64,000 nucleotides of DNA from a virus (Duplodnaviria; Caudoviricetes). The notes beneath the pieces are model-generated. The model did not search any database. It was not told the DNA's origin and worked only from the letters and a program-made list of their open reading frames with translations. The number at the start of each line of letters is the position of its first letter. The first letter of the stretch is position 1. The position numbers were made by a program, and so were the translations under genes. Below, one piece after another: positions 1 through 64,000 of this stretch. The stretch is from IMG/VR virus record IMGVR_UViG_3300010429_001449; one strand, written 5' to 3'.

Positions 1-427
1 CGTGCTGCTCTCCGAATCGGCCTACCGTGTCGGGGGAACCAACGTCATCGAGAATGAGCAGGTCTATACGCTCGCAGTAACCCCACACGTCGCAACCGTC
101 CTCGATTTCTTTGCCGGTTTCTTTGGCTTCGAGGAGGTCATTTGGACGAATTATGTAGGCGCTGCCGCCGTACCGGAAGACGTGCTTGCCTAGAATCACC
201 GCCGCCGCCGTCTTGCCGGAGAAGCTGGGCCCGCTGATGATGAGGCATCGCCCGTCGTTGATGAAAGAACAGATTTCTTGGCAAAGGCCGGTCAGCACTT
301 TCCCGTAGTTCGCTTCGATCTTGGCGGGATCGGCGTTCCAGAAACGCCGCCCGCAATTCATCGCAATCATGTGGTCAACCGTAACCGGATGATCCCACTT
401 CTCCCAGATTCGGAAACCGTCTGTCAT
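1..427 (-). CDS. DnaC/IstB-like AAA+ helicase loader (partial, runs off window edge; absent from ORF track)
   Basis: Manual translation from ATG 427: MTDGFRIWEKW...CLIISGPSFSGKTAAA (Walker A)...IDLLILDDVGSPD (Walker B). ATGA overlap with the initiator stop. Confidence 0.9.
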   Translation of the reverse strand, partial: MTDGFRIWEKWDHPVTVDHMIAMNCGRRFWNADPAKIEANYGKVLTGLCQEICSFINDGRCLIISGPSFSGKTAAAVILGKHVFRYGGSAYIIRPNDLLEAKETGKEIEDGCDVWGYCERIDLLILDDVGSPDTVGRFGEQH

Positions 428-1626
428 TGTCGACTCCTTCTCAGTTCTTCAAGCATTTGCTCCGCCGTGCGCACGCCCCAGTTGTTGGGTGATGTAAAGT
501 CGAACGCCTCAACAGAGGAACCTAGAACGTCCGCCGCGAGGGTCTCCTTCATCGAGTCCAACATCCATATCGCCGGAAACTTCGCGTTTCTACAAAGCAG
601 GTGCCGGGCGCAAAGAACATCCCAGTAATCAATCAAGTGCTTCGCAAGGGCGACAGCCTTCTTCTCGTCCCCGCCGCAGAAGGTTAGAACATTCTTCAAC
701 TGACTGCGCTGCTTGTGAGTCAATGATGCAGCGACGTAAGCGCCGGGGAACTTCTGATGAAACAACATATTGAACGCATCGCCCAACCGCCGCTCCGCGC
801 AACCTACGCTCTTACGCGGCAACGGAGCAGACGGATTCTCCTCCATCCCTAACAACGCGCCCTTGGCCGCGCTCCCCCTATCCTCTTTCACTCTTTTCCT
901 CAACGCCTCCGCTGCCGTTTGTTTTGCCCTCTCGCCCGCTGTTTTTGTCTCTGAAACACCTTCAACTGGGGGCGTCCGACGCGCAGCGTCGGCGACCCCC
1001 CAGTTCTGATTCTCTCTTGTTGTCGTTGTACTGTTAATGTTCGGCGAGGGGTCTGTTGTCGTAACTGGTTTACCGGCCTCGCTTAATGCCTCGGTTTTTT
1101 CGGAGGATGAGGTCAGGTTTGACCTCATCCCAGGGGGGATCATGTCAGATTTGAGATCACCCATCAGGTCAGGTTTGACCTCATCCCCCCCTCCAGTAGG
1201 GGGGATCAGGTCAGATTTGACCTCATCCCCCTCCGAGGGTGTTTTGAGGTCTTCTTTCGGAGGTCTGTTGTCGCCCCAAGCACGTCTTTCGACCTCGTCG
1301 GTCCAAGCGGCGTCGTATGGGTCTTCCTGCGCGAAGGAGTAGACGTTGCGGCGTCCGGAGGACGTTGCTTCAACGCCTACCACCAACAGCTTCTTCTCGA
1401 CAAGCTCCGCCAGAGTTCTTCTCACCGTGCTGACACTCCAACCCATATCGGATGCGATTGCTTCTTGTGTCTGCCAGCAGCGGCCCCGCCCGTGCAGGCG
1501 GTGCATCATAAACGTGTGTAACCGAGCGGCCTTGTCGGAAAGGTTCGGATCAAGCAGAACCTTCATCGAAGCCAACGCCCAAAACTGCATCACGCCCGCG
1601 CCGGGCGTAGGGACAGCACTAGCCAT
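424..1626 (-). CDS. Phage replication initiator with N-terminal winged HTH (lambda O-like arrangement)
   Basis: LLDPNLSDKAARL...CWQTQEAIASDMGWSVSTVRRTLAELVEKKLL is a typical HTH initiator motif. The gene carries internal iterons and is followed by a DnaC-like gene. SD GGAGG precedes ATG 1626. Confidence 0.85.
   Translation of the reverse strand: MASAVPTPGAGVMQFWALASMKVLLDPNLSDKAARLHTFMMHRLHGRGRCWQTQEAIASDMGWSVSTVRRTLAELVEKKLLVVGVEATSSGRRNVYSFAQEDPYDAAWTDEVERRAWGDNRPPKEDLKTPSEGDEVKSDLIPPTGGGDEVKPDLMGDLKSDMIPPGMRSNLTSSSEKTEALSEAGKPVTTTDPSPNINSTTTTRENQNWGVADAARRTPPVEGVSETKTAGERAKQTAAEALRKRVKEDRGSAAKGALLGMEENPSAPLPRKSVGCAERRLGDAFNMLFHQKFPGAYVAASLTHKQRSQLKNVLTFCGGDEKKAVALAKHLIDYWDVLCARHLLCRNAKFPAIWMLDSMKETLAADVLGSSVEAFDFTSPNNWGVRTAEQMLEELRRSRQ
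1106..1227. repeat. Four 24-bp palindromic iterons (putative replication origin)
   Basis: GATGAGGTCAGGTTTGACCTCATC (1106), GATCATGTCAGATTTGAGATCACC (1138), CATCAGGTCAGGTTTGACCTCATC (1162), GATCAGGTCAGATTTGACCTCATC (1204). Confidence 0.85.
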
Positions 1627-1646
1627 TTCAGCCTCCAACAGCCCCG

Positions 1647-1714
1647 CTGAGCAAAAAATTATGCTTAAAAGGGTGTAAAGTTTCGCACGGTTTTAAGCAT
1701 AATTTTTTGCTCAG
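1647..1714. repeat. Perfect 24-bp AT-rich inverted repeat with 20-nt spacer upstream of the initiator
   Basis: CTGAGCAAAAAATTATGCTTAAAA (1647-1670) / TTTTAAGCATAATTTTTTGCTCAG (1691-1714). Confidence 0.9.
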
Positions 1715-2079
1715 GACTTTCCCGGTCCTTGTTCGGGGCCTGTTTCGTTTTCGATCTCGATGTCTTTGAATCGGTCTGGCGTGTGGTTTGGGCAGACGCC
1801 TACGATTCGAGGGAATAGCGAGCCGGTAGCACTAACGAGCATTACAGACGGTTCGCCGCAGATGAAGCAGAACCGCTTGAACAAATCTTCCGTAAGTGGG
1901 CCTTCGTAAAAGGGGAATGACCCGCCGCGATAGGGGTCTGCGCAGTCATTTCTGCCGCAGCCGGGGCAATCGTTTGGTTGTTTTGCGTAGACGCGGGCGA
2001 GCTTCAGGCACATTGAACACACCCACATAGGGTTATTCTTGAAGTCTGGTACTGGAAGCGAGAAGTATTCGTCGTTCAT
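1711..2079 (-). CDS. Cys-rich putative zinc-binding protein
   Basis: CSMC, CPGC, CFIC and CPNH motifs. Tight packing within the operon. Confidence 0.7.
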   Translation of the reverse strand: MNDEYFSLPVPDFKNNPMWVCSMCLKLARVYAKQPNDCPGCGRNDCADPYRGGSFPFYEGPLTEDLFKRFCFICGEPSVMLVSATGSLFPRIVGVCPNHTPDRFKDIEIENETGPEQGPGKS

Positions 2080-2080
2080 T

Positions 2081-2677
2081 TCAGCCTTTGTAGTCGCGCC
2101 ACAACTCGCCGTTTCGTGTCGCTTCGACGACTCTTACCGCAGCGCGTAAGTCGCGCAGGACGTACTCTTTGCGGATTTCGGGGTGGGGGCGGAAGAAGGA
2201 GGCGGGATGCCACGTAATGATTGCCGGGATGACCAGACTCGGCGTGATGAAGGCGCGAAACACATCGCCGTGCGCCTTATCCAGAGTCCCGTACTTCTTC
2301 CGGCCTACCAAACAGTGTGCGGCAATCGCGCCAAGACACACGATGACTTTCGGTTTGATCGTTTTGAGTTCGCGCATCAGGAACCCGCTGCACGCGCCTA
2401 TCTCGCCCGCCAGCGGAGTTCGGTTGTCTGTTGGTCGGCAGCGACAGACATTCGTGATGTACACATCGCTTCGAGTTATCTTTGCCTTTCGCAGGAACTC
2501 GTCGAGCAGATAACCGGCCTTGCCGACGAACGGTTTTCCTTGTTCCACTTCGTGTTCGCCCGGCGCTTCTCCCACCAGCACTATTTCTGCGGAAGTGTTT
2601 CCGTCACCAGGCACTTTCCTCAGAACTTCGCGGTGGAGCGAGCACCGTTGGCAGGCTTGCAATTCGGTATCAAACAT
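2081..2677 (-). CDS. udg: Uracil-DNA glycosylase family 4 (Fe-S type)
   Basis: CQRCSL, VGEAPG...E...G.PFVG.AG, YITNVCRCRP..NR.P...EI.AC and TWHPA motifs. Confidence 0.92.
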   Translation of the reverse strand: MFDTELQACQRCSLHREVLRKVPGDGNTSAEIVLVGEAPGEHEVEQGKPFVGKAGYLLDEFLRKAKITRSDVYITNVCRCRPTDNRTPLAGEIGACSGFLMRELKTIKPKVIVCLGAIAAHCLVGRKKYGTLDKAHGDVFRAFITPSLVIPAIITWHPASFFRPHPEIRKEYVLRDLRAAVRVVEATRNGELWRDYKG

Positions 2678-2680
2678 GAT

Positions 2681-3121
2681 TCAGTTCGTTAACGGATCGG
2701 TAACAATCCGCGATAAGACCGTGGGTAGTATTTCATCCAGTTGATCGCGGTCGAATGCCACTTCGTGACCAACACAAGGTTCTGGTTCTCGCCGGAGAAT
2801 AGGCCAGAACGACGCCTGCCGCTGTAATCCGCTCTCGATATACATTACGAGCGCGTCGAACTCCTTTTGCGGCGCGTCGGGGTCTGTACACTCTACCGTG
2901 TCCTCAAACACGAAGACCAGCAGCAGTACGCCTTTTTCGCGGCAGAAAGTCCGCAATTGCTCTACGAATTTGTCCTTCGGAAGCATCGGCGGAAACGCCA
3001 TCATATAAGGACTCTCATTGAAGGCGTAGAATTGTGCTGGGGCGCTGCCTTCCTGCATAAACGTATCGAGCAGGGTCTTTTTTACGGCCTCTGCGCAGCG
3101 TTTCATAAGGTTCACGGACAT
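2681..3121 (-). CDS. Hypothetical protein, first gene of the replication operon
   Basis: ORF with SD GGAG before ATG 3121, downstream of the promoter at 3148-3175. Confidence 0.7.
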   Translation of the reverse strand: MSVNLMKRCAEAVKKTLLDTFMQEGSAPAQFYAFNESPYMMAFPPMLPKDKFVEQLRTFCREKGVLLLVFVFEDTVECTDPDAPQKEFDALVMYIESGLQRQASFWPILRREPEPCVGHEVAFDRDQLDEILPTVLSRIVTDPLTN

Positions 3122-3147
3122 CGATTTCTCCCGGCGAAACCTCACTT

Positions 3148-3175
3148 AGTATAATCGCAGGGCGTCAAATGTCAA
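3148..3175 (-). promoter_or_regulatory. Sigma70-like promoter
   Basis: TTGACA-16nt-TATACT on the minus strand. Confidence 0.75.
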
Positions 3176-3178
3176 GGG

Positions 3179-3742
3179 CTACCAACGCAGCCCGATGATA
3201 TGAAAGCCGCAAATCACGCCTCTTTCCTCCATCTCGTAGCCTACGAACGGCCCCATCTCTATACCAAGCAGTGTAGGAAACTCTCGATCCAGTGCTACAA
3301 ATAGTGCTGTCCTGTTCTCGGAGTACGCCAAGCCCGGCGCTAAAGAAAATTTTCCGATTTCTGGAATTTCTACGCGAAAAAACTCGAAAGAGGCTGTTGC
3401 CAGCGCGTCTTGTCGGTGCGTGTACAGCGCCCCGGCGTGCGCTTCCGGAACAACAAGAGAGGCTCCTTCGTCGGAGCCTCTCTCTGTTGCAGGCTCATCC
3501 GCGACCCATCCGGGCGACAGACGCAAGGCAGTCGGAGGCGCGGCATCCTTGCTTGTCTTCTCCCGATGTTCTTGAATGACCCGTTGTTCCTTTGGCGTAA
3601 GCAGATGTACTTTGCGATTGCCGATGCAGCCGCTAAGGAGCAGGGGCAGCAGGGGCAGCAGGAGCATCGCCACCGGCGGGAGCCGCAGGCTCAGCGGGCG
3701 CACTGGGCGTCGTATCCGCTGTAGAGTGTGTAGCTTCATCAT
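3179..3742 (-). CDS. Lipoprotein in lysis cassette (spanin-position protein)
   Basis: Basic N-terminus, hydrophobic stretch and lipobox LLSGC. C-terminal amphipathic beta-strands end in Trp. Overlaps the holin-like gene by 110 nt. Confidence 0.65.
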   Translation of the reverse strand: MMKLHTLQRIRRPVRPLSLRLPPVAMLLLPLLPLLLSGCIGNRKVHLLTPKEQRVIQEHREKTSKDAAPPTALRLSPGWVADEPATERGSDEGASLVVPEAHAGALYTHRQDALATASFEFFRVEIPEIGKFSLAPGLAYSENRTALFVALDREFPTLLGIEMGPFVGYEMEERGVICGFHIIGLRW

Positions 3743-4061
3743 CGGGGGTTCCGTTGTTGTGTGAAACGTCCACCAAGGCCGCTGCGGCGGGCCAGAAGCG
3801 ACGCAGAAGGGCCTTAATGACCTGATCCACCACCGCTATCAATCCGACCGTTGTAGCCCACGACAGAGCCTCTGAGAAGGGAATCTTCTGCCAAGCGGCT
3901 ACCAGACCCACCACGGCTCCGATAGGCAGCTTCGTGATAAGGGTCTTCCACTCGAACTTTTCGAGAGGCGTATTCTTGACGTAGCCGATCAAAACGAGGA
4001 TTACGCCAGACATTACGCCCTGCAACAGACTGAGAAGGAGTTGTTGAGTTTCCGGACTCAT
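3633..4061 (-). CDS. Holin-like small membrane protein
   Basis: About three hydrophobic segments, a GYVKN..EKFEWK motif, and a basic patch followed by a Pro/Ala/acidic tail. ATGA-coupled to the caspase gene. Confidence 0.65.
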   Translation of the reverse strand: MSPETQQLLLSLLQGVMSGVILVLIGYVKNTPLEKFEWKTLITKLPIGAVVGLVAAWQKIPFSEALSWATTVGLIAVVDQVIKALLRRFWPAAAALVDVSHNNGTPDDEATHSTADTTPSAPAEPAAPAGGDAPAAPAAPAP

Positions 4062-4951
4062 GGTCGTGGACCTCCTAGTATTGCGGTTGTTTCCAGACCG
4101 GGCGCGGCCAGCAGAAGCGGGTCTTGCCCGTAGTTAATCTTGAGCGTGTCTGCCGTCTCTTTGACGATCAAGCCTGTCGGCAGCGTGCCGTTGTTGATTT
4201 GCTGGAGCATTATGTAAGAGAAAGCGCCCCGGTAAACGCCGCCCATCTTTGTCTCGGCGGCGGTTTGGTTGTCTTGGCACGCGGCGATGCTGATGACGTT
4301 CTTGCGTTCCTGCCGAAGGGTTGTGCCGAGGCGGTGAATCGGGAGCGTTTTGCCTTCCGCACGCACTTGGATGTCGAACGGCGGGGCCAAGAAACGAGAC
4401 AGGCGTTCCGGTTCTTCTGCGGGCTGACCCGCCGGGTCGTTGCGCGTTAAAGTTCCGGAATGGCAGCAGTCGAAGATCATCCAGGCGAACGCTTCGGGAT
4501 GCAGCTTCTCCAAGCACTCGGCGATTTCGTCGTCCAGAAGGGCGTAATCCCACGACATGTCAACCGGGCAGATACACTCGTCAAGACGGTCTTCCAGTTC
4601 GTCTCCGTCGCGGTCGCGCAGACGAGAGCCGTGCCCAGAGTAAACGAACGCGATCTCGTCGCCCTTCTTAGTGCCCTCGCACAACCAACGCAAGCGAGTA
4701 AGGATGTTTTCCTTCGTTGCCCGCTCGTTGAGCAGCACCCTTGTGTCGTAGTCGAACTTTTTGGTCAGCGTAGACCACCACTCTTTTGAGTCGTTGACAC
4801 ACCCCCGGAGGGCGTTCCCTCCAGGATAGGCGTCAATCCCAACTACAAGCGCCTTTCGCGTTCCTGCAAACCGAAAATCAGGAGGAGCGTCTTTTGCGGA
4901 CTCGGGCGATTTGGCGCGGTTGGTTCCAAACAGTCTGGCGAACAATCCCAT
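4058..4951 (-). CDS. Metacaspase / caspase-like peptidase C14
   Basis: RKALVVGIDAY...LRGCVND, catalytic dyad motifs YSGHG and FDCCHSG, DECICPVD, AACQDNQTA.E, GAFSY, Q.P.L. Confidence 0.93.
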   Translation of the reverse strand: MGLFARLFGTNRAKSPESAKDAPPDFRFAGTRKALVVGIDAYPGGNALRGCVNDSKEWWSTLTKKFDYDTRVLLNERATKENILTRLRWLCEGTKKGDEIAFVYSGHGSRLRDRDGDELEDRLDECICPVDMSWDYALLDDEIAECLEKLHPEAFAWMIFDCCHSGTLTRNDPAGQPAEEPERLSRFLAPPFDIQVRAEGKTLPIHRLGTTLRQERKNVISIAACQDNQTAAETKMGGVYRGAFSYIMLQQINNGTLPTGLIVKETADTLKINYGQDPLLLAAPGLETTAILGGPRP

Positions 4952-5006
4952 TGATCATGATCCTCCACAAACAGTAATGCGGCGGACATCGCCGCGATCT
5001 GCCGAC

Positions 5007-5041
5007 ATTATAGCACAAAACAGCCCAGAAGTGTTGTGCTA
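5007..5041 (-). promoter_or_regulatory. Extended -10 promoter for the caspase/holin/lipoprotein cassette
   Basis: TTGTGCTATAAT (5018-5007), identical to the 12-mer at 34341-34330. Overlaps an 8-bp inverted repeat TAGCACAA/TTGTGCTA. Confidence 0.65.
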
Positions 5042-6757
5042 GTTTAGTCCTGTGATGCGCTCTATGTGAGTAAGCGGATCATCGTAACCATCGCAAAACA
5101 CCACTAGAGGATAGGGCACGGTAATATCAGAGTTAAGATCGCCCGTTTTCTGTAATCCTATTGTGATTCGGCGGTCGGAGAGTATGGTGTCGTTGCCCGC
5201 CGTAATCGGAGCTTCAAACGTGTATGTACGGATAGTTTCTCGGTTGTACGTATTATCGAGTTCTTCCCGGATGGCGTGATTCAAGAAAGCGCGGCCAAAA
5301 CTTCCTTGCGGAACGATTGTCCACGCGCTTCTGAAAATGTTGGACCACAGAACCAGACTTGATCTCGCCGACAACATCGAGCGGAATCGCCCCACTGTAT
5401 GAAAGAAGTCTGAGTTCAGACCAACCACTATCCGCCAAAACGGAGGAATAACAGGGTTTAGGTTGACGGGTACAAGTTTTGACCGCGACGCTCCTAGCGA
5501 AAACGCAAAGTCGGACCACGCAAGATAAGGGTACGGCGTTCCGGGAGGCGGCGTGAGAGCAACGCACGCGCACATCGTGTCCGGCGGGCCTTCTGGAAAC
5601 GTAGACCAATTGCCGAAAGTGGCCTCGTCTATAAGAGAAGGCACGGTTGAACTGGACCAATCGGGATCGCCCGAGTACATGACCTTGGTCCCTACTTGGT
5701 AGAAGGGGCGGATGACGTAGGTGGTTCCTCCATCAATCCGCTTTACGTAAACGCAACCTACGCGCCTGCGGTATGTGTATGTGCCGGGCGGAAGGAACGC
5801 ATCGCCGTTAGCCTTCTTAAGATAGCCGTACAGCGTAGATGTTTCTTGACCCGGAAGCAAGCTGCCGTCGGCCAACAGATAAATCCAGTACCATCCCGTG
5901 GGCGACGACGGGCAATCCTGTCTACCATTAACGCCGATCACGCTCGGATTTATGGTCACAACGTTTGTCGCGTTGAAGATCACACTTCCCGTTCCGTCAA
6001 CGCAGACCGTGCCCGGCATGATTCGGATCAAGTTGTCGCTCGACTCGCCGAACATCGTAACATTGGCCACGGCTCTCTGGATTGCTGTAGCCGTAGAAAC
6101 GGTGTTGATGGTTTTGTACAGCGGGTCAGAAACCTTGTTGATGCCCTGCGGATATACGCCTCTCACGAAAACGGCGTCATCAACACTGAAGTTGATTGTT
6201 TCCGCGCCGGTAGAACGGGCTATGACCGCTCCGAAGACCTGCCCTTCGCCGCCGTCCGTCAAGCTATCACGAATTTCTTTGGTGACGCTCATCAGCTTCC
6301 AGTCGCCGGAAGCGTCTTCCAACCAACGACCGTCGCTCCACGGAGGCGAGTAAGCAACATCGTTGCCGCCCGAGTCGTGGTCCTGCAGCATCAGATGAAC
6401 TTTGCCTTGATCAGCGACGTTTGTAACCTTCACCCACGCGGAGAACGAGGCGTACTCTGTCTGAACTTCTTTCCACTGAGGATCACCCAACACCGTCTTA
6501 AGACCGCCTTGTTGCCCTGCGCCGCCGGTAGTCACGGCAACGTCGGCTACTGTCCCGCTGCTGTATCTGGCTGCTCCGCCGCCGCTGTTCTGTGTGACTA
6601 TTACGCCAGTAGCGGTGCCAGGATAGATAAGCCAATCCACAGGCAGTCCCAACGCCCACGCCTCTACGCCGCCGTTGTTTATGAGCGACTCCGGATAAAC
6701 TTCCCGGATTCTGGCTCCGTAGGCCCGTTCTAGTTTTTGCCAGCTTGCTTTATCCAT
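5039..6757 (-). CDS. Tail fibre / receptor-binding protein with CBM-like N-terminal domain
   Basis: LINNGGVEAW...FSAWVK...VDDAVF jelly-roll signature and a WYWIYL...LPPG.YTYRRRVG fibre motif. Last gene of the tail module. Confidence 0.6.
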   Translation of the reverse strand: MDKASWQKLERAYGARIREVYPESLINNGGVEAWALGLPVDWLIYPGTATGVIVTQNSGGGAARYSSGTVADVAVTTGGAGQQGGLKTVLGDPQWKEVQTEYASFSAWVKVTNVADQGKVHLMLQDHDSGGNDVAYSPPWSDGRWLEDASGDWKLMSVTKEIRDSLTDGGEGQVFGAVIARSTGAETINFSVDDAVFVRGVYPQGINKVSDPLYKTINTVSTATAIQRAVANVTMFGESSDNLIRIMPGTVCVDGTGSVIFNATNVVTINPSVIGVNGRQDCPSSPTGWYWIYLLADGSLLPGQETSTLYGYLKKANGDAFLPPGTYTYRRRVGCVYVKRIDGGTTYVIRPFYQVGTKVMYSGDPDWSSSTVPSLIDEATFGNWSTFPEGPPDTMCACVALTPPPGTPYPYLAWSDFAFSLGASRSKLVPVNLNPVIPPFWRIVVGLNSDFFHTVGRFRSMLSARSSLVLWSNIFRSAWTIVPQGSFGRAFLNHAIREELDNTYNRETIRTYTFEAPITAGNDTILSDRRITIGLQKTGDLNSDITVPYPLVVFCDGYDDPLTHIERITGLN

Positions 6758-6766
6758 CGTTTTTTC

Positions 6767-7501
6767 CTAAACCTGAACGACGCCTGCGCGAGACGACAGG
6801 CTGTCAACTCCCACAATGTCATTCGCCGCGTTAGGTACCAAGCGTATCACAAGGAAGCAGGTCTTTCCACCTTCGTATGTTCCTGTCAACAGGCTGCGAT
6901 CCAGCGTAACCTCGGTTCTCGTCGGAGAGGTCTGAGGCGCTGTTGCCAGCGTCTGTTTGACGCCGGACGTGTCCCACACTTCCTTGATAGACCACGTTGG
7001 AGTGCCGTTGAACGCCCGAGCATAGAAACGGAAGGCCGACCCCGGAGGGGCGGTAGCGGAACTCTTGAACGTCGAGAAGTTGGCGGGAAGATCGAAAGAA
7101 ACGAGCATCTCTACTGGATCGGTGTTCAGGAACTCTACGGCGAGGTAATTGGCAACGTCGGTCTCGTCGAAATGGTTGTAGCGAGAGAAGGACGCGCCGG
7201 GATTGCCTCGGACTTCTACGCGCCCGACAACGTCGGTGTCCTCGATCTCCGTGATTGTGCTGGTGGCCTGCTTCATCGAGACGTAGGCTTGGTATGTTCC
7301 CGAAGTTGTCTCTTGCCCGTCGATGATGACTTGAGCACTTCCTTCGTTGATTTTGGTCTGGAGTTGCGCAGAGGTGTTGATCGTCCGGGACGACATCTTA
7401 TCGGTGATATCCGTATCACTTCCGGCGGGGAAAGTAATGGATGTTCCCCAGTCGTCTATCGTGAACGGACTCGTCGACAGATTTCTAATGACGTTACCCA
7501 T
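6767..7501 (-). CDS. Putative virion structural protein
   Basis: Beta-rich ORF coupled within the tail fibre cluster. Confidence 0.55.
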   Translation of the reverse strand: MGNVIRNLSTSPFTIDDWGTSITFPAGSDTDITDKMSSRTINTSAQLQTKINEGSAQVIIDGQETTSGTYQAYVSMKQATSTITEIEDTDVVGRVEVRGNPGASFSRYNHFDETDVANYLAVEFLNTDPVEMLVSFDLPANFSTFKSSATAPPGSAFRFYARAFNGTPTWSIKEVWDTSGVKQTLATAPQTSPTRTEVTLDRSLLTGTYEGGKTCFLVIRLVPNAANDIVGVDSLSSRAGVVQV

Positions 7502-8751
7502 TAGAGGATGACCGGTCTCCCGATGTTAACCTCAAGGTCTTGTTGAGTGGCCGCGAAGCCCACTCTCTGGAGCCAGACTGTTCCCGGCGGCCAGAAAGGC
7601 GCACCCCACAACAGCGCGGAGAACAGAGCGTCGGTGTAGTAAATCGGCGGGGGCGGAGGCGGCCCCGGAAGATAGACGGCGTTTACGGAAGAAAACTGAA
7701 AGATCATGCCTGGAACAGGGCAGAGGCCGGGGTAAGGCGGCGGGAGTATTCCTGCGGCGTAAACAGCCTCGCCGGGATTCATAGGCGCTGGGCCGCCCGG
7801 TCCCGGAAATTTGTAGTAAAGGTCGCCCGCCCAGTTGGGGTTGGTGATCAGACCCTCGAATTGAACTCGCGTCGGGTTGGGAACGGAGGGGCCTAGGATC
7901 GTATCCAGAGCGAAACCAGCTACGGTACCAACTTGTCCGGCAATTCCTATGTCCGCCTGTACAACTCCGACACCTGACTGCGACACCAGATCATAAGCAA
8001 AGACAGGAGCGGCAGTTGCCAAGCTTACGTAGTCTACGCCCGACTGCGTCGTCGGCATCGCCGGATCGTAAGGAACGTAGGTAGGCCCGTCGTGAAAGCG
8101 TCCGGCGACGCAAATACCCTCGTCAACAAGGAACGTCACTAAAGGACCGCCCGGCGGTTGAATCACGGCGATACCGCAGATAACAGGCTGTGTGGGATCA
8201 GGGGCGGCAGGCGATCCGATTCCTAACAGATAGTCTTCATCGATGAAAGCCCACGCCACAAGCTTTTCCCATGTTCCGCTGCCGCTGTGGGGCTGCCCGT
8301 AGGTTTTGTGCCACGCGCCCAAGCTGTCGTACCACCACACGAACGGTTGAACCACGCCGCCGGAGGTAGTATAGACGTAAGCCGAAAACGTTAGCGGCTT
8401 ACCCACGAACTCCGAAGGATTGCGAACGCCCTGCCAAATACCGAGATCGACATTTGGTACCGCCGACGGCGAGCCGACGACATTTACTTGCGCAGCCACT
8501 ACGCCAGACCGCGCCGTTCCAGAGCTTTGAACCTGTACCAAGTTGACGGTAGGCCCTGCTTCCGTATTCGTATCCAGAACAAACCAGTAGTCTGCGCAAG
8601 ACGGGTTATTGGCGTGCGGCGTCAAAAGCGGTGGGAACGGGCCGGGTCCGGCAAGCCACGTCTCGTATCCGCCGTTAAAAACCAGCGTTTGCGGAAAGAA
8701 ATCCGCCGACATCATCTGGTTCTGGTGAAGTTTGCTTCTGTCAAGAGCCAT
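7501..8751 (-). CDS. Fibre protein: CBM-like domain plus C-terminal cement/beta-clip-like domain
   Basis: LVFNGGYETW...LTFSAYV. The C-terminal VAGFA...FEG...GEAVY...QRVG pattern is shared with the 51-56 kb paralogs. Confidence 0.55.
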   Translation of the reverse strand: MALDRSKLHQNQMMSADFFPQTLVFNGGYETWLAGPGPFPPLLTPHANNPSCADYWFVLDTNTEAGPTVNLVQVQSSGTARSGVVAAQVNVVGSPSAVPNVDLGIWQGVRNPSEFVGKPLTFSAYVYTTSGGVVQPFVWWYDSLGAWHKTYGQPHSGSGTWEKLVAWAFIDEDYLLGIGSPAAPDPTQPVICGIAVIQPPGGPLVTFLVDEGICVAGRFHDGPTYVPYDPAMPTTQSGVDYVSLATAAPVFAYDLVSQSGVGVVQADIGIAGQVGTVAGFALDTILGPSVPNPTRVQFEGLITNPNWAGDLYYKFPGPGGPAPMNPGEAVYAAGILPPPYPGLCPVPGMIFQFSSVNAVYLPGPPPPPPIYYTDALFSALLWGAPFWPPGTVWLQRVGFAATQQDLEVNIGRPVIL

Positions 8752-8754
8752 CTA

Positions 8755-10419
8755 TCATACTCCCAAGTAGTGCGCCTTGAGGTTGATCAAACAGCCAGTT
8801 CCGACGAGAGACGTGTAGATAGTTACGTTCTCGATGTACCAAGACAGGTAGAAGGTCTTGTCTGAGTTTAGCTCCATGCAGAACGGAACGCTGTCGCTGC
8901 CGTAAAAAGTCGGATGTAGCGTATCCGGCTGACCTAATCTTCCTATAGTCAGTAATCTACGCGACGAGCTTGTTGGAGGCGGGGGAACGGCGTGACCCCC
9001 CAAATCTGCGGTATCCGTGGCAAGCTGAACCAAAGACGCAAAAAAGAAATAGCTAGAAGGGCCTTGAATCCCGGTCCTCTGCGAAACAGTAAGCATCAAA
9101 GAGGCTGCGCTGCCGATATCCGAAGGCATGACGCAAGAACAATCGACATACGCGCCGCTAATGGTGGAAACCTTAACTTCGTCGTAAATCAACGCCCCGC
9201 CAGATAAGTAGCGGCAGATTGTCGCTATCCTATCGTAGAAACGAATCTCGCCGTCAGTCTGCGTCATAGCTACCACACTTACCTGCGTGATTCTGACGGC
9301 GCTGATGCAGCGGTGTACCGTAAACCCGCTGACAGACGGAAACGCGGGGTTGTTAGACGGCAGCGTGTCGCTCGCCCACAAACCGTAATCGCCGGATGTA
9401 GGATTGTGAACGAGATAGATGTAAAGCCAGAAATCGTCAGGAGAGTACGTTGCTCTAAGTCCGGCCAGCGATTTGCCTGCCTCCACTCCGCCGGAGGTAG
9501 GAACAAGTGGGTTGAAGTTTGTACTAAGATCAAGCTGCAACTCTTGGTTGCCAGTATTCATAACCACATCAAAGCTATCAGACGGGACAACGCAAAACTT
9601 TCCAAGAGTCAGCCGTTGTTTATTCCAGTCTGCTCCTGAGATAACCGTGCTTAAATTGACATTAGGTGTTACGAGAAGAGGAACGATTGACATGTCGGGG
9701 AAAGAAATATTTACTTCCCCTCCCCCAACAGCGGTTACATACCCTTCTGGGAAGTTTATTTTGGTCGTAGGAACGACCACAACATTGACGCTGTCCGTGA
9801 CAGTCAGTTCAGAAGGGGTGTAAGAGATTATGGCGGTGTTACCGCTACCCGCTGTGACAACTAGCGGGGCGGAAAACACAAGAACTTGCGTCGGATTAAC
9901 GACCACGGTAGGAGATGTTACAGCATCCTGCGTTGCAACAGTTATGATATCCGGGGGCGCGGGGATATCGATTATTGCTTCGTTCGCAGCGCCCAGCGTC
10001 ACGGTAGCATAACCCCCTGCCACCGTAATCTTGTTCGTCCTTAAGATGATAGGCGAAGGTGGAGTTCCGTCCTGCTGAACAGTCAAGTAATCAGGGACTT
10101 CAAACTCCGGGACTTGCGTTTCCTTCAAGCGATGCTCGCGGTCGAAGCGAACGGCGTAGTCGTCTATCTCGTAATCGACAGTCACGTCGGCGGTTGACGT
10201 TGCGTTGAAAGTAAAATCATAGTCGCCGGTGGTGTAGTCTATCGTATTCGTTCCGCCAGGATTGACGTTTCCTTGAAGAACGCCGCTGCCGTTATCGGTT
10301 ACGACACGAACACCGTCCGTGAACCGAACAGAATTGGCGATGACGGGCTTAAAGCGCAGCGTGCCGCTATAACTGGTTGATCCGGAACTTCCTACCGGTT
10401 CATTAATCACATCTGACAT
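8755..10419 (-). CDS. Tail fibre-associated protein
   Basis: The N-terminal YSGTL..PV...SV...DNGSG...IDYTTG domain is shared with 10432-13833. Short internal repeats. C-terminal region resembles 5039-6757. Confidence 0.6.
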   Translation of the reverse strand: MSDVINEPVGSSGSTSYSGTLRFKPVIANSVRFTDGVRVVTDNGSGVLQGNVNPGGTNTIDYTTGDYDFTFNATSTADVTVDYEIDDYAVRFDREHRLKETQVPEFEVPDYLTVQQDGTPPSPIILRTNKITVAGGYATVTLGAANEAIIDIPAPPDIITVATQDAVTSPTVVVNPTQVLVFSAPLVVTAGSGNTAIISYTPSELTVTDSVNVVVVPTTKINFPEGYVTAVGGGEVNISFPDMSIVPLLVTPNVNLSTVISGADWNKQRLTLGKFCVVPSDSFDVVMNTGNQELQLDLSTNFNPLVPTSGGVEAGKSLAGLRATYSPDDFWLYIYLVHNPTSGDYGLWASDTLPSNNPAFPSVSGFTVHRCISAVRITQVSVVAMTQTDGEIRFYDRIATICRYLSGGALIYDEVKVSTISGAYVDCSCVMPSDIGSAASLMLTVSQRTGIQGPSSYFFFASLVQLATDTADLGGHAVPPPPTSSSRRLLTIGRLGQPDTLHPTFYGSDSVPFCMELNSDKTFYLSWYIENVTIYTSLVGTGCLINLKAHYLGV

Positions 10420-10431
10420 AGCGTCGTTCTC

Positions 10432-13400
10432 CTACACCTTCAGCGTGTAAACATCGGGTACCCCATCCGCCGTCTTGACGTAAATGGCGGCGGGATTAAC
10501 GGACGTGTCGATCCAGACCCATCCGATGGGGTAGCCATCCGGCGGTTGCGTTGCACCGCGACTTCCTATCAACATCGCCATCGTAGCCAGCGGATTCTGG
10601 AATCTCGGAAGGTAAGAGCCGTCCCAATCAATCGGAGCGGCCAAGTTTCCAGCCCAGAAGAAGGCGTTGGATTGGTTCGTCGAAACGTCGGAGAGCCGCG
10701 CAAGTTCGTTGACGCCGCCGCTCCTGCCTCCGTTCGGAACGAACAGAAGGAATTGATCCCACAATTCGGGCGTGAAGTTCAACTGAATCGTGTGGCGGTC
10801 GAGAATGGCATAATCGCGGTAGTCAGACGCGGCTATGGCCTCGTCGTCGCCGACCGTCGGCGGTATCGTGTCTCGGCCCCACATCAACATCTTCCCGTTG
10901 CGGAAGACCAGCAGGCTTCCATCCGAATCGAAGTAGGCTCCGGTAGGTCCGGTATCAGGCAGTTGAATGACCTTTTGCGCGTCAACGTCCTTCAAGAACC
11001 ATTCGGGGGCTATGTCGAGCTTGTAGTAAACGGCGGGCGTGCGCGAAACGCCTAAGTCGTCTCTGACACCGACACGTATGAACGACTGAACTTCTCCCGG
11101 CGACCGTGGCGTCGTGAAGATGATCTGCCCCGGCAACTCGGTGTAGTCCTCAATCGGCCTTTGGAGAATGCCGCCCGAGTAAACCAGAACCGAGCGGTAG
11201 TCCGGAGTGAACGAAAACTGCGTGATTGTGAACGCAACGCAGTGTTCTGTGCCGCCTCCGAAGCCGTAATCGTAATCTTGCGCCGTGTCTGTCGGATCGG
11301 CATCGATATCCTGCCGCGCCGGGATGACCGTCTCGCTTGCTACCGAGTAGACGACGAACAGGACGCGCTCGCCTACGTGCAGGGGGGCTAGGAACTCAAC
11401 GGAGTTCACGGTCAGTTCGATATAATCGACGCCTTCGAGTTGAAGCTGACCATTCCTGTAAACGAACAGGGAGTGGTTGCCCATCACGTAGGCGTATTGA
11501 TCGCCCTGAACGATGATTTGGAGCAACAGCGCATCTCCGTCCACGGGGATGCTTGCCGGGCAGAACGTGATGCTGCTGATAGTTGTTTCTTCGTAGTCGG
11601 TTCCGGGCGTGGCGCACCCGCCCACAGGACCGCCCGTTTGAAGCACGCCGTTGACGTAAACGCGAAGGTGCGCAAGGTCTTGGATGTACTCATACGAAGC
11701 CGGTGGAGGAGTAGGGTTGGCGCAGGTTGGAACGACGCCGCCAATATGAATGAGCGAGTTGTATGTTATGTAGCAGTCAACCAAGTCCGACGAGTTTCCG
11801 AGGGGAACGATTGTTTGGCCTTCGGTATTGATCGTTTGAAGGTCATAAATGACCGGCTCGCCGGGGAAGTCTCCACCGTCGCCGCCCGTTCCGCCGCCCT
11901 TGTTAAGGAACTCGCGCACATCCGTTATGTCGGCTTCTTCCACGATAACAGGATCAATACCGCCTTGTTCCGTTACCTTGACTATGGCGATAGCCAACAT
12001 ACTTACCGGAATGTCGGGGGCATTGAGGCGGGGCGTCCCCGTCCCGAAGGCCACGGGTGTGCCTGGAATCACGGCGATTGTCTCGGTATCCGTGGCCGCC
12101 ACAAGGTCGTAGCGTTCCAACCCAAGACCTACGGGGCTGAACGAACTGCTTCCGGAAGGAACTATCGTGTCGGACACGATATCGAGAACGCGCTTGCCGT
12201 TGCTGGAAACGTAGCGTCCCGACTTGACGGTGATTTTGTTGTTGGGATCGGGGAACGACGGGATGGGCTTGAGCATCAACAGGTGATGACGTTCAACAAC
12301 GTCTTTCAACGTTCCGTCGTCGTTCAGGGACACGCTCAACCGGGCGTCCAGAGACTCCGAGAAGTCGTAGTCGGCTACGATGTTCTGCCCCGGTACGGTA
12401 GGCAGCGTAAACGTAAAGGAGTAGTAGCCCGTGTTGTAATCAATCGTTCCAAGCCCGATACCGCCGGTCAAGCCGCCGGTGCCGTTGTCGGTAATGACCT
12501 GAGACCCGTCTTCCGGTTGTATGACGACGCTGAAGGGAACGATCACCAGATTCTTTAAGTAGCCGGAATAGCTCGATCCCCCTGCGGGGGCCATGTACTC
12601 TCGAACCACCTCGGCGACCGCGCCGTTCGTCATATAAGAAAAATCTGCGGTCACAGCGCCCGTAGCCACGGTAAACGTAACGTCGTAGGCTCCGGTGTCA
12701 TAATTGATCGTGCCGTAACCGTCTCCGAGCATCAGGCCACCACCATTATCAGCAAGCTGCTGCGGCGTCGTAGGGTCGTCGAAGATGACAGAACCCGGCA
12801 CAATGTTCGTCTTACTCAGCGTTCCGGTATAGTTCGTTGCCCCAATGCCTATCGGCTCGCCGGTTACGGCGGCGAGGCCGCCGCCTCTTGCGGCAATGAT
12901 TTCCTCCCACAAAGCAACCAGACCGCGCTGGAAGTTGAAGGGGTTGCCGTCGTGGTACAGGGGGCGAAGGTCCAGAATCTGGCTCTCGTAGATGATTGTT
13001 GCCTGGCGAGCAATCTCGGCCAGCTTGAAGATGTAGTGGTAGTTCCCGTCCGAGTCGGTGTAGTCAGCCGGTTCGAGATAGGTATCGATGTCTTGAACGA
13101 CGTTGATTACCTGTCTAAGCTGGCTGCGTAGCTGCCCGATAGTAGCCACCGACAGACGATGAATAAGGTTAGGGTCTTCGTAGCGGTCGATTTCGTCGAA
13201 AAAGACGTTAAGATAAACGCCGTCCCGCCGCGTTCCGGGGCCGGAGTAGTCGAGATTGATCCGGTAGTAGGTTCCGGCGATCATTCCCAGCGACGTTCCG
13301 TTGACTGTTATTGTCGTTGCGGTGTTGGCTGTTATCGTATAAGGCCCGGACGGGTTGGCCACGTCGGGAACGATGGTTCTGTTCACCAGCGACCCCGCCT

Positions 13401-13833
13401 CGTAGTTGGCAGACGAGTCCGTGATGGTTGTATCTCCGCCGCCCTCGCTGACCGCCGTGATCTGCGGGAAGATAGAAAGCTGGTCTTGCGTTGCTCCAAG
13501 ATTGTTGTAGTTCACGTCTTGGAACAAGACGCAGCCTATTCCTTTGAGGAAGAATCGCCCCGCGACATCGCCCTCCGACTCCGCGCCGGGTGTGCCTGTT
13601 CCGCCTTTGATAGTGAAGTCGTTGGCGGTTGGGATAGCCTCGATCTTGAAGCCGTTATTAGGAGACCCGTCGCCGAGAATCTGGGCAGCGCGGCGAAGTT
13701 GATAGAGGAAGGCTGAGTACGACTCGTTTATGTCGGCGTCCACCATCGCAATGCCTTGCTGGGCAAGCGGGTGGATATAGCGGTTCCTCTCGTTGAACAT
13801 GAACCGCGAGTATTTTCCGGTGTAAGCTCCCAT
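10432..13833 (-). CDS. Large baseplate/fibre protein with DUF6519-like N-terminus
   Basis: GKYSRFMFNERNRY...QQGIAMVDADINE resembles eCIS DUF6519. Two GTI[ND]Y.TG repeats and four V[YF]..G...DY repeats. SD AAGGAG. Confidence 0.7.
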   Translation of the reverse strand: MGAYTGKYSRFMFNERNRYIHPLAQQGIAMVDADINESYSAFLYQLRRAAQILGDGSPNNGFKIEAIPTANDFTIKGGTGTPGAESEGDVAGRFFLKGIGCVLFQDVNYNNLGATQDQLSIFPQITAVSEGGGDTTITDSSANYEAGSLVNRTIVPDVANPSGPYTITANTATTITVNGTSLGMIAGTYYRINLDYSGPGTRRDGVYLNVFFDEIDRYEDPNLIHRLSVATIGQLRSQLRQVINVVQDIDTYLEPADYTDSDGNYHYIFKLAEIARQATIIYESQILDLRPLYHDGNPFNFQRGLVALWEEIIAARGGGLAAVTGEPIGIGATNYTGTLSKTNIVPGSVIFDDPTTPQQLADNGGGLMLGDGYGTINYDTGAYDVTFTVATGAVTADFSYMTNGAVAEVVREYMAPAGGSSYSGYLKNLVIVPFSVVIQPEDGSQVITDNGTGGLTGGIGLGTIDYNTGYYSFTFTLPTVPGQNIVADYDFSESLDARLSVSLNDDGTLKDVVERHHLLMLKPIPSFPDPNNKITVKSGRYVSSNGKRVLDIVSDTIVPSGSSSFSPVGLGLERYDLVAATDTETIAVIPGTPVAFGTGTPRLNAPDIPVSMLAIAIVKVTEQGGIDPVIVEEADITDVREFLNKGGGTGGDGGDFPGEPVIYDLQTINTEGQTIVPLGNSSDLVDCYITYNSLIHIGGVVPTCANPTPPPASYEYIQDLAHLRVYVNGVLQTGGPVGGCATPGTDYEETTISSITFCPASIPVDGDALLLQIIVQGDQYAYVMGNHSLFVYRNGQLQLEGVDYIELTVNSVEFLAPLHVGERVLFVVYSVASETVIPARQDIDADPTDTAQDYDYGFGGGTEHCVAFTITQFSFTPDYRSVLVYSGGILQRPIEDYTELPGQIIFTTPRSPGEVQSFIRVGVRDDLGVSRTPAVYYKLDIAPEWFLKDVDAQKVIQLPDTGPTGAYFDSDGSLLVFRNGKMLMWGRDTIPPTVGDDEAIAASDYRDYAILDRHTIQLNFTPELWDQFLLFVPNGGRSGGVNELARLSDVSTNQSNAFFWAGNLAAPIDWDGSYLPRFQNPLATMAMLIGSRGATQPPDGYPIGWVWIDTSVNPAAIYVKTADGVPDVYTLKV

Positions 13834-13852
13834 CTTCAAGGCTCCTTCGCCA

Positions 13853-13881
13853 AGTGTAACACGCCCCTCATCGAGTTACAA
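13853..13881 (-). promoter_or_regulatory. Sigma70-like promoter overlapped by a hairpin
   Basis: TTGTAA-17-TACACT with extended TG. CGCCCCT/AGGGGCG stem. The 13-mer GGCGTGTTACACT recurs at 62467-62455. Confidence 0.55.
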
Positions 13882-13893
13882 GGGGCGGTTCTG

Positions 13894-14982
13894 TTAAAGC
13901 TCTCCTGGAGGTCTGTCGCACTCCAGACATGTTTGTGCGAGCCAATTCCACTGTATGACTACCGGCGCGGTGTCATGGAAATCCGCCCACGACGCCAGCA
14001 GCGTCTTGTACAGCCAATCGGTATAGCCCGGAAACTGCACGTAACCAGTATCTACTAGCGCTGGTCCTAGCGGGGGATTGGCAGGGTTGTCTGTCAACAA
14101 ATTGCTCGGGTAGACTACGACGCGCATAGTACACGGCTTGGTTAGATCGGGGCTGGCGTTATAGACGTGCGTCTCCAAACGATAGACACCATCCGCAGGA
14201 TCAAGAGGATTGCCTGTGTAAGACAGCACGCCTAGCGGTTGTGCGCAGCTAATCAGCCCGGGGCCGCTATCGTCCCACACGCTAACGTACACTTGCGCCG
14301 TGTTGGGGAGCATTAATGTCTGATCGGTAGCCACCTTTACGCCAAGCCAAAGCTGCCCACACTTCGAGTCCCATGCCACCGAGTAAGCTTGGCTATCGAG
14401 GTAAACCGGGTCCGTCGCCGGGATGCCCGGAGGGCACGTCAAGCCTTGATCAGGTATCCACGAAAGGTTGTGGGACTTGAAGCTTAAACCTGCGCCGTGT
14501 ATTCCCGGATCGAGCAGTCTAAATTGATGTTTTATGATGTAGTTGAAACCGTGGCGCGGGAAGAGGGCGGGATCGGTGTGCGGCAATAATGACGGATTCT
14601 GGAAGAGGTAAGCGCTGAGCCGCTCTCCACCGGGGGCGGCCCCCACAGTAACTTTCATGCCCTCGTTAGGAACATAGATGAGCGGAGCGGCGGGGGGCAG
14701 CGCGAGCAGTCCCCACTCGTCCGCGAAGTAAGGAGGCTCAATTCCGTCGTAGTTGCCAAACTGAATAAACCACTCATCGCAAGTATTGAACCCGACTTCC
14801 TCACCCCAGTAACAACGCGGGACGCAGCCTACCTCGATGCTGAAAGTGTCATGACAACCGCGAAACGTCTCCAAACATCTTAACACCAGGAGGGTCTGGG
14901 GCTTGACGCACGCCGGAGCGTAGCGGCGGTAGCTGGCGCACAGCCTCGCTAACTGCTCCTGTGTCAATCCCTTGTAAGCCAT
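13894..14982 (-). CDS. Baseplate-associated protein (paralog of 14996-16165)
   Basis: Shared N-terminus YxGLTxExLARLCxSYRRYxPACVxPxTL and C-terminal DTG...F.GYTDW. Confidence 0.65.
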   Translation of the reverse strand: MAYKGLTQEQLARLCASYRRYAPACVKPQTLLVLRCLETFRGCHDTFSIEVGCVPRCYWGEEVGFNTCDEWFIQFGNYDGIEPPYFADEWGLLALPPAAPLIYVPNEGMKVTVGAAPGGERLSAYLFQNPSLLPHTDPALFPRHGFNYIIKHQFRLLDPGIHGAGLSFKSHNLSWIPDQGLTCPPGIPATDPVYLDSQAYSVAWDSKCGQLWLGVKVATDQTLMLPNTAQVYVSVWDDSGPGLISCAQPLGVLSYTGNPLDPADGVYRLETHVYNASPDLTKPCTMRVVVYPSNLLTDNPANPPLGPALVDTGYVQFPGYTDWLYKTLLASWADFHDTAPVVIQWNWLAQTCLECDRPPGEL

Positions 14983-14995
14983 TGCAACAATGCTC

Positions 14996-16165
14996 CTAGA
15001 TGATATCTTGTTTTATGTAGTAACAGCCAAAGTAATTAGGCCCGCCGCCCCACGCATTTGAACTGATGTAGATGTTGTCGACCCAGTCCGTGTAACCGAG
15101 GAACGACAAGACGCCTGTGTCTATCTGAGCCGAGTCCGACTCTCTTGTTGCTACGACCCTAAGACGTGCTGGGGTTAGAAGATCGACAGACGCCTGCCAG
15201 CAATAGACTTCCAAAACATAGAAGTCATTTTGCAGAAAGATGCCGTCGTGCCAATCAAAAGAGTTGGGGTAAAGCTGAGCATGAAGATAGTTCTGGGGTT
15301 GATGCTCCAGTCTGTACCACGTATTGACTGCGCCGTCTCCGCCGGATACACCGTCAACAACCAGAGCCATCTTGCGCTGCCAATAACCCGGCGTCCAAGA
15401 GAGATTTTCCCGGTCGTCGCCGTAAATCGTTATGTCTACTCCGATATTCCAGCACATAGAGTAAGGATTAGGAAACAACGACGGGTCTCTAGCCGCGCCT
15501 ACAGGCGGATAACTCAATTGTCTGCCTGATTCCCAAGCAAGAGGAACCGTAGGAGGAGGTTGGACTGCGCCAGCGGTATCGATCAAATTTCCTATGCTGA
15601 TTTTGTTGTCTTGATAGCGGTTACTTCCTGACGGATTGTTTCTCGGTCCTATCCAAAAACGAAAAGTCCACTTCCAAGAATAACCGTGACGGATAGGACC
15701 TCTGTTCGGAGGCGGATTTCCTACTGCCGGGAAGGGAGTAAGAAACCGGGGGGACTGAAGCAGCCAGCTAAACCAGTATGAGTTGGAGCCCGGGCGAAGT
15801 TCAAGATACTGATTACCTCCGCCGTCATTAACTAAGAAGCCCAGATTGGGATTAGACCACCGCCACCAATCATAATGCACCTCGCCGGGCACGTTGGCGG
15901 GAGGGCCGTCGTTTATAGGTCCGATTGAGGTGTAATCACTGAAATCTTTTAGCCACGGCGTCGGCGGAACAGCTACAAAACAACGCGGTATAAAGGGTTC
16001 GGGAGGCGCTAAGAAAACATCCATTCTAGCCGTGTCCAAAGGACGCGCCGTTTCTACGCACCTCTGAAAAGGCAACGTCATCGGACGAACACACGCTGGA
16101 GTGTAACGGCGGTAGCTCTTGCACAGCCGAGCCAGACTCTCTCGCGTTAATCCTCTGTAGCTCAC
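14996..16165 (-). CDS. Baseplate-associated protein (paralog of 13894-14982)
   Basis: Same N-terminal motif, plus RHG[FY] and GYTDW motifs. Confidence 0.65.
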   Translation of the reverse strand: MSYRGLTRESLARLCKSYRRYTPACVRPMTLPFQRCVETARPLDTARMDVFLAPPEPFIPRCFVAVPPTPWLKDFSDYTSIGPINDGPPANVPGEVHYDWWRWSNPNLGFLVNDGGGNQYLELRPGSNSYWFSWLLQSPRFLTPFPAVGNPPPNRGPIRHGYSWKWTFRFWIGPRNNPSGSNRYQDNKISIGNLIDTAGAVQPPPTVPLAWESGRQLSYPPVGAARDPSLFPNPYSMCWNIGVDITIYGDDRENLSWTPGYWQRKMALVVDGVSGGDGAVNTWYRLEHQPQNYLHAQLYPNSFDWHDGIFLQNDFYVLEVYCWQASVDLLTPARLRVVATRESDSAQIDTGVLSFLGYTDWVDNIYISSNAWGGGPNYFGCYYIKQDII

Positions 16166-16476
16166 GGGGTGTCTTTAGGGCACGGCCCTACTCCGGGGGC
16201 AAACTCGCAAACAAAGCACTCCTTGGACACGTCGATATTGTATTTGGAGCAATGAAAAGTAGGGACAGTCTTGATTTGTCCTCCGCAGCACTCTACGGTC
16301 GTTTCTCCGACAGCGCTTACTGACCGAAATGAACAGAGAGCCTTAATCCTCCCCTCGCGGCCCCGCCGCACCCATTCAAGATACAACTTTTGCTTGAACA
16401 GAGGGTCAGACTGGCACTGATCACAGGTTTCCTTATTAACGAACCGTTGGTATTTAAGACAGACAAGGAGACTCAT
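16162..16476 (-). CDS. Small Cys-rich protein in baseplate cluster
   Basis: About 10 Cys in 104 aa (CDQC, CCGG, CFVC). 4-nt overlaps on both sides. Confidence 0.6.
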   Translation of the reverse strand: MSLLVCLKYQRFVNKETCDQCQSDPLFKQKLYLEWVRRGREGRIKALCSFRSVSAVGETTVECCGGQIKTVPTFHCSKYNIDVSKECFVCEFAPGVGPCPKDTP

Positions 16477-17351
16477 GTCCTGAACTCCAAGTCAACGTAG
16501 TAGTGAATCGTCGTCTGGTCGTCTTTCCAAATGCGGTCGTGGCGAATGACGTTGTACATCATTCCGGTGTTAGGATCAGGAGCATCTACGCCGCCAAACA
16601 GCGCGTGCTCCCGGAGGTACATATCGTTGACTTCTGACTGCGTCATTTCGAGGACTGTGTGTATCTCTACGTAATTGGTAGGACCAGAGTCGTATGCCGG
16701 AAGGCCGTGATCTCCGAGCACGAATACGTCCGTCTCATCCAGTTGCGCGGAAAGGCTGCCGTCAAAGTCAATCCTTCCTGTTGCGAAATCGTAAGCATCG
16801 ATGTCAATCTCTGCGCCTGCGTGTGTGCCGGAAACAACTGTGAACTGGTAGCCCTGGAACCAGTTGTCAGGCTCATAACGCCCGACTAAGTTGCCGCCTT
16901 CGTACCGGTAGGGGTCTAGTACGTAAGTAACGCCCTCATTAGGGTCCGACGGGTCCGCCAAGAAACGGAACGAGCCGTATCCATAACGGACGTAGTAGAT
17001 GCTCGATATAGGTGTTCCTATTGCTGTGCGAAAGACTTCGTCGGCCAACGTCGTGTCTATCACCGACGCTTGTGGAGTGCCGCCGGTGTCCCATCCGGCA
17101 TCGCCGCGTCCAAAAGCGTGATACAACAACCCGCGATAAAGCGGGACGGGGCAGGGATCGGCAGTTTCGGCTCCGATAGCCCAAGAAGCAAGAAGGAGAG
17201 CGCCGTTCCACATCAGATTGTTGCGCTTTGGAGGAAGGTGCGTCACCTCGACTCCGTTGGGCGTATTTCGGATAACCACGGCTCGAAAAACACCCTTGAT
17301 CATCTGCGGGGCTGTTATCCGTTGAGGAACAATCGGTTTTATCTTTGCCAT
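16473..17351 (-). CDS. Baseplate wedge / fibre-attachment protein
   Basis: NNLMWNG..LL...AFGRGD...TTLADEVFR...REHALFGG pattern. Likely start is MAKIKP at 17351. Confidence 0.6.
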   Translation of the reverse strand: MAKIKPIVPQRITAPQMIKGVFRAVVIRNTPNGVEVTHLPPKRNNLMWNGALLLASWAIGAETADPCPVPLYRGLLYHAFGRGDAGWDTGGTPQASVIDTTLADEVFRTAIGTPISSIYYVRYGYGSFRFLADPSDPNEGVTYVLDPYRYEGGNLVGRYEPDNWFQGYQFTVVSGTHAGAEIDIDAYDFATGRIDFDGSLSAQLDETDVFVLGDHGLPAYDSGPTNYVEIHTVLEMTQSEVNDMYLREHALFGGVDAPDPNTGMMYNVIRHDRIWKDDQTTIHYYVDLEFRT

Positions 17352-17362
17352 TTTAGCCTTCT

Positions 17363-19483
17363 TTACGGTCCCACAACTACGACCGGAATGAACTGAGAGT
17401 GCCAACCGGAATAACACGTGTGGTCGGAGACTTTTCTCACACGCACGCGGACAAAGAACGGCACAAGCGGCATAGGACTGATTGTGTGTGCGAAACCCAG
17501 AGGATCGTAAGTCAACCAGGCCGTAACATTTCCGTCGCCAAGCCAATCGAACTGGTACTCGTAGTCCTCATAGCCGCACGGCTTTTCCTCGTCGCCAACC
17601 TCCGTGACGCACGGATTGCAATGAGGCAGAACAGGGAAGGCTCTGAACTCAACACCATCCTCGATATGCGGTAGTGTCAGCCAAACAGGAGCGCTGCATC
17701 CGCACGGCTCAGGCACAACACACGTCAATTGCGGCGCGGGTTCGCAAGGCAGCGGGAAGAACATGCCGAGTTTGTCGCACGTATAGAATGTCAAAGACCA
17801 ATCTATCTCGGACATGTTGATTGCTTGAATGGCTGCCGGACGGCCCCACGTAGAAAGAACACGCACTTTCCAGTAGCGGTGAGGGTCAACTTCCCGTTCA
17901 ATGCGATAAATCTGCCACGGAAGCTTGGCGGGGGATGGTTTAGCGGCGTATCCATCCATCAAATAACGTCCGTTCGCCAGAGTAAGGTTTGTGACAAGCC
18001 CGTTGATAGCGTCTATGTCAACGTAGGTGGCATAAGACCCTACCGCCGTCACTTCTACGCGGTTAACCGCAGAGCCAATGGGAAACCGCGAGGCGCACGC
18101 GGGTTCAAACACCACGAGGGCATCTATCACGTCGACCGCCTGAAACACTTCCTTGATGTTGCCGCTTACGACGCTGAACCAATCGCCTTGCGTGAAGCCA
18201 AGGTTGATCATCGAAGTTGCGCCGGGAAGCAACGGAACGCTGAGCGATCCGGCAGTAGCCTCGTTGTCGACTTGTGAGAGATTGGGAGGAGGGTCTGTAA
18301 GCGTTACAGGCCCGCGCTTTAGCCTGGTGGTTTGGGTCGCAGCGTCAAGCGTAAAATCAGCCACGAAGCGGTCGGGAGTGCCGTAGGTAAACTCTTCTAC
18401 GAAGAAGTAGTTTATGCCGTCATCGGAGTGGGCTATCTCGAATCTGTACAAGCCAAAGTCGGCTTTGACTCTTACGTAACGGACGGCCTTCGCGTCGTCC
18501 AAGGCAAAGACCCACTCCTGCGGAAGGTCTTGCGGCGACGACTGATTAGCTATCCACGACCCATTCTCCATCAGATTAGACGCGCTTGATGCTGCGGTAG
18601 GCGAGAGAGCGTCGCCGAGCGCGGCACCGGCGTATGTCTTCAGAACATCGAAGTACGTTTCGTCGTAGATGTGGCCGACGGGATCGCCGGGAAGTCCGAT
18701 GCGTGTAAGAGCGCGACCCTCAGACATAGCCACTAGACCCCACGGTTCGATCACATCGCCCGAAGACCAGTACTCCGTGTAGTCTTCGACGATTCTGGCA
18801 ATGTCGTCGCCCTCTTGCAGGGCGATTGACGGCGCGGAGCCGAGTTGAACATAGTAGTTGTCAACGCCATCGATGACATCTACTCCTATGGCTATTACGT
18901 CCAGAATCTCGCGCTCGCCTCGGTAGTTCTCCAGCAGCACGTTGATACCAGCTTCAAAACCCTGCGTATCAATGACGTAAACCTTGTCTATGCTCACGCC
19001 AAGCGACGTTACCGTAGAAAAGCCTAGATGCGTGGTCCACGGAACCATATTCGTCCAGAGGATGTTGTGGACGAATTCGTAGGCTTCCGGCGTGATGCCC
19101 GTGGCGAAGTAGCCCACAAGCTCCATTCCCGGCAGCGTACCCTTGCGCCGGTAGAGGGGTACCGCCGTCCTAATCTGCTCTCGTTGCTGATCAACTGAGA
19201 GCGTCGTATCTACTTCAATTCCTACCAATGCGCCGAGTTGCGGCAGGAAGCTCGAATCTATGGTGTCCACGTCCACCATGTTCGGCAGATACGCCGTCAG
19301 TCCACGAATCTCATCAAACATCGGCCCGACAATCTTAAGGAATCGTTCCAGCGATCCCCTAGTTATCGTGCCATTCTCGTCCAGCTTGATGATTTCCCCG
19401 TAGTACGGGGACGTAGTATCCGTGACTTGCTGCTCTTTCAGCGCACGCAAAACAGGGACAGTAAGAAGCGGGTATTGTGGCAT
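17363..19483 (-). CDS. Baseplate wedge protein (P2 gpI-like) with inserted discoidin-like and beta-barrel domains
   Basis: LERFLKIVG..FD...DVD.IDSSFLPQLGALVG...QREQIRTAVPLYRRKGT..G motif. Confidence 0.8.
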   Translation of the reverse strand: MPQYPLLTVPVLRALKEQQVTDTTSPYYGEIIKLDENGTITRGSLERFLKIVGPMFDEIRGLTAYLPNMVDVDTIDSSFLPQLGALVGIEVDTTLSVDQQREQIRTAVPLYRRKGTLPGMELVGYFATGITPEAYEFVHNILWTNMVPWTTHLGFSTVTSLGVSIDKVYVIDTQGFEAGINVLLENYRGEREILDVIAIGVDVIDGVDNYYVQLGSAPSIALQEGDDIARIVEDYTEYWSSGDVIEPWGLVAMSEGRALTRIGLPGDPVGHIYDETYFDVLKTYAGAALGDALSPTAASSASNLMENGSWIANQSSPQDLPQEWVFALDDAKAVRYVRVKADFGLYRFEIAHSDDGINYFFVEEFTYGTPDRFVADFTLDAATQTTRLKRGPVTLTDPPPNLSQVDNEATAGSLSVPLLPGATSMINLGFTQGDWFSVVSGNIKEVFQAVDVIDALVVFEPACASRFPIGSAVNRVEVTAVGSYATYVDIDAINGLVTNLTLANGRYLMDGYAAKPSPAKLPWQIYRIEREVDPHRYWKVRVLSTWGRPAAIQAINMSEIDWSLTFYTCDKLGMFFPLPCEPAPQLTCVVPEPCGCSAPVWLTLPHIEDGVEFRAFPVLPHCNPCVTEVGDEEKPCGYEDYEYQFDWLGDGNVTAWLTYDPLGFAHTISPMPLVPFFVRVRVRKVSDHTCYSGWHSQFIPVVVVGP

Positions 19484-19484
19484 G

Positions 19485-20195
19485 TTATGACGGCTGTCCT
19501 GTGTTGTTGGTGTTGCCTTGTCCGTCCTGGATGCGGTACAGGGCGTCCAGCCATGCGTAGAACATCTTCTGGGCGAAGTAGCCCGTCTCTACCGCCATCA
19601 TCTTGGCTGTTCCGGCAAGCTCCCAGTAACAGTCGAGAGGAAGCTCTGTGCCGGGCGCTCTGTAAAACAGCGCGTAGTAGTAAACCACCAGCGGCTCAAC
19701 CGTTATGGCCGACGTATTGATGACTGCCGAGTCGCCGGACACCATTGGCGCTCCGGCATTCGTGATCGTGAACGAGACGGGGCCGACGAAAGGAACGCCG
19801 ACCGTGCCGACGCCAGACCGTCCTTGCGCCGCGCCGGTGACGTAGAAGGCCGTTGGACTGGTAAAGATGACGCTCCAAGCGTCGGGGGCGTAGGCGGCGT
19901 CAACCGTTACCGTCGAAAAGACAGCGTCTCCGCTCCAAGTGCCAAGTACCGGCGTAGGCTGCTCAATGTCGTTGGTGCGCGTCAAGTCAGCCAGATAGCC
20001 GGGGTCGAAGGCCACGTCCGACTCGAAGATGGTAAGCCCGTCTTTTGCCGTCTCGGGGAAGGACGTTTCTCTCCGAACAATCCTTATGCGGTCAACAGCC
20101 GGAGTAAACGAGTAGTTCCACGTCAGGACAATCTGTGGCCCTTCGTAAGCCCTTCGGGCTATAAGCGGCTGTGTGATTAAGATGATCTCAGACAT
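19485..20195 (-). CDS. Baseplate protein, FN3-like (probable N-terminal part of a split wedge protein)
   Basis: IVLTW...IRIVRRE..FPE...DG...YYYALFY...LYR..D. Contains a domain duplicated with baseplate J. Confidence 0.6.
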   Translation of the reverse strand: MSEIILITQPLIARRAYEGPQIVLTWNYSFTPAVDRIRIVRRETSFPETAKDGLTIFESDVAFDPGYLADLTRTNDIEQPTPVLGTWSGDAVFSTVTVDAAYAPDAWSVIFTSPTAFYVTGAAQGRSGVGTVGVPFVGPVSFTITNAGAPMVSGDSAVINTSAITVEPLVVYYYALFYRAPGTELPLDCYWELAGTAKMMAVETGYFAQKMFYAWLDALYRIQDGQGNTNNTGQPS

Positions 20196-20197
20196 GG

Positions 20198-21910
20198 CTA
20201 GTCAACGCACCTTCTGGTTGTCACAACCTGTTCGGGGCCTTGCTCGAACGTCAGGGAGAGCGAGCCGAGCGCGAGCAGACAGCTTTCCAGCGGCGTAACG
20301 GCTCCGAGCCTATCCGTAGTACGGAAGCGGGCCTTGTCGCCCGCCAACATAGGATCAGGCCCCGGATTAGTGATCGTGAAGATTATGGTACTGTTGAACT
20401 CGATGCCGACTTGTCCTGTTCCTATCAACCCGGCGTTGGAGCCTCGAACGGCGAAGTTCGTAGCGTCTGTAAACGTTACCTCCCACGCATCGGGGGCGGC
20501 GGTAGGACTTACGTCTATGTCCGAAAGGACCGCATCACCGCGCCACGGACTCAAAACGGGTTGCGGGAGAAGGGTAAAGACCGACAGGTCGGCGGACTCC
20601 ACTCCTTGAACGCCCGTTATCGTGTCGTACACGCTGCTCTGGTGCAACGGAAGGCCAAAGCCTATCAGAGGGCTGTCTTCCTCGAAAATTGCCTGTACAG
20701 CGGCTATAACGGCTGTCTGAACGGTATCCAGATCGAAGCCGTCAAGAACACGCACTTTCCCTTCAATCCGAACTTGCTCCGTGCAGAATCCCGCCACAGT
20801 CACGACCGTACAAGAACTCTTGCGCCCTTCGAGGAACTCGTAGATTTGTTGCTGCAGCAACGATGTTGGTTGCCCGCCGCCCGCAGGGTAGACGTAGAGG
20901 CGGATTGTGCAGCAGCCGCTCTCGATGTTATGCGCGTCATGCACAATGGCGCGGGCCTTCTTGATCTGGGAGAACTCAGCCAGAACCAGATTCTCATAAT
21001 CCTCCGGCGTGACGGCTCGGTAGAGGGCGCGGAGCGATGCCGGGCCGAGAATCTTAGCCTCTTCAATCGTCTCGCCGTCTCTGCCGCCCGACGCTGCGCT
21101 GGGATTGTTTACCGTAACGCCCGCCGGAACAGCCGTTACGAACGTCGTCAGCGTCGCCGCTCCGACGTTTCCGGCAGCGCCGACTCCAATGCGGTAAACG
21201 ACTCTGACAATCGCGCCAGCCGCAGGAATCTTGCCTTTGGCTCCGTCACCCAAACGAATATCGAGCGTGCCGTCCAGACCTTCGACGACGACGTAATCGC
21301 GGCTCGACTCCGTAGAGTCAAGGAACGAATCTACCTCCGTCCATAGAACCTCGCCCGATCCTTCGTCTATGTAAACATCGATGCTGTCCAAGTAGACGCC
21401 GCTTCGCGTCAGCGAGAACGTCAGGAACGTCCTGCTTTCCAGGATGTTGTAGAGGTCTTCGACCGTCTGACCTTCTTCTGCGCCTACCGTCTCCGAGTCA
21501 CCCGCTGCGATTGTGACCTCGGCGGTCGTCTCGAAGTACGTGATCGTGTCTCCAGACGTTTGAACGCGGGTACCAGACGGAACTACGACAGAAGAGGTGG
21601 AGCCGTTGGCTATTACGAGATCAACCGAGGCGGGCGTAGGCCCGTCCATCTCGTAGTCAATCAGCTTTACCATATTGGCTACGGACGTGCGAGAAAGCGC
21701 CGTCGGAAGGAAGCACTCGTTAGCGGCGCGGTCGATGTAGAAATGCAATCCGTCAGCGACGTAGGCGAACAGTTCAAGCAACACTATTCCATTGTTAGAG
21801 GCGTTGTGATCTGTCCACTCGGGGTTAAAGTACGGGATCGCCGCGAGCAAAGAGGCGCGGATGCCGTCAAAATCTCTGGAGGTGTAATCTATCTGTATCT
21901 GCTTTGACAT
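20198..21910 (-). CDS. Baseplate J-like wedge protein
   Basis: IDYTSRDF..IR..L...PEWTD...GIVLLELFAY, GDG..GKIP, YR.G.G..GNV, ASGG.D.E, RAVT.EDYE motifs. Confidence 0.92.
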   Translation of the reverse strand: MSKQIQIDYTSRDFDGIRASLLAAIPYFNPEWTDHNASNNGIVLLELFAYVADGLHFYIDRAANECFLPTALSRTSVANMVKLIDYEMDGPTPASVDLVIANGSTSSVVVPSGTRVQTSGDTITYFETTAEVTIAAGDSETVGAEEGQTVEDLYNILESRTFLTFSLTRSGVYLDSIDVYIDEGSGEVLWTEVDSFLDSTESSRDYVVVEGLDGTLDIRLGDGAKGKIPAAGAIVRVVYRIGVGAAGNVGAATLTTFVTAVPAGVTVNNPSAASGGRDGETIEEAKILGPASLRALYRAVTPEDYENLVLAEFSQIKKARAIVHDAHNIESGCCTIRLYVYPAGGGQPTSLLQQQIYEFLEGRKSSCTVVTVAGFCTEQVRIEGKVRVLDGFDLDTVQTAVIAAVQAIFEEDSPLIGFGLPLHQSSVYDTITGVQGVESADLSVFTLLPQPVLSPWRGDAVLSDIDVSPTAAPDAWEVTFTDATNFAVRGSNAGLIGTGQVGIEFNSTIIFTITNPGPDPMLAGDKARFRTTDRLGAVTPLESCLLALGSLSLTFEQGPEQVVTTRRCVD

Positions 21911-21916
21911 TTGTGT

Positions 21917-22414
21917 TTACTGTCCCTCCACGTACTGTTGCCCGGTCGTCATGGCGGATTCGTAGATGGGCTGATTCTCTCCGAGAGCCTCGCGCTGCGT
22001 AGGATCAATGTAGTAAGGCCACACGAGGTTGCCTGTAACATTGGTCTTGATGATTCGGAACTCCACCATGATTTGAAGGATGCCTTTGTCCCGGTAGGTT
22101 CGATCTACTTGGATCGGGCCGACTTCTATACGCGGTTCCCATCGTTGAATGGACTGCCGCACAAGAAAGTCGATGTAGGCGTCCAAGCGGGGATCATTCG
22201 GCTCGAAGAGCAGTTGCCGCAGATTGGTTCCGAAAGTCCGGCGCATCGGTCTGGACCCCGGCGTGCAGCCGAGAATCTGTTGAACGCTCTGCCGAACCAG
22301 TTCGACTGCCTCGGAGTCGCGCAGGCCGCCTAGGTCGGTGAGGCCGCCGTTGCTTCCGAAGCGGAAGGGGAAGGACGGCCCGCGACCTAGAAATCGTCTG
22401 GTTTCAACCGGCAT
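21917..22414 (-). CDS. Baseplate gp25/GPW-like sheath initiator
   Basis: FLGRG..FPF...QSV.QIL...PG.R.MR..FG..L..LLFEPND...I.RWEPRI...NLVWPYY. Confidence 0.92.
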   Translation of the reverse strand: MPVETRRFLGRGPSFPFRFGSNGGLTDLGGLRDSEAVELVRQSVQQILGCTPGSRPMRRTFGTNLRQLLFEPNDPRLDAYIDFLVRQSIQRWEPRIEVGPIQVDRTYRDKGILQIMVEFRIIKTNVTGNLVWPYYIDPTQREALGENQPIYESAMTTGQQYVEGQ

Positions 22415-22865
22415 GTGTCTTATCTCCGGCGGCGGTCTCGCGCAGCATGTTGGCGAGCGACGACGCTACGCTGCGCGACATCAACACCGCGCTAATCTCT
22501 ACTGTAAGGTCGTGCTTCTCTTGAAGCAAGTCAGAAGGCTTCAATTCGGCCAAACGTTTTCGCAAAAGAATCTGTCTTTCAGCCAAAAAGCTCTCTAGGA
22601 GCGGCAGTTCCGGGATGTTGTTACCGTTCTGGCGCGTCTTGTTCAGGTAGTCCATGACGGCGCTGATGGTCTCTACCTGAGCGCTCAAGACCTCCCTGCG
22701 CCGGTTTGTATCATCAATCCGTTGCTTGACCCGCTCCAACCGCTTTTGTAACTGGTTGATGTAGTCGGGCGTGGCGACGGTATGGATGTCCGCCACGAGT
22801 TGTTCCATCAACTCGCGGACGCGAGGCGGCGCTCCGTGTAGTAGCTTTTCAAGTGACATCGTCAC
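22404..22865 (-). CDS. Coiled-coil hypothetical protein
   Basis: Heptad-rich helical sequence. Overlaps both neighbours. Confidence 0.65.
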   Translation of the reverse strand: MTMSLEKLLHGAPPRVRELMEQLVADIHTVATPDYINQLQKRLERVKQRIDDTNRRREVLSAQVETISAVMDYLNKTRQNGNNIPELPLLESFLAERQILLRKRLAELKPSDLLQEKHDLTVEISAVLMSRSVASSLANMLRETAAGDKTHAG

Positions 22866-23719
22866 AAACCTATCTGATGCAACACGTCTTTTGCTTGATG
22901 CTGCGACTGCTCCATAATGTCCTGGTCAGCCTCTGCGTTGGCATCGAGGTCTGATCCCGTATTCTTTTGCAGACCAAGAAGATGCAACAAACTGTCCAAA
23001 AGGGTGTTGATGAACGCGAAGATAGAGTTGATCACGTCTGCCACTGGGTTAAGAATAGCCGTCAGTGTTGTGGCAACGGCTTGTAGCGACTGCTTAGCCA
23101 CGTTCATCAGAACATTGTATATGCCTGACGCGAAAGCGATAGCCGCGTTGATCTTGTCGAACGGGTTTTTGCACTCGCTTATCTGAGAAAAACCGAGGTC
23201 GTCCAAGGTCTCTTTGGACTTTTTCAGAGCCTCCCAAGCATCCTCTATCTCGGCCATAGCATTCAAGGAGCTTGCCGCCAACACCTTAGTGGCATTGATT
23301 AGCGGAGCGAACACGGATTCTGCCACGCTGGTTGCTTCGCTGGCATGTTGAAGGTGGAAATCGACTCCGCTCTCCTGCGTGTCGGCTTCGGCTATTCTTT
23401 CGGCGTTAGCCTGCATGTCTTGTAGCTGGCTCGTTCTTTCAGCACGCTTGCCTTTCGTGCATGTCTGTGGCGCACTCAGCGCGTCGGAGCCGAACACAGG
23501 AAACGGCGGGAGGATTTCGGATAGGCCGAAAATGCTCAGGAAGCCATTAATCAAGTCTTCGATAGGCTTGAGTAGTGTGTACAAGACTTCGTTGAGAAGC
23601 CCCACCAGTAACGACCAGATGAAGCTTTCCGCATCGTCCTTATTCAAAGCCTTGTCGATCCAGCTAGTAAGGTCTATCTGCGCAGCTTTTAGCTTCGACA
23701 CGCTACAACCAGTAGCCAT
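22862..23719 (-). CDS. Amphipathic helical protein between spike and gp25
   Basis: Two similar hydrophobic amphipathic segments (LLKPIEDLINGFLSIFGL; ILNPVADVINSIFAFINTLLDSLLHLLGL). Confidence 0.65.
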   Translation of the reverse strand: MATGCSVSKLKAAQIDLTSWIDKALNKDDAESFIWSLLVGLLNEVLYTLLKPIEDLINGFLSIFGLSEILPPFPVFGSDALSAPQTCTKGKRAERTSQLQDMQANAERIAEADTQESGVDFHLQHASEATSVAESVFAPLINATKVLAASSLNAMAEIEDAWEALKKSKETLDDLGFSQISECKNPFDKINAAIAFASGIYNVLMNVAKQSLQAVATTLTAILNPVADVINSIFAFINTLLDSLLHLLGLQKNTGSDLDANAEADQDIMEQSQHQAKDVLHQIGL

Positions 23720-23730
23720 TATTCCATCTC

Positions 23731-24615
23731 CTAAGCAGAAACCTCATCCACAGGATGACCGATTCTGATGTCCTTACCCCTCGCGTAACGCACACTATTC
23801 TTGCCGATAATGTCTCGCTTATCTCCTACGACAGTTCGGCCAAAGTCCTTTTGATGAATCCATTGAGTCTCCCCACGAACCAAACAGTAGAAATTCCCGT
23901 CTACTTCCAGGCGGTAATCTCCTAGAGTACGAAGCGTGGCGTTGCCCTCTACAACAATGTCTTGATCTCCGTAGACGTGCAGTCTGTCATCGCCAGTGCC
24001 GGTCGCGCCAGCTTCGACAGTCACCCACCGTTGATTCTTGTGTCGCTCGACCATCGTCCCGTCTGGATGACGTTCTTGCCATGTCTGTGTCGGGTGCCAG
24101 ACGTGAACGCGCTCTTGTCCTTCGGTGTCGTCGATTTCAATCCTGATACCAGACTTTGTCACAAGGACGCGGTTGGATGGGTACTTAGCTGCGTAAGGAG
24201 GCGGCGGTTCCGAAAGAGTAGGCCCTGCCGCGCTTCGCATCGTATCCGTGCCTTTCGGACCGAGCTTGGCGGATTCGTCCGTTTTCCCGCCTGCGTCTAC
24301 GCCTTTAGCGAGAAGAGGTATGTCTGAAACGCCTTTAGGAAAACCCCACCAACCTCCCCACCAGACAGGGTTGCAACTGCTGCCGTTCTCGAAGAAGACC
24401 CATACAGTAGCGTCTTTATCCGGAATCTTGAACTCGCCGAGACCCTCGCCGGTCAGTGCGCCACAGGCGGGCAGCGACCAATCTGAGATAAGGTCTTTAC
24501 CATAAACAGCAGGGATGATAAGGCGGAGACGACCCGTTTTGTGGGGATCGTTGTTGTCGTAAACAATAGCCTTGTATTGACCGTAGTAAGTGCCTCTGGC
24601 CTTATCCGGACACAT
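23731..24615 (-). CDS. Baseplate central spike (gp5/VgrG OB-fold plus beta-helix)
   Basis: YYGQYKAIV.DNNDP...GRL...IP...VWVFFENG...P.W.G and SG..IEIDDT.G.ER..VWHP. No lysozyme domain seen. Confidence 0.88.
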   Translation of the reverse strand: MCPDKARGTYYGQYKAIVYDNNDPHKTGRLRLIIPAVYGKDLISDWSLPACGALTGEGLGEFKIPDKDATVWVFFENGSSCNPVWWGGWWGFPKGVSDIPLLAKGVDAGGKTDESAKLGPKGTDTMRSAAGPTLSEPPPPYAAKYPSNRVLVTKSGIRIEIDDTEGQERVHVWHPTQTWQERHPDGTMVERHKNQRWVTVEAGATGTGDDRLHVYGDQDIVVEGNATLRTLGDYRLEVDGNFYCLVRGETQWIHQKDFGRTVVGDKRDIIGKNSVRYARGKDIRIGHPVDEVSA

Positions 24616-24853
24616 CTATCACCCTCCCACAGGCAGGGCATGTTCTTTTGATCGAGGTCTCGTTCGTTCCGGCCTTGAACCCAACAACAACGTGCATCAG
24701 CTTCCCGCAATCCGGGCAGCGTTTATTGGTATTGGGATCGTAGGCTTTGGCAAGAAGACGCTTGACATCGTCCTGCGTCTGCTTCGGCGGGCGAACATCG
24801 CCGGACGATCTAACCTGCCGCCGTAACGACTTGTCACCACAACAGTTGGCCAT
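24602..24853 (-). CDS. Small zinc-ribbon protein
   Basis: CPDC...CPAC motifs. Confidence 0.65.
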   Translation of the reverse strand: MANCCGDKSLRRQVRSSGDVRPPKQTQDDVKRLLAKAYDPNTNKRCPDCGKLMHVVVGFKAGTNETSIKRTCPACGRVIDVSG

Positions 24854-26212
24854 TTAAGTCAGTGCTCCCACTAGCCGCAACACAGTTGCGACACCCTCGC
24901 TAATCAATGTACCAAGAGGACGCCTTCCTGCCAAGAGACTATCACCGGCTTTTTCTCGATAAGTCCTAGAAAGCTCGAATTCAGTCACGTACTCGCCGCG
25001 CATATAACGATGCGTCACGGACGTAACGTAGTAGTAGCCACCGTGCCTCCCCGCATTAACCACCAAGACAACTTGACGCGGGGCCAATTTCTCTAAGCCA
25101 AACGTCATTCCAGACGCCTCCATAAACCACTTGGAGGCGTCGGCTCTTCCCTGCAGCCAGGGAACGATATGAGAAAGCTCATTGCCCGACACAGTAGTTT
25201 CAACCTCGTACTGTACCGGAACGTCCGCTCCTTCGCCTATCCTTGTGGCTTCTGCAGAAGACTGGATTATTCCTTTGCTCGCGCTCTTGAGTAGCGTTGT
25301 AATATTGTCGTCCTTGTCCATCAGGGCAACGGCATTGACAGGTTCTCTTGGGTTGGCGTAGTCAATCTGGTCGGTCTTGAACTGAACTCCGCGCATGAAC
25401 ACGTCTGACGACACCGAGAAATCAGCTACGTTGGACTGGTTGCCGCTCAGCAAAACGAAAGTAAACTGAGAAGGAATCATTCTCGGTTTGTGAAAGTGCA
25501 GAACAGCCTTTTTTCCTATTCCACCGCCCTCCACGAAGAGAGCATAGCCAAAACGTTCGGCCAAATAGTCCAAGAAGGCCCAGTCAGTACGATTGACTTG
25601 CGGCTGCATAGGCAGAGGCATACCCGTATTCTCTATCTCCGTGTCCAAGTCATACATAGCCGCGATGTCTCTGACGATGGTTTCGGCTTTTATCCCATCT
25701 TTAGGCGTCCCCCACATCCGTCTCTTTTCCGTGGCGGCCAGCTTAAACTGTTCTCCAAAACAGACCAGAGACATCATTACCTGCCCCTGATTATTGACAG
25801 AGAACTTAGGCTTGTGCGTGTAGAACGCGCCGCCAACCTGCTCAAGCCCGGTTGCGGGATAACCCATTCTGATTTCGACCTTGCGCCATTCTTCTAACGC
25901 GGGGTCGTTAACCCACTCAGCATCGGGTTGAACAATATCAATGAAGGCTATCGGAGCGGAGTGATCGTGGACAAGACGCACCTCTACTTTGTTGACGACC
26001 ACGTTGTCATTGAAAGAGATTTTGCCATACCCTTCGATCTCCAGGGCTACTAGAGGGCTAGTTCGGTCTGCGCGAGAAACTTTTCCGGTTTCGGCGTCTG
26101 AAATATGCGTCAAAGGATCACGGTAAGAATCAACCGGACCCGAATCGCGTGACACGGGTTCAGCCGCTCTTACCACATCAGAAACCGTACTTACTATATC
26201 CAAGAGACCCAT
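24854..26212 (-). CDS. Baseplate hub (gpD / late control D-like)
   Basis: VEIRMGY, IV..IA..Y.L, Q.NRTDWAFL..LAER.GY, G.YYVT.V.H....Y.T.F motifs. Confidence 0.85.
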   Translation of the reverse strand: MGLLDIVSTVSDVVRAAEPVSRDSGPVDSYRDPLTHISDAETGKVSRADRTSPLVALEIEGYGKISFNDNVVVNKVEVRLVHDHSAPIAFIDIVQPDAEWVNDPALEEWRKVEIRMGYPATGLEQVGGAFYTHKPKFSVNNQGQVMMSLVCFGEQFKLAATEKRRMWGTPKDGIKAETIVRDIAAMYDLDTEIENTGMPLPMQPQVNRTDWAFLDYLAERFGYALFVEGGGIGKKAVLHFHKPRMIPSQFTFVLLSGNQSNVADFSVSSDVFMRGVQFKTDQIDYANPREPVNAVALMDKDDNITTLLKSASKGIIQSSAEATRIGEGADVPVQYEVETTVSGNELSHIVPWLQGRADASKWFMEASGMTFGLEKLAPRQVVLVVNAGRHGGYYYVTSVTHRYMRGEYVTEFELSRTYREKAGDSLLAGRRPLGTLISEGVATVLRLVGALT

Positions 26213-26520
26213 TACCTTCTTGTCCTCCTGACCAACGCCCGCGTCGGAACAATCAATCTCGATCCTATTTTAATATCCCAGGGGAAAAGGATGTTGTTGA
26301 CCTCCGCTATCATCCACCACAATTGCTCCATGCCGCCATAAGCCAAAGCCAAAGCATCTAAGTCTTGCGGCCCCTCAACAACGTGCTCCACCCAGTCGTC
26401 TTCGGTATCATCGACAGTCATAGGCGTCTGCGGCTGCACCCATCGTTTGACAGACCCATCGCTTAGAGTGATGCCGATGAAATTCGCTCCGTCATATCTT
26501 GAATTCCGAAAGACAGGCAT
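26212..26520 (-). CDS. LysM-like baseplate protein (tail X-like)
   Basis: HVV...DLD.LA..Y.G...LWW.IAE.N....P.DI..G..L.VP. Confidence 0.85.
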   Translation of the reverse strand: MPVFRNSRYDGANFIGITLSDGSVKRWVQPQTPMTVDDTEDDWVEHVVEGPQDLDALALAYGGMEQLWWMIAEVNNILFPWDIKIGSRLIVPTRALVRRTRR

Positions 26521-26530
26521 AGCACGCTCC

Positions 26531-27433
26531 TTACTCGGCGGTTTCCGCCATTGTTACACCCGTTTCTCTAGTCGTTCCCGTCTGCAAAGCTACATCTTTT
26601 CCCCAGCTAACGGGCCTAAGCTCAGGGAAGAACACTTGCTCCTTTATAGTAAGCGAGACATAGGCGCGGAGAGGAATCAGATGATCCGGAGACCATTTGA
26701 CGTGCTCTATAGTAAGGTCATCCACGACTCCGACCATATAATCAGCCCATATGAGTAAGAGGACTGGAGGTCGCCACCGATTAGCCAAATCAGCGGGGCC
26801 AGCAGGAGTGAATTTAGGCATCTTTCCAGTGCTTTTCAGCCGGAGCCACTCCAACGATCCGTTTACGTCCTTGAACCCCATCTTTGTCCGCGCCGCCAAG
26901 TCCTCGCCCCAATCGTTGAACAGCAGCTTGAACCCCATAGTACGAGGTTTGTTCCATTTGTAGATCAGACCTTGCTGGAACTTAGGCAAAATAGCCGCTT
27001 CAGGAACAGAGTAGTCCGGTTCGAGCACTTCAGTCAGTTCTTCTGGATTGTAATGACAAGCAAGCACGCCCGGTAGCTGGTATTTGTTTCCGAGGAAGTT
27101 GATGCCGGAGTTGTACATCCAATTGCTGAACTCAAGCGTGAGGCTGTTCACCATCCCAAGATCAACGATGAGCAGCTTGTCGAATGCGCCGACTTGACGA
27201 AAATCGTTTCCTTCGGGCGAGGCCCCGTCATAGAAACTTCGAGTATGCTGCGCTAAGAGTCCAGCACGAGTTGTGAATTTTTCGTACGCACTTAGGGAAG
27301 ACGCTGCCTCAGCATCATCTGAAAACTTTGACCGAGGATCATCCATCTCAGCCAAACCGGCTCCCGCCGCGATATCTCCATAGACATTTATAAGTCCAAA
27401 ACCAGCACGTTCTAGCCAAGTACGCACACCCAT
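26531..27433 (-). CDS. Tube initiator-like protein (Afp7-like), paralog 2
   Basis: C.YNPE...PPVL...W...GV...L.I...KWSP...IP.RA..SL.I.E. Confidence 0.72.
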   Translation of the reverse strand: MGVRTWLERAGFGLINVYGDIAAGAGLAEMDDPRSKFSDDAEAASSLSAYEKFTTRAGLLAQHTRSFYDGASPEGNDFRQVGAFDKLLIVDLGMVNSLTLEFSNWMYNSGINFLGNKYQLPGVLACHYNPEELTEVLEPDYSVPEAAILPKFQQGLIYKWNKPRTMGFKLLFNDWGEDLAARTKMGFKDVNGSLEWLRLKSTGKMPKFTPAGPADLANRWRPPVLLLIWADYMVGVVDDLTIEHVKWSPDHLIPLRAYVSLTIKEQVFFPELRPVSWGKDVALQTGTTRETGVTMAETAE

Positions 27434-28378
27434 TTAAGTGCCTCCTCCGGTCTCAGTTGCTTCTGTTGATTCGGTGGTTAAGGGTCTGCTGTACCGATAT
27501 GCGACAGTGTACTGATCCTTGCCGAAGCTGGCAGACGTTACGCCGGGGAAGAACACCTGTTCGTCGATGCTTAGAGACGCCGTAGCCCGAATAGGAATCA
27601 AACCTTGTGGGGACCACTTCATGTGTTTTATCGTGAGCGTCCGTATTACGCCTACCAAACGTCCGTTGACGCTTTGTCCTCCCCACAAAACCATCAAGAC
27701 GGGAGGCTTCCACCGATTGGCCAAATCAACAGGATTCCATGTTTTGGTTTTAGGCTTTCCTCCCGCAGGGGACGGCTTAATACCTCTAGCCTTGCTGCGC
27801 AACCAAGATATAGACGAGTTGACGTTTCTGAATCCCATACTGGAGTACACCTCGCTGCCCCAATCGTTGAGCAGAATCTCAAACGAAAGATTTGTAGGTC
27901 GGTTCCACTTATAAATAAGTCCCTGAGAGAAGCTGCTCGTTATCGCAGCTTCAGGAACACTGTACTCCGGTTTGATATGCTCAACGACCCTTTCAGGATT
28001 GTACTGGCAGATGAAAATGCGGTTGTTGACTCTCGTTGCGCCGCTTCTAGCATCAGTACTGGACTTGCCCAACGAGTCTATTGATTCCTCGCTGAAATCA
28101 GCAAGGTCTATCAACGTCAGTTTGTTGAGCAGCCGCGTTCCTCGGAAGTTCAACGGATCAGAGGGAGGAGCCGCGTCGAGAAATTCCTTGGTAGCGTCCG
28201 CTATCTTATCAAAACGAGATACAAGCGTAGCCCAGTCGAGACGGTTTGATGCGGGGTCTCTGGTAGGAGTTTCATCAGTAGCGGCACCGCCTCCCCGCGA
28301 TAACAGCGTTCGCATAGCCGCTCCGGGGCTATCAAACATTCTGTCAGATGATCGATCAACTAGCTCACGCTCTGCCAT
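27434..28378 (-). CDS. Tube initiator-like protein (Afp7-like), paralog 1
   Basis: Shares YSVPEAAI, QGLIYKWN, NDWG and DLANRW.PPVL with 26531-27433. Confidence 0.72.
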   Translation of the reverse strand: MAERELVDRSSDRMFDSPGAAMRTLLSRGGGAATDETPTRDPASNRLDWATLVSRFDKIADATKEFLDAAPPSDPLNFRGTRLLNKLTLIDLADFSEESIDSLGKSSTDARSGATRVNNRIFICQYNPERVVEHIKPEYSVPEAAITSSFSQGLIYKWNRPTNLSFEILLNDWGSEVYSSMGFRNVNSSISWLRSKARGIKPSPAGGKPKTKTWNPVDLANRWKPPVLMVLWGGQSVNGRLVGVIRTLTIKHMKWSPQGLIPIRATASLSIDEQVFFPGVTSASFGKDQYTVAYRYSRPLTTESTEATETGGGT

Positions 28379-31375
28379 TTAGCCGACTCCTACACCGCGT
28401 TGAGGACGCCTCGGCGCTTCGTAACGCCGCATCAATTCAACAGCCTCGTGCTTGGCAACGGCTTCGGCAATCTTGCGACCGTCGAGCATTACAGGGACCG
28501 TTATCGTTATTGTCGGGGCAGAACCTCCTCGTACAGCTTCTCTAGGCGCACCAGAATCTGCGCCGCTAGACACGGTGAAAGTCATTGCGGGTTGAAACAC
28601 AATGCGCGGGGCAACATCTCTCTTGAAACCATCCTCGGCCCCGCCGCGATTGACAGGAGTGAATGTTGTCCTGCTCTTATCCTCGCGCTCAAACAAACTC
28701 GCAGGAATTACCCACTCCGGTTCTCTTTCGGCGATGATAGCTAAAGTAGGCTTAGTCACCAGCGACGGATCACCGAGCATGGGAATCTGTTTCTGCGTCT
28801 CCGGACCTTCAAACAGAACTAGGTTGGCCATCTGCGGAGACATCTTGGTTGTTGTTCTGGCGATGCGTTTCAGCATCGTCTCAATTTGGCCAAACCCAGC
28901 GGATAGCGCGGTCAGAGACGGTTTTATTTCATCGACGCCTTCTCTGATATGAAGGAAAGACGATCTAGCAAATGGTGCAGCCCCCGCCTTGCTCATCTCT
29001 TCCGTGACTTTCCGTGCTTCACCTTGAACTTCGCGCAGCGCTTCTGCGGAAGTCTTGCCCTGCTTGTACACCATATCGAAGTACTTCTCTTGGAGACCGA
29101 CGGGAAGCTGGCCCAGCTTGTCGAGAAGATGATCGTGTGTAGCAATGAGAAGACGGTCGGACGCCATTATCTGTTCGTTAGTCCGCACCAAACCATCTTT
29201 CAGACGCTCTTGAGCTTCAGCCATTCGTTGCGCTTTGGTTGTGGTTCCAAAAAAAGCTGCTCCGATAGCAATAATACCACCTATGATCAGACCGAGACCG
29301 GGCAGTAGCATAGTCAAGGCTGTGGCTAATGAAACTGTAGCAACGGTAGAGGCTACTGTTGCAACTAGATGAATACCCAGCGCCACAGTTAAACCACCTA
29401 TGACCGCAGAAGCTACTCTTCCCGCCGCGCCCATAGATGACAGATAAAGCCCTAGTACGGCTACTGCTGCGCCTAACATTGTTAGCCGTAAGCTGATCGG
29501 GTCTAGCGACATCCTAAACGCCATTATTACCGGGATAACCGCGAGCACCGCATAGCCAAGACCACTAATGCCTTCGTTGGACAACACCATAAAAGCGGCA
29601 GTTAGAGCGCCCAAAATGGGAGTAGAAGTTCTGAGCGCCACAAACAAGCCAACAACGGCTGGCATTAATATTTCTGCGGCCCGCTTTGTGTCGCCAAGCG
29701 CCGTACCAAGTAAAGCGAAGGCCACCGCAGCAACAGTGACTGTTACACCCACACTGGACATTACTGCCCCACCGCCGGTCAGCGTCGTAAGAAGGAACGT
29801 AACGGCTGAACCTACGGCTGTAATGATTGGCGGAAGAAGAATGAACACTCCGCTCAAAGATGCGGCAGTTAACAAAGACTGCCTTATAGGTTCGGGCAAG
29901 TCCGTTATAGTCTTCGTAAGACCCTTAATCACGTCGGCTACCGCCTTGACGATGGGCGTAAAGGCTTCTCCCAGAACGATATTCAGATTGTCCAACACGC
30001 CCCGAAGTGTAACCAAGCTGTTTCGGAGAGTGTTGTTTTGTCTCTCAACCTCTTTCTGGTGCGCCAGCCACGCGGCTTCTTCGCTGCCCGTTTCTGCTAA
30101 TGTCTTTCTGTAGACATCAAACGTTCTGTTTAGCTCTCTCAGCAGAGGAACGTCTCTTTCTACAGAGAATCCCATCTGCTCGAACAAAAGAACGGCATCA
30201 ATAGCCCCAGGACCGCCCCAATCTATCTTGTCGACTTGTTCGGCGAACATCCTTATGGCATTTTCGGGTTTGGTCCACATAGCACTGTAGAACTCTGCTT
30301 GACCTGCCATAAATGGCATTAACGCTCCAGGCGTCAGATACATCTGTCTTATAAGACGATTCTGTATAGACGCCACTTCTTGGGAGCGGTCGCCCAACAT
30401 AGTAGCTGCGCCAGCAAGGGACAACAGACCTTCTTTAGAGATGCCCGCAAACTCCGCCATGACGGACGTGGCTCGAACGAATTGGCCGAGTTTTTCTACC
30501 GACTGTCCTGTAACTGCTGTTACGTGCTCTATGCTCAACTGGAGTTCATTAAGTTCTCCGGTAGACGCGCCAACATCCGTCAACGAAACAACGATGTCTC
30601 TAAAGCCTTTGGCCGCCCTTGCCGTTCCCTCGCCGGTAAAAATGCCCATGCGGAAAGCCGCATCTGCAAAAGCCGTGAGAGATTCCTGTCCCCGGATACC
30701 CGCAGGTATGAACTCTCGCATAGTGAGCAGCGCAGTTATGGCGTTTTGTTCCGTTCGCAGGAACGTCTCGCCCAACTCACTGCTGCTTATTCCTAATGCG
30801 CCCGTCACATTGCGAAGGCGAAGAACCGTAATCTCATACTCGGAATAGGCCGGAATCAATACGCCTAGAACATAAGCTACGCTCGCGTACTTTTTCGCTA
30901 AGTCTTCGATAAGACCCAGATCGGTAGGTGTAGGAACAACAGGCTTCTTCTGCGGAGTAGGATAAGGGCCGGGCGGCGGACCAGGAGGTGGACCTGTAGG
31001 CGAAACAGACGGGCCGGGAGGAAGCTGCGGAGGCGGTAGTGATCCCGAAGGAACTACAAGCCCCGCAGGTCCGGGCGTCCATCCGGGAGGCGCGGGCGGA
31101 GCCGGAGGAGCCGCTGGCGCGGCGGCGGGACTTGTCGGGGCAATGACTGGAGGACGCGGCGCAGCCGCTGTTGCAGCGAGATTGGAGTACTGAGCGAGTA
31201 ACGACGAGACTTGCGAGGCGTTCGATTCGATAGAGAGGTTAAGCGATCTGAGAGTCTGGCCCAGACCAGCCGCAGCCGTGTTGGACTGCGACAGATTCTG
31301 CACCAGACTCCCGGCATCCTGAGCAACGTCTCGGATGTTGCTTACGACTTCTATCAGGAAGCGTCGCTTAGCCAT
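28379..31375 (-). CDS. Tape measure protein
   Basis: 998 aa, Ala/Leu-rich helical, long hydrophobic tract, C-terminal PTLAIIAE..PEWVIP and LDGRKIA motifs. Follows the chaperone genes. Confidence 0.88.
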   Translation of the reverse strand: MAKRRFLIEVVSNIRDVAQDAGSLVQNLSQSNTAAAGLGQTLRSLNLSIESNASQVSSLLAQYSNLAATAAAPRPPVIAPTSPAAAPAAPPAPPAPPGWTPGPAGLVVPSGSLPPPQLPPGPSVSPTGPPPGPPPGPYPTPQKKPVVPTPTDLGLIEDLAKKYASVAYVLGVLIPAYSEYEITVLRLRNVTGALGISSSELGETFLRTEQNAITALLTMREFIPAGIRGQESLTAFADAAFRMGIFTGEGTARAAKGFRDIVVSLTDVGASTGELNELQLSIEHVTAVTGQSVEKLGQFVRATSVMAEFAGISKEGLLSLAGAATMLGDRSQEVASIQNRLIRQMYLTPGALMPFMAGQAEFYSAMWTKPENAIRMFAEQVDKIDWGGPGAIDAVLLFEQMGFSVERDVPLLRELNRTFDVYRKTLAETGSEEAAWLAHQKEVERQNNTLRNSLVTLRGVLDNLNIVLGEAFTPIVKAVADVIKGLTKTITDLPEPIRQSLLTAASLSGVFILLPPIITAVGSAVTFLLTTLTGGGAVMSSVGVTVTVAAVAFALLGTALGDTKRAAEILMPAVVGLFVALRTSTPILGALTAAFMVLSNEGISGLGYAVLAVIPVIMAFRMSLDPISLRLTMLGAAVAVLGLYLSSMGAAGRVASAVIGGLTVALGIHLVATVASTVATVSLATALTMLLPGLGLIIGGIIAIGAAFFGTTTKAQRMAEAQERLKDGLVRTNEQIMASDRLLIATHDHLLDKLGQLPVGLQEKYFDMVYKQGKTSAEALREVQGEARKVTEEMSKAGAAPFARSSFLHIREGVDEIKPSLTALSAGFGQIETMLKRIARTTTKMSPQMANLVLFEGPETQKQIPMLGDPSLVTKPTLAIIAEREPEWVIPASLFEREDKSRTTFTPVNRGGAEDGFKRDVAPRIVFQPAMTFTVSSGADSGAPREAVRGGSAPTITITVPVMLDGRKIAEAVAKHEAVELMRRYEAPRRPQRGVGVG

Positions 31376-31379
31376 TGCC

Positions 31380-31610
31380 CTATCCCAACGGGGTTGATTG
31401 CTGTCCCTTGTATGCGTCGTTCACCGCGTCGGCGTACTCTTCGCATTTCTCGTACCACCAAGCCCGCTCATCATCTGGCATCAGCATTATCTCCGTGTAG
31501 GAGAAATGCAGCACCTGAGCGATAAGGAAGGCTTGGTAGTTGACTTCGTCTACGCTTAGCTGGGCTTCTCTTGCCGCTTCCTCCTCGTTACCTCCGGATC
31601 GAAGAAAAAA
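31380..31610 (-). CDS. Tail assembly chaperone C-terminal extension (gpT-like, expressed by -1 frameshift)
   Basis: FLIAQVLHFSYTEIMLMP..ER.WW motif. No credible start of its own. Entered via the slippery heptamer at 31610-31604. Confidence 0.8.
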   Translation of the reverse strand, partial: FFLRSGGNEEEAAREAQLSVDEVNYQAFLIAQVLHFSYTEIMLMPDDERAWWYEKCEEYADAVNDAYKGQQSTPLG

Positions 31611-32356
31611 TCCGCGCTCTGGAAAACCATCTGGTTTTCCGCGCCGCAATTGGGACAGCGAACCGGTTCGCTGAAATCGGGTCCGGGTTGGTGCGAGTAG
31701 AACTCGCTCTGGATGAAATCAAGAGCGGGCAGCGGCAGGTTCTCAAAGAGATTGGCTTCAACCTCCATCTGAGAAGCGCCGTTGAAAGAGATCAAACAAC
31801 GCCCAAGCAGCGTGTAAACGCTGGCCACGGGGTTGGCCCGCATGGATTTGGCGATTACGGCTTGATCCGCGCCCGTGGGGAAACGAAACACGGCTTCGAC
31901 ACCGTATTCCTCCGACTGAACCTTAAACACGCGCTGAGGCCGTCCTTGACCGTCCTGAACGACTTCAACATCCTTGGGCATCGGGTAGACCGGCACGTCG
32001 TTGGTGATGCTGAACGTGCCGTGGAACGGCTCTTCGCAAGTGCCGCAAGACATCGAGAAGCGAACGTCGTCGCCCTTCGATATCTTCCTGATCTGGAGCA
32101 AGAGAAACTCCCTGTCGCCAAGAAGCATCTCCGTGAAAGTTCGGCGGTCAATCTTGACGCTGCCGAGAGCCTTCACGCAGCTTTGAAGGATAACGTCTGT
32201 TACCCTCGTGGCGTCCCTGCGAACGTCCGCCCTAGCGATGTCTTTCCGGGTCATTCCCGTCATCGGGATGATGTCGGCGGTCGTTACGACCTTATCGCCG
32301 TCCATTACGCCTGCCGGGAGTACAACTCCCACTGGTTGAATCAACGACTCCATCAC
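31556..32356 (-). CDS. Tail assembly chaperone (gpG-like) with two CxxC motifs
   Basis: V.LPAG, LLGDREFLLL.IR, CGTC, FRFPTGADQ, PGPD....CPNCG...DFFF. Confidence 0.82.
   Translation of the reverse strand: MMESLIQPVGVVLPAGVMDGDKVVTTADIIPMTGMTRKDIARADVRRDATRVTDVILQSCVKALGSVKIDRRTFTEMLLGDREFLLLQIRKISKGDDVRFSMSCGTCEEPFHGTFSITNDVPVYPMPKDVEVVQDGQGRPQRVFKVQSEEYGVEAVFRFPTGADQAVIAKSMRANPVASVYTLLGRCLISFNGASQMEVEANLFENLPLPALDFIQSEFYSHQPGPDFSEPVRCPNCGAENQMVFQSADFFFDPEVTRRKRQEKPS
31604..31610 (-). other. -1 programmed frameshift slippery site U UUU UUC
   Basis: Minus strand reads GCG GAT TTT TTC TTC. The -1 frame continues TTT TTT CTT CGA TCC GGA... to the stop at 31380. Confidence 0.85.
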
Positions 32357-32410
32357 AAACCTCCTTGGTCACAGACCATTGGAAGAAGAACACAACGCGG
32401 CGCAGCAGCA

Positions 32411-32974
32411 TTAGCCCAACTTCTTTCCCCAATGAATGCCCTCGTGCGCAACAACGAGGTTCTGAATCCAGACTTCGTTGCCCGCCGCGTTGAGTTCGTT
32501 GGTGCTTATTTCTTTCGGCCACGCACGCAAAAGCGTAACCGTCCTAGCGATCCTCGGCGACACCTCGCCGCTGCTGACATCTCCCTTATCGTAAACGTCT
32601 ATCCTGATTGTGCCTTTGTATCCCGCGTCAGAAGAACCCTCTTGGCCATCCAGCGTAGCTTGTGTAACAATGTCGTTAGCAGGCACGCCAGCAATGTTTT
32701 GGGTCCACTTAAGCAACTCTTGACTGTCGGGAGACCATCCACGCGAAAACGCCACGTCATCGTACTTCACGAGACCCGGAGTTTTCTTGACGGTGACGCC
32801 GAACTTGTAATTACCCTCGCGGTAATCAATCTCGGCTACGGCCTGTTTCAGGCCGCTAACCTTCATGAAACCACAAACCGCCCCGGTAGCGTAACCGTTA
32901 ACCGAGTCTATTGTGACAGCGTACCTGAAGTTTCGGATCGGATCGGCAGGCCCTATTTCTACGGGAATTGCCAT
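32411..32974 (-). CDS. Tail tube protein (T4 gp19-like), paralog 3
   Basis: DPIRNFRY...GF.KVSGL....I.YREG...K.PGL.KY..V...RG...AWP...L.A.GN.V.I..L...HEG. Strong SD AGGAGG. Confidence 0.92.
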   Translation of the reverse strand: MAIPVEIGPADPIRNFRYAVTIDSVNGYATGAVCGFMKVSGLKQAVAEIDYREGNYKFGVTVKKTPGLVKYDDVAFSRGWSPDSQELLKWTQNIAGVPANDIVTQATLDGQEGSSDAGYKGTIRIDVYDKGDVSSGEVSPRIARTVTLLRAWPKEISTNELNAAGNEVWIQNLVVAHEGIHWGKKLG

Positions 32975-32986
32975 GACAAACCTCCT

Positions 32987-33646
32987 TTAATCAAGCCTGA
33001 ATGGCCCTGTAATGTCCAAGTTGTCGCCTGCATCCGCGATGCTCTGGCGCATCGCGGACTTGAACCTGTCGGCGACCTTTTCCATCCAACTGGAAGGCTC
33101 GCCCCATGCGAGTCCTTCGTGAACAAGAGTCATTGACTCTATGATGACGGCGTTGCCCATGCCTTCGAGCGGTGTTACAGCGAGCTTGGCGGGCCAAGCG
33201 CGATACAAATAACACTTGCGAGAGACGAAGGCCGGATCGCCCTTGCCCAGAATCGAAATGGTCACGGTTCGTTTGTACGGAGCCTGGCTGTGCTTCAGCG
33301 GGGCCAAACCGTCTTCAACACGCCTTCCGCCAGCGGTTCCGCCGACTTGCATACGCCACCGTTCGAGCGTCGTGTTTTCAGAAAATCCGCTTTCGAGCAC
33401 GACGGGAGAGTACTTTATGAGACCGGGCGACTTCTTGGGCGTGACGCCCCATTTGTAGTTGCCCTCGCGGTACTCTATGACGTTGGACTCTTCTTCGATG
33501 CCGGACACTTTCGTGAATCCGGCCTCGCTCAACAAACCAGCAACGGAGACGTGGTAACGAAAATTGCGCAGCGGCTCGTTCAACTCCGAGCTTATCGTTC
33601 CCGTGCTGGCTCTTGAAAAGATGTTGTCGAAGAATCCCATCGTCAT
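32987..33646 (-). CDS. Tail tube protein (T4 gp19-like), paralog 2
   Basis: EPLRNFRY...GF.KVSG...IEYREG...K.PGL.KY...AWP...IESMTL.HEG. Confidence 0.9.
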   Translation of the reverse strand: MTMGFFDNIFSRASTGTISSELNEPLRNFRYHVSVAGLLSEAGFTKVSGIEEESNVIEYREGNYKWGVTPKKSPGLIKYSPVVLESGFSENTTLERWRMQVGGTAGGRRVEDGLAPLKHSQAPYKRTVTISILGKGDPAFVSRKCYLYRAWPAKLAVTPLEGMGNAVIIESMTLVHEGLAWGEPSSWMEKVADRFKSAMRQSIADAGDNLDITGPFRLD

Positions 33647-33649
33647 TCC

Positions 33650-34189
33650 TCAGATGAACGAGATGCCTTCACACGCCACAGTAAGCTTGTGAATCAGAAT
33701 CTTACTGGATTCTGCGTCTAGTGTATCAGCCTCCAGACCAATAGGCCAAGCATAATGTAGTACGAAGCCGTGCATCGGCCACGCAGCCTCTAAGCCAGTA
33801 GCGCCTAAGCCTGCAGGGTCTTGCATACCAACGGCACCAACAAAACCACCCTTGTAAAACTTAGGCGCAGGAAGGTGAATATTAACCTTCTTGAAGCCAG
33901 TGTAAGGGCCAAACCCTCCTTTTCGCCCCAGAGCGAAAAGTTGGCGCATCTTCGCAAACAAAAGGCTATTTTCGGTCACGCCCCGCTCAAAGACAACAGG
34001 TCCAAAATCGGCCACGTCCGGCAATTTTCGTGGAGAGAGAAGCTCCGTGCATTCGGTCCAAACAAGGGGGGTTATGGAGGCTCTTAGGCCGGATATTTTC
34101 GAGAAACCTACCGAATCCACTCCATCAAAGTTCACAGTAAACTTGAAGCCTACGGTAGGGTCTTCGGGGCCTAGTTGAATGGTCGCCAT
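33650..34189 (-). CDS. Tail tube protein (T4 gp19-like), divergent paralog 1
   Basis: DP..GFKF.V...GFSKISGL...KLP....F...VFERG...AWP.....LDA.SS.I.I..L...EG. Confidence 0.85.
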   Translation of the reverse strand: MATIQLGPEDPTVGFKFTVNFDGVDSVGFSKISGLRASITPLVWTECTELLSPRKLPDVADFGPVVFERGVTENSLLFAKMRQLFALGRKGGFGPYTGFKKVNIHLPAPKFYKGGFVGAVGMQDPAGLGATGLEAAWPMHGFVLHYAWPIGLEADTLDAESSKILIHKLTVACEGISFI

Positions 34190-34325
34190 CTAAACCAATC
34201 CGCACTTACAAAGCGCTTGGAGTGGCGCGTCAACCGAACCGGGCGGCGTAACGAACGCCAGCCACAGGCTGGCGCGGCAACTCCACGATCAAGCCGCGCC
34301 ACAAAGGCTGGGCGCGTGCTTCTGC
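34190..34325 (-). ncRNA. Candidate structured 5' leader / cis-regulatory RNA
   Basis: About 135 nt of GC-rich sequence between promoter and tube gene, with overlapping alternative stems (see findings). Confidence 0.45.
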
Positions 34326-34329
34326 GATG

Positions 34330-34341
34330 ATTATAGCACAA
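34330..34341 (-). promoter_or_regulatory. Extended -10 promoter upstream of the tube genes
   Basis: TTGTGCTATAAT, identical to 5018-5007. Confidence 0.65.
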
Positions 34342-34395
34342 GTGTTTTCAAGAAAGAAAGACCCTGATTCGAGAATTTTGGCGCAACCAAGGGTA

Positions 34396-34432
34396 CAAGA
34401 AAGGAGGCTTGCCGTCTCCGACAAGCCTCCTT
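34396..34432 (-). terminator. Rho-independent terminator after the sheath gene
   Basis: AAGGAGGCTTG-TCG-GAGA-CGG-CAAGCCTCCTT followed by TCTTGT. Confidence 0.75.
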
Positions 34433-34454
34433 GAGCTTCCTGCTCCTGAGAGTT

Positions 34455-37184
34455 CTAGCCTCTGCGGCTGATTTCTTCGCTGATCGTCGTCCCGCCACTC
34501 CAAAGGCCGACCCTGAAGATAACGAACTCTGCAGGGTACTGCGGGTTGATTCCAACTTCGCAGAACACGCGCCCGGCGCGACGTTCGGAATCCGGGTTCG
34601 TTTCCTCGTCGCACTTGACGAAGTAGGCGCGGGATTCGTCCGTGGGCGGATAGAGCATTCCACGCGCCCACATCGAGGACAGGAACTCGCCTACGACGGC
34701 GTTTATCTGTCCCCACAGCCGTTGATCGTTAGGCTCGTAGATGACCCAGCGCATTCCTTCCTTCAAGGACGCCTTGACGAAGTTGACCGTCCTGCGGATG
34801 GAGATGTAGTGGAATCCGTCCTGAACGCTCGTCATTGTCCGAGCGCCCATGCAGCGGATGCCCTGGCCGGGGAAGAACCGGATTACGTTGATTCCTGCGG
34901 GGTGCAGGAGGTCGTGCTCGCGGTCGTTCACGCGGTATTGGACATCTACGATGCCGTTGATCGGAATGTTCGCCGGAGAGACGTGTACGCCTCGCACAGC
35001 GCCTACGGCTGCCCATTGACCGGCCATGTAACCGCTCGGCGGGAAGTATTCGCGCCGATCCGGGTTGAAATCGTCAACGATGGCCAACCAAGGGTAGTAG
35101 AAGGCCGCGTGGCTCGTGTCCAGATTGAGCGTGTACTGGCGGTAGTAAAGGATTTCCTGCGGCTCGTCGTACTGCGCGGAGTAAGGAGCGTCCAGCAAGC
35201 AGTCGATGAAGCCGTTGTTCTCGCACCAGCCGCCGAGACCCACCTGAACACCTACGTCGGTTACGCCCGGAATGGCCACGAAATTGAGGGTTGGAACGTC
35301 CTCGAAGAGGTAAACGCCGCTCTTGGGCGGAATCGGGCCTTCGTAACCTAGGTAGTCCTGGGCCACAAGAGTCGATCCGTCATGGCCGAAGGCCAGCGAC
35401 ACATTTACGACCGGGTACGGAATCAGTTGCCAGTATGCGCCCGCGAGCGCGGGGGACGCGCCTTGATCCGTCGCCGTGATGAAGTAGCTCTCGTTGCTGT
35501 CGCCGGAAAGGCGAATCGCAATGTCGTCGTCTTCGTTGGTCACAACGGCGTTAGGCATCGCCAAACCTACGAAAGACTCGGCCAACTGGCTCTTTTCGTA
35601 GATTTGCATACTGAACTCTTGGCTTACGACGTTCGCGCCCGTCAGAATCGTGGACGACAACACTACCGCAGCGAACTTGATCTTGCCCGGCTCTACGGCG
35701 GTAACAACTACCGTGGCGAGCGTTGTGCCGTCCTCGATTGTAACGACTTGACCTACTCTCGCGGCGTAAGTTGAACTGACCGTCAGTTCGGTGTCGCCGT
35801 TGGCGAGAGGAGCCGTGCTGACCGTGGACATTCTGTGGTAGGAGGCGCTGCGAATGATCGCGTCTGCCGCGATGGTATTGGGGTTGCCGGGGTTTGTGTT
35901 GTCGCCGGAATGCAGCGTGATCTGGAACGTTGCAACGTTAACATCCGTACAGATGCCTACGAATGTCTGTCCCGGAGCCACAGCGTCCTCAACAACGATT
36001 ACGTCGCCGATCTGGATGCCATTGATGTTCGACACCGTGAGGACAACGACCGCGCCCGGACCCGGAGCAACCGGCGCAAGCTCGTTGACAGTCGTTTGGA
36101 GCTTCTGGGTCGTTATGGACAGACTGTTGCCCCAGAAGCCTTCGCTGATGGCGTCAATCTTCAGCGTATCCTCTTGGCCGTCCGTCGAACCCGTTATGCC
36201 CGCCGTGTCGATGCCTATCGTTGCAGCAGGCGTTCCAACTAAGTCGGCGATAACGAGTGTTCCAGCTACACCCGACGTGATCGAACGAACGCGAACAGCC
36301 GCGCCCAGCGCGTCCACATCGGCGGTAGCAGGCTCAAGAACGGCGCTCATGATCGTGTTCAATTCCGTGGACGATACGCTGTCGATGTTCTGAACGTTTC
36401 CACCGCCGCTGTACGTTCCGGCGGTCAGCAGGAGAGGAACCAGCGCGTTCAAGGGGCCTGCGCCAGCCGTGAGGATCAGGCTGGAGGACAACCCTTCAGT
36501 ATCGGACGTAATGGTAAGGGTGTAAGTAAGCGGGGCTACCAGCGTGGCTGTCATTACGCCACCGTGAAGCTGACCGTTTACGTCGGCGAGAAGCTCGTTC
36601 TGGTCGGCGTACGTGCCGCCGCCGCCACCGCTCAGCGTAATGGTTTGAACGTCCGCCTCACTATCCGTCTGTACCGTGAAGTAGAAACCAGCCGTGGCCG
36701 CCAGCGGGAACAGAACCGGTGCGCCGGTATGCGTCGCCGGTGTAGCGGTGAACGTAATTGGCAGCGGGCCGCCCGTGTCGGACGTAACGTTGAAGCTGTC
36801 GCCGTTGTCGAGATTGAAGGGGCCTGAGCCTCCGACAATCTCAGCGGGAGTGTCCTGGAACGCGGTCTCGCCCAGCATCCCCGTGGCTTTCTGCAGCACG
36901 GTATCGCGTTGATTCAAAACGCGAACGACGTAGGCAATCCGCCCGCCGTTCTCGAAGAAGGCCCTAACCGAAGGTTGAAGGAAGCTGCCCGAATAGCGGC
37001 CTCCAAAGCGGCTGTTGAAGTCTTCGGTGTTCGTGACCACAACAGCGCGGTCAAGCGGCCCCTTCTCGGCAATACCGATGAAGCCCGCAACGTTGGCGCT
37101 TACTCCAGCGAGACGCGGGACTCCGCGTTCTTCAATGACGAAAACGTCTGGGTGTAACGTCTCGATGGCCGGAAGTGGCGACAT
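34455..37184 (-). CDS. Contractile tail sheath protein with inserted domains
   Basis: PDVF..E, AGFIG.AEKGP, V.AFF.NGG...YVVRV, A.YYPW, PPSG..AG, RGV..SPAN, GIN.IR.FPG.GI...GART, E.ND..LW, YFVKCD.ETN, PAEFVIFR. Confidence 0.96.
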   Translation of the reverse strand: MSPLPAIETLHPDVFVIEERGVPRLAGVSANVAGFIGIAEKGPLDRAVVVTNTEDFNSRFGGRYSGSFLQPSVRAFFENGGRIAYVVRVLNQRDTVLQKATGMLGETAFQDTPAEIVGGSGPFNLDNGDSFNVTSDTGGPLPITFTATPATHTGAPVLFPLAATAGFYFTVQTDSEADVQTITLSGGGGGTYADQNELLADVNGQLHGGVMTATLVAPLTYTLTITSDTEGLSSSLILTAGAGPLNALVPLLLTAGTYSGGGNVQNIDSVSSTELNTIMSAVLEPATADVDALGAAVRVRSITSGVAGTLVIADLVGTPAATIGIDTAGITGSTDGQEDTLKIDAISEGFWGNSLSITTQKLQTTVNELAPVAPGPGAVVVLTVSNINGIQIGDVIVVEDAVAPGQTFVGICTDVNVATFQITLHSGDNTNPGNPNTIAADAIIRSASYHRMSTVSTAPLANGDTELTVSSTYAARVGQVVTIEDGTTLATVVVTAVEPGKIKFAAVVLSSTILTGANVVSQEFSMQIYEKSQLAESFVGLAMPNAVVTNEDDDIAIRLSGDSNESYFITATDQGASPALAGAYWQLIPYPVVNVSLAFGHDGSTLVAQDYLGYEGPIPPKSGVYLFEDVPTLNFVAIPGVTDVGVQVGLGGWCENNGFIDCLLDAPYSAQYDEPQEILYYRQYTLNLDTSHAAFYYPWLAIVDDFNPDRREYFPPSGYMAGQWAAVGAVRGVHVSPANIPINGIVDVQYRVNDREHDLLHPAGINVIRFFPGQGIRCMGARTMTSVQDGFHYISIRRTVNFVKASLKEGMRWVIYEPNDQRLWGQINAVVGEFLSSMWARGMLYPPTDESRAYFVKCDEETNPDSERRAGRVFCEVGINPQYPAEFVIFRVGLWSGGTTISEEISRRG

Positions 37185-37215
37185 CTGTTATCTCCTACTC
37201 GCTTGCTTGGGCGGG

Positions 37216-37512
37216 TTAATCCTCCGCCTTTTGCTGGGATTGCGCCACAGGCTTTGCTTGGGCGGCTCTTACTGCCGCTTTCTTCGCGTCCACTTTGCGC
37301 TGCGCCCTGACCTGCATCGTAGTAACGTCGACCAAAATGTGCTTTTTGATCAACCGGGCGACAAACTTCGACTGAACATCAGCCACATGAAGTTTTTTGG
37401 TTTCGCCGGGCTTGAAGAAGGTGCTACGAGGCTTACCTTTACGACTGAGGGCGGGCAATTCGACACAAAGAAGAGACCGATTCGTAGATCGCAGATACCT
37501 ATGCTGTTGCAC
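37216..37512 (-). CDS. Small basic virion-associated protein
   Basis: SD GGAGG followed by GTG at 37512. Lies between the tail terminator-like gene and the sheath. Confidence 0.6.
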   Translation of the reverse strand: MQQHRYLRSTNRSLLCVELPALSRKGKPRSTFFKPGETKKLHVADVQSKFVARLIKKHILVDVTTMQVRAQRKVDAKKAAVRAAQAKPVAQSQQKAED

Positions 37513-37537
37513 GCTCGATCCTCCACAGGTGGACCGT

Positions 37538-38998
37538 CTATGACTCCGACCACACCGACTGGCGTGGGGCACTCACTGGTCTCAACATCACATTAAACTC
37601 TTCGACGAATGGAATGTCAATCGCAAAATCGGGGCGAAGGAACGTTCTTGCGACGACTTCTATCTGGAAATTCTTGGCATACAAGGCCGTTCCTACACGG
37701 TTTAAGTCGTCCATCGGCGATGCCCCTACGATTGCGAAAACCGTGTCTAGGGCCAACGAGGTCAGATCGCGGTACTGCGTCAGGGCGCGTTCTAGGGCGT
37801 CATTCATGGCCACGGCTTCGTGGTGCTTGTTCGAGAAACTGGTCAGGCGGATGGTGGATCGATGGTACGTTTGATGATAGGTTGCCCTGGCTACGCGACG
37901 CCCGTTGGATATTTCGTTCAAAAGGTGGCCTTGCCGCAGTTCCCTCTCTTCCGTGGCGGTTGGGATGAACGCTACGACAGACGGGTTGTTGGTGTTGTAA
38001 AAAATTTCTTCTGCGGTGATGAAAACCCGCGGTACGGCAAAAAGCTCCGCGCTCAAAACGCCTGTTTGCGGCGACGAAAGGATGATTCCTCTCCCGTCCC
38101 CTGTAAGAGCGCTGTACAAGTTCGTTGTCATCGTCGGATCATCGGTCAGGTTGAATACTTCAACCGGAGATGTCAGATGATCCCAGTTGTGATCAACCTG
38201 AAAGGTCGTAACACCGTTGGCGGAGGGGTCTGTCCATTTCGTACTTACAGCCAAAATACCATCGAGATAGCGTTTTACGCTCCTGAACATATCCTCGTTG
38301 TGATTGTAACGATAGTCCACAAAGTAGAGAACGCCCTGCAAACCCGGCGTCCTTTGTCCGTCCGTCGAAGGAGTAAGCTTTACGGCTAGGCGAATCTGCG
38401 GATCACTTCGGTTGAACGGGAATACGTTAAAGCCTTCATCCGCCTCGAAAACCGTGTTCCAGCGCGTAGCCAATGGCCCTACGGCCTCTTGCCACGCGCC
38501 GGTATCCCAAACGAGCCACGTGGCTCCGTCGTCGGGGGAGAGCCTGTAAGTTACCGAACCGCCGTACTCGTACGACTTCATGCGCCCGTCGCCGACACGG
38601 AATCCGAAACCGAAAACGTCTGGGTAGTGATGATCCGGCCCTAACGGATGAAGCCCGGTTCCATGACCGTAAGGAACCAATGTGGGTTCAACGAGAGGCG
38701 CACCGTTGGCGAAAGCTCCGTAACCGAAGTAGGACGGGCTGACATTGGCAGACGGCCCTACACCGCCCCACGTAATCTCCATAGGATAAAAGCCGAAAAG
38801 ACCGCGAAGCGCTTGCGGCTTCCAGTTTGGGAGAATCACTGTCGTTTCGTAATAGCGGCCAAACGGGTCGTACTGTGTCTGCGCAGCATTCAACCGTCTC
38901 AGTTTGAGCCGCCAAGCCGAATCAACGAAGGCTTTTAGGTCGTCTTCAAATACGAACCGCGAGGGGTGATCGAACAAGTGCAAGCCGTAGGCCATCAA
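37538..38998 (-). CDS. Neck / tail terminator-like protein with N-terminal extension
   Basis: Position before the sheath. C-terminal alpha/beta pattern resembles tail terminators. Confidence 0.5.
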   Translation of the reverse strand: MMAYGLHLFDHPSRFVFEDDLKAFVDSAWRLKLRRLNAAQTQYDPFGRYYETTVILPNWKPQALRGLFGFYPMEITWGGVGPSANVSPSYFGYGAFANGAPLVEPTLVPYGHGTGLHPLGPDHHYPDVFGFGFRVGDGRMKSYEYGGSVTYRLSPDDGATWLVWDTGAWQEAVGPLATRWNTVFEADEGFNVFPFNRSDPQIRLAVKLTPSTDGQRTPGLQGVLYFVDYRYNHNEDMFRSVKRYLDGILAVSTKWTDPSANGVTTFQVDHNWDHLTSPVEVFNLTDDPTMTTNLYSALTGDGRGIILSSPQTGVLSAELFAVPRVFITAEEIFYNTNNPSVVAFIPTATEERELRQGHLLNEISNGRRVARATYHQTYHRSTIRLTSFSNKHHEAVAMNDALERALTQYRDLTSLALDTVFAIVGASPMDDLNRVGTALYAKNFQIEVVARTFLRPDFAIDIPFVEEFNVMLRPVSAPRQSVWSES

Positions 38999-39420
38999 CC
39001 AACTCCGCCAAAGAAAATCGGCTGAATCACAACCTCTGTTGTAGTTTCCGGCGGCGGCCTACCCGCTTGCGAAAACCACTCCCGCAGTTCAGGCGTAACG
39101 CCGACGACAACGCCCTTGACCAACGCCTCGAAAGCCGTAACAACGTCGTCGTCGCCTTCTACGCCAATGTACTTTTTGTCGTCTTCGTCAGACTCCATAA
39201 CGCGCAGCGACGAAACCAATTCTTCGCCGGTGACTTCCCGTATGGCTCCGATGACGTGCAGCACCTTGACGGCGTTGAACGCAGAGCCGCTGGTCATCTC
39301 GCGCATTATGGCATTGGCCACCTTCGGCAGCGCCGCCTGAGCGTTTACGTAGGGTGCCGCCTCGGAGATGACTAACTGAAAGTCTTGTTCGAAACCTTCT
39401 AGCTCCGACTCGAACGACAT
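38995..39420 (-). CDS. Putative neck protein
   Basis: Position, and a VTPELREW...TT.VVI.P motif seen in neck proteins. Confidence 0.5.
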   Translation of the reverse strand: MSFESELEGFEQDFQLVISEAAPYVNAQAALPKVANAIMREMTSGSAFNAVKVLHVIGAIREVTGEELVSSLRVMESDEDDKKYIGVEGDDDVVTAFEALVKGVVVGVTPELREWFSQAGRPPPETTTEVVIQPIFFGGVG

Positions 39421-39878
39421 CAGACAGACTCCCTGACTTTGCGGTCTTGCTCGAACTCAATCTTCCACATCAAGAACTGCCTGCGGAGAGGCGAGAAAGG
39501 CGCGGCCTGTATGATCCGGAACAGCGTCTCGTATTGCGTGCGCCCTTTGGACGGACATCGCGGATTAGGACCATCGACGAACATCTTTACGATGAGATCG
39601 CCTTTCTTAGGCCCCTCTCCGTTGGTGTATCCGGCAGCCCGCAACTCGTTATAGCGAAACACGGCGGTGCCCCTCGAAGGAAGGGCATCGCCGGTTGAGG
39701 TTCGCTGCGTACCGTTGAAATCACGCGCACCTACCAACTGACCCTTGACCTTCCGCGTCGAGTACTTTCGGTAAGACTCGGCTTCGCGGAAATCAGGGTC
39801 CATAGGTGTATTTTCGAGCACAGATAGCTCGAAGGTACACCAGTTCATGCGTACTGGTAGTATTGATGCGTGACTCAC
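39420..39878 (-). CDS. Putative head-closure protein
   Basis: DPDFRE...KKGDLIVK beta-rich pattern. Follows the adaptor. Confidence 0.55.
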   Translation of the reverse strand: MSHASILPVRMNWCTFELSVLENTPMDPDFREAESYRKYSTRKVKGQLVGARDFNGTQRTSTGDALPSRGTAVFRYNELRAAGYTNGEGPKKGDLIVKMFVDGPNPRCPSKGRTQYETLFRIIQAAPFSPLRRQFLMWKIEFEQDRKVRESV

Positions 39879-39905
39879 AGTGCATCGCTATTCAGGGAGT
39901 AGGCG

Positions 39906-40115
39906 TTAGAACGACTGCGGGCCGAACGTTCCGTAGAAGTACGCCGCCCAACGAGCCTGACCTACCTGGCGGGCGACCTGATTCTGAATCGCCTCGTAGT
40001 TGGTCATGATCGTTGTTAGCTGTTCCCTAGCCAACAGCTTGGCCTGAGTGTCCGGACTGATCATGAGAACACGGCCAGAAATCGCGGCATCGCGGGGACC
40101 AGAGGTGAAAGCCAT
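39906..40115 (-). CDS. Small hypothetical protein
   Basis: Strong SD AGGAGG before ATG 40115. Confidence 0.65.
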   Translation of the reverse strand: MAFTSGPRDAAISGRVLMISPDTQAKLLAREQLTTIMTNYEAIQNQVARQVGQARWAAYFYGTFGPQSF

Positions 40116-40129
40116 TGTCAATCCTCCTG

Positions 40130-41047
40130 CTAAACGACTCCGATGTAGAGTCTGTTACTACTGTACTGCTGCAAAATGTCGTCCACTTCCGGATTGCCGG
40201 TAGTGAATTCGCCGCCGCCGGGACCGTAGTCCACGGGCAGCTTCGTTAACCCATAAGAATAACCTTCTACACTCTCGTTTGTCAACCGCTTTGTAAACCA
40301 CGGCGGACATTCAACGTCTGCCCAGCCCATCTGCTCGCCTTTGTCCAGAATGAGCAGGATGGTGGCTCGCTTGATGAGGAACGGAATACGACCGAAACGA
40401 GTGACTTTGCTGTTCTGCGTGATCGAAACAGAAGTCGGCTCAACAAGAAAGCGGCTCAAAGCAGTGTCTATGGCTTTGATTTCGCGGGGGACAGAGTAAG
40501 GCCACGGCGTATCACCGATAAGGATTACGTCGCCGACCTCAATCGTTTCGGGAATCGTGTTGACCGGAATGTGAATCGAGCCTTTAGGTACAGCGGCGGT
40601 CAACAACATTTCCTCTTTGTAGTAGTCGTCTTCAAGCCATCCAAAAACACCATCAAGCTCCACGAAACGCGGCTGCGAAGGCAGATAAGCGCGGTAGTCC
40701 AGCATCCGGACATAACGATCCATCCGCTCCCAAGAAATGCTAGGAAGAGTCATCAAGACCAAGCCAGGCTTGGCGATCTTTACGGCGTCCAGACGAAGGA
40801 TAGGGATGAAGTACGGGGCCGCCACAACCGACGATCCGTGCGCGTCCAGCCGCTCGTTCAGGCGAACGGGCATAAACCACTGGCGCGTGAGAAGATTGAT
40901 CCACTGACTCATGCGCCGGATGAACGCCCTTGCGCGGTCGTCATCGATGTATTCTTCGGAGATGTCCTCGGCGCGGAGTTCGTCCAGCGTGATGTAAGAA
41001 AAATCACCCGAATCTGGCTTGAAGATTTGATCGGGCATTTTAGACAC
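40130..41047 (-). CDS. Head-tail adaptor/connector with inserted domain
   Basis: YITLDELR...I...T.QWF, GVFGW, IP.LIKRA, ESVEGYSY, TG..EVD.IL..Y. Confidence 0.78.
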   Translation of the reverse strand: MSKMPDQIFKPDSGDFSYITLDELRAEDISEEYIDDDRARAFIRRMSQWINLLTRQWFMPVRLNERLDAHGSSVVAAPYFIPILRLDAVKIAKPGLVLMTLPSISWERMDRYVRMLDYRAYLPSQPRFVELDGVFGWLEDDYYKEEMLLTAAVPKGSIHIPVNTIPETIEVGDVILIGDTPWPYSVPREIKAIDTALSRFLVEPTSVSITQNSKVTRFGRIPFLIKRATILLILDKGEQMGWADVECPPWFTKRLTNESVEGYSYGLTKLPVDYGPGGGEFTTGNPEVDDILQQYSSNRLYIGVV

Positions 41048-41474
41048 TCCTCTGGCGTCGGGTTCTGGCGAAATGGTAGAACATCACAGGATCAGCCATG
41101 TCTTCACTAACCACACGCCAAATCTTTGCCGGTGGCAACCCCTTGTCAGACGGCGCTTTTCGCGTATCCCACAAAGAAACCTTACCCTGCTCCGAAGCTT
41201 CTGCCAAAGTCTGCCCGGAGCGGGGTTCTATTGGAGGAAACGGGCCAATCAAGTTGCCATTAGCGTCCGATTCCCGATAGAGATAAACGCCACTGTCCGT
41301 GTTCCCTTGGAACAGGAAGTAATCTCCATCCTCATCGGCCACCTCCGTAGGCACGCCCCCCGACCGCATTCCCGTGCTAGGGTCAAGCACTCCTGCTTCA
41401 AAAAAGTAGAAGTTGCCGGAAGGCGTGGTTACGGCTTTGCGACCTCGTTGTTGCATCACAAACCAGCGGGACAT
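41040..41474 (-). CDS. Hypothetical head-associated protein
   Basis: SD GGAGG before ATG 41474 (MSRWFV). Confidence 0.65.
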   Translation of the reverse strand: MSRWFVMQQRGRKAVTTPSGNFYFFEAGVLDPSTGMRSGGVPTEVADEDGDYFLFQGNTDSGVYLYRESDANGNLIGPFPPIEPRSGQTLAEASEQGKVSLWDTRKAPSDKGLPPAKIWRVVSEDMADPVMFYHFARTRRQRSV

Positions 41475-41494
41475 CCTTTTCCTCCAATAAGTGT

Positions 41495-41523
41495 ATGATA
41501 AGCCCTCTATCCCCGCAGAGCAA
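41495..41523 (-). promoter_or_regulatory. Possible sigma70-like promoter for the neck genes
   Basis: TTGCTC-17-TATCAT. Confidence 0.45.
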
Positions 41524-41524
41524 C

Positions 41525-41560
41525 CAAAAAGAAGGGGCGGCCACAATAATGGCCGCCCCT
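41525..41560 (-). terminator. Rho-independent terminator
   Basis: AGGGGCGGCCA-TTATTG-TGGCCGCCCCT followed by TCTTTTT. Confidence 0.85.
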
Positions 41561-41640
41561 AATCTTACCGGTGACTCCGTTGGAGGCTGTCGTCAGAGCC
41601 ACCTCGAACCGCACCAGCCGGGAACCGGTGCTATGCTATT
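41525..41640 (-). ncRNA. Candidate small RNA of about 115 nt
   Basis: Bounded by a consensus promoter and a strong terminator. No translatable ORF. Several hairpins. Confidence 0.55.
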
Positions 41641-41646
41641 AAACAT

Positions 41647-41675
41647 AGTCTAATCGTCCGGAGTAGCGTTGTCAA
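41647..41675 (-). promoter_or_regulatory. Sigma70-like promoter
   Basis: TTGACA-17-TAGACT. Confidence 0.75.
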
Positions 41676-41681
41676 GAGGCT

Positions 41682-42503
41682 TCAAGAGATTTTTTGTGAG
41701 ATTTGTAAGTCCTGTGCAGCGGCGTCTGTGTCCGTGGGCATTTCCGCAATAAGCGGCGCGAACTTGTCCAGATTGTCTAGGACGTATTTCGGGTAGGTTT
41801 CGTCCACCGGCACTACCTTGTATCCGTGGGTGTCCTTATCGTAGATGTCTGTGCCTCTCCTGATTGCGTTTTCGATATGCTCCTGCGCCGTCCATTCCGG
41901 CTTGTTGCAGCTAGTCTGAGATAACATACGGATTTTGTCTGCGATCTGCGAAGCCGTGCCAAGATAGCTCCAGTGCCAGCCACAATAGCTCAGTCTCTCG
42001 CCTGCCGACTCGCGGAGCAACGTCCAGCGCGATTTGTCCGCCGTCTCGATTGTGTTGCGGCGCACGCCGACTGTACCCCCTGATCTATCGCTCGGTTTGT
42101 AGCGTTGAATGTTAAGACGGTAGCAATAAAGTTTGTGAACGCAGAAAAACGGAGGCTCCACGCCAGCTATGTCGGTTGAGCGCGGGATTTCGTCAATATC
42201 CGAGATAAGCACCAGCGCGTCAGGCTCCATCTTGACATTCCTCACACAGGCATTGCGCTGATGCCGCTGACGCCCCCACGCGCTGTTATTTGGCATTGTG
42301 ATCTTGAGATATTCGATCCTGTCGGCGAACTCCGCAAAGCGATCCATTACAGGCTCCAGAACCCACGGTTTAGGCTCCCCCGGAAACGTTTTGTCGGCCT
42401 CGACGACTACGAAGCGGTCGACTAGATCGCTGAGTTCGTGAAGGCGAATATCGAGCAGGACTAGCTCGCGCTCGTGGCCAAGCATTACACAGTCGTATAT
42501 CAT
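41682..42503 (-). CDS. Glycosyltransferase family 17-like (MGAT3 / beta-1,4-GlcNAc transferase-like)
   Basis: IYDC....E...L.IRLHEL...VD.FV.VEA..TF.G.PKP, W.R..HQRN, ISDIDEIP, GWHWSY, I..KI motifs. Confidence 0.88.
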   Translation of the reverse strand: MIYDCVMLGHERELVLLDIRLHELSDLVDRFVVVEADKTFPGEPKPWVLEPVMDRFAEFADRIEYLKITMPNNSAWGRQRHQRNACVRNVKMEPDALVLISDIDEIPRSTDIAGVEPPFFCVHKLYCYRLNIQRYKPSDRSGGTVGVRRNTIETADKSRWTLLRESAGERLSYCGWHWSYLGTASQIADKIRMLSQTSCNKPEWTAQEHIENAIRRGTDIYDKDTHGYKVVPVDETYPKYVLDNLDKFAPLIAEMPTDTDAAAQDLQISQKIS

Positions 42504-42543
42504 CTTGGTTATGTCTCCTTGACGACGGCGTCAACGTTTGGGC

Positions 42544-42572
42544 ATTCTAGCGGACAGCCGGAGTTCAATCAA
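42544..42572 (-). promoter_or_regulatory. Promoter for the GT17-like gene
   Basis: TTGATT-17-TAGAAT directly after the capsid terminator. Confidence 0.55.
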
Positions 42573-42574
42573 AC

Positions 42575-42610
42575 AAAAAGGGCCGCTCGAAAGCGGCCCT
42601 TTTGCTTTTT
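42575..42610 (-). terminator. Rho-independent (possibly bidirectional) terminator after the major capsid gene
   Basis: AAAAGGGCCGCT-TTCG-AGCGGCCCTTTTT. Confidence 0.88.
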
Positions 42611-42626
42611 GCTGGCGTTCTGTGGC

Positions 42627-43997
42627 TTACAGAACCAGATCACGCCGACGGATGTTGATGACCTTCACAACAGCGTCAACGTTTTCAACCTTCGCATCCA
42701 CCTGGTTGTACACGATGGTTTCGATTTGGTCTGTGTTCTTGTTGAACTCGGTGAAGATTCTGGTTCCGTCCAGAATGCCCCACACGAAGTTGCGCGGGTT
42801 CACGAGCCACATGAACGAGCCTTCGGGTACTACGTTCGGGCCAGCGGCAGCACCGGTGATGGTGACTGCGGCGGCGGGCCAGAACGGTCCGACCGGGACG
42901 CCCGGAATCAAGCCGAGGGTCGTGTATGCCTGTGAGGCTACGGCGACCGGCTGAATGGCGATGCTGGACGCGCCGCCTACCACCGGGGATTCCAGACGGA
43001 CACGACCCATACGGTCGTCGCGGGCTACGTTACTGTAGTCGCGGCCCGTGGCGATGTACGCGCCGTTCGTCGAGATGGCCTGGTTGATTGCGTAGGCGAC
43101 TCTCGTAGCCTCGATTTCGCCGTGCGGCAGCGTGATGGTCACGTTACCAACGGCGTCAAGGTTCAGGATGAGGGTGTCGTTTGCCGACGTGATCGTGAAC
43201 GGGCGGAACTCCACGCCGACCAACTCAGCCGGAACGGCTGTCTGGACGGTGATAGGTTCTTCGTCCTCAATCAGCGGCACACGCACCATCGGACGACCCA
43301 ACGGAGCCATTTCCGCGCCTTGGAGGGCGGCGTCGCCGAGAATCGTGCCACGGTCGGCTACGACGTCGATCCAGTCAACTGCGATGGCGTCGGAGACGAG
43401 CCACTTGAGTTGCGGATCGTGCTTGTACTGCTTCGGCATCCTGCGCAGAGCGAGCGCGAACAGACCCTTCTGGATGGACGAGCCTTGCGCGTCGACCAGA
43501 TGCGCACCGTCGTTGGTCTGCACGTTCCAGCCGTCCAACCGGCGGAGCAGCCTGCCGCGAGGCTCGGTGCCTGCGTAGGTCGTGTCGCCGTTGATGGCCA
43601 GGTCTTCGAGGTCGGTTGCGATACGCTCGATCATCGCATTCATGACCGTGACCTCGAAATCGTTCTGCTCGATGTTGCCCTGCAGAACTTCAGTCGTGAT
43701 GTTCCACGCGCTACGCAGCTTCTGCGCAGTCAACTGGAAGCGTTGGAACTTGGCGCGGGCCAGATTGCCGGTGTCGGTGGCTTCGTCAACCGATTCCGTA
43801 ATCGGCTCGCCAACCCACATCTTGTCAACGTCCATCAACGGACGCGGCATTCTGATGAAGCGAACCATCGGAAGCAGCACGGAAAACCGCTTCACGAGTA
43901 CGATGAACTGTTGCTGCTGAGCGGGGTTCAGCAGACCACCCGTGATCATGTCACCAGTCTGGATGGATTTTTCAATCGTTTCCTGATTTCCCATCAT
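42627..43997 (-). CDS. Major capsid protein (HK97 fold) with an insertion of about 135 aa
   Basis: GGLLNP.Q...F, I..E.L..NIE, A.DLEDLAINGD, L...DGW, MP.QY, L.NP.N..WG motifs. Follows the scaffold and has a strong terminator. Confidence 0.92.
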   Translation of the reverse strand: MMGNQETIEKSIQTGDMITGGLLNPAQQQQFIVLVKRFSVLLPMVRFIRMPRPLMDVDKMWVGEPITESVDEATDTGNLARAKFQRFQLTAQKLRSAWNITTEVLQGNIEQNDFEVTVMNAMIERIATDLEDLAINGDTTYAGTEPRGRLLRRLDGWNVQTNDGAHLVDAQGSSIQKGLFALALRRMPKQYKHDPQLKWLVSDAIAVDWIDVVADRGTILGDAALQGAEMAPLGRPMVRVPLIEDEEPITVQTAVPAELVGVEFRPFTITSANDTLILNLDAVGNVTITLPHGEIEATRVAYAINQAISTNGAYIATGRDYSNVARDDRMGRVRLESPVVGGASSIAIQPVAVASQAYTTLGLIPGVPVGPFWPAAAVTITGAAAGPNVVPEGSFMWLVNPRNFVWGILDGTRIFTEFNKNTDQIETIVYNQVDAKVENVDAVVKVINIRRRDLVL

Positions 43998-44052
43998 TGT
44001 TTCTTACTCCACACGCAAAAATGCGTCAGTCACAAAGGCCACCGAGAGATTT

Positions 44053-46506
44053 CTACTTTCTCGGAGCGGGATACTGTGCCAAGGCGCTCTGAGCGGACTT
44101 GCGGATGATGCCGCCCCAGAAACCGCCACCTGTCTGCTGCGTCTTCTCTACAATCTCGTCGCCCTCGTTGAGAGTAGCATCCGGGCCGCTTTGAGACGGC
44201 TGGCTGGTCTTCTCAACGCTGTTGAGACGCTTCTGAACGTCATCGAGCTTGGCCGCGAGGTCCGTAAATTCCTGATGGAACGGCTTCATGGCCCTTTCGA
44301 TGGTCTTCGACAGCATCTCGGTCTGCGCCGCAACAGTCTGCTGGGCGGCGGCTTCGAGGCTCTTTCCGAACGCTGCGTTCTTCTGGTCAGACTGAAGCTC
44401 TTTGGCCTGCCGCAGGGCAAGCTCAATGATCTTCATGTAGTCCTTGCCAGTGTCCGGAGCTTTCGTGGTCTTCTCTTGACCTTCTGCGTACGTGGGCAGT
44501 TTCCGCGTGTCCGAGACAGACGATCCGGCAATGTCAGCGTCCGATCCCTTTCCGGGGAACTCGGTCGGTAGACCTTTTCCGGCACTCAGATCGCGTGGAG
44601 CGGCAACTTCGTTGTCCTTCCACTGCTCCGCTTGCAGACCGCGAGAAGACGCTTCTTTCTCCAGCGCTTTCCTAACAGCGTCCAGAGCCGCGTTGATTTC
44701 GGGTCTCGATGTAATGTCTTCGCCAGTCTGTCCGACGGACTCTTGGAGCTTCTTCTCCAAGCTGGCGATATCTCCGAGCAACGACGCCGTCTTCAATTCC
44801 GGCTCAGGGATAGGCGGAAGAGGCGGCTTCTTTCCGGCAGGAGCCGGTTTCTTGCCAGCCATCGGCGTTTCGGGTTTCTTTGCGTCAGTAGGCATCATGG
44901 GTTTCTTTCCTGCGGGAGGCGGGGGTCCGGGTTTCTTTCCTGCGAGAGGCGGGGGTCCGGGTTTCTTATTGCCAAACGGCGGACCCGGCTTCTTGGCTCC
45001 GGGGGTAGAACCGCTGTCGGGTACGCCAAGAGGAGGCGTCTCGTCCTCGGCTGGACCCGCTTTGCACGCTTTGCCTTCTTCTTCCAACAGATCGGTGCCT
45101 TCGCCAACATCATCGCCCATAGGCAGCGGCGGGGGCGGAGGCGGAGGAGGCGGCGGGAGCGGCGGAAGCTTCTCGCCGCTGTCTTCGCTCTCGCTGTCGC
45201 TGTCCGAACTGCTGGAAGAACTGTCGGAACTGCTTGAGGAACTGTCCGAACTGCTCGAATCGCTCGAACTGCTCGAAGAACTGGATGAATCGCTGCTATC
45301 GTCGTCTTCGCTCTTTTCGGAAGGGATAGCAGGCGTCATGGGGACGTTCAGCAGTTCTTCCTCCGGCAAACCGCCTTCGGCCCCAGCATCGGAGGCCAGT
45401 GGCATCTCAATCTGTTTCTTCATGTCATCCTCTTCGTCAAGAGTGTCGGGGTAGGCCGCCGTCAACTGATCGTCGATGGCTTTGATAAGCTCAGGAATAT
45501 CTTCCAGAGCTTTTTCACGTTTTTCCTTGCGGGACTTAAGGCCGGGGAACTTGGCATTGACCGCGCTGCGAACCTTGTTCCTCAAGGCTTCGAGGCTGCC
45601 GGTGTACCACGGCGGAACGGCGCTGTACTGCATTACGCGAGCAAGCGCGTTTCTTGCGTGGGCCAAGTCCGGAATTGGGAAATGATCCTTGTTATCCTTG
45701 ACGTTCTTGTCGTTAGCGTCAAAGATCGGCTTTGGCCGCGTGCGCCCTTTGGTACGCTCGCCGCCGCGCTTTTCCGGCTTTTCCTTCTTGACTTCTTCCG
45801 ATCCTGTGGCAGGAGTCGTTTGCGGCACGAAGCCCATAGAACGAGCAATCTTGCCCAGATTAGACAAGAAAGAAGCTCCGGTCTGAGCGTCCTTCGCCAG
45901 AATCTCGGCCTCTTCCTTCGTCGGCTCTGTCACAGGAATCATGCCTTTCTCAACGGCGAAATCGAGCGACTTCATCATTGCGCCGACGAAGCCCGTGCCC
46001 GGATTGGCCGCTTTTCCTGGCCTGGTAGTGCAGATGTGATCCAAGTTCACGTCGTCAATCTCGCGGATCAAGCCTTTTTCCGTGCGCATAACGCGGAAAG
46101 GATGAACGTCAAAGTTCAATTCTCCGCCGACGGAAAGCTGCTTCTGGCACTTACCGCCCTGCACCTCTTGGAAAAGCCGACGAGCCTGCGGATATTCACC
46201 GTCGAGTTCGATATCAACCTCTAGGCCATATCCGTTATTCGTCTTTACGACGTTGCCCTTCTTGGTTACTCCTATGCCGAATACGCTTCCGTGCGTCTCG
46301 TACAAAGGAAGCCCTCGCTCGACCTGTTTGGCCATTGAAGTGAGGGCGCGATCCGTCATTCTGTCGCGTTGAAGATCAACGCTATCGTCGGAGGCTATGG
46401 CACTGACGTGCATCTTCCCTTTTTCGTCGACATAGCCTTTGTTGATGGTTATGTCAAAATCAAAGGGAGCGGCCTTCCGAATCGGGTCAGCGGCTACACC
46501 TGTCAT
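44053..46506 (-). CDS. Prohead protease - scaffold fusion with low-complexity linker
   Basis: IASD..VD.Q.DRM, LY..H, LSVGG, LDHI..T....ANP.T protease motifs; FPIPD.AHARNALAR module; Ser, Pro and Lys-Pro repeats; C-terminal coiled coil ending ...FWGG. Confidence 0.85.
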   Translation of the reverse strand: MTGVAADPIRKAAPFDFDITINKGYVDEKGKMHVSAIASDDSVDLQRDRMTDRALTSMAKQVERGLPLYETHGSVFGIGVTKKGNVVKTNNGYGLEVDIELDGEYPQARRLFQEVQGGKCQKQLSVGGELNFDVHPFRVMRTEKGLIREIDDVNLDHICTTRPGKAANPGTGFVGAMMKSLDFAVEKGMIPVTEPTKEEAEILAKDAQTGASFLSNLGKIARSMGFVPQTTPATGSEEVKKEKPEKRGGERTKGRTRPKPIFDANDKNVKDNKDHFPIPDLAHARNALARVMQYSAVPPWYTGSLEALRNKVRSAVNAKFPGLKSRKEKREKALEDIPELIKAIDDQLTAAYPDTLDEEDDMKKQIEMPLASDAGAEGGLPEEELLNVPMTPAIPSEKSEDDDSSDSSSSSSSSSDSSSSDSSSSSSDSSSSSSDSDSESEDSGEKLPPLPPPPPPPPPPLPMGDDVGEGTDLLEEEGKACKAGPAEDETPPLGVPDSGSTPGAKKPGPPFGNKKPGPPPLAGKKPGPPPPAGKKPMMPTDAKKPETPMAGKKPAPAGKKPPLPPIPEPELKTASLLGDIASLEKKLQESVGQTGEDITSRPEINAALDAVRKALEKEASSRGLQAEQWKDNEVAAPRDLSAGKGLPTEFPGKGSDADIAGSSVSDTRKLPTYAEGQEKTTKAPDTGKDYMKIIELALRQAKELQSDQKNAAFGKSLEAAAQQTVAAQTEMLSKTIERAMKPFHQEFTDLAAKLDDVQKRLNSVEKTSQPSQSGPDATLNEGDEIVEKTQQTGGGFWGGIIRKSAQSALAQYPAPRK
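44815..45310. repeat. Coding low-complexity repeats in the scaffold gene
   Basis: About 30-bp (A)GKKPGPPP repeats (44815-45000), poly-Pro, and Ser/Asp repeats (45180-45310). Confidence 0.85.
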
Positions 46507-48410
46507 TTCTCCACTTCCTCCACATCAACGGCCTGCGGTTGAAGCTGACGAGCACTAGAATCCATACTCATCAGGAGCGCCTTCATAGCGCTTTCCGTTG
46601 TTGCCTGTATTGATGCTAGAGCAATCGAAATTAGCTTGTCAACATTTTCTTTAGAAGAATTTTCTGTCGATTTCAGCGAGATAGCCTTGTGCCCCTTTAC
46701 GTCGTCAGTAACACGCTTGGGGCCGCTTGGCAACGCTGGCGGCTTTTTACCGCTTGGCTTCTCTCTGTCATCATCCTGCTGTTGACCGCCTTGTCCACCT
46801 TGACCACCTTGACCACCTTGACCGCCTTGTTGTTGCTGTTGCATCTGCATCAACTGCATCATACCCTCTTGTCCTTGCTTCTGGATAAGAAGGGCTGCGC
46901 CCGCCTTCATTTCCGCCAAAGCAATATCACGCGGCTTGTCGGCAAACTGGAATTCCTTTGGGAAACGAGGCTTGCCGAGCGCGTCGCGGATTTCGTTGGG
47001 CGTAATCGCGCACATCTTAGAGTACATCTCATCTACTCTAGCGCGTTCCGACGGGTCCGTAATCTGTAACCGCTCAAAACGCAGGATAACAACAGCGTCA
47101 GCACCAAGAATATCCTTCACCAAGAACTGATTGAGCATGTGCTCGATTTCGAGCCGCTCAGGTTCAAATTCTTGGTCGTTGGTCAATTCGCGGCTTGCGT
47201 ACGCCGCCGACTTGTTGACGTTTTCAGACGTGAAAAAGATACGAGCGATTCCGAATGCCTGGCGGATTTCTTCGTCGTTCGCCTCGCGGTACTTGAGGAA
47301 ACTGGCGTCCTCGGCACTCCCAACCGTGATGGGCTGTAGCTCGATCTTGGCCGATTCTTCCTTCGCAAAACCTACACGGGTCACTTCGGTCTGCAGAACC
47401 AGAACGCGGTGAGAGTTCTCCAAGCCCTGCAACTTGGCCTTCAAGAACTCCTCTATCTGCTGGATAGATTTGGAATCCAGCTTGCCGCCGGAAACGAGGA
47501 CGGCCAGTCTAGGAACAGCGTCGTTCTCGAAGAATTTGACGTTCCAAATGCCCGCCATTCGACTGCCAGAGATGGCCGGAGCCGCAGAGACGTAGCGAGG
47601 AACACCGTAGAAAGACGATGCGGGAGAATAGAGCCAAATGCGCAGGATTTCCGTAGCCTGCCGCTCCAACGGCACATTCTCAGCGTATTCTCCGGTGATA
47701 GCGTCCATCGTACGCTTGTCGCCGAACGCCTTGAAGTACCGCTTTTTGTTGCCGCGAATCTGAACAAAGCCTTCTACTCTAGTTTGCCCGGTTCTATCGT
47801 CCCGAAGCCGTCTCCGCCGCATACTGACGGTGGGCGCGTGGTAGATGTTACTGATTTCCCCGGAACGATTTCGAGTAACCTCGATGTAACCGTCGCCCAT
47901 CGCCTCTTCGTCGAACTTGACCCGATACATGACGGACGTAAAGTCCATCTCTTCGTTAGGCCGTTCCAGAATGAGACGGAGTTTCTCCGTCTGCATAACG
48001 ATCTTTTCCCGCAACTCATCCGGAATGTCAGGGGGCAAGAACGGCCCGCTGCCGGAAACGGCCATCTTCCGACGAATACTCGGGTGGACGGGAGCCGGTT
48101 CGATGTACCAACCCAAGCCTACCGTATTCCTGGCGTACGTAGAAATGCAACGGCGTAACCGCGTGCTTACTTCTGGAATTTGCGCCCACACAGCGGGGTC
48201 GTACTTGGGGACGACGTACTGACCTTTGGCCTGAACTTCAAAAGGGTCTTCAAGCTGCTTGGACCCGCCCCCGTTTTCGCCGTTGTCGTGGTAAGCCAAT
48301 TCCCTCTGAGGGAATGTGGATACCGGTACCCCTAGCTGGGTTACTTTCAGAATGGCTGCCTGCTCAGGAATCTCGTCCCTGAGCTTCAACAGAGTCTGTG
48401 CTCCGCCCAT
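46503..48410 (-). CDS. Portal protein
   Basis: D.EA.GDGYIEV.R, YH.P, YGVP, N..FFEN..VP...V.V.GG, SFLKYR, ITPNEIR..LG motifs. QGG repeat tail. Confidence 0.93.
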   Translation of the reverse strand: MGGAQTLLKLRDEIPEQAAILKVTQLGVPVSTFPQRELAYHDNGENGGGSKQLEDPFEVQAKGQYVVPKYDPAVWAQIPEVSTRLRRCISTYARNTVGLGWYIEPAPVHPSIRRKMAVSGSGPFLPPDIPDELREKIVMQTEKLRLILERPNEEMDFTSVMYRVKFDEEAMGDGYIEVTRNRSGEISNIYHAPTVSMRRRRLRDDRTGQTRVEGFVQIRGNKKRYFKAFGDKRTMDAITGEYAENVPLERQATEILRIWLYSPASSFYGVPRYVSAAPAISGSRMAGIWNVKFFENDAVPRLAVLVSGGKLDSKSIQQIEEFLKAKLQGLENSHRVLVLQTEVTRVGFAKEESAKIELQPITVGSAEDASFLKYREANDEEIRQAFGIARIFFTSENVNKSAAYASRELTNDQEFEPERLEIEHMLNQFLVKDILGADAVVILRFERLQITDPSERARVDEMYSKMCAITPNEIRDALGKPRFPKEFQFADKPRDIALAEMKAGAALLIQKQGQEGMMQLMQMQQQQQGGQGGQGGQGGQGGQQQDDDREKPSGKKPPALPSGPKRVTDDVKGHKAISLKSTENSSKENVDKLISIALASIQATTESAMKALLMSMDSSARQLQPQAVDVEEVEK

Positions 48411-48413
48411 CGG

Positions 48414-48740
48414 CTACGTTTCCTCGGTAAATGTCATAATGACATGGTGGGGATCGTTGACGATCCCAGTCGTCTTGAAGCGGATTTTTGATCCGGCTTC
48501 GAGGTAAATTGGCTGCGGATTGGCTGCGTTGGGAAAGGCGTAGTATTGTGTCGCGCCAGTCGTTTCAATGACGATCTCTACTCCACGGACAAGAACAGAC
48601 AGCGTGATAACCGGCGTGTCGTTCGTGTCCGCCTGGTATAGAACGTTCCTGAGCGCAAAAGACCCCGACTTGGGAGCAAACACCACGTCAATCTCGGCAG
48701 GGCCTGTTGCGTGATGCTCGAAATGAATGACATTACCCAT
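48414..48740 (-). CDS. Small beta-rich hypothetical protein
   Basis: SD AGGAGG. P.YLEAG..I motif. Confidence 0.65.
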   Translation of the reverse strand: MGNVIHFEHHATGPAEIDVVFAPKSGSFALRNVLYQADTNDTPVITLSVLVRGVEIVIETTGATQYYAFPNAANPQPIYLEAGSKIRFKTTGIVNDPHHVIMTFTEET

Positions 48741-48774
48741 CTGGCGACCTCCTAAACAGGCAACTGACGCTTAC

Positions 48775-48803
48775 ACTATACCTCACGACGCGCCCTTCGT
48801 GAA
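48775..48803 (-). promoter_or_regulatory. Possible promoter for the head operon
   Basis: TTCACG-17-TATAGT. Confidence 0.45.
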
Positions 48804-49514
48804 GTACTTTTCCACAAGAGTTTTGGCCACCATGAAAAGAAGGCCGCTGCCAAAGCCGACGCCAGCGGAAACCACGGCAATCTTGACGGTCAACTTGAAG
48901 AGTTCATTTCTGAGATCAGCCACGCTCTTTTGTACCTCGCCGACAATCTTCTCAATACCAACAAAGCGATCTTCGAGCCGCCTGCTTTTCTCTGCGCTAA
49001 GATCATCACAAACCTTTTTCTGCGCAGTGACGGCCCTAGCCGTTTTTTCTTCCGTCTGCTGCAACGTCTCTTTAACGGCGATTGCCACGGCAACCTCGAT
49101 TCTGTCTTCGCTGGCGCGGCGAACCTCTTCGTCCTGCTGTCTCCGACACGCGGCGACTCTAGCCTCACTGCGCTGCTCTCCTTCTTTGATAGCCGAATAA
49201 ATCCTGTCTATCTTTGTGTCAATATCCGCTCGAAATGCGTCCAGCTTTTTGTCAAAACGAGTCTCGAAGACCGTGACCTTTCCACCAATATCGTTCAGAG
49301 CCTCCCCGATTCGTTTGAAGGCGTCGCACGTCTCCTGATCCGCTCGTATAGCCTCGCGTTCGTCCTCGTCTTGTTTAACAATATGAGCTTCTAGCTCATC
49401 GCGCAGAGTAACAAGCGCAGCCTTCTGCTCATCATTCTGACGACTCACGTCGCGTTGCAGTAATTCGATGTTGTGTTGTATCAAGCCGCCCGCATCGGGT
49501 AAATCGTTTCCCAC
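48783..49514 (-). CDS. Coiled-coil protein with C-terminal transmembrane helix
   Basis: Long heptad repeats followed by IAVVSAGVGFGSGLLFMVA. Confidence 0.72.
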   Translation of the reverse strand: MGNDLPDAGGLIQHNIELLQRDVSRQNDEQKAALVTLRDELEAHIVKQDEDEREAIRADQETCDAFKRIGEALNDIGGKVTVFETRFDKKLDAFRADIDTKIDRIYSAIKEGEQRSEARVAACRRQQDEEVRRASEDRIEVAVAIAVKETLQQTEEKTARAVTAQKKVCDDLSAEKSRRLEDRFVGIEKIVGEVQKSVADLRNELFKLTVKIAVVSAGVGFGSGLLFMVAKTLVEKYFTKGAS

Positions 49515-49544
49515 AGATGTTGCTCCAAGACTTCATGGCCGATT

Positions 49545-49946
49545 TTAAGGTTCCTCCACGATGAGCACAGAACAGCCTTTTGTTCCAGTCTCAGCAGCTT
49601 CAATGCGATGTTCTACGTTTGGAGGAATCAATACCGCGTGGGGCGCGACAACACACCGCGCCGCCTCTCCTTTCAGTATAACATTAATAGAACCTCTGAT
49701 CAGAACTATTTCTTCCGATTTTTCGGGATGAGTGTGCCACACTTCCAAGGCTACGCGCTGATCAAACCAGAATAGCGAAATGCTGTAGTCAGAGTTGGCG
49801 TGAATCAAACGACCGCTCAGCCCACGACCGAAACAAAGAGATTCGACTTTGGTGACGGACGAAGCGCGTTCCTCGAAGCGAGTACGCACTTTACCTATGC
49901 TGGACAACGCCCGAACAACGGTAGAATCGAGAGTAGCGTCGCCCAT
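49545..49946 (-). CDS. Cupin-fold protein
   Basis: HTHPEKSEEIVLIRG...VLIPPNVEH cupin motifs. Confidence 0.8.
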   Translation of the reverse strand: MGDATLDSTVVRALSSIGKVRTRFEERASSVTKVESLCFGRGLSGRLIHANSDYSISLFWFDQRVALEVWHTHPEKSEEIVLIRGSINVILKGEAARCVVAPHAVLIPPNVEHRIEAAETGTKGCSVLIVEEP

Positions 49947-49958
49947 TGTGATCCTTCC

Positions 49959-50459
49959 TCAGAACGAAAGTGTAAAAGAGTCAAGCCAGATTGCTTCGCC
50001 ACTCTCTGTCTTGATCTGAACTTCCCACGTAACCGACCCGGAATTAACCAGATTACTGATCGCCTCAGTTACTACCTCGGTAAAGTCCACGCTGTTGATC
50101 CCGGTGATCTCACAGATCGTGGTGTTGTTCGTGGTGTCCTGAATCCTGATTGACCCATTGTCGCCCGCAGCATTGGCGGTCTTCACCAAGAAACTCGCCT
50201 TGACCGGCCATCCATCTGCGAATCCGCCGTTGTAAGTCATCGTGTAGACGGTCTGGTACACATCCGATTCGATGGCGGCGCTGTGAACATCAAAAGCCTG
50301 CGATGTTCCTGCGTGTTTTCCGTACTCTAGTAGAGTAATGCTGTCTTCGTCAATCGTGTGCGCCGCGTTATTAGGGCACACGGTGGGCACGGTAGGAGAC
50401 CAAACGTAAACCATCTTGGCCTCTGTCACACACCACAGTCTGTATTTTGCCCAGCTCAT
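49959..50459 (-). CDS. Fibre-array protein (modules F+E)
   Basis: N-terminal KYRLWC.TE...PT.CPNN..H.ID module. C-terminal domain shared with 50456-51037 (RIQDTTNN / RVYDVTNN; EVQIK / EFQVK). Confidence 0.65.
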   Translation of the reverse strand: MSWAKYRLWCVTEAKMVYVWSPTVPTVCPNNAAHTIDEDSITLLEYGKHAGTSQAFDVHSAAIESDVYQTVYTMTYNGGFADGWPVKASFLVKTANAAGDNGSIRIQDTTNNTTICEITGINSVDFTEVVTEAISNLVNSGSVTWEVQIKTESGEAIWLDSFTLSF

Positions 50460-51037
50460 TCCATGATCACCAATTTCACTGTGTCTGCGAAGATTCTGCC
50501 TTCAGCAACACTCGTCCGCTTGACCTGAAACTCGAACACGGACATGTCAGACGGCATGTTAGACAGGTCGCCGACGGCCATCACCGGGTCTGCATTATTC
50601 AGTTTGGCAGACAAGTACACTACAGCATTGTTCGTGACATCGTAGACACGAAACTTGCCTTCTACACTCGGATCAACCCAGCTAATGAACGCGCACTTAT
50701 TGGGTACTTGCTTGAAACAGTGAGGACAGTAAATGAAGCTGCCAATCTTAGTCCACACAGCGGCACTGGAGTTTACATTAGGTATATTCCAGTTGACTAC
50801 CGTAGTAACCGGCTTGGGCGTGGAGTCTCCTGAAGGAAGTGCCGCGACTATTCCATCAAGATCGGCCTCTTGCTCCTGTGTAAGCTCCACCAAGAACATG
50901 ACAGAGAGAATCTCAGTGTCGTCAGACCAAGATGATCCTGCGTAATCCTCTATATTCAAGAGTTCGCTGTTGATTATATCCTGTCTCAACTTGTAGAAGT
51001 CAGGCTCTTGCGCTTTGGAATAATCGTATTGAGTCAT
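50456..51037 (-). CDS. Fibre-array protein (modules D+E)
   Basis: N-terminal PD...L..DI...Y.G..W.D...Q.A.L...VAAL shared with 53563-54210. Confidence 0.65.
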   Translation of the reverse strand: MTQYDYSKAQEPDFYKLRQDIINSELLNIEDYAGSSWSDDTEILSVMFLVELTQEQEADLDGIVAALPSGDSTPKPVTTVVNWNIPNVNSSAAVWTKIGSFIYCPHCFKQVPNKCAFISWVDPSVEGKFRVYDVTNNAVVYLSAKLNNADPVMAVGDLSNMPSDMSVFEFQVKRTSVAEGRIFADTVKLVIME

Positions 51038-51048
51038 TCAACCCTCCG

Positions 51049-52020
51049 TCAAAGCTGTGTTACTCTCATGGCAATTATTCTAGCCCGGCGTATGTACGCC
51101 GTGTAGGAGCCACTTAATGACTTGTACTGCAATCTCATGCTCTGCGCGGCAGAGATGCCGGGTCTCAGAGAAACTCCGCTGATTGGAACAAAGCCTTCGT
51201 TGCCGTCGCTACTCCGCGAGAAGTCGAACTCCTCTACGCCACGCGCTTCCTCAAACGATGTATTATTCTCTAAGAGTCTCCAGCCGACACCGGAAGAGGA
51301 TGAACTGTTCACTGCTATCTCGGCGGACCAGAATACGAAGTAGTCGCCAGAAGACGGGGGCGTGAAATCCAGTTGAGCCTTAGTCTGAAAACTCGTTGAC
51401 GACGTGCTTGACTCTCCTACGCTGGATGTAAAATAAAGCTGTGGCGATGTATATATCGACCCGGCACTGTCAGGCTGGAACGATACCGAAAGCAGACTTC
51501 CAGAGACTGTCCAGTCTACCCCCGCGCCGATATTCAGGGACAAATTAGGGCTAGTAGGCGAAGTCTTAGTCAGAATCCCTGTGGCTGGATTAGATGCGGC
51601 GAGGTAAAAATCAGCACCCACATCAGTGTTGGCAAAGCCTGAGACCTGCGTGTTTCTACCGGACGTGTAGACCTTCCCTGTAGAACCACTGGGTACTGAG
51701 GCAAGGACAAATCCGTGCGCGATCTTTATTCCAGCGGCATTCGACGCAGTAGCATACTGCATCTCGACCCGTGACTGTGCCACGTTGTACGTCAGATAAA
51801 CGTATCTGCCCGCCGCGATAGGCGCTCCTGTGTTGTTGTACGCTGAAATCTCAGAAGTGCCGGGAGGAACTAACGACGGCGAAAGACGCCCGTCTGCGCC
51901 CGCAGCGAGCAGACGACCTGCGTCCCCTGTGCCCGGAGTCGTAGAACCGTCCACGGCAGTCTGCACAACGCGGTCAGGAGTCGGGGTCGTTTGGATTTGT
52001 TCGTATTGGTCGCCTGCCAT
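51049..52020 (-). CDS. Fibre-array protein (modules A+B+C)
   Basis: AGRLLA.G.DGRL..SL.P, AHGFVL, and C-terminal AYIRRARI. Confidence 0.68.
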   Translation of the reverse strand: MAGDQYEQIQTTPTPDRVVQTAVDGSTTPGTGDAGRLLAAGADGRLSPSLVPPGTSEISAYNNTGAPIAAGRYVYLTYNVAQSRVEMQYATASNAAGIKIAHGFVLASVPSGSTGKVYTSGRNTQVSGFANTDVGADFYLAASNPATGILTKTSPTSPNLSLNIGAGVDWTVSGSLLSVSFQPDSAGSIYTSPQLYFTSSVGESSTSSTSFQTKAQLDFTPPSSGDYFVFWSAEIAVNSSSSSGVGWRLLENNTSFEEARGVEEFDFSRSSDGNEGFVPISGVSLRPGISAAQSMRLQYKSLSGSYTAYIRRARIIAMRVTQL

Positions 52021-52964
52021 TATCCTACCCTCTCAGCAATCAAACTAGAGCGAGTGATCGTACCTGCCGAGGCTACGTTCGTTCCTGTGATGACAAGCGT
52101 ATAAGCATAGGCAACGCCCGCCGTCAATGACCGCCTGACGGCGAACGAGAAAGTGCTCGTCAAGTTGATTTGCGCTCCTATCCGATGAAGGATAGTCGCT
52201 CCTTCGTAACCGTAGAACTGGACTTGAGCGGCAGTGCCTCCTGTTCTTAGCACTTCTCCGTTCCCAATGATCGTGTACTCTCCAGTCAGGTAAGGAGTAA
52301 TGTTCAACGTCACAGCCGTGGTAGACCCTACACCAGCTACGGGCACAGACGCGGTGTTGGAGACGGAGTGCTTCTCCTTGAACGAAAACTGGTTGAACAA
52401 CACCTTAGCAGCGCCTGCGTTGACATCGTAGATATGGCCGACAGGTTGAACAACGCAGTCAGCCGTGTGTGTCACGCCCGCGACGTTGTTTCCCGTCGTG
52501 TCGCTGTCCGGCGGTGTGTAATCGCACTTGCCCGCGTTCCCGCTTTCGGCAAGCCAGAGGAGCTTTCCTCGATCCGCAACCGCAAAGCCACCGCCAGTGT
52601 GAATGGCGTAAGGATTCAGACCAAAGGTGTAAACATTGGCGGAGCCGGGGAACACCGGGGTGTCGAGAACAAAGCCGTGCGCCAGCTTGACTACCCCGCC
52701 AGAAAGAGTCGAGTCCGCTTTGCGGACATTCAAAACGCCGCCATTGTTGTAGAGGTTGACCCACTGACCCTGAGTCAACGCCTCAGACATAGGAACCAAA
52801 AGAGGACCGGTAGCTTGAGACGGCAGGAGTGTGGCTGACAGTAATCCGTTGGCATCGAGGGCGACGAGCTTTCCGTTGTCACCCGCGCCTGAGTAGGTTG
52901 TTATCCCCTCGCGGGCTTTTTGCTCGCCGTTCGACAAGTCTTGCAGTATGTAACGGTCAGCCAT
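52020..52964 (-). CDS. Fibre-array protein (modules A+B plus C-like domain)
   Basis: GKLVALDANGLL..TLLP, SEAL..G.WVN.Y...VRKAD, AHGFVL. Confidence 0.68.
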   Translation of the reverse strand: MADRYILQDLSNGEQKAREGITTYSGAGDNGKLVALDANGLLSATLLPSQATGPLLVPMSEALTQGQWVNLYNNGGVLNVRKADSTLSGGVVKLAHGFVLDTPVFPGSANVYTFGLNPYAIHTGGGFAVADRGKLLWLAESGNAGKCDYTPPDSDTTGNNVAGVTHTADCVVQPVGHIYDVNAGAAKVLFNQFSFKEKHSVSNTASVPVAGVGSTTAVTLNITPYLTGEYTIIGNGEVLRTGGTAAQVQFYGYEGATILHRIGAQINLTSTFSFAVRRSLTAGVAYAYTLVITGTNVASAGTITRSSLIAERVG

Positions 52965-52970
52965 AACAAG

Positions 52971-53549
52971 CTACTCTACTTCTATCGGCTCCTGTGGGAG
53001 AAACGCTACCTTAGCAGGTGAGCCAGAGGCGTCCGTCAGAATTCCTACCTTCTGGAGAAGGTACGGTGTGCCCAACGCAGTAACTTCCGTAACATCAGTC
53101 GTCCCTTTGCCTTCAAAACCGCCACCGCCATACAAGTAGACGTACTTGCCTTCAAACGACTGATCCAGATCAGCCTCATCAGCCTTACTGTTCTCTCCGT
53201 CTATGTAGATATCCGCAGTACCGGCTGGCCCTGGAACCGGACCAGCAACAGCGGCCAAGATGTAACCATTGCACGGCTTAGTCGGGTCAGAAGCGTCCGC
53301 CTTCTCAACTTCTCTTGTGCCTACATTGTCGTAGAAGTGGACAAAATCTCCAGCGAGCAAATCCTCTACAGCTACAGCTTGAACGGTCTCAACACCGCCG
53401 GGAAGCAACGATGCGTCAACCAGACCGCTCGCATTTAGTCCTACGACCTCGCCTGCACTGGCGCTCACGCTAGATGTGCGCGGCGTGCTCCACTTCTGAC
53501 CACCGTTTGCGGGGTCAATCGTTAGAAATCTTGTTTTGTCACCGGCCAT
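52971..53549 (-). CDS. Fibre-array protein (modules A+B)
   Basis: GEVVGLNASGLVD.SLLP, E.L.AGDFV..Y...V.KADA, NGYIL. Confidence 0.68.
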   Translation of the reverse strand: MAGDKTRFLTIDPANGGQKWSTPRTSSVSASAGEVVGLNASGLVDASLLPGGVETVQAVAVEDLLAGDFVHFYDNVGTREVEKADASDPTKPCNGYILAAVAGPVPGPAGTADIYIDGENSKADEADLDQSFEGKYVYLYGGGGFEGKGTTDVTEVTALGTPYLLQKVGILTDASGSPAKVAFLPQEPIEVE

Positions 53550-53562
53550 ACGTCAACTCCTT

Positions 53563-54210
53563 TCAACTCTCAACCAACGCAGGTCTTGCTGGCGCGAACT
53601 CTATCGTAGCGCGTCCGCCCGCAATAACCAAGTCAATCAATTTGCCCAACACCTGAATGATGTTGTCGGCGCTGGTATCCGGCGCTGTCACCGCCGCGCC
53701 CGCCGTCGTGGACAGAAACATGTCCGATCCAACATCGGCTAGAACAAGAGCGGTGCCGTCAACCAACGGATTCTGTCCTTCAAAGTGAACTCTGACCTGA
53801 CTGCCAATCAAAACGCTGTCAAGAACGAAGCCGTCTGCGGGACGCTCGCCCGGCGTTACCGTATCCGCGTTGGCCTTCCTTACGGAACGGACGCCTGCAT
53901 TGTCGTAGATGTTGACGAACTCTCCCGCGTTCAAATTCTCGCCAGCTACAAAAAGTGTTTCGTCGGAGTAGCCTGTTGCCAGCGCCGCGATCACCGCTGT
54001 GAGCGCAGCCTGCTGCCCCATCGGTCCTACGGTCAGTGCCGCCGCCCACTGCGTCGTGAGAACGGCGGGCGTTGCGTCGTCCCAGTAGGCTCCTTCGTAG
54101 TTGCCAAAAACAGGCGCAAGCGTGGCGTCAGCCGCAATGTCCTTCTCCAACTGATGGAGATCAGGCTGTGTTGGCGACCCTGGCCAAGGATTAGGGTAAG
54201 TAACCGACAC
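53563..54210 (-). CDS. Fibre-array protein (modules D+B)
   Basis: D module, then AGE.L.AGEFVNIY...VRKANA...ADGFVL...FLSTTAG. Confidence 0.68.
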   Translation of the reverse strand: MSVTYPNPWPGSPTQPDLHQLEKDIAADATLAPVFGNYEGAYWDDATPAVLTTQWAAALTVGPMGQQAALTAVIAALATGYSDETLFVAGENLNAGEFVNIYDNAGVRSVRKANADTVTPGERPADGFVLDSVLIGSQVRVHFEGQNPLVDGTALVLADVGSDMFLSTTAGAAVTAPDTSADNIIQVLGKLIDLVIAGGRATIEFAPARPALVES

Positions 54211-54224
54211 GCTGAGCTACCTCG

Positions 54225-54776
54225 TTACGGAGCATCTACCTGAATTATGCCTATCCGCGCTCTGCGGATGTACGCTGTGCCTGCAACACCGGGACGATTC
54301 ACGTCCAACAGGACGGTGTACGGCCCCGGCACGATGATGTCAAACGCCTTGAACACGGCTTGGCCAACCCATCCCGTGGGATAGGTCGAACCGAATGTCC
54401 GCATGTCCACCTCTCCGAAGATCGGAGGCAACAACAACGGCATGTGCAGCCTGACGCCGACCCGCCCAGCCGGATTCGTTTGAGAGAGTTCGCAGTAACT
54501 CCAAAGGAAAAAGGAGCCTTCGGGCATCAACGGAATGACCAGGCTCAGCTTGTTTACCCATCCGGGCGGAATTACCGTCGTAGACAATTCGCCTTCGCTT
54601 TCGGCGTAGTAGTAAGAGAGGTCTTGGACTGCGGGGAGCAAAGAAGGATCGATTTTGCCCGTCGCCGCCAATGCAACCAGCTTGCCAGCATCACCAATGC
54701 CTGAGAAGGTAACAATACCTTCACGAGCCTTCTTAGTGCTGGTCGCAAGATCAACTCTTACGTATCTGTCTGCCAT
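54225..54776 (-). CDS. Fibre-array protein (modules A+C)
   Basis: GKLVAL..TGKID.SLLP, then YYAESEGE.ST...AYIRRARI. Confidence 0.68.
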   Translation of the reverse strand: MADRYVRVDLATSTKKAREGIVTFSGIGDAGKLVALAATGKIDPSLLPAVQDLSYYYAESEGELSTTVIPPGWVNKLSLVIPLMPEGSFFLWSYCELSQTNPAGRVGVRLHMPLLLPPIFGEVDMRTFGSTYPTGWVGQAVFKAFDIIVPGPYTVLLDVNRPGVAGTAYIRRARIGIIQVDAP

Positions 54777-54778
54777 GC

Positions 54779-55384
54779 CTATTCGAGAAGAATCTCGTCT
54801 CCGGGCATGAAGTCAACCGAAACAGTCAAACCAACTGCGTCTATGTAGCCGAGGTCTTCCACCAAATCGCCTACCGCGTACGCCGAAAGATCGTCCGTCA
54901 TCTCTCCAGCCGTCTTTGACAAGTAAACGCGCTTCCCCAAATCGGCTGCAACCCACGCTCCGAGCGGAACTTGCGTATTGATACCGTCTGTGTAAACGTC
55001 GACGTACCAATTGCCGCCTGCGGGGGGAATTTCCTGCGGAGTATCTACGATATAGCCGTTGGCGGGATAAGGCGTCGGACCGCTCGCATTGGCCCTGCGC
55101 ACTTCCGGCGTTCCTGCGCTGTCGTAGACGTGAACCCAGTGTCCTTTGATCAGGAAACCAACCTCGGCGGCGCGGACGTGAACCGCAGCGATAATCGTTG
55201 GACCAACGCCGGGAGGAAGCAATGTCGGGCTGAGCCGAGGCAGGCCAAGAACGGTGTCCAGACCCACGACCTCGCCCGCTTCCTCGCTGCCGTCCGCAGC
55301 CGTGCGCGGAGTGCCTCTTATGCGCTTGCCTAAATCCACGCCAGTCAGCGGGACAGCGATGAAAGATTTCTTGTCTTCAGACAC
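54779..55384 (-). CDS. Fibre-array protein (modules A+B)
   Basis: GEVVGLD...L..TLLP, VRRANA, ANGYI, YLSKTAG. Confidence 0.68.
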   Translation of the reverse strand: MSEDKKSFIAVPLTGVDLGKRIRGTPRTAADGSEEAGEVVGLDTVLGLPRLSPTLLPPGVGPTIIAAVHVRAAEVGFLIKGHWVHVYDSAGTPEVRRANASGPTPYPANGYIVDTPQEIPPAGGNWYVDVYTDGINTQVPLGAWVAADLGKRVYLSKTAGEMTDDLSAYAVGDLVEDLGYIDAVGLTVSVDFMPGDEILLE

Positions 55385-55953
55385 TACGAGGGAACCTCAA
55401 CCGGTTGATCCGGAATGAAATCGGCTGCGGAAGGCGTCGGAGCGACGTTCTGCTCAATGACAAAACCCACGACTTGAATGATGTAAGGCGTTCCTAACGC
55501 GATAACATCGTTCAAATCCGTCGTGGCCTTGCCGAGTTGGCAGAGGTAAAGAGGAAGGCCGTCGTCGGTCGCGCCTATGTCGGTGGAATCAACCTTGTCA
55601 TTAACGCCGTCCGTGTAGACTTTGGCGGTTTGAGTTATCAGCCAGTTCTCTAGCACGTAACCATTGGCAAACTTGTCTGGATCATCCGCACTGGCGCGGC
55701 GTACTCGCGTGGCTCCTGCGCCGCCGTCGTGATAGACGTTGACGTAATCGCCCTCCGAAAGACCTTCTGATGCTTCGATACTGCGGTAGCCCGTGCTGGA
55801 GGGAAGCAACGTAGAATCAATGACGCCTGCGCCGTTCAAACCAACGACATCGCCAGGCTGTTCGCTGCCATCGGCTACCGTAACAGGGGTAGTCAACGCA
55901 TCAAGGCCGTTGGCTGCGTCTATCGTCCAGAATGTCTTTTTTCCGACCGCCAA
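55384..55953 (-). CDS. Fibre-array protein (modules A+B)
   Basis: GDVVGLNGAGVID.TLLP, ASEGL..GDYVNVY, VRRA.A, ANGYVL. Confidence 0.68.
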   Translation of the reverse strand: MAVGKKTFWTIDAANGLDALTTPVTVADGSEQPGDVVGLNGAGVIDSTLLPSSTGYRSIEASEGLSEGDYVNVYHDGGAGATRVRRASADDPDKFANGYVLENWLITQTAKVYTDGVNDKVDSTDIGATDDGLPLYLCQLGKATTDLNDVIALGTPYIIQVVGFVIEQNVAPTPSAADFIPDQPVEVPS

Positions 55954-55983
55954 AGCAAACCCTCCGTACCAGCCTTTTTCATC

Positions 55984-58071
55984 CTACTCAACCCGCTCGG
56001 CGTTGGCAAGACAAAAACGAGACAACTCGACTGCTTCCTGAACGATTTGCGGCAGCGGCCACGTGACCGGCGCAACAATACCGTCAGGACACGGGCCTAG
56101 TTTTCCGTCCCAACCTTCCCAAGCGAGACGCCTATCGGCGGGCGCGTTGTCTCTCGCCTCGTAGAAGGAGTGTTTGGCCCGCATCAAGCCGCTGCTCAAG
56201 CAGTGACCCAGATGATAGATCATCGTGTACGGGTTAGCCTCCTGCGCCGCCCTCGCGCTCGTGTAAGTGTGCAGATGATTACCGGCGGCATCTACCGGAC
56301 TGTGGTGAACACGCCAGCGGTAGGAAGGACGCCACCACGAAAAACGGTAATGAGAACAGACACTGCCTACTCCCAGCGAGCCGCCCCATCGAGTACCGTC
56401 CGGTTCGGCGTCGTGAATCCAAAAGTCGCCTGTGTGCCACAGATTAATCCATCTCGGACAGGCAAAAGCCGCCTGCCAGTACTCAAGACCGACCCAAATC
56501 TCGTCCGCATCGAGAACAAGCTGGTAGTTACCCGTGATTCTAGCGGCGAGCGACGCCCGCATCTCGCGTTTGTCGACCCAGACAGGACGCGCATCTATCT
56601 TGATCTTGTGTTCCGGGTCAGGCAACGCCCGCAACTGTTCCAAAACGCCGTTTTCGGGAGAGCCTCTGTAAAGCTCTACGGGGCCGTAGGCAATGAGAAT
56701 CTCGTGGACATGAGGATAGACCGCTTCGACGGCTTTTGTGGCCGTAGGCGTGCCGTAACATATCATACAGGCGGATATCTTGCGCGTTTGGAGTGAATGA
56801 TACGGCAGCCGTTCTACCGCTTTCTGCATCGCGCCCAGTCCGTAGGTCTCCACCACCCAGCGACTAGACTCCGCCAAGTCGGGCTTAGGTTTCGCCGCAA
56901 GTTTCTTGACCTTGCGAACGAAGGCTTTCTCGTTTCCCCACGGAACATAATGCAACCGATCTCCGTAAGCCCACCGGAGGACAGGGAGATCATAAACTAC
57001 GACCTGCGTTCCAGCAGCCAGAGACTCCGCCGGAACCATACCGAATCCCTCAAAGAGAGACGGAGCCAAAACCATGTGCGCGTGCCGCATCGCGTCGTAC
57101 TTCACGGAATCAGGGAAATTCTTCAGGCTGTGCCATTTGTGTAAGTCGGTATCTACTGGGACACTGCCGGGATCGCCAAAAGTAACCAGATCGAAGGGCA
57201 TCTTCAGCGAGTAAACGGCGTCAAAAGCAAGCCCGGCGCACTTGTAATCCGTGTTGCGTGCGCTCCAGAGCGCGTAAGGCCGTTCCGGAGGCTGCCAAGA
57301 ACACGGTTGATGCAGCGCGTAGTCATTTACAGCAGGAACCAGATAGTCGTAGAGACGCTCCGCGCCTGTCTCGCCCATCCACTCTCGACAATACCGCATG
57401 GATAACTCAGAGCAGCCCAACAACAGATCAGAGGCGCTGTAACCCTCTCTGGTGTGCGTAGTGTTCATCAAGTCGGCGACACGAGGAACATAGTTGCGCA
57501 CCCAATTCTCCGTCTCGAAATTCAGACAAACAAGTTTACAGCCTGGATGCGCCGCCTTGTAAGCCGCCGCCTGTAACCCCAAGCCGCCTTTCGAGTCAGT
57601 CATGCAGATGTCCAAGTCGGGCGGAATCTGGTCTTTGCCGTTGATCAGGAATTTCAGACGATTGCACACCGGATAATCCGTCACCCATCTCGGAACGGCG
57701 TTGGTGATGAAAAATACGTCCGCGCCAAGCTGAGCACAACTCAGGGCGTACTGATAGACCAGAAGTCTTCCGCCGGAATAGTGCGTGCTTGTCCACAGCC
57801 AACAACCAATACGCAACGTCCTAGCCAGCGGAGCGGCGGCGTTATTCATATTGACAGGCGGTTTGACTGGACGGCGGGAACTGGTACAACGTAACGGCAG
57901 ATTGTTGGATTTCTGCGGTCTGGCGTAATCAACAAAGCCGTTGAATATCAACGACTCTACCGTATCACTGGCTGCGTTGAAAATGCGCCCCGGCCTAGCA
58001 TAACGCTGAGTACCGCGAGCGTCGTAATAGTGAAATCCTCGCAAGACGCGAACTGGTATAACCGCCGCCAA
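55984..58071 (-). CDS. Bifunctional glycosyltransferase (GT4-like GT-B plus GT2-like GT-A)
   Basis: YSGGR, LAPSLFEGFGMVPAE.LA.G..VV.YDLPVL (GT4). ISACMI...LVLDADE (GT2 DxD). Confidence 0.85.
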   Translation of the reverse strand: MAAVIPVRVLRGFHYYDARGTQRYARPGRIFNAASDTVESLIFNGFVDYARPQKSNNLPLRCTSSRRPVKPPVNMNNAAAPLARTLRIGCWLWTSTHYSGGRLLVYQYALSCAQLGADVFFITNAVPRWVTDYPVCNRLKFLINGKDQIPPDLDICMTDSKGGLGLQAAAYKAAHPGCKLVCLNFETENWVRNYVPRVADLMNTTHTREGYSASDLLLGCSELSMRYCREWMGETGAERLYDYLVPAVNDYALHQPCSWQPPERPYALWSARNTDYKCAGLAFDAVYSLKMPFDLVTFGDPGSVPVDTDLHKWHSLKNFPDSVKYDAMRHAHMVLAPSLFEGFGMVPAESLAAGTQVVVYDLPVLRWAYGDRLHYVPWGNEKAFVRKVKKLAAKPKPDLAESSRWVVETYGLGAMQKAVERLPYHSLQTRKISACMICYGTPTATKAVEAVYPHVHEILIAYGPVELYRGSPENGVLEQLRALPDPEHKIKIDARPVWVDKREMRASLAARITGNYQLVLDADEIWVGLEYWQAAFACPRWINLWHTGDFWIHDAEPDGTRWGGSLGVGSVCSHYRFSWWRPSYRWRVHHSPVDAAGNHLHTYTSARAAQEANPYTMIYHLGHCLSSGLMRAKHSFYEARDNAPADRRLAWEGWDGKLGPCPDGIVAPVTWPLPQIVQEAVELSRFCLANAERVE

Positions 58072-58101
58072 GTCTCGTCCCTACCTTTCTCGCGGCTAGG
58101 A

Positions 58102-58425
58102 TCATGATGGATTCTCTTTGTGCCACGCCGCTAAAGCCATCGCATGAATGTCCGCTCCGACTGGATCGGCGTTTATCGCCACTTCTTCATCAGGATAAAC
58201 ACAGGCGATAGCGGGAGTGCCCGTTTCAGGCAAAATGCCTTCCTGCTTCATTATGATGAGGTCCGCGAGCGTCGACGCACGCGCTTCTGTCGTTATTTTC
58301 AGCGAGAAGGAGTTGGGAGAATGGTTCTGGTCAATAGATACTTCTCCATCCTTCAGGATTCGATACCCCCAACCGCCTGTCCACGGGGGCTGTGTCACCT
58401 GATACACCTGCTTTGTCAGTGCCAT
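58102..58425 (-). CDS. DUF4907-like small protein
   Basis: GWGY.I..DG...I.Q...P....T.E.A...A.L...K pattern. Confidence 0.55.
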   Translation of the reverse strand: MALTKQVYQVTQPPWTGGWGYRILKDGEVSIDQNHSPNSFSLKITTEARASTLADLIIMKQEGILPETGTPAIACVYPDEEVAINADPVGADIHAMALAAWHKENPS

Positions 58426-58427
58426 CG

Positions 58428-58757
58428 CTATGCTCCGAACGGTAGTTTGAAGTGAGCCGCGCAAGAGGCTCTCTCTTCATCATCTGCTACTTTAGCCGCC
58501 GCAGCCATAGTAGCCGGGTCTACTCCATCGGGATCAGAGAGTATCTGATTCTGCTCCAATAGAGTAACGGTCAACATCAAACCAAGATTTACCTTGCCAA
58601 GGAGTAGGTCAGCGAAGATATTTGCGATCTGTTCCGTTGTTATGTCACCCACAGAGCACGGGAGACGTGTTTGTAACAGACGGCTGAAACCGTCTTCGAG
58701 TAGTTCGTAGCTCCACTTGCCGGGGCTTATCTCAGCGATGTTCTTTGTCCAGGCCAT
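58428..58757 (-). CDS. DUF4907-like small protein (paralog)
   Basis: WSYELLEDG...Q..LP...ITTEQIA..FADL...K, similar to its neighbour. Confidence 0.5.
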   Translation of the reverse strand: MAWTKNIAEISPGKWSYELLEDGFSRLLQTRLPCSVGDITTEQIANIFADLLLGKVNLGLMLTVTLLEQNQILSDPDGVDPATMAAAAKVADDEERASCAAHFKLPFGA

Positions 58758-59959
58758 TAGGGTTTCTCGTACAGATAGAAGCCTTCGGGTGTCACAACAG
58801 GAGCAAGCAGCGGAACAAAACTCACTACATCCTGCCCGACATTGGAAAAGCCATTGATTAACGCATTGCCAAGCAGGTATATCCGACCGTTGAACTCAAC
58901 CGCGCTTCCGTCTGCGAAGGGATACCACCAACTCTGGCGAGACCGTCCGTAATCACCACGGTCGTACAATGGAGGCAGCAAAGACAACCAACCATCTCCC
59001 TCGGAACCGGCAGAGTATCCACCCGCGATGATGATATGGTCGTTATAAACCAACGCGGTCGCTCTTCGCGCAAACAGGAGATAGGGCAGGACGGGTATCC
59101 TCGTATCCCATTCAATTCCATCAACGGTAGTGCGTACAGCAAGCGGACTGACCTGCCCCATACCCGCATAAATCTGAGTACCGTCAGTCCACGTAATCGG
59201 CTGCAAGAAGTCGAAGGGCAAGGTCGGTAGTGTTGTCCACGTCGCTCCTACCGTAGCTCCAAAATCGGTGCGCTTGACCAACCGTTGATTGTTTCTTCCG
59301 CCGAAAGTCCACAAAGCGTTGTTGAAAACGACCGTGCCGGACTCGATCAGATTAGTGCCCTCAGTGAGGGATACCTGCGCCCATGTCGGAGGATTCATCG
59401 GATTTCCGTCCCACGACATCAACCAAACATCGGTAGGGTCTGGAAGCGCGTGCCCTAAATCACGTCCTCCTGCGATAAGAACCTTGTCGTCTGTACCATC
59501 ATTCACGATGCCACAGACGTAATGACTTCTGTGCTGCCACGGACCAGCACCAACGAGTGTCCAGTTCACGCCATCAAGAGACATCCACGTATCGTCGAGT
59601 GACACTCCTACGAAGGGGTCGTAACCGCCAAACAGCCACAGTGCGCCCTTGAACGACACGGCTGTAAACGACTCCCTGCCGGACCACGGAGCAATCGGAA
59701 CATCAACTCGGGCGTCGGTGCATTCTGTGTAATTCTGGACGGGGACATAGCCCTCTGCCGCGAGATATGTATTCGGATAGATGTCGGAGAGCCGGTAACT
59801 TCCTGCTCCTAATCCTGAGCCTCCTGCTGCCTCCATACGCACAAATGCGAGTTCCCACCGAACCTTCTCATCATCCATCTCATCGACGAGATTGTTCTGA
59901 TAGGGCTGGTCGCCCGGCTGGTACATCTGTGACCGTCTTGGGAGTATGATGTCGCTCAT
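58757..59959 (-). CDS. Kelch-like beta-propeller protein, paralog 3
   Basis: F.G.LW..GG...D.W.S.DG..W repeats. Conserved ILPRRS and EGFYLYEKP termini. Confidence 0.8.
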   Translation of the reverse strand: MSDIILPRRSQMYQPGDQPYQNNLVDEMDDEKVRWELAFVRMEAAGGSGLGAGSYRLSDIYPNTYLAAEGYVPVQNYTECTDARVDVPIAPWSGRESFTAVSFKGALWLFGGYDPFVGVSLDDTWMSLDGVNWTLVGAGPWQHRSHYVCGIVNDGTDDKVLIAGGRDLGHALPDPTDVWLMSWDGNPMNPPTWAQVSLTEGTNLIESGTVVFNNALWTFGGRNNQRLVKRTDFGATVGATWTTLPTLPFDFLQPITWTDGTQIYAGMGQVSPLAVRTTVDGIEWDTRIPVLPYLLFARRATALVYNDHIIIAGGYSAGSEGDGWLSLLPPLYDRGDYGRSRQSWWYPFADGSAVEFNGRIYLLGNALINGFSNVGQDVVSFVPLLAPVVTPEGFYLYEKP

Positions 59960-61203
59960 GGTTTTTCGTAGATATAGAACCCTTCAAGGGTTCTAGCCGG
60001 TCCCTTGGTCGGCGTGATCTCAGCAATGTCTTGCAGACCGCCTGTAAGTGCCATGTCTTCGTAGGCTGAACCTATCAGCAGCAGTTTACCGCCCCAAGAT
60101 ACTAGATGCCCGAAGACAACGGTGTTCTCTGGGTTGGGGGTTATCATCTGTGTCCAGACTACACCATCAGGAGACGACCACAACCCTCTTGATGAAAGAA
60201 TCCCCTGCGATCTGTACAAGAAGAGATGGCCGTCGAAGACAGCAATGCTGCCGCCGAATGCGTTGAAAGGATATCTGCTCAGCGGAGTATCTATCTCCCA
60301 CTGAGTACCGCCCGTCGGGCCGTAACGAGTTCTCCACATATTCGTGCCGTACGTTCCAGCCGTAGCAAGATCGCTGACGCCTAAACCCAACCACAAGTCA
60401 TTGTTAAAAACTGTCGAAACACCAAACCCCGCGCCGTTTCCTAGGAAGGCGGTCTGTGCTCCTACAAGGTTGAAGTCGGTCTGAATAACGTCGTCTAAGA
60501 ATGTTCCGTTGAAGCCTCGCATTATCCACGCACACAAACCGTTGCCATCCCCTGAATCCCACACAGCACAATTATGTCCTGCCCGTTCGAGAATCCCGCC
60601 TACGAATACAGACGCCCAGCCGGTTGACGGATCGCACAAGAAGAGCGTGCCGTTGAACACGCTGAAAGCGAGATCGAGAGAACCTCCGAGGAACATAATC
60701 ACGGGTCCGCCACCGGCATCGTACGAAATCATACAGTGACCTGCCAGCGGCGGAAGAATCGGCGCGGGGACAAGCAACTGAGTCCATGTTACGCCGTCGG
60801 CAGACCGCCACACGTCGCTCATCAGCGTAGGCGCGGTCGTCGGTCCTTGAATCCCGCCCGAAAGCCAGAGTTCGCCTTGATACTCGCACAAACCAAATAA
60901 TGTTCTGCCTCCAACACCGGCCCAAGACGCTACGGCGGAGTGCTTGACGACGGTGTAGGTATTGTAGACCATCTTCGGCTGGTAGCCTGCACTTACAAGG
61001 TCAGGATTAGGGTACGTATCACTCATAATAGGAACTGTAGTCTGCGCAGCGCCAGAGGCTGTCAAGAGGTCCTCAAGATTAATAAAGCCGGACTCCAATG
61101 CGAACCGTTCAGCCTGCAACGCATCAATAAACGTATTTGCGTACGCTTTCGGTGTGGGCGTATATGAACTGGAACGCGCTGGTAGTATCGGTCGGTCACT
61201 CAT
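59956..61203 (-). CDS. Kelch-like beta-propeller protein, paralog 2
   Basis: LW.SGG...DVW.S.DG..W repeats. ILPARS and EGFYIYEKP termini. Confidence 0.8.
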   Translation of the reverse strand: MSDRPILPARSSSYTPTPKAYANTFIDALQAERFALESGFINLEDLLTASGAAQTTVPIMSDTYPNPDLVSAGYQPKMVYNTYTVVKHSAVASWAGVGGRTLFGLCEYQGELWLSGGIQGPTTAPTLMSDVWRSADGVTWTQLLVPAPILPPLAGHCMISYDAGGGPVIMFLGGSLDLAFSVFNGTLFLCDPSTGWASVFVGGILERAGHNCAVWDSGDGNGLCAWIMRGFNGTFLDDVIQTDFNLVGAQTAFLGNGAGFGVSTVFNNDLWLGLGVSDLATAGTYGTNMWRTRYGPTGGTQWEIDTPLSRYPFNAFGGSIAVFDGHLFLYRSQGILSSRGLWSSPDGVVWTQMITPNPENTVVFGHLVSWGGKLLLIGSAYEDMALTGGLQDIAEITPTKGPARTLEGFYIYEKP

Positions 61204-62405
61204 GCTGGCAACCTGTAAAGGTACTGACCCTCTGAAGTTCTAACGGGGGCTTGAGAGAACGAGACCTCGTAAACATCATTGTTAGCCAAACCGAAGATTC
61301 GCCCATTGTGACGAAGCAGATTCTGAGTTCGACCGAGCAAGTAAGCATAGCTGCCTGCCTGCAAACTCCACAGTAAGCCGTTCTCCGATGACGCTACAGC
61401 ATCTGTGGGAAGCCCGGCCAAAGCACCCATCGTAATAATCGCTCCCTGTTCCTCTAGGAATGCCGATCTGCTCGACATGGCTACTATATTACTCGCCTGT
61501 GATACTACCTGCGTCCAGTTCATACCGTTGGATGACTTCCAGATGTCCGTCACACCGCCAAAACCTGCTGCAAGGAACCACGGGCTGTAAGAAGTACCAA
61601 AAGCAAGCCAAAGCTCAGAGCCGCGCACCAAAAGAACAGGTATCAACCTTGACGGGAACTGCGCCGTTGTCACAAGAGTCCATGCGGCAGGATCAGTTGC
61701 TGAATAAACTGCGGAGGTTATTCCTGCTGTCCCTCTCCATCCGCCAACGAACCAGTACTTTCCGTCGAATTGGACGATATTCGACATCGCCCCGCGCCCG
61801 CCACCTCCGGGGGAAAAGCCGCCGTCAGCCGCCTCTTGCACCCACACAGCGCCGGGAAGGAACGGGTTGCTCAGAGACCACACGTCGGCACGATTACCCA
61901 ACCCAGTGAGTAAACCGGAGCCTCCGCCGATCACGTAGAGCTTGTTGTTGTGAACTAGGGAGACGTGATAAGAACGAGCGGACCACGGAGCTATGCCGTA
62001 CTGCGCCCAAGTCGTAGGACGACCTTGTGCATCAGGCACAGAAAACCACACAACGTTAGATGAACTTGGGAAATTGCCTCCACATACCCAATAATGCCCT
62101 TCCCAGAAATCGAACGTATAGCCCGCCCGATTGTTGAACAGGCCGGGTGTGAGCGGCGTAATGCTTGCAGCGTTAGGCAGCGTGACAGGCACGTACCCCG
62201 CGTCTTCAAGAACCGTGTCGGGATACGTGTTGGTACGAACATAAACGCCGCCGCTTCTCCCGCCGCCGCCGGAGAGCGTTTCCAACGATACGAATGCACG
62301 CTCAACACGAAGCTTCTCGTCGGCATAATCAGCCAAAAGGCTGACAGAGTAACCGGCGTCTCCGGGTTGATAATACTGTGATCTGCGCGGTAGAACCGGA
62401 GTCAC
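61200..62405 (-). CDS. Kelch-like beta-propeller protein, paralog 1
   Basis: APWSARSYH...NNKLYVIGG...DVW repeats. VLPRRS and EGQYLY termini. Confidence 0.82.
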   Translation of the reverse strand: MTPVLPRRSQYYQPGDAGYSVSLLADYADEKLRVERAFVSLETLSGGGGRSGGVYVRTNTYPDTVLEDAGYVPVTLPNAASITPLTPGLFNNRAGYTFDFWEGHYWVCGGNFPSSSNVVWFSVPDAQGRPTTWAQYGIAPWSARSYHVSLVHNNKLYVIGGGSGLLTGLGNRADVWSLSNPFLPGAVWVQEAADGGFSPGGGGRGAMSNIVQFDGKYWFVGGWRGTAGITSAVYSATDPAAWTLVTTAQFPSRLIPVLLVRGSELWLAFGTSYSPWFLAAGFGGVTDIWKSSNGMNWTQVVSQASNIVAMSSRSAFLEEQGAIITMGALAGLPTDAVASSENGLLWSLQAGSYAYLLGRTQNLLRHNGRIFGLANNDVYEVSFSQAPVRTSEGQYLYRLPA

Positions 62406-62436
62406 CGCAGTCCTCCTTTGTTGCGGGAAAATTGCC

Positions 62437-62475
62437 TTCTACGCGGCGGTCACGAGTGTAACACGCCGCGTAGAA
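62437..62475 (-). promoter_or_regulatory. 12-bp stem-loop enclosing an extended -10-like motif
   Basis: TTCTACGCGGCG / CGCCGCGTAGAA arms with TGTTACACT inside. Confidence 0.55.
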
Positions 62476-62499
62476 AGGTATCCACATCAACAAAAAGAA

Positions 62500-62742
62500 C
62501 TACGGGCCATCCTTGCGGTCAAGTCTGATTGCGGTGCGTCCGCCTGCAAGAGCCGCCTTGAAGTTGGCGAAGGCGGCAAGTTGCGAAGCCGCATAAATCT
62601 TGTCAATTTCCTCAATCAGAGCAACGACGCAATCCACCGTGCAGTGCAAGTCGGCTCCGCCCTTCGCAAAGTCCGGGCGGATTACGACTGTCTGACCATC
62701 ATTCAGCTTTTTTGGGTCGGAACCCAAGGTAGCGCCTGCCAT
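62500..62742 (-). CDS. Small hypothetical protein
   Basis: SD AAGGAG. Confidence 0.65.
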   Translation of the reverse strand: MAGATLGSDPKKLNDGQTVVIRPDFAKGGADLHCTVDCVVALIEEIDKIYAASQLAAFANFKAALAGGRTAIRLDRKDGP

Positions 62743-62810
62743 CGTCTATCTCCTTGTTTACAAAGGGAGTATGTGTGTGTGCAAACAGCGCGTGACGTTC
62801 CGCAGCTTGC

Positions 62811-63164
62811 TTACGGAACAACAGCCAGCTTGATCATGTCAGCGGCGGTCAGAACGTACGTGGCCGCGCCGGGATTGACCGTGAGCGTTCCGTCGCCGTT
62901 GAAGACCAACTGAGCGTCGGCCTTCACGTCAACCCACAGACCGCTGCCAGGAGCCGTCTCGCGCAGGATATTCATGAGGACCGGCCCGGTGGGGTCTGCG
63001 CCATAAGTCGTGTCGACTGTGACGCTGCCCGCGATCACGTCGGCTGCCGTGACCTCGTGAACAATCATTCCCTTGCCGATTCCGTCCCGAAGAGTCTTGA
63101 CGGCGGCGAACACGTCCCTGTGATCGGTTGCAACGATCTTTTCAAACCAAAGCAAAGCGTTCAT
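62811..63164 (-). CDS. Small beta-rich putative decoration protein
   Basis: SD GAGGAG. VTAAD..AG.V...L.AAD.I pattern. Confidence 0.6.
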   Translation of the reverse strand: MNALLWFEKIVATDHRDVFAAVKTLRDGIGKGMIVHEVTAADVIAGSVTVDTTYGADPTGPVLMNILRETAPGSGLWVDVKADAQLVFNGDGTLTVNPGAATYVLTAADMIKLAVVP

Positions 63165-63181
63165 CTGAAACTCCTCTTTTC

Positions 63182-63790
63182 TCAGGAGACTCGACTTTTC
63201 CGCGTGTGAACTTCAGTCCACAGGCGGCTTCCGTTCAAAGCCAAAAGACGCTGCCGAAGCTCTTCGGCTGAACAACCTTCCGCGTCTTCCAAAATGTCGT
63301 CCAGAAGCTCGGCACACGTGCCGCTTTTTCTTATCATACCAAAGCGACCCGCGTTGTCCAGTCCAAATTCTGCAACAACCTCTTGTCTGAGCGTATTTGA
63401 GTTCAGGCGTTTCACGAGAATCCGTTGATCCTCGCCGAACTCGTTGCGCCGACGGAGGCGTTCGACCTCAGAAACCATATTAGACCAGCTTCCGTCGAAG
63501 TTCAAGGCCCTGTCGTCAATTAAAACGTCATAATAGATTTTTGGCGAATCGGAACCTTTGCCGGGGAGATTCTGGTTTATAGCATCGAAAGGAATACCCT
63601 CCGAGCGCAGTAATTCGGCTGTGGCCTCTTCGTCATCACGGACAGTGAATATCAAAATGCGCCAGCCGCGCTTCCGAAGCTCCAACATGGCTTCCTTGAC
63701 GCCGGGCAGAAAGCGGTTATCGGCGTCTACCATTGTGCCGTCTACATCAACGGCGAGAATGGGCGGATCAACTTGTCGACCATTTGCCAT
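63182..63790 (-). CDS. HAD-superfamily phosphatase-like protein
   Basis: AVDVDGT (motif I), IFT.R, IPFD.IN, PKI..D..IDDRA. Confidence 0.85.
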   Translation of the reverse strand: MANGRQVDPPILAVDVDGTMVDADNRFLPGVKEAMLELRKRGWRILIFTVRDDEEATAELLRSEGIPFDAINQNLPGKGSDSPKIYYDVLIDDRALNFDGSWSNMVSEVERLRRRNEFGEDQRILVKRLNSNTLRQEVVAEFGLDNAGRFGMIRKSGTCAELLDDILEDAEGCSAEELRQRLLALNGSRLWTEVHTRKSRVS

Positions 63791-64000
63791 CGTTTATATC
63801 CCACACAGCTTTCTGCTGAAGCTCATTCAGACGTGTAACAACACCTTCAATCTCGCCTGAGCGGAAACCAAATGGATGCAAAGTTACGGCTATCATGTTG
63901 GGGTCAATCGCAGCAAGCATATCTCGAACGTAGGGATGTATCGGCTTATCCCTGAACCGTCTCCCAATGTTACACTTAAGGTAGTCGCGGATGTCGTCCT
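63768..64000 (-). CDS. C-terminal end of an upstream gene (partial; absent from ORF track)
   Basis: Open frame ...DDIRDYLKCNIGRRFRDKPIHPYVRDMLAAIDPNMIAVTLHPFGFRSGEIEGVVTRLNELQQKAVWDINDGKWSTS*. Confidence 0.6.
   Translation of the reverse strand, partial: DDIRDYLKCNIGRRFRDKPIHPYVRDMLAAIDPNMIAVTLHPFGFRSGEIEGVVTRLNELQQKAVWDINDGKWSTS

Follow-up and report, generated by a model that had tools for sequence, protein, structure and literature searches.

The three-gene unit that lies just past the tail-fibre genes of a large uncultured phage (positions 3179-5041, minus strand) raises the question of whether a caspase-family protease can take the part of an endolysin in phage lysis. In the window, the 64,000-nucleotide stretch of Caudoviricetes DNA that was analysed (record IMGVR_UViG_3300010429_001449), this unit has its own promoter and encodes a metacaspase-like peptidase C14, a holin-like membrane protein and a lipoprotein, in that order. 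Prokaryotic caspase-family proteases are known chiefly as host cell-death and defence effectors. A preliminary description of the window interpreted the unit as a tripartite lysis cassette, with the protease in the endolysin slot, and suggested that the phage may lyse its host by proteolysis or that the protease may activate the membrane protein by clipping its C-terminal tail. The coupled unit and the holin-like character of the membrane protein were borne out, whereas the replacement of an endolysin by the protease was not proven.

Organization of the unit

The stop codon of the last tail-fibre gene (5039-5041) directly precedes an extended -10 promoter, TGcTATAAT (5015-5007, minus strand), which was read from the sequence and has no recognisable -35 element. 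The promoter was absent from the output of the promoter scan because the -35 is missing; its TATAAT was kept in the relative L007. The predicted 5' end of the transcript contains a GC-rich hairpin with a 6 bp stem (4995-4979, minus strand), and a hairpin of another sequence occupies the corresponding site in L007. The hairpin could be an mRNA stabiliser, or a weak terminator against read-through out of the tail-fibre gene.

The first gene (4058-4951, minus strand) encodes the peptidase C14 of 297 residues and has the sequence GGAGGA 9 nt before its ATG. The second (3633-4061, minus strand), assigned by hydropathy, charge distribution and family evidence to a holin-like membrane protein of 142 residues, overlaps the C14 stop codon by ATGA, with AGGAGG 8 nt upstream. 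The third is an open reading frame (3179-3742, minus strand) for a lipoprotein of 187 residues with the lipobox LLSGC. The last two genes share a dual-coded overlap of 110 nt (3633-3742, minus strand), in which one frame encodes the membrane-protein tail and another the lipoprotein signal peptide. The counterpart of this overlap was 80 nt in L007, 61 nt in L021 (counted from the start called at 6582) and at most 44 nt in L019 (from the start of the longest open reading frame), while in L020 the two genes are separated by a gap. Past the lipoprotein stop codon, a strong sigma-70-type promoter, TTGACA-16-TATACT (3175-3148, minus strand; 11 of 12 matches), opens the next operon, which encodes a 154-residue protein, UDG and replication genes. 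The promoter after the last tail-fibre gene, the three coupled genes, the overlapping lipoprotein frame and the new promoter that opens the replication operon were all found as the preliminary description had them.

The peptidase C14

The first protein matched PF00656, its sole domain, with an E value of 3.9e-26 and a score of 92.6 bits against a cut-off of 21.4. The closest PDB sequences were the metacaspases Yca1 and MCA2 (E 2e-26 to 1e-23), and the resemblance was closest to the type I metacaspases. The peptidase had been described as intact, and this was supported by the catalytic dyad, His107 (SGHGS) and Cys163 (DCCHSG), which was invariant in a 9-sequence alignment, the surrounding motifs being conserved across homologues. 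The Asp before Cys-Cys-His and an acidic loop are metacaspase-type features; SGHG, D-C-C-H-S-G and an acidic DxDGDE loop are common to the window protein, the type I metacaspases (Yca1, Trypanosoma MCA2) and the bacterial orthocaspases. In contrast to the metacaspases, the window protein is phage-encoded and a short N-terminal amphipathic helix replaces the prodomain. The protein is apparently an active metacaspase-like cysteine protease and, by analogy with its relatives, is probably Arg/Lys-specific and Ca-dependent.

The helix, MGLFARLFG, opens an N-terminal extension of 30 residues and has a hydrophobic moment of 0.49, in agreement with its initial designation as amphipathic. Neither a transmembrane segment nor a signal peptide was found in the protein. 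Since there is no export signal and the N-terminal helix is predicted to bind membranes, the protease would be located on the cytoplasmic face of the inner membrane. We infer membrane association and cytoplasmic location from these features, as we do the class of substrate and the timing considered below. The helix was also considered as a phage-specific trait and rejected, cellular homologues having one too. Within the C14 subfamily, cellular members included, N-terminal amphipathic helices recur, or true transmembrane anchors followed by a run of Lys take their place.

PADLOC returned only a generic caspase model for the protein (E 7e-19). The phage collection contained no DNA-level match and only one protein match to C14 (35%), in an unannotated 485-kb uncultured phage, and IMG/VR scans with the C14, membrane protein, lipoprotein, tail fibre and 154-residue neighbour gave no match. 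Cellular homologues of the C14 were found in settings typical of conflict systems, namely variable islands and the neighbourhood of a STAND-like NTPase. Some of them are fused to PG_binding_1 and lack a signal peptide, an architecture that resembles that of endolysins. These fusions were examined as markers of prophage lysis cassettes and rejected as such, because their contexts were chromosomal and non-prophage and one adjoined a STAND-like NTPase. The window protein itself has no catalytic domain from any of the known families of peptidoglycan hydrolases and, to our knowledge, there is no clan CD peptidoglycan hydrolase.

The holin-like membrane protein

The preliminary description gave the second protein about three transmembrane segments. 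In the hydropathy profile the count stands, but only the segment at residues 8-26 is strongly hydrophobic, those at about 38-58 and 60-86 being weaker; the ATGA overlap with the C14 gene was confirmed. The conserved core consists of residues 1-100, whereas the tail, rich in Pro, Ala and acidic residues, is variable. K83, R87 and R88, past the third segment, are near-invariant. The N terminus was placed outside the membrane because some relatives carry an N-terminal signal peptide, giving a putative N-out, C-in topology. The long disordered C-terminal tail to which importance had been attached is unconserved, and the whole protein is 108 residues in L019.

The phage family to which the membrane protein was assigned comprises 124 cluster representatives, most of which have 85-140 residues. 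Five of 79 family members matched PF16083 (Phage_holin_3_3) weakly, with a best E value of 1.8e-4, and one matched a PHROG holin. Structural neighbours of the membrane-protein models (Atlas) included holin clusters, with TM about 0.55. The window protein had no match to the Pfam or PHROG holin models, and PHROGs gave no match for any of the three genes. The holin-like family had no match in the phage collection, nor had the membrane protein in the scan of genome contigs; word-based homology searches with the membrane protein and the lipoprotein returned the nearest relatives only.

As expected of a holin, this phage membrane protein is small (core of ~100 residues), with three hydrophobic segments and a charged C-terminal region. 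Lambda S105 and the holins of superfamily III (P1 LydA, Phage_holin_3_3) likewise have ~100 residues, three segments, an N-out, C-in topology and a basic cytoplasmic C-terminal region. Unlike these class I and superfamily III holins, the window protein reaches no holin model and has no endolysin neighbour in any locus; no peptidoglycan hydrolase adjoined the gene in the ~9 distinct loci that carry it. The combined features suggest that the membrane protein may function as a holin.

The lipoprotein

The third protein starts with an Arg-rich signal peptide and a lipobox with Ile at +2. A charged linker leads to the C-terminal beta domain, which has seven strands in ~88 residues and Trp as its last residue. 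The upstream start was favoured because its Arg-rich n-region aligns with that of a relative. The lipobox Cys was kept in all seven family members, although MAFFT spreads it over more than one column. AlphaFold2 gave an unusable model from two sequences (pLDDT 39), while from seven sequences residues 100-187 were predicted with a pLDDT of 80-93. A Foldseek search with the model of the C-terminal domain gave no significant match. With VIA-align the domain matched generic small beta-barrels, the best being BBn6 (Z 10.2), and outer-membrane 8-strand barrels and cystatins at Z about 5.5; such matches to a predicted fold imply no function. The terminal Trp was considered as a strict outer-membrane beta-signal and rejected, since the L019 protein runs 12 residues further.

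As in a spanin lipoprotein, the lipobox signal predicts no retention in the inner membrane (Ile at +2). The gene arrangement is also reminiscent of Rz/Rz1, in that a lysis-like unit ends with the gene of an outer-membrane-type lipoprotein, the first part of which lies out of frame within the membrane-protein gene before it. However, the overlapped gene is holin-like; it does not code for an i-spanin, a protein with a periplasmic coiled coil. The unit contains no i-spanin-like gene that could serve as a partner, and the lipoprotein is larger than in Rz/Rz1 (~148 residues when mature), has a folded beta domain and lacks the C-terminal transmembrane segment of a T1-type u-spanin. Coiled-coil proteins with C-terminal transmembrane segments occur in relatives; none was found in the 144.8-kb record to which the window belongs.

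The variable slot upstream of the holin-like gene

The whole three-gene unit was conserved in L007, in which the C14 is 55% identical. In L020, a far more distant phage contig, a C14 gene lies directly upstream of a membrane-protein homologue with 42% identity, followed by a homologous lipoprotein gene. The linkage of C14 to the holin-like gene proposed at the outset was kept in L007/L008/L009 and L020, but it was missing in L021, G001, L023 and L024, and C14 is not obligatory in the lineage. The upstream neighbour in L021 is metallophosphoesterase-like (Metallophos E 0.012), and in G001/L022, L023 and L024, where the slot is empty of C14, it is a receiver-domain or coiled-coil transmembrane protein. 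The 156-kb G001 is a true relative, its structural module being syntenic, and has no C14 anywhere. The position that the preliminary description called the endolysin slot is thus not a fixed one.

The holin-like protein and the lipoprotein were both present in L007, L019, L020, L021, L026 and G001, although their genes are not always adjacent, the lipoprotein gene lying at a distance of 7 kb in G001 and of 1.6 kb in L026. From this distribution, the two proteins look like the conserved backbone of a phage group, and C14 looks like an optional add-on. In another phage, L036, a related C14 with a transmembrane anchor occurs together with a GH108 endolysin. Two independent insertions of C14 upstream of the holin-like gene were also considered and rejected: a quick tree split the lineages, but the AU test was compatible with a single clade (p 0.39).

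The search for an endolysin

No muramidase, amidase or endopeptidase had been recognised in the window, and Pfam likewise found none there among open reading frames of at least 70 residues. The same held for all peptidoglycan hydrolase families of Pfam in the 179 open reading frames of at least 70 residues in the window and the rest of the 144.8-kb record. The genome-wide check for canonical endolysins advised at the outset was thus negative for the part that the record represents, ~54% of a contig no shorter than 269 kb, the same proteins being found on a contig of 269,027 bp. In G001, there was no recognisable endolysin among the best 25 of 53 Pfam families. PF00959, PF01464, PF01510 and PF01471 were not found in this genome either, a result of little weight, since the family search used also missed the window's own C14. 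Because G001 has no C14 and is likewise without a recognisable endolysin, the missing enzyme is not specific to the phages that carry C14. An endolysin encoded elsewhere would have to be among genes that were unseen or unrecognised, none having been detected in the 145-kb record or among the best 25 Pfam families of G001.

The large myovirus T4 offers a parallel. Its holin gene t follows immediately on the last tail-fibre genes; the genes for the spanins and the endolysin, a lysozyme encoded far away, lie elsewhere. A holin gene past the tail fibres thus needs no adjoining endolysin gene. However, T4 T is not homologous to the window protein, has one transmembrane segment and a large periplasmic domain, and is not coupled to a protease.

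Discussion

With the gene structure, the family assignments, the conservation and the variability of the upstream slot established, the reading favoured here, with a probability of about 45%, is that the unit is a lysis or envelope backbone to which an accessory, membrane-associated cytoplasmic protease has been added. In a clade of large uncultured myoviruses, the holin-like inner-membrane protein and the outer-membrane-directed lipoprotein would be encoded by a backbone gene pair that usually ends the tail-fibre module, and they most likely act on the host envelope late in infection. The membrane protein would serve as a holin or holin-like pore, while the wall-degrading enzyme may be encoded elsewhere or be of an unrecognised kind, with T4 as the precedent. 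The C14 gene would be an insertion specific to certain lineages, placed immediately before the holin-like gene and translationally coupled to it, and the two proteins would be synthesised together, in time as in location. The protease may cleave a host or phage protein at the membrane, in killing, lysis timing or counter-defence, rather than digest the cell wall. Against this explanation, no family member was seen beside a canonical endolysin. Moreover, C14 is tightly coupled in translation and recurs in the same place in two lineages that are far apart, observations that would accord with a direct role in lysis too.

The most direct role would be that of the preliminary description, in which the C14 exits through the holin-like pore and destroys a protein or peptide component of the envelope, replacing the endolysin, and the lipoprotein completes the disruption of the outer membrane. 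The gene order, enzyme, holin-like protein and lipoprotein, and the ATGA coupling accord with this proposal, as does the retention of the arrangement in L007 and also, although the C14 there is distant, in L020. The lack of peptidoglycan hydrolase families in the 145-kb record and the PG_binding_1 fusions without a signal peptide point the same way. However, the record is ~54% of the genome, G001, with neither C14 nor a detectable endolysin, indicates a detection gap across the clade, and the fusions lie in chromosomal, non-prophage contexts, one of them beside the STAND-like NTPase. In addition, relatives in which the holin-like gene and the lipoprotein persist have the slot empty or otherwise filled, L036 pairs a related C14 with a GH108 endolysin, the predicted membrane-binding helix sets the protein apart from soluble endolysins, and a peptidoglycan hydrolase of clan CD would be without known precedent. 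Replacement of the endolysin by the protease is considered very unlikely. Gasdermin-like activation, in which cleavage of the C-terminal tail by the C14 triggers the membrane protein to form a pore, draws on the same adjacency and coupling. The putative topology would place the tail in the cytoplasm with the protease, the conserved Arg-Arg past the last membrane segment would suit an Arg/Lys-specific enzyme, and bacterial gasdermin systems likewise have a caspase-family protease gene beside a candidate for membrane permeabilisation. The variability of the tail in relatives, where it may be absent, weakened this idea: it has 60 residues in the window and ~26 in L019, and is partly set by the overlapping lipoprotein frame. 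The Arg-Arg is near-invariant also where family members lack a C14 neighbour. Moreover, the partner is a small helical membrane protein and does not have a gasdermin fold; no gasdermin family match was found for it, and PADLOC gave no match at all. Unlike the bacterial systems, the unit has no conserved inhibitory C-terminal peptide and is encoded by a phage, not in a host defence island. Activation of this kind is highly improbable.

It is also conceivable, though unlikely, that the genes do not form a lysis unit, the membrane protein and lipoprotein instead modifying or shielding the envelope in superinfection exclusion or receptor masking, with the C14 as an unrelated accessory, for example in counter-defence. 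Lipoproteins encoded beside receptor-binding genes are familiar from T5 (Llp) and the lambdoid phages (Cor), and the unit lies directly past the tail-fibre genes under a sigma-70-type promoter apart from the late structural operon. The distance between the lipoprotein and membrane-protein genes in G001 and L026 is in line with this proposal, as are the conflict contexts of the cellular C14 homologues and the generic caspase model returned by PADLOC. However, the size and topology of the membrane protein and the weak family signals suggest a holin, the ATGA coupling of the C14 argues against unrelated functions, and no similarity to Llp, Cor or other exclusion proteins was found.

The translational coupling of the C14 to a holin-like gene suggests that phages also use regulated membrane proteolysis late in infection. 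It is distinctly unlikely that the metacaspase-like protease is a real lysis component in a clade of large phages without a recognisable endolysin, either as an envelope-breaching enzyme or as a timing trigger on the cytoplasmic face; if it were, there would be a protease-dependent route to phage lysis. Two uncharacterised phage families were defined in the course of this analysis, that of the holin-like protein, with its 124 cluster representatives, and that of the beta-domain lipoprotein. Both would be part of an envelope-directed backbone in jumbo-type myoviruses in which no endolysin has been recognisable so far. Should the protease prove necessary for lysis, it would represent a new lysis principle; otherwise, the unit would provide a tractable example of a phage-borne metacaspase.

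Organization of the three-gene unit

All of the genes in the window, and the signals described here, were on the minus strand. A tail-fibre-like gene (572 aa, 5039-6757) was immediately upstream of the three-gene unit. The 90-nt spacer between it and the peptidase C14 gene contained a promoter element without a -35 element (TGcTATAAT, 5015-5007) and a GC hairpin with a 6-bp stem (4995-4979). A hairpin was also located just 3' of TATAAT in L007, a relative with a 55% identical C14 (about 2950-2975), but the stems differed (GCGGCG/CGCCGC in the window, GAGACG/CGTCTC in L007), so that the structure was conserved and the sequence was not. Peptidase C14 (297 aa, 4058-4951) matched PF00656 (E 3.9e-26), and its stop codon overlapped, as ATGA, the start of a 142-aa membrane protein (3633-4061) preceded by AGGAGG. 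The lipoprotein (187 aa, 3179-3742, lipobox LLSGC) started 110 nt inside the membrane-protein gene in another frame. Directly past its stop was a promoter, TTGACA-16-TATACT (3175-3148, 11/12 matches), and the next operon encoded, in order, a 154-aa protein, a family-4-type UDG, a zinc-ribbon protein, an HTH/DnaD-like initiator and an IstB/DnaC-like ATPase. The preliminary description of the unit was accurate as to ORFs, overlaps, promoters and their positions.

The window phage also encoded a PI3/PI4-kinase-like protein (L002:1202-2071; G000 20202-21071), and the 156-kb relative G001 had two copies after its holin-like gene (L022:4659-6122 and 6708-8201).

The membrane protein and the lipoprotein

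The membrane protein had one strong and two weaker hydrophobic segments. An N-out, C-in topology is suggested by its Lys-rich first loop and by K-x3-RR following the third segment, and is supported by the added N-terminal signal peptide of three relatives (P0125, P0127, P0133). An exhaustive HMMER search gave a family of 124 cluster representatives, mostly 85-140 aa. In some members (P0128, P0129, P0132 and that of G001), a further conserved domain of about 110 aa extended the C terminus (L021:6001-6642 and L022:3995-4666); at L026:461-850 this domain was encoded by an overlapping gene of its own.

The lipoprotein family was found in L007, L019, L020, L021, L026 and G001. AlphaFold2, run with seven sequences, confidently modeled residues 100-187 as a 7-strand beta domain (pLDDT 80-93) preceded by a disordered charged linker; fold searches with this domain returned generic small beta-barrels only. 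The holin-like and lipoprotein families are both undescribed.

The C14 protease

The C14 protease adds a member to a known family. Its nearest solved structures by sequence were those of two type I metacaspases, Yca1 and MCA2 (E 2e-26 to 1e-23), and it shared with its homologues a conserved His107 (SGHGS), Cys163 (DCCHSG) and acidic DRDGDELED loop. Neither a signal peptide nor a TM segment was found in its sequence, and its 30-aa N-terminal extension started with a short amphipathic helix. Extensions of this kind, with an aromatic amphipathic helix and then a Pro/Gln-rich linker, recurred in the subfamily, also in its cellular members (e.g. a KSB3 bacterium protein); in P0004 and P0022 a true TM helix with a Lys run after it took the place of the amphipathic helix. 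We infer that the protease is probably attached to the inner membrane on its cytoplasmic side.

Homologues of 40-47% identity were common among anaerobic-sediment bacteria (KSB3, Anaerolineae, Desulfobacterales), and those inspected were located in polysaccharide or variable islands. Five homologues, all without a signal peptide, had a C-terminal PG_binding_1 domain, and the three examined were in ordinary chromosomal contexts. One such fusion without a signal peptide, on the Desulfonema limicola chromosome (L016:5979-9083), directly followed a 666-aa protein with weak matches to STAND-type NTPase models (AAA_16, NACHT); the pair resembles an NLR-type conflict system in which a protease is the effector. 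Volactin, QueC, SET and CorA genes accompanied another C14 (39% identical) on a large virus-like contig (L014/L015:7001-7828), where it had no holin-like neighbour. The family search for PF00656 missed the window's own C14 despite its hmmscan E-value of 3.9e-26, and its negatives on divergent phage genes are weak.

Conservation of the linkage

The linkage of C14 to the holin-like gene was kept in part of the relatives. One relative with a 55% identical C14 (L007, L008, L009) had the same three genes, overlaps and neighbours on both sides. In L020, a far more distant phage contig, a 304-aa C14 stopped 2 nt before a holin-like gene (42% identical), followed by a homologous lipoprotein (23%). Other genes were upstream elsewhere. 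In L021, the C14 position was occupied by a 281-aa metallophosphoesterase-like protein with GDxH, GDxxD and GNHE motifs (Metallophos E 0.012, below threshold) that overlapped the holin-like gene by 4 nt, and in G001/L022, L023 and L024 the protein encoded upstream had either a receiver domain or coiled coils and a C-terminal TM segment. G001, estimated to be 89% complete and syntenic in its structural module (25-67% identity), encoded the holin-like protein and, 7 kb away, the lipoprotein, and C14 was absent. Because of this pattern, the holin-like protein and lipoprotein are best regarded as the backbone genes and C14 as accessory. The two cassette-linked C14 lineages were not sisters in a quick tree, but, as a single origin was not rejected by an AU test (p 0.39), repeated acquisition of C14 is not claimed.

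Coiled-coil proteins with a C-terminal TM segment preceded the holin-like gene in the loci L020:4149-5083, L021:3760-4608, L022:3123-3985, L023:723-1923 and L024:9-665. A stand-alone receiver protein preceded the coiled-coil protein in L023 and followed it in L020, L021 and L022; the short contig L024 had none. Neither protein was found within the 144,805-bp record of the window phage. Downstream of the holin-like gene, L023:2999-5544 encoded three proteins that by eye were amidoligase-like, class-II glutamine amidotransferase-like (N-terminal MCG) and small HExxH-like, a possible peptide-modification module.

Peptidoglycan hydrolases

The window corresponds to G000:C1:20839-84838 (minus strand) of the 144,805-bp record (CheckV 83%), a fragment whose proteins also lie on a 269,027-bp contig. 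A Pfam scan of the 179 ORFs of the entire record, about 54% of the genome, identified, among others, contractile tail, baseplate, portal, capsid, PolA, RecA, DnaB, primase, NrdD and sigma factor, but no lysozyme, amidase, transglycosylase, M15, M23, CHAP or NlpC; the earlier observation that no peptidoglycan hydrolase was recognizable holds to that extent. No terminase family was matched within the record either. In G001, which lacks C14, a peptidoglycan hydrolase was likewise not among the best 25 of 53 Pfam families. L036, a low GC (34%) phage contig, encoded, among small genes beside an HNH, a C14 that was 52% identical to that of L020 and had a TM anchor at its N terminus. A GH108/PG_binding_3 endolysin was 5 kb away (L036:5001-5921 and 10897-10921), and the contig had no homologue of the holin-like protein or lipoprotein. 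In T4, no endolysin is encoded near holin t, whose gene comes after the tail-fibre genes 37 and 38.

Function of the unit

The most likely reading, with a probability of about 0.45, is that the unit combines a backbone for lysis or for action on the envelope with an accessory metacaspase, cytoplasmic and membrane-associated. The backbone would be a holin-like pore and an outer-membrane lipoprotein, and the metacaspase, co-translated with the holin-like protein, would act late in infection by cutting a target, from host or phage, at the membrane. The membrane protein is holin-like and a putative holin: the ESM Atlas grouped it with viral clusters whose proteins are about 100 aa long, and its nearest named neighbours there were holin families (features 0.77, structure TM about 0.55), and Pfam Phage_holin_3_3 matched 5 of 79 family members weakly and PHROG holin one. 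An envelope or exclusion module that does not act in lysis, with an unrelated accessory protease, is unlikely.

The preliminary description had placed the protease in an endolysin slot, which would make it the lytic enzyme itself. That argument loses most of its force because the record is fragmentary, the best 25 of 53 Pfam families of G001, which has no C14, included no peptidoglycan hydrolase either, L036 has both a C14 and an endolysin, and T4 offers a precedent for the layout; a lytic protease is considered improbable. The gasdermin-like alternative, that the protease clips the membrane-protein tail, is highly improbable. Conservation in close relatives was high for residues 1-100 and lacking for the tail, and the length was 142 aa in the window, 132 in L007 and 108 in L019, another relative.

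As far as our searches show, the literature contains no report of a phage metacaspase whose gene is translationally coupled to that of a holin-like protein. An accessory metacaspase in such a unit is of moderate interest, which would become high only if lysis were found to require the protease.

What the first reader, a model, noticed from the sequence alone, without database searches (positions are those of the whole stretch)
49959..55953. Nine-gene combinatorial array of shuffled fibre/cement modules upstream of the portal
Seen: in transcription order the architectures are A+B, A+B, A+C, D+B, A+B, A+B+C-like, A+B+C, D+E, F+E. A = G.VV.L...G..D..LLP; B = E.L..G..V..Y...VR.A.A...A.G[FY]VL; C = ..ES.GE.ST...AYIRRARI; D = PD...L..DI...Q.A.L...AAL; E = R..D.TNN...E.Q.K. 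Every gene shares a module with another, and B also ends tail protein 7501-8751. Inference: a branched or heteromeric appendage (head fibre or collar) built by module-to-module docking, analogous to branched receptor-binding systems but not one I recognise as described.
Basis: partly seen in the sequence, partly recalled or inferred. Interest (0 to 1): 0.72.

Follow-up and report, generated by a model that had tools for sequence, protein, structure and literature searches.

The report
Expanded bead-chain virion fibre gene array
Nine neighbouring genes of an uncultured 145-kb sludge phage are real mix-and-match paralogs of the "bead" protein that forms the bead-chain neck fibres of cyanophage A-1(L), so they most likely build modular beaded fibres on the virion: a much enlarged version of a fibre type described in 2024, not a new kind.

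Summary
The nine genes and their shared modules are real. Shuffle tests and an external family profile confirm A in six genes, B in six, D in two and E in two. C is solid only between g3 and g7. The claimed B copy in tail protein 7501-8751 is not supported.

A+B is a large unnamed phage family (2,612 cluster representatives). Its one characterised member is gp81 of Anabaena phage A-1(L), the trimeric bead that polymerises head-to-tail between anchor gp82 and tip gp80. The window matches that grammar:
- g4 (D+B) looks like an initiator.
- g1, g2 and g5 (A+B) look like extenders.
- g3, g6 and g7 (A with or without B, plus an extra C-terminal domain) look like caps.
- g8 and g9 carry a carbohydrate-binding-module/TNF-like jelly roll.

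B has the fold of trimeric capsid decoration proteins.

A closer relative keeps g1-g6 in the same order. More distant relatives lack the whole block.

Verdict: a heteromeric appendage built by module docking is supported by homology. "Branched" and "undescribed" are not. It is a new, unusually expanded variant of a known kind. Virion presence is untested.

By sequence, the scan has not noted this family on other DNA. It has noted a different "beads-on-a-rope" fibre type elsewhere.

The parts
55384..55953 (-). g1, 189 aa, A+B: predicted chain-extender bead
   Evidence: External family profile E 1.3e-38 over A+B. 37% identical to A-1(L) gp81, E 2e-15. Ortholog h1 in L041 is 74% identical.
54779..55384 (-). 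g2, 201 aa, A+B: predicted chain-extender bead
   Evidence: Profile E 2.4e-33. Ortholog h2 in L041 is 58% identical. Its A falls in the extender clade.
54225..54776 (-). g3, 183 aa, A+C: predicted chain cap (docking N-terminus, no bead)
   Evidence: The profile hits only positions 2-50, E 1.4e-10. A is 59% identical to g6 A. C is related to g7 C, hhalign P 5e-5. Ortholog h3 is 79% identical. Atlas leads to Pgp3/C1q-like clusters are weak.
53563..54210 (-). g4, 215 aa, D+B: predicted initiator/anchor (non-A N-terminal domain plus acceptor bead), analogous to gp82
   Evidence: The profile hits B only, positions 56-171, E 2.3e-32. D is shared with g8 (E 4.5e-5, z 10.8). Ortholog P0022/h4 is about 70% identical (71% in the pairwise alignment, 69% by BLASTP) with the same D+B architecture. 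A-1(L) gp82 149-240 matches the B profile, E(Z=1) 3.6e-5.
52971..53549 (-). g5, 192 aa, A+B: predicted chain-extender bead
   Evidence: 38% identical to A-1(L) gp81, E 7.8e-18. It was the seed of the family search that gave 2,612 representatives.
52020..52964 (-). g6, 314 aa, A+B plus a 120-aa C-terminal domain (C-like): predicted bead with tip
   Evidence: Profile E 3.4e-36 over A+B. The C-terminal domain is only marginally like g7 C (P 0.024). Ortholog h6 is 52% identical over the full length.
51049..52020 (-). g7, 323 aa, A+B+C: predicted bead with tip
   Evidence: Profile E 1.2e-27. AF2 model: A is a beta-hairpin (5-21, pLDDT about 80), B pLDDT about 96, C about 50. B matches trimeric capsid decoration proteins at Z 10-10.9.
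50456..51037 (-). g8, 193 aa, D+E: D-type N-terminal domain joined directly to a CBM/TNF-like jelly roll
   Evidence: AF2 pLDDT 71. E (78-193) matches CBMs at Z 10.8-9.6, Pgp3 C-domain at Z 9.7 and a TNF-like lectin at Z 9.4. The word-based search found no homologs other than itself.
49959..50459 (-). g9, 166 aa, F+E: a second E-type jelly roll behind a unique 45-aa Cys/His-containing N-terminus
   Evidence: E is shared with g8 (z 7.1). L041 keeps only its C-terminal 63 aa, out of frame.
49545..49946 (-). Context only: cupin-domain gene directly downstream, kept next to the array in the relative L041
   Evidence: Pfam Cupin_2 6.2e-5, below the curated cut-off. L041 homolog is 46% identical. 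Not shown to belong to the fibre.
55984..58071 (-). Context only: 695-aa glycosyltransferase directly upstream of g1
   Evidence: Pfam Glycos_transf_1 1e-7, phrog_2170. Any role in modifying the fibres is conjecture.

Best explanation
The array most likely encodes the parts list of modular 'bead-chain' virion fibres of the type reconstituted for Anabaena myophage A-1(L).

Module roles:
- B is a globular bead with the fold of trimeric capsid decoration proteins. Trimer formation is inferred from that fold and from gp81.
- A is an N-terminal beta-hairpin plus a G.VV.L...G..D..LLP segment. It docks onto the free face of the preceding bead trimer.

The inferred assembly grammar follows:
- g4 (D+B) has no A but offers an acceptor bead, so it starts a chain and fixes it to the particle through D.
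- g1, g2 and g5 (A+B) both dock and accept, so they extend the chain.
- g3 (A+C) docks but offers no bead, so it caps the chain. g6 and g7 (A+B+C) probably also cap it.
- The caps present a distal beta-rich domain.
- g8 (D+E) puts a carbohydrate-binding-module/TNF-like jelly roll directly on the same anchor type.
- g9 (F+E) is a second such tip with another N-terminus.

The fibres probably serve reversible binding to glycans on cells or matrix.

Shown here: the paralogy, the module boundaries, homology to gp81, the folds of B and E, and conservation of gene order in a relative.

Inferred: trimer state, docking, role assignment, position on the virion, and ligand.
For: Family size and composition:
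- 2,612 representatives at E<=1e-3 and 1,449 at E<=1e-10.
- 141 of the 169 proteins then held (essentially the 150 best representatives) are simple A+B proteins of about 170 aa.
- PHROG 4368 and 12121, both of unknown function.

Link to the characterised system:
- A family member is 43% identical to A-1(L) A1L_81, which the record annotates as 'neck fiber protein'.
- gp81 versus g5, g6, g1, g4: E 8e-18 to 3e-15. Versus g3 (A only): 2e-5.
- PMC10966104 reports that gp82, gp81 and gp80 are in virions by mass spectrometry. Co-expressed, they form bead-chain fibres at about 1:14:1. The gp81 N-terminal hairpins bind gp82C, and a 6-A map fits gp82C plus two gp81 trimers.
- gp82C matches the B profile at E(Z=1) 3.6e-5 over nearly the full length, so gp82 is X+B like g4.

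Structure:
- The AF2 model of g7 shows an N-terminal hairpin and a confident B domain.
- E is a CBM/TNF-like jelly roll at Z about 10, like the CBM tip reported for gp80.

Grammar elsewhere:
- X+B lies just upstream of A+B, or A+X just downstream, in several IMG/VR loci.
- The same holds in Kochitakasuvirus and in an N4-like roseophage.
- In Kochitakasuvirus the cassette follows the gene of the 15-fold collar protein (PDB 26dk_M; PMC13730344).

Conservation and sub-structure:
- L041 keeps orthologs of g1-g6 in the same order and with the same architectures.
- The A tree splits extender-type (g1, g2, g5) from cap-type (g3, g6, g7).
- g4-g5-g6 is colinear with gp82-gp81-gp80.
Against: - There is no virion, expression or assembly data for this phage. 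Only RNA-library contigs identical to parts of the array exist, and they may be DNA carry-over.
- D shows no similarity to gp82N, and C and E show none to gp80.
- No homolog of the A-1(L) gp5 adaptor or the A1002 gp33 collar was found by BLAST, so the attachment site is unknown.
- The C fold is unresolved (pLDDT about 50).
- B's nearest solved folds are capsid-bound decoration proteins.
- Docking of A on B rests on one paper's AlphaFold models and a 6-A map. It was not modelled here.
- Distant relatives lack the whole block, so it is accessory.
Confidence: 0.6

Rival explanations
1. The A+B proteins are capsid decoration/cement proteins or short head fibres, like the phi29 gp8.5 base. B trimers would sit on three-fold or quasi-three-fold capsid positions, with A acting as the N-terminal arm that binds the capsid. 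The paralogs would fill non-equivalent sites of a large capsid, and C and E would project as head-fibre knobs.
For: - B (55-184) aligns nearly end to end with trimeric decoration proteins: FCWL1 (Z 10.9), HFTV1 (10.5), T1 (10.4) and Pam3 (10.0).
- It also aligns with the phi29 head-fibre base (Z 8.3; Foldseek TM 0.65).
- The array lies in the head-gene arm, upstream of the portal and capsid genes.
- A few family members hit 'head decoration' PHROGs weakly.
- Depositors named the YongM and YongM2 homologs 'capsid fiber' and 'head decoration protein D'.
Against: - Sequence identity to decoration proteins is only 10-18%. Identity to the fibre bead gp81 is 36-41% for g1, g4, g5 and g6 (25-27% for g2 and g7), with E down to 1e-18.
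- gp81 was shown to form chains off the capsid. By the authors' account the A-1(L) capsid is made of gp4, and no decoration protein was named in the passages read.
- A decoration model does not explain D+B and A+C proteins, or tandem-A and B+B variants.
- No Pfam decoration family is matched.
Confidence: 0.2
2. The array is a set of alternative tail or baseplate-associated receptor-binding fibres. This would be a multi-RBP host-range system in which the paralogs attach to the tail rather than to the neck or head.
For: - In BFVD the B fold occurs inside many long proteins named tail-fibre-like, collagen-repeat, Mtd-N or chaperone-autoprocessing fibre proteins (E 1e-7 to 1e-6).
- E is CBM/TNF-like, as in many receptor-binding tips.
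- One relative, G002, carries B-like domains about 22 kb downstream of its capsid gene.
- L038 has B inside a 2,083-aa protein.
Against: - The array is about 40 kb from the window's tail-fibre and baseplate genes (5-14 kb) and next to head genes.
- No module copy is found in any tail protein of this genome.
- The homologous A-1(L) fibre sits on the neck, and its tip did not bind host cells.
Confidence: 0.12
3. The genes are non-structural accessory genes, for example secreted or intracellular lectin-like factors, that merely reuse fibre folds.
For: - The whole 48.8-63.1 kb block is absent from more distant relatives.
- It sits with enzymes: a glycosyltransferase, a cupin and a HAD.
- There is no direct virion evidence.
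Against: - Every characterised or annotated relative is a virion protein.
- The nearest solved folds of B are virion proteins; E's nearest folds are mostly bacterial carbohydrate-binding modules, with a few virion knobs among them.
- The genes are co-oriented with and embedded in the late structural arm.
Confidence: 0.04

Closest known systems
Bead-chain neck fibre of Anabaena myophage A-1(L): gp82 anchor, about 14 gp81 trimers, gp80 tip (Nat Commun 2024, PMC10966104)
   Same: - g1, g2, g5, g6 and g7 (A+B), g4 (B) and g3 (A) are sequence homologs of gp81.
- The gene grammar is the same: X+B initiator, A+B bead, capped tip.
- The genes form one operon.
- There is an N-terminal hairpin plus a globular bead.
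- gp82C is a diverged B.
   Different: - Nine genes instead of three.
- Three extender paralogs, three cap types and two further tip proteins.
- The caps carry a clear A module, which gp80 does not detectably have.
- The anchor domain D is unrelated to gp82N, and the tip domains are unrelated to gp80.
- No gp5-like pentadecameric adaptor was detected.
- The host phage is unrelated to A-1(L): only the sheath and tube are distantly similar.
Trimeric capsid decoration (cement) proteins and the phi29 head-fibre gp8.5 base
   Same: The fold of B: Z 8.3-10.9 with 110-125 aligned residues covering almost the whole domain. Foldseek probability is 1.0.
   Different: - 10-18% identity and no shared Pfam family.
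- The closest sequence relative forms free chains rather than binding capsid three-fold sites.
- There is no coiled-coil stalk as in gp8.5.
Chain-like 'beads-on-a-rope' fibres of podophages GP4, VP1 and A1002 (PDB 8JOU; PLoS Biol 2026, PMC13730344)
   Same: Beaded accessory fibres made of many copies of small subunits. A1002 uses two bead proteins in one fibre, which is a precedent for hetero-bead chains.
   Different: - Those beads are dimers that beta-augment onto a separate rope protein with tandem docking sites. Here there is no rope-like repeat gene, and docking is bead to bead.
- No sequence hit to any PDB chain.
- Kochitakasuvirus genomes (the genus that includes A1002; shown here for CRPAP1904) also carry a gp82-like plus gp81-like cassette beside the gene of the collar protein, whose product was not resolved in the A1002 map.
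Branched multi-RBP systems (for example CBA120- or G7C-type tailspike complexes; from my own knowledge, not tested here)
   Same: Several paralogous proteins share conserved N-terminal docking modules and have variable distal domains.
   Different: Those systems are tail-attached tailspikes that dock through dedicated adaptor domains to form a branch. Here the evidence points to linear head-to-tail polymerisation of beads.

Membership tests
A-1(L)-type bead-chain neck fibre | Bead subunit homologous to gp81 (N-terminal beta-hairpin plus globular bead domain) | tested here: met
   BLASTP of gp81 against g5, g6, g1, g4, g2 and g7 gives 8e-18 to 6e-7. The g7 model has a hairpin at 5-21 and a B domain with pLDDT 96.
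A-1(L)-type bead-chain neck fibre | Initiator protein with a non-bead N-terminal anchor and a bead-like C-terminal acceptor domain (gp82 architecture) | tested here: met
   g4 is D (1-84) plus B (85-215). This architecture is conserved in P0022/h4. gp82 149-240 matches the B profile at E(Z=1) 3.6e-5.
A-1(L)-type bead-chain neck fibre | Anchor domain homologous to gp82N | tested here: not met
   hhalign of the D profile against the gp82N profile gives P 0.81. A structural comparison of D alone was not done.
A-1(L)-type bead-chain neck fibre | Distal cap protein with a larger carbohydrate-binding-type domain (gp80) | tested here: inconclusive
   g3, g6 and g7 carry extra C-terminal domains, but the C model is poor (pLDDT about 50) and shows no similarity to gp80. 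E is CBM/TNF-like (Z about 10), but it sits on D or F, not on A.
A-1(L)-type bead-chain neck fibre | Components encoded together in one operon | tested here: met
   Nine co-oriented ORFs with gaps of -4 to +14 nt. No internal promoter or terminator signal stands above background.
A-1(L)-type bead-chain neck fibre | Head-to-tail docking of the N-terminal hairpins of one trimer on the preceding bead trimer | not testable with these tools
   No multimer prediction is available. This rests on PMC10966104.
A-1(L)-type bead-chain neck fibre | Presence in virions, attached to a 15-fold neck adaptor or collar | tested here: inconclusive
   No BLAST homolog of A-1(L) gp5 or A1002 gp33 in the 144.8-kb record. 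Such proteins diverge beyond BLAST range. There are no proteomic data.
Trimeric capsid decoration proteins / phi29 gp8.5 base | Shared fold of the core domain | tested here: met
   Z 10.9 (9kmg_b, 115 aa, rmsd 2.7), 10.5 (8qsy), 10.4 (9kzj), 8.3 (6qyy).
Trimeric capsid decoration proteins / phi29 gp8.5 base | Sequence-family membership (Pfam or PHROG decoration families) | tested here: not met
   No Pfam family at E<=1 for the nine proteins or at E<=0.1 for 47 family members beyond scattered chance hits. Only 2 of 47 touch a 'head decoration' PHROG, at 0.003.
Trimeric capsid decoration proteins / phi29 gp8.5 base | Binding at capsid three-fold or quasi-three-fold positions | not testable with these tools
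   This needs a capsid reconstruction.
GP4/A1002-type beads-on-a-rope fibre | Separate rope protein with tandem docking repeats | tested here: not met
   All nine proteins are accounted for by modules A-F. TRF finds no repeat array in 46-64 kb except the portal's GGQ tract. Diverged protein repeats outside this range were not searched.
GP4/A1002-type beads-on-a-rope fibre | Bead homologous to GP4 gp80 / A1002 gp40-41 | tested here: inconclusive
   The family profile finds no PDB chain at a meaningful E-value. 8JOU is not among the listed Foldseek or VIA matches.

The most novel reading that the evidence does not exclude
The array may be a combinatorial assembly code. One anchor type (D) would serve two sub-types of docking module: extender-type A in g1, g2 and g5, and cap-type A in g3, g6 and g7. 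These, with several bead types, would let a single phage build several distinct hetero-polymeric fibres, or block-ordered chains whose length is set by competition between extenders and caps. Each fibre would end in a different glycan-binding tip. Recombination between paralogs would generate new combinations: the B of g7 groups with the B of h5, while their A modules do not group together.
Probability: 0.3. Interest if true: 0.7.

Novelty: new variant of a known kind. Interest (0 to 1): 0.5.

Why it matters
Bead-chain fibres are known from one structural study of one cyanophage group. This work shows three things:
- The bead belongs to a very large unnamed phage family (thousands of sequence clusters) found across myophages, N4-like phages and KPP25-like podophages.
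- The initiator-extender-cap grammar can be read from sequence.
- One uncultured sludge phage has expanded the usual one to three detectable family genes into seven, within a nine-gene set that is conserved in order in a relative. In the 84 other loci sampled, the most found was four.

If the grammar holds, it gives a simple, testable self-assembly code for hetero-polymeric protein fibres, which could be useful for protein-fibre engineering. It would also explain why many phages carry unexplained genes of about 170 aa next to collar or neck genes, including in the recently solved phage A1002, where that product was not resolved.

Tried and rejected
- Pfam and PHROG scans of the nine proteins gave nothing usable.
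- The word-based homolog search found one homolog for g5, and only the proteins themselves for g8 and for the C domain of g7.
The portal query found nothing in viral contigs.
I therefore could not inspect the 269-kb contig that carries identical proteins or the contexts of metagenomic homologs.
- 'B ends tail protein 7501-8751' is rejected at the sequence level. Two short colinear matches (258-300 and 394-415) score about 0 bits.
- C versus E, and C or E versus A-1(L) gp80: no relation.
- D versus gp82N: none.
- A-1(L) gp5 adaptor and A1002 gp33 collar: no BLAST hit in the genome.
- Promoter and terminator scan: not above the shuffled background.
- No tRNAs in the window.
- No rope-like tandem repeats.
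- RNA-library contigs identical to parts of g1/g2, g3, g4, g5 and g7 exist in two activated-sludge metatranscriptome studies. They are contigs only and could be DNA carry-over, so they are not counted as proof of expression. Uncovered parts mean nothing.
- The habitat reading (anaerobic digester, activated sludge) rests on two runs holding 79-100% of the sampled words and one holding 34%. The first of these may be the source sample.

Full report
**What is there.** The window is the minus strand of bases 20839-84838 of a 144.8-kb IMG/VR virus record (the CheckV completeness estimate of 83% is). All long ORFs run on the minus strand.

Between a 695-aa glycosyltransferase (55984-58071) and a cupin gene (49545-49946) lie nine ORFs, packed with gaps of -4 to +14 nt:

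| gene | coordinates | length (aa) |
|---|---|---|
| g1 | 55384-55953 | 189 |
| g2 | 54779-55384 | 201 |
| g3 | 54225-54776 | 183 |
| g4 | 53563-54210 | 215 |
| g5 | 52971-53549 | 192 |
| g6 | 52020-52964 | 314 |
| g7 | 51049-52020 | 323 |
| g8 | 50456-51037 | 193 |
| g9 | 49959-50459 | 166 |

Downstream follow the cupin gene, a 243-aa gene, a 108-aa gene, the portal (46503-48410; Pfam Phage_portal 3e-27) and the major capsid protein (42627-43997). The nearest portals among cultured phages are only 30% identical.

**Are the modules real?** Yes, for the most part.
- BLASTP: g1-g5 3.8e-33 over the full length, g1-g2 1e-15, g3-g6 5.6e-15 over the first 49 residues only, g4-g8 4.5e-5 over the first 80 residues, g8-g9 0.011.
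- Smith-Waterman scores against 500 shuffles: z up to 26.6 for A, 3.4-33.8 for B (14 of 15 pairs above 6), 10.8 for D, 7.1 for E. Cross-module controls give z below 2.
- An independent test used a profile of g5 plus 46 metagenomic homologs. In the phage's own genome it finds exactly seven places. These are g5, g1, g6, g2 and g7 over A+B, g4 over positions 56-171 only (B), and g3 over positions 2-50 only (A).

Module C is weaker. g3 and g7 are related (z 4.3; hhalign P 5e-5 over 53 columns, plus the shared AYIRRARI end). g6-g7 is marginal (P 0.024), and g3-g6 is not detectable.

The statement that B also ends tail protein 7501-8751 fails. There is no hit at E<=1, HMM scores are at most 1.3 bits, and no other copy of any module exists in the genome.

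**What family is it?** Pfam and PHROG scans of the nine proteins are empty. An exhaustive profile search, however, finds 2,612 cluster representatives at E<=1e-3 and 1,449 at E<=1e-10.
- Of the 169 proteins then held (essentially the 150 best representatives), 141 are simple A+B proteins of about 170 aa. The rest include A+A+B, A×6+B, B+B and one D+B protein.
- Most members match the unnamed phrog_4368 and phrog_12121. None has a solved structure by sequence search.
- A typical member hits 64 cultured phage genomes. These include N4-like roseophages, KPP25-like Pseudomonas podophages, Stenotrophomonas phages and the Anabaena/Nostoc myophages A-1(L), N-1, Elbi and YongM.
- In the re-annotated A-1(L) genome the hit is A1L_81. 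It is flanked by A1L_82 and A1L_80, and all three are called 'neck fiber protein'.

**The characterised relative.** Yu et al. (Nat Commun 2024, PMC10966104) reported the following:
- gp80, gp81 and gp82 are virion proteins.
- Five fibres of about 100 nm emanate from a pentadecameric neck protein, gp5.
- The gp82 N-domain binds gp5.
- Co-expressed gp82-gp81-gp80 self-assembles into bead-chain fibres at roughly 1:14:1 trimers.
- gp81 and gp82C are similar globular trimers.
- gp80 is a larger distal bead with a carbohydrate-binding module.

Direct comparison gives gp81 versus g5 7.8e-18, g6 2.1e-17, g1 2e-15, g4 (B only) 2.9e-15, g2 1.9e-10, g7 6.4e-7 and g3 (A only) 2.2e-5. gp82 residues 149-240 match the family B profile at E(Z=1) 3.6e-5. 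gp82 is therefore 'anchor + B', exactly like g4.

**Structure.**
- The AlphaFold2 model of g7 (54-row alignment) has an N-terminal beta-hairpin (5-10 and 16-21, pLDDT about 80), a confident B domain (pLDDT about 96) and an unresolved C (about 50).
- B aligns almost end to end with trimeric capsid decoration proteins (FCWL1 Z 10.9, HFTV1 10.5, T1 10.4, Pam3 10.0), with the phi29 head-fibre base (Z 8.3) and, more distantly, with gpD (5.3).
- In BFVD the same fold is embedded in many long fibre proteins.
- The g8 model (pLDDT 71) has a small alpha/beta D domain and an eight-stranded E sandwich. E matches carbohydrate-binding modules (Z 10.8-9.6), the Pgp3 C-domain (9.7) and a TNF-like lectin (9.4). 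This is a fold-class assignment, not a family assignment.
- Atlas leads for g3 (Pgp3- and C1q-carrying clusters at 0.87-0.88) are weak.

**Comparison across genomes.** A 7.7-kb metagenome contig (L041; portal 79% identical) carries the same array in the same order:

| L041 gene | architecture | window counterpart | identity |
|---|---|---|---|
| h1 | A+B | g1 | 74% |
| h2 | A+B | g2 | 58% |
| h3 | A+C | g3 | 79% |
| h4 | D+B | g4 | 69% |
| h5 | A+B | g5 | 37% |
| h6 | A+B+C | g6 | 52% |

These are followed by the cupin, the 243-aa gene, the 108-aa gene and the portal.

Its seventh gene keeps the A and the first half of the B of g7. It then runs, out of frame, into the last 63 codons of a g9-like E domain. 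Relative to the window, the distal half of g7, all of g8 and most of g9 are missing there.

More distant relatives (capsid 62-68% identical by tblastn) have the HAD gene homolog (window 63182-63790) sitting almost next to the 108-aa gene and the portal. The whole 48.8-63.1 kb block is therefore accessory in this lineage. Four of five large relatives have no family member at all.

Among 84 IMG/VR loci centred on family members, 74 show one detectable family gene, nine show two and one shows four. With seven family genes plus two partners, this array is the largest seen. Several two-gene loci show X+B immediately upstream of A+B, or A+X immediately downstream. The same order (gp82-like, gp81-like, then a tip candidate) is found in a Kochitakasuvirus and in an N4-like Sulfitobacter phage.

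In the Kochitakasuvirus the cassette directly follows a 197-aa gene whose product matches PDB chain 26dk_M over its full length (E 6e-130). By length and genus I take that chain to be the 15-fold collar gp33 of phage A1002. This is a second, independent association of the cassette with a 15-fold neck structure.

**Module trees.**
- The orthologous pairs g1/h1, g2/h2, g4/h4 and g6/h6 are strongly supported.
- A splits, with moderate support (90/86 and 81/80), into an extender-type clade (g1, g2, g5 and h1, h2, h5) and a cap-type clade (g3, g6, g7 and h3, h6, h7).
- The B of g7 groups with the B of h5 (83/91), whereas the A of g7 groups with the A of h7 (97/91). This suggests recombination between paralogs.

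**How it most likely works.** By homology, B trimers are beads and A is the plug that docks on the free face of the previous bead.
- A protein with B but no A (g4) can only start a chain.
- Proteins with both (g1, g2, g5) extend it.
- A protein with A but no B (g3) can only end it.
- g6 and g7 add a bead that already carries its own tip.
- The sub-string g4-g5-g6 is colinear with gp82-gp81-gp80.
- D, shared by g4 and g8, would be the particle-binding anchor, and g8 would be a stub that puts a CBM-like tip directly on that anchor.
- g9 is unexplained beyond sharing the tip.

The paralogy, boundaries, homology and folds are shown. The oligomeric state, docking, roles, location and ligand are inferred. 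I put 0.6 on this reading.

The main rival (0.2) is that the A+B trimers bind the capsid, like the decoration proteins they resemble in fold. A tail-attached receptor-binding set (0.12) and a non-virion role (0.04) are less likely.

**Other evidence.** The phage DNA occurs in anaerobic-digester and activated-sludge metagenomes. Contigs from two metatranscriptome studies are identical to pieces of g1/g2, g3, g4, g5, g7, the cupin and the glycosyltransferase. That is only a hint of transcription.

**Comparison with the known, and verdict.** The finding is a member of the gp81 bead family and follows the A-1(L) fibre grammar. It differs in several ways:
- its anchor and tip domains are unrelated to those of A-1(L);
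- its caps carry a clear A module;
- it has far more components.

It is not the GP4/A1002 'beads-on-a-rope' type: there is no rope gene and no sequence hit to any PDB chain. Other notes of this scan describe rope-type fibres on other genomes. By sequence, no look-alike of this family was noted elsewhere.

I rate it a new variant of a known kind, with interest 0.5. The appendage type is published, however, and nothing here shows branching.

Noticed in passing
window 48783-63164: The whole block is absent from more distant relatives (L003, L024, L029). The block holds the 243-aa gene, the cupin, the nine-gene array, the glycosyltransferase, two small genes and three Kelch-repeat genes. In those relatives the HAD homolog lies 0.5-0.9 kb from the 108-aa gene and the portal. 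The block behaves as an accessory insertion.
   Followed up: partly
L041 4062-4720: In the syntenic relative, the g7 ortholog keeps A and half of B. It then continues out of frame into the last 63 codons of a g9-like E domain. This is either a deletion scar removing the distal half of g7, all of g8 and the proximal part of g9, or an assembly or frameshift error.
   Followed up: partly
L039 3732-5516 (Pseudomonas phage CRPAP1904): The 197-aa gene matches PDB chain 26dk_M over its full length (E 5.8e-130), which I take to be the 15-fold collar gp33 of A1002. It is followed by a 225-aa gene whose C-terminus resembles A-1(L) gp82C, and then by a 171-aa gp81 homolog. The A1002 paper left a 'bonding protein' and flexible density at the collar unassigned. 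A bead-chain fibre may be attached there.
   Followed up: partly
metagenomic proteins P0020, P0084, P0128, P0011, P0014, P0018; L038 6206-12454: Family variants exist with 2-6 tandem A segments of about 30 aa before one B, with two B domains in one chain, and with a B domain inside a 2,083-aa protein.
   Followed up: no
window 7501-8751 (N-terminal 100 aa): A-1(L) gp80 residues 5-102 show weak similarity to residues 7-104 of this tail protein (E 0.006 against a 19-protein database). It is unconfirmed.
   Followed up: no
whole record (proteins P0001, P0005, P0169): Proteins identical to g5, g7 and g8 are recorded on 3-5 contigs, the longest being 269,027 bases. The real genome may be larger than the 144.8-kb record (CheckV 83%), or that contig may be a concatemer.
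   Followed up: no
L030 229-1779 (relative G002, about 22 kb downstream of its capsid gene): Two adjacent ORFs (354 and 162 aa) carry partial B-like domains (E 1e-5 and 2e-13). They have no homolog in this phage's genome.
   Followed up: partly
L033 2671-7177 (Nostoc phage YongM): The neck-fibre cassette there holds a second bead paralog (207 aa). A 627-aa PhoD-like phosphatase gene is inserted between the paralog and the gp81 ortholog.
   Followed up: no
window 46782-46830: A 9-nt tandem repeat encodes the GGQ repeats in the C-terminal tail of the portal protein.
   Followed up: no
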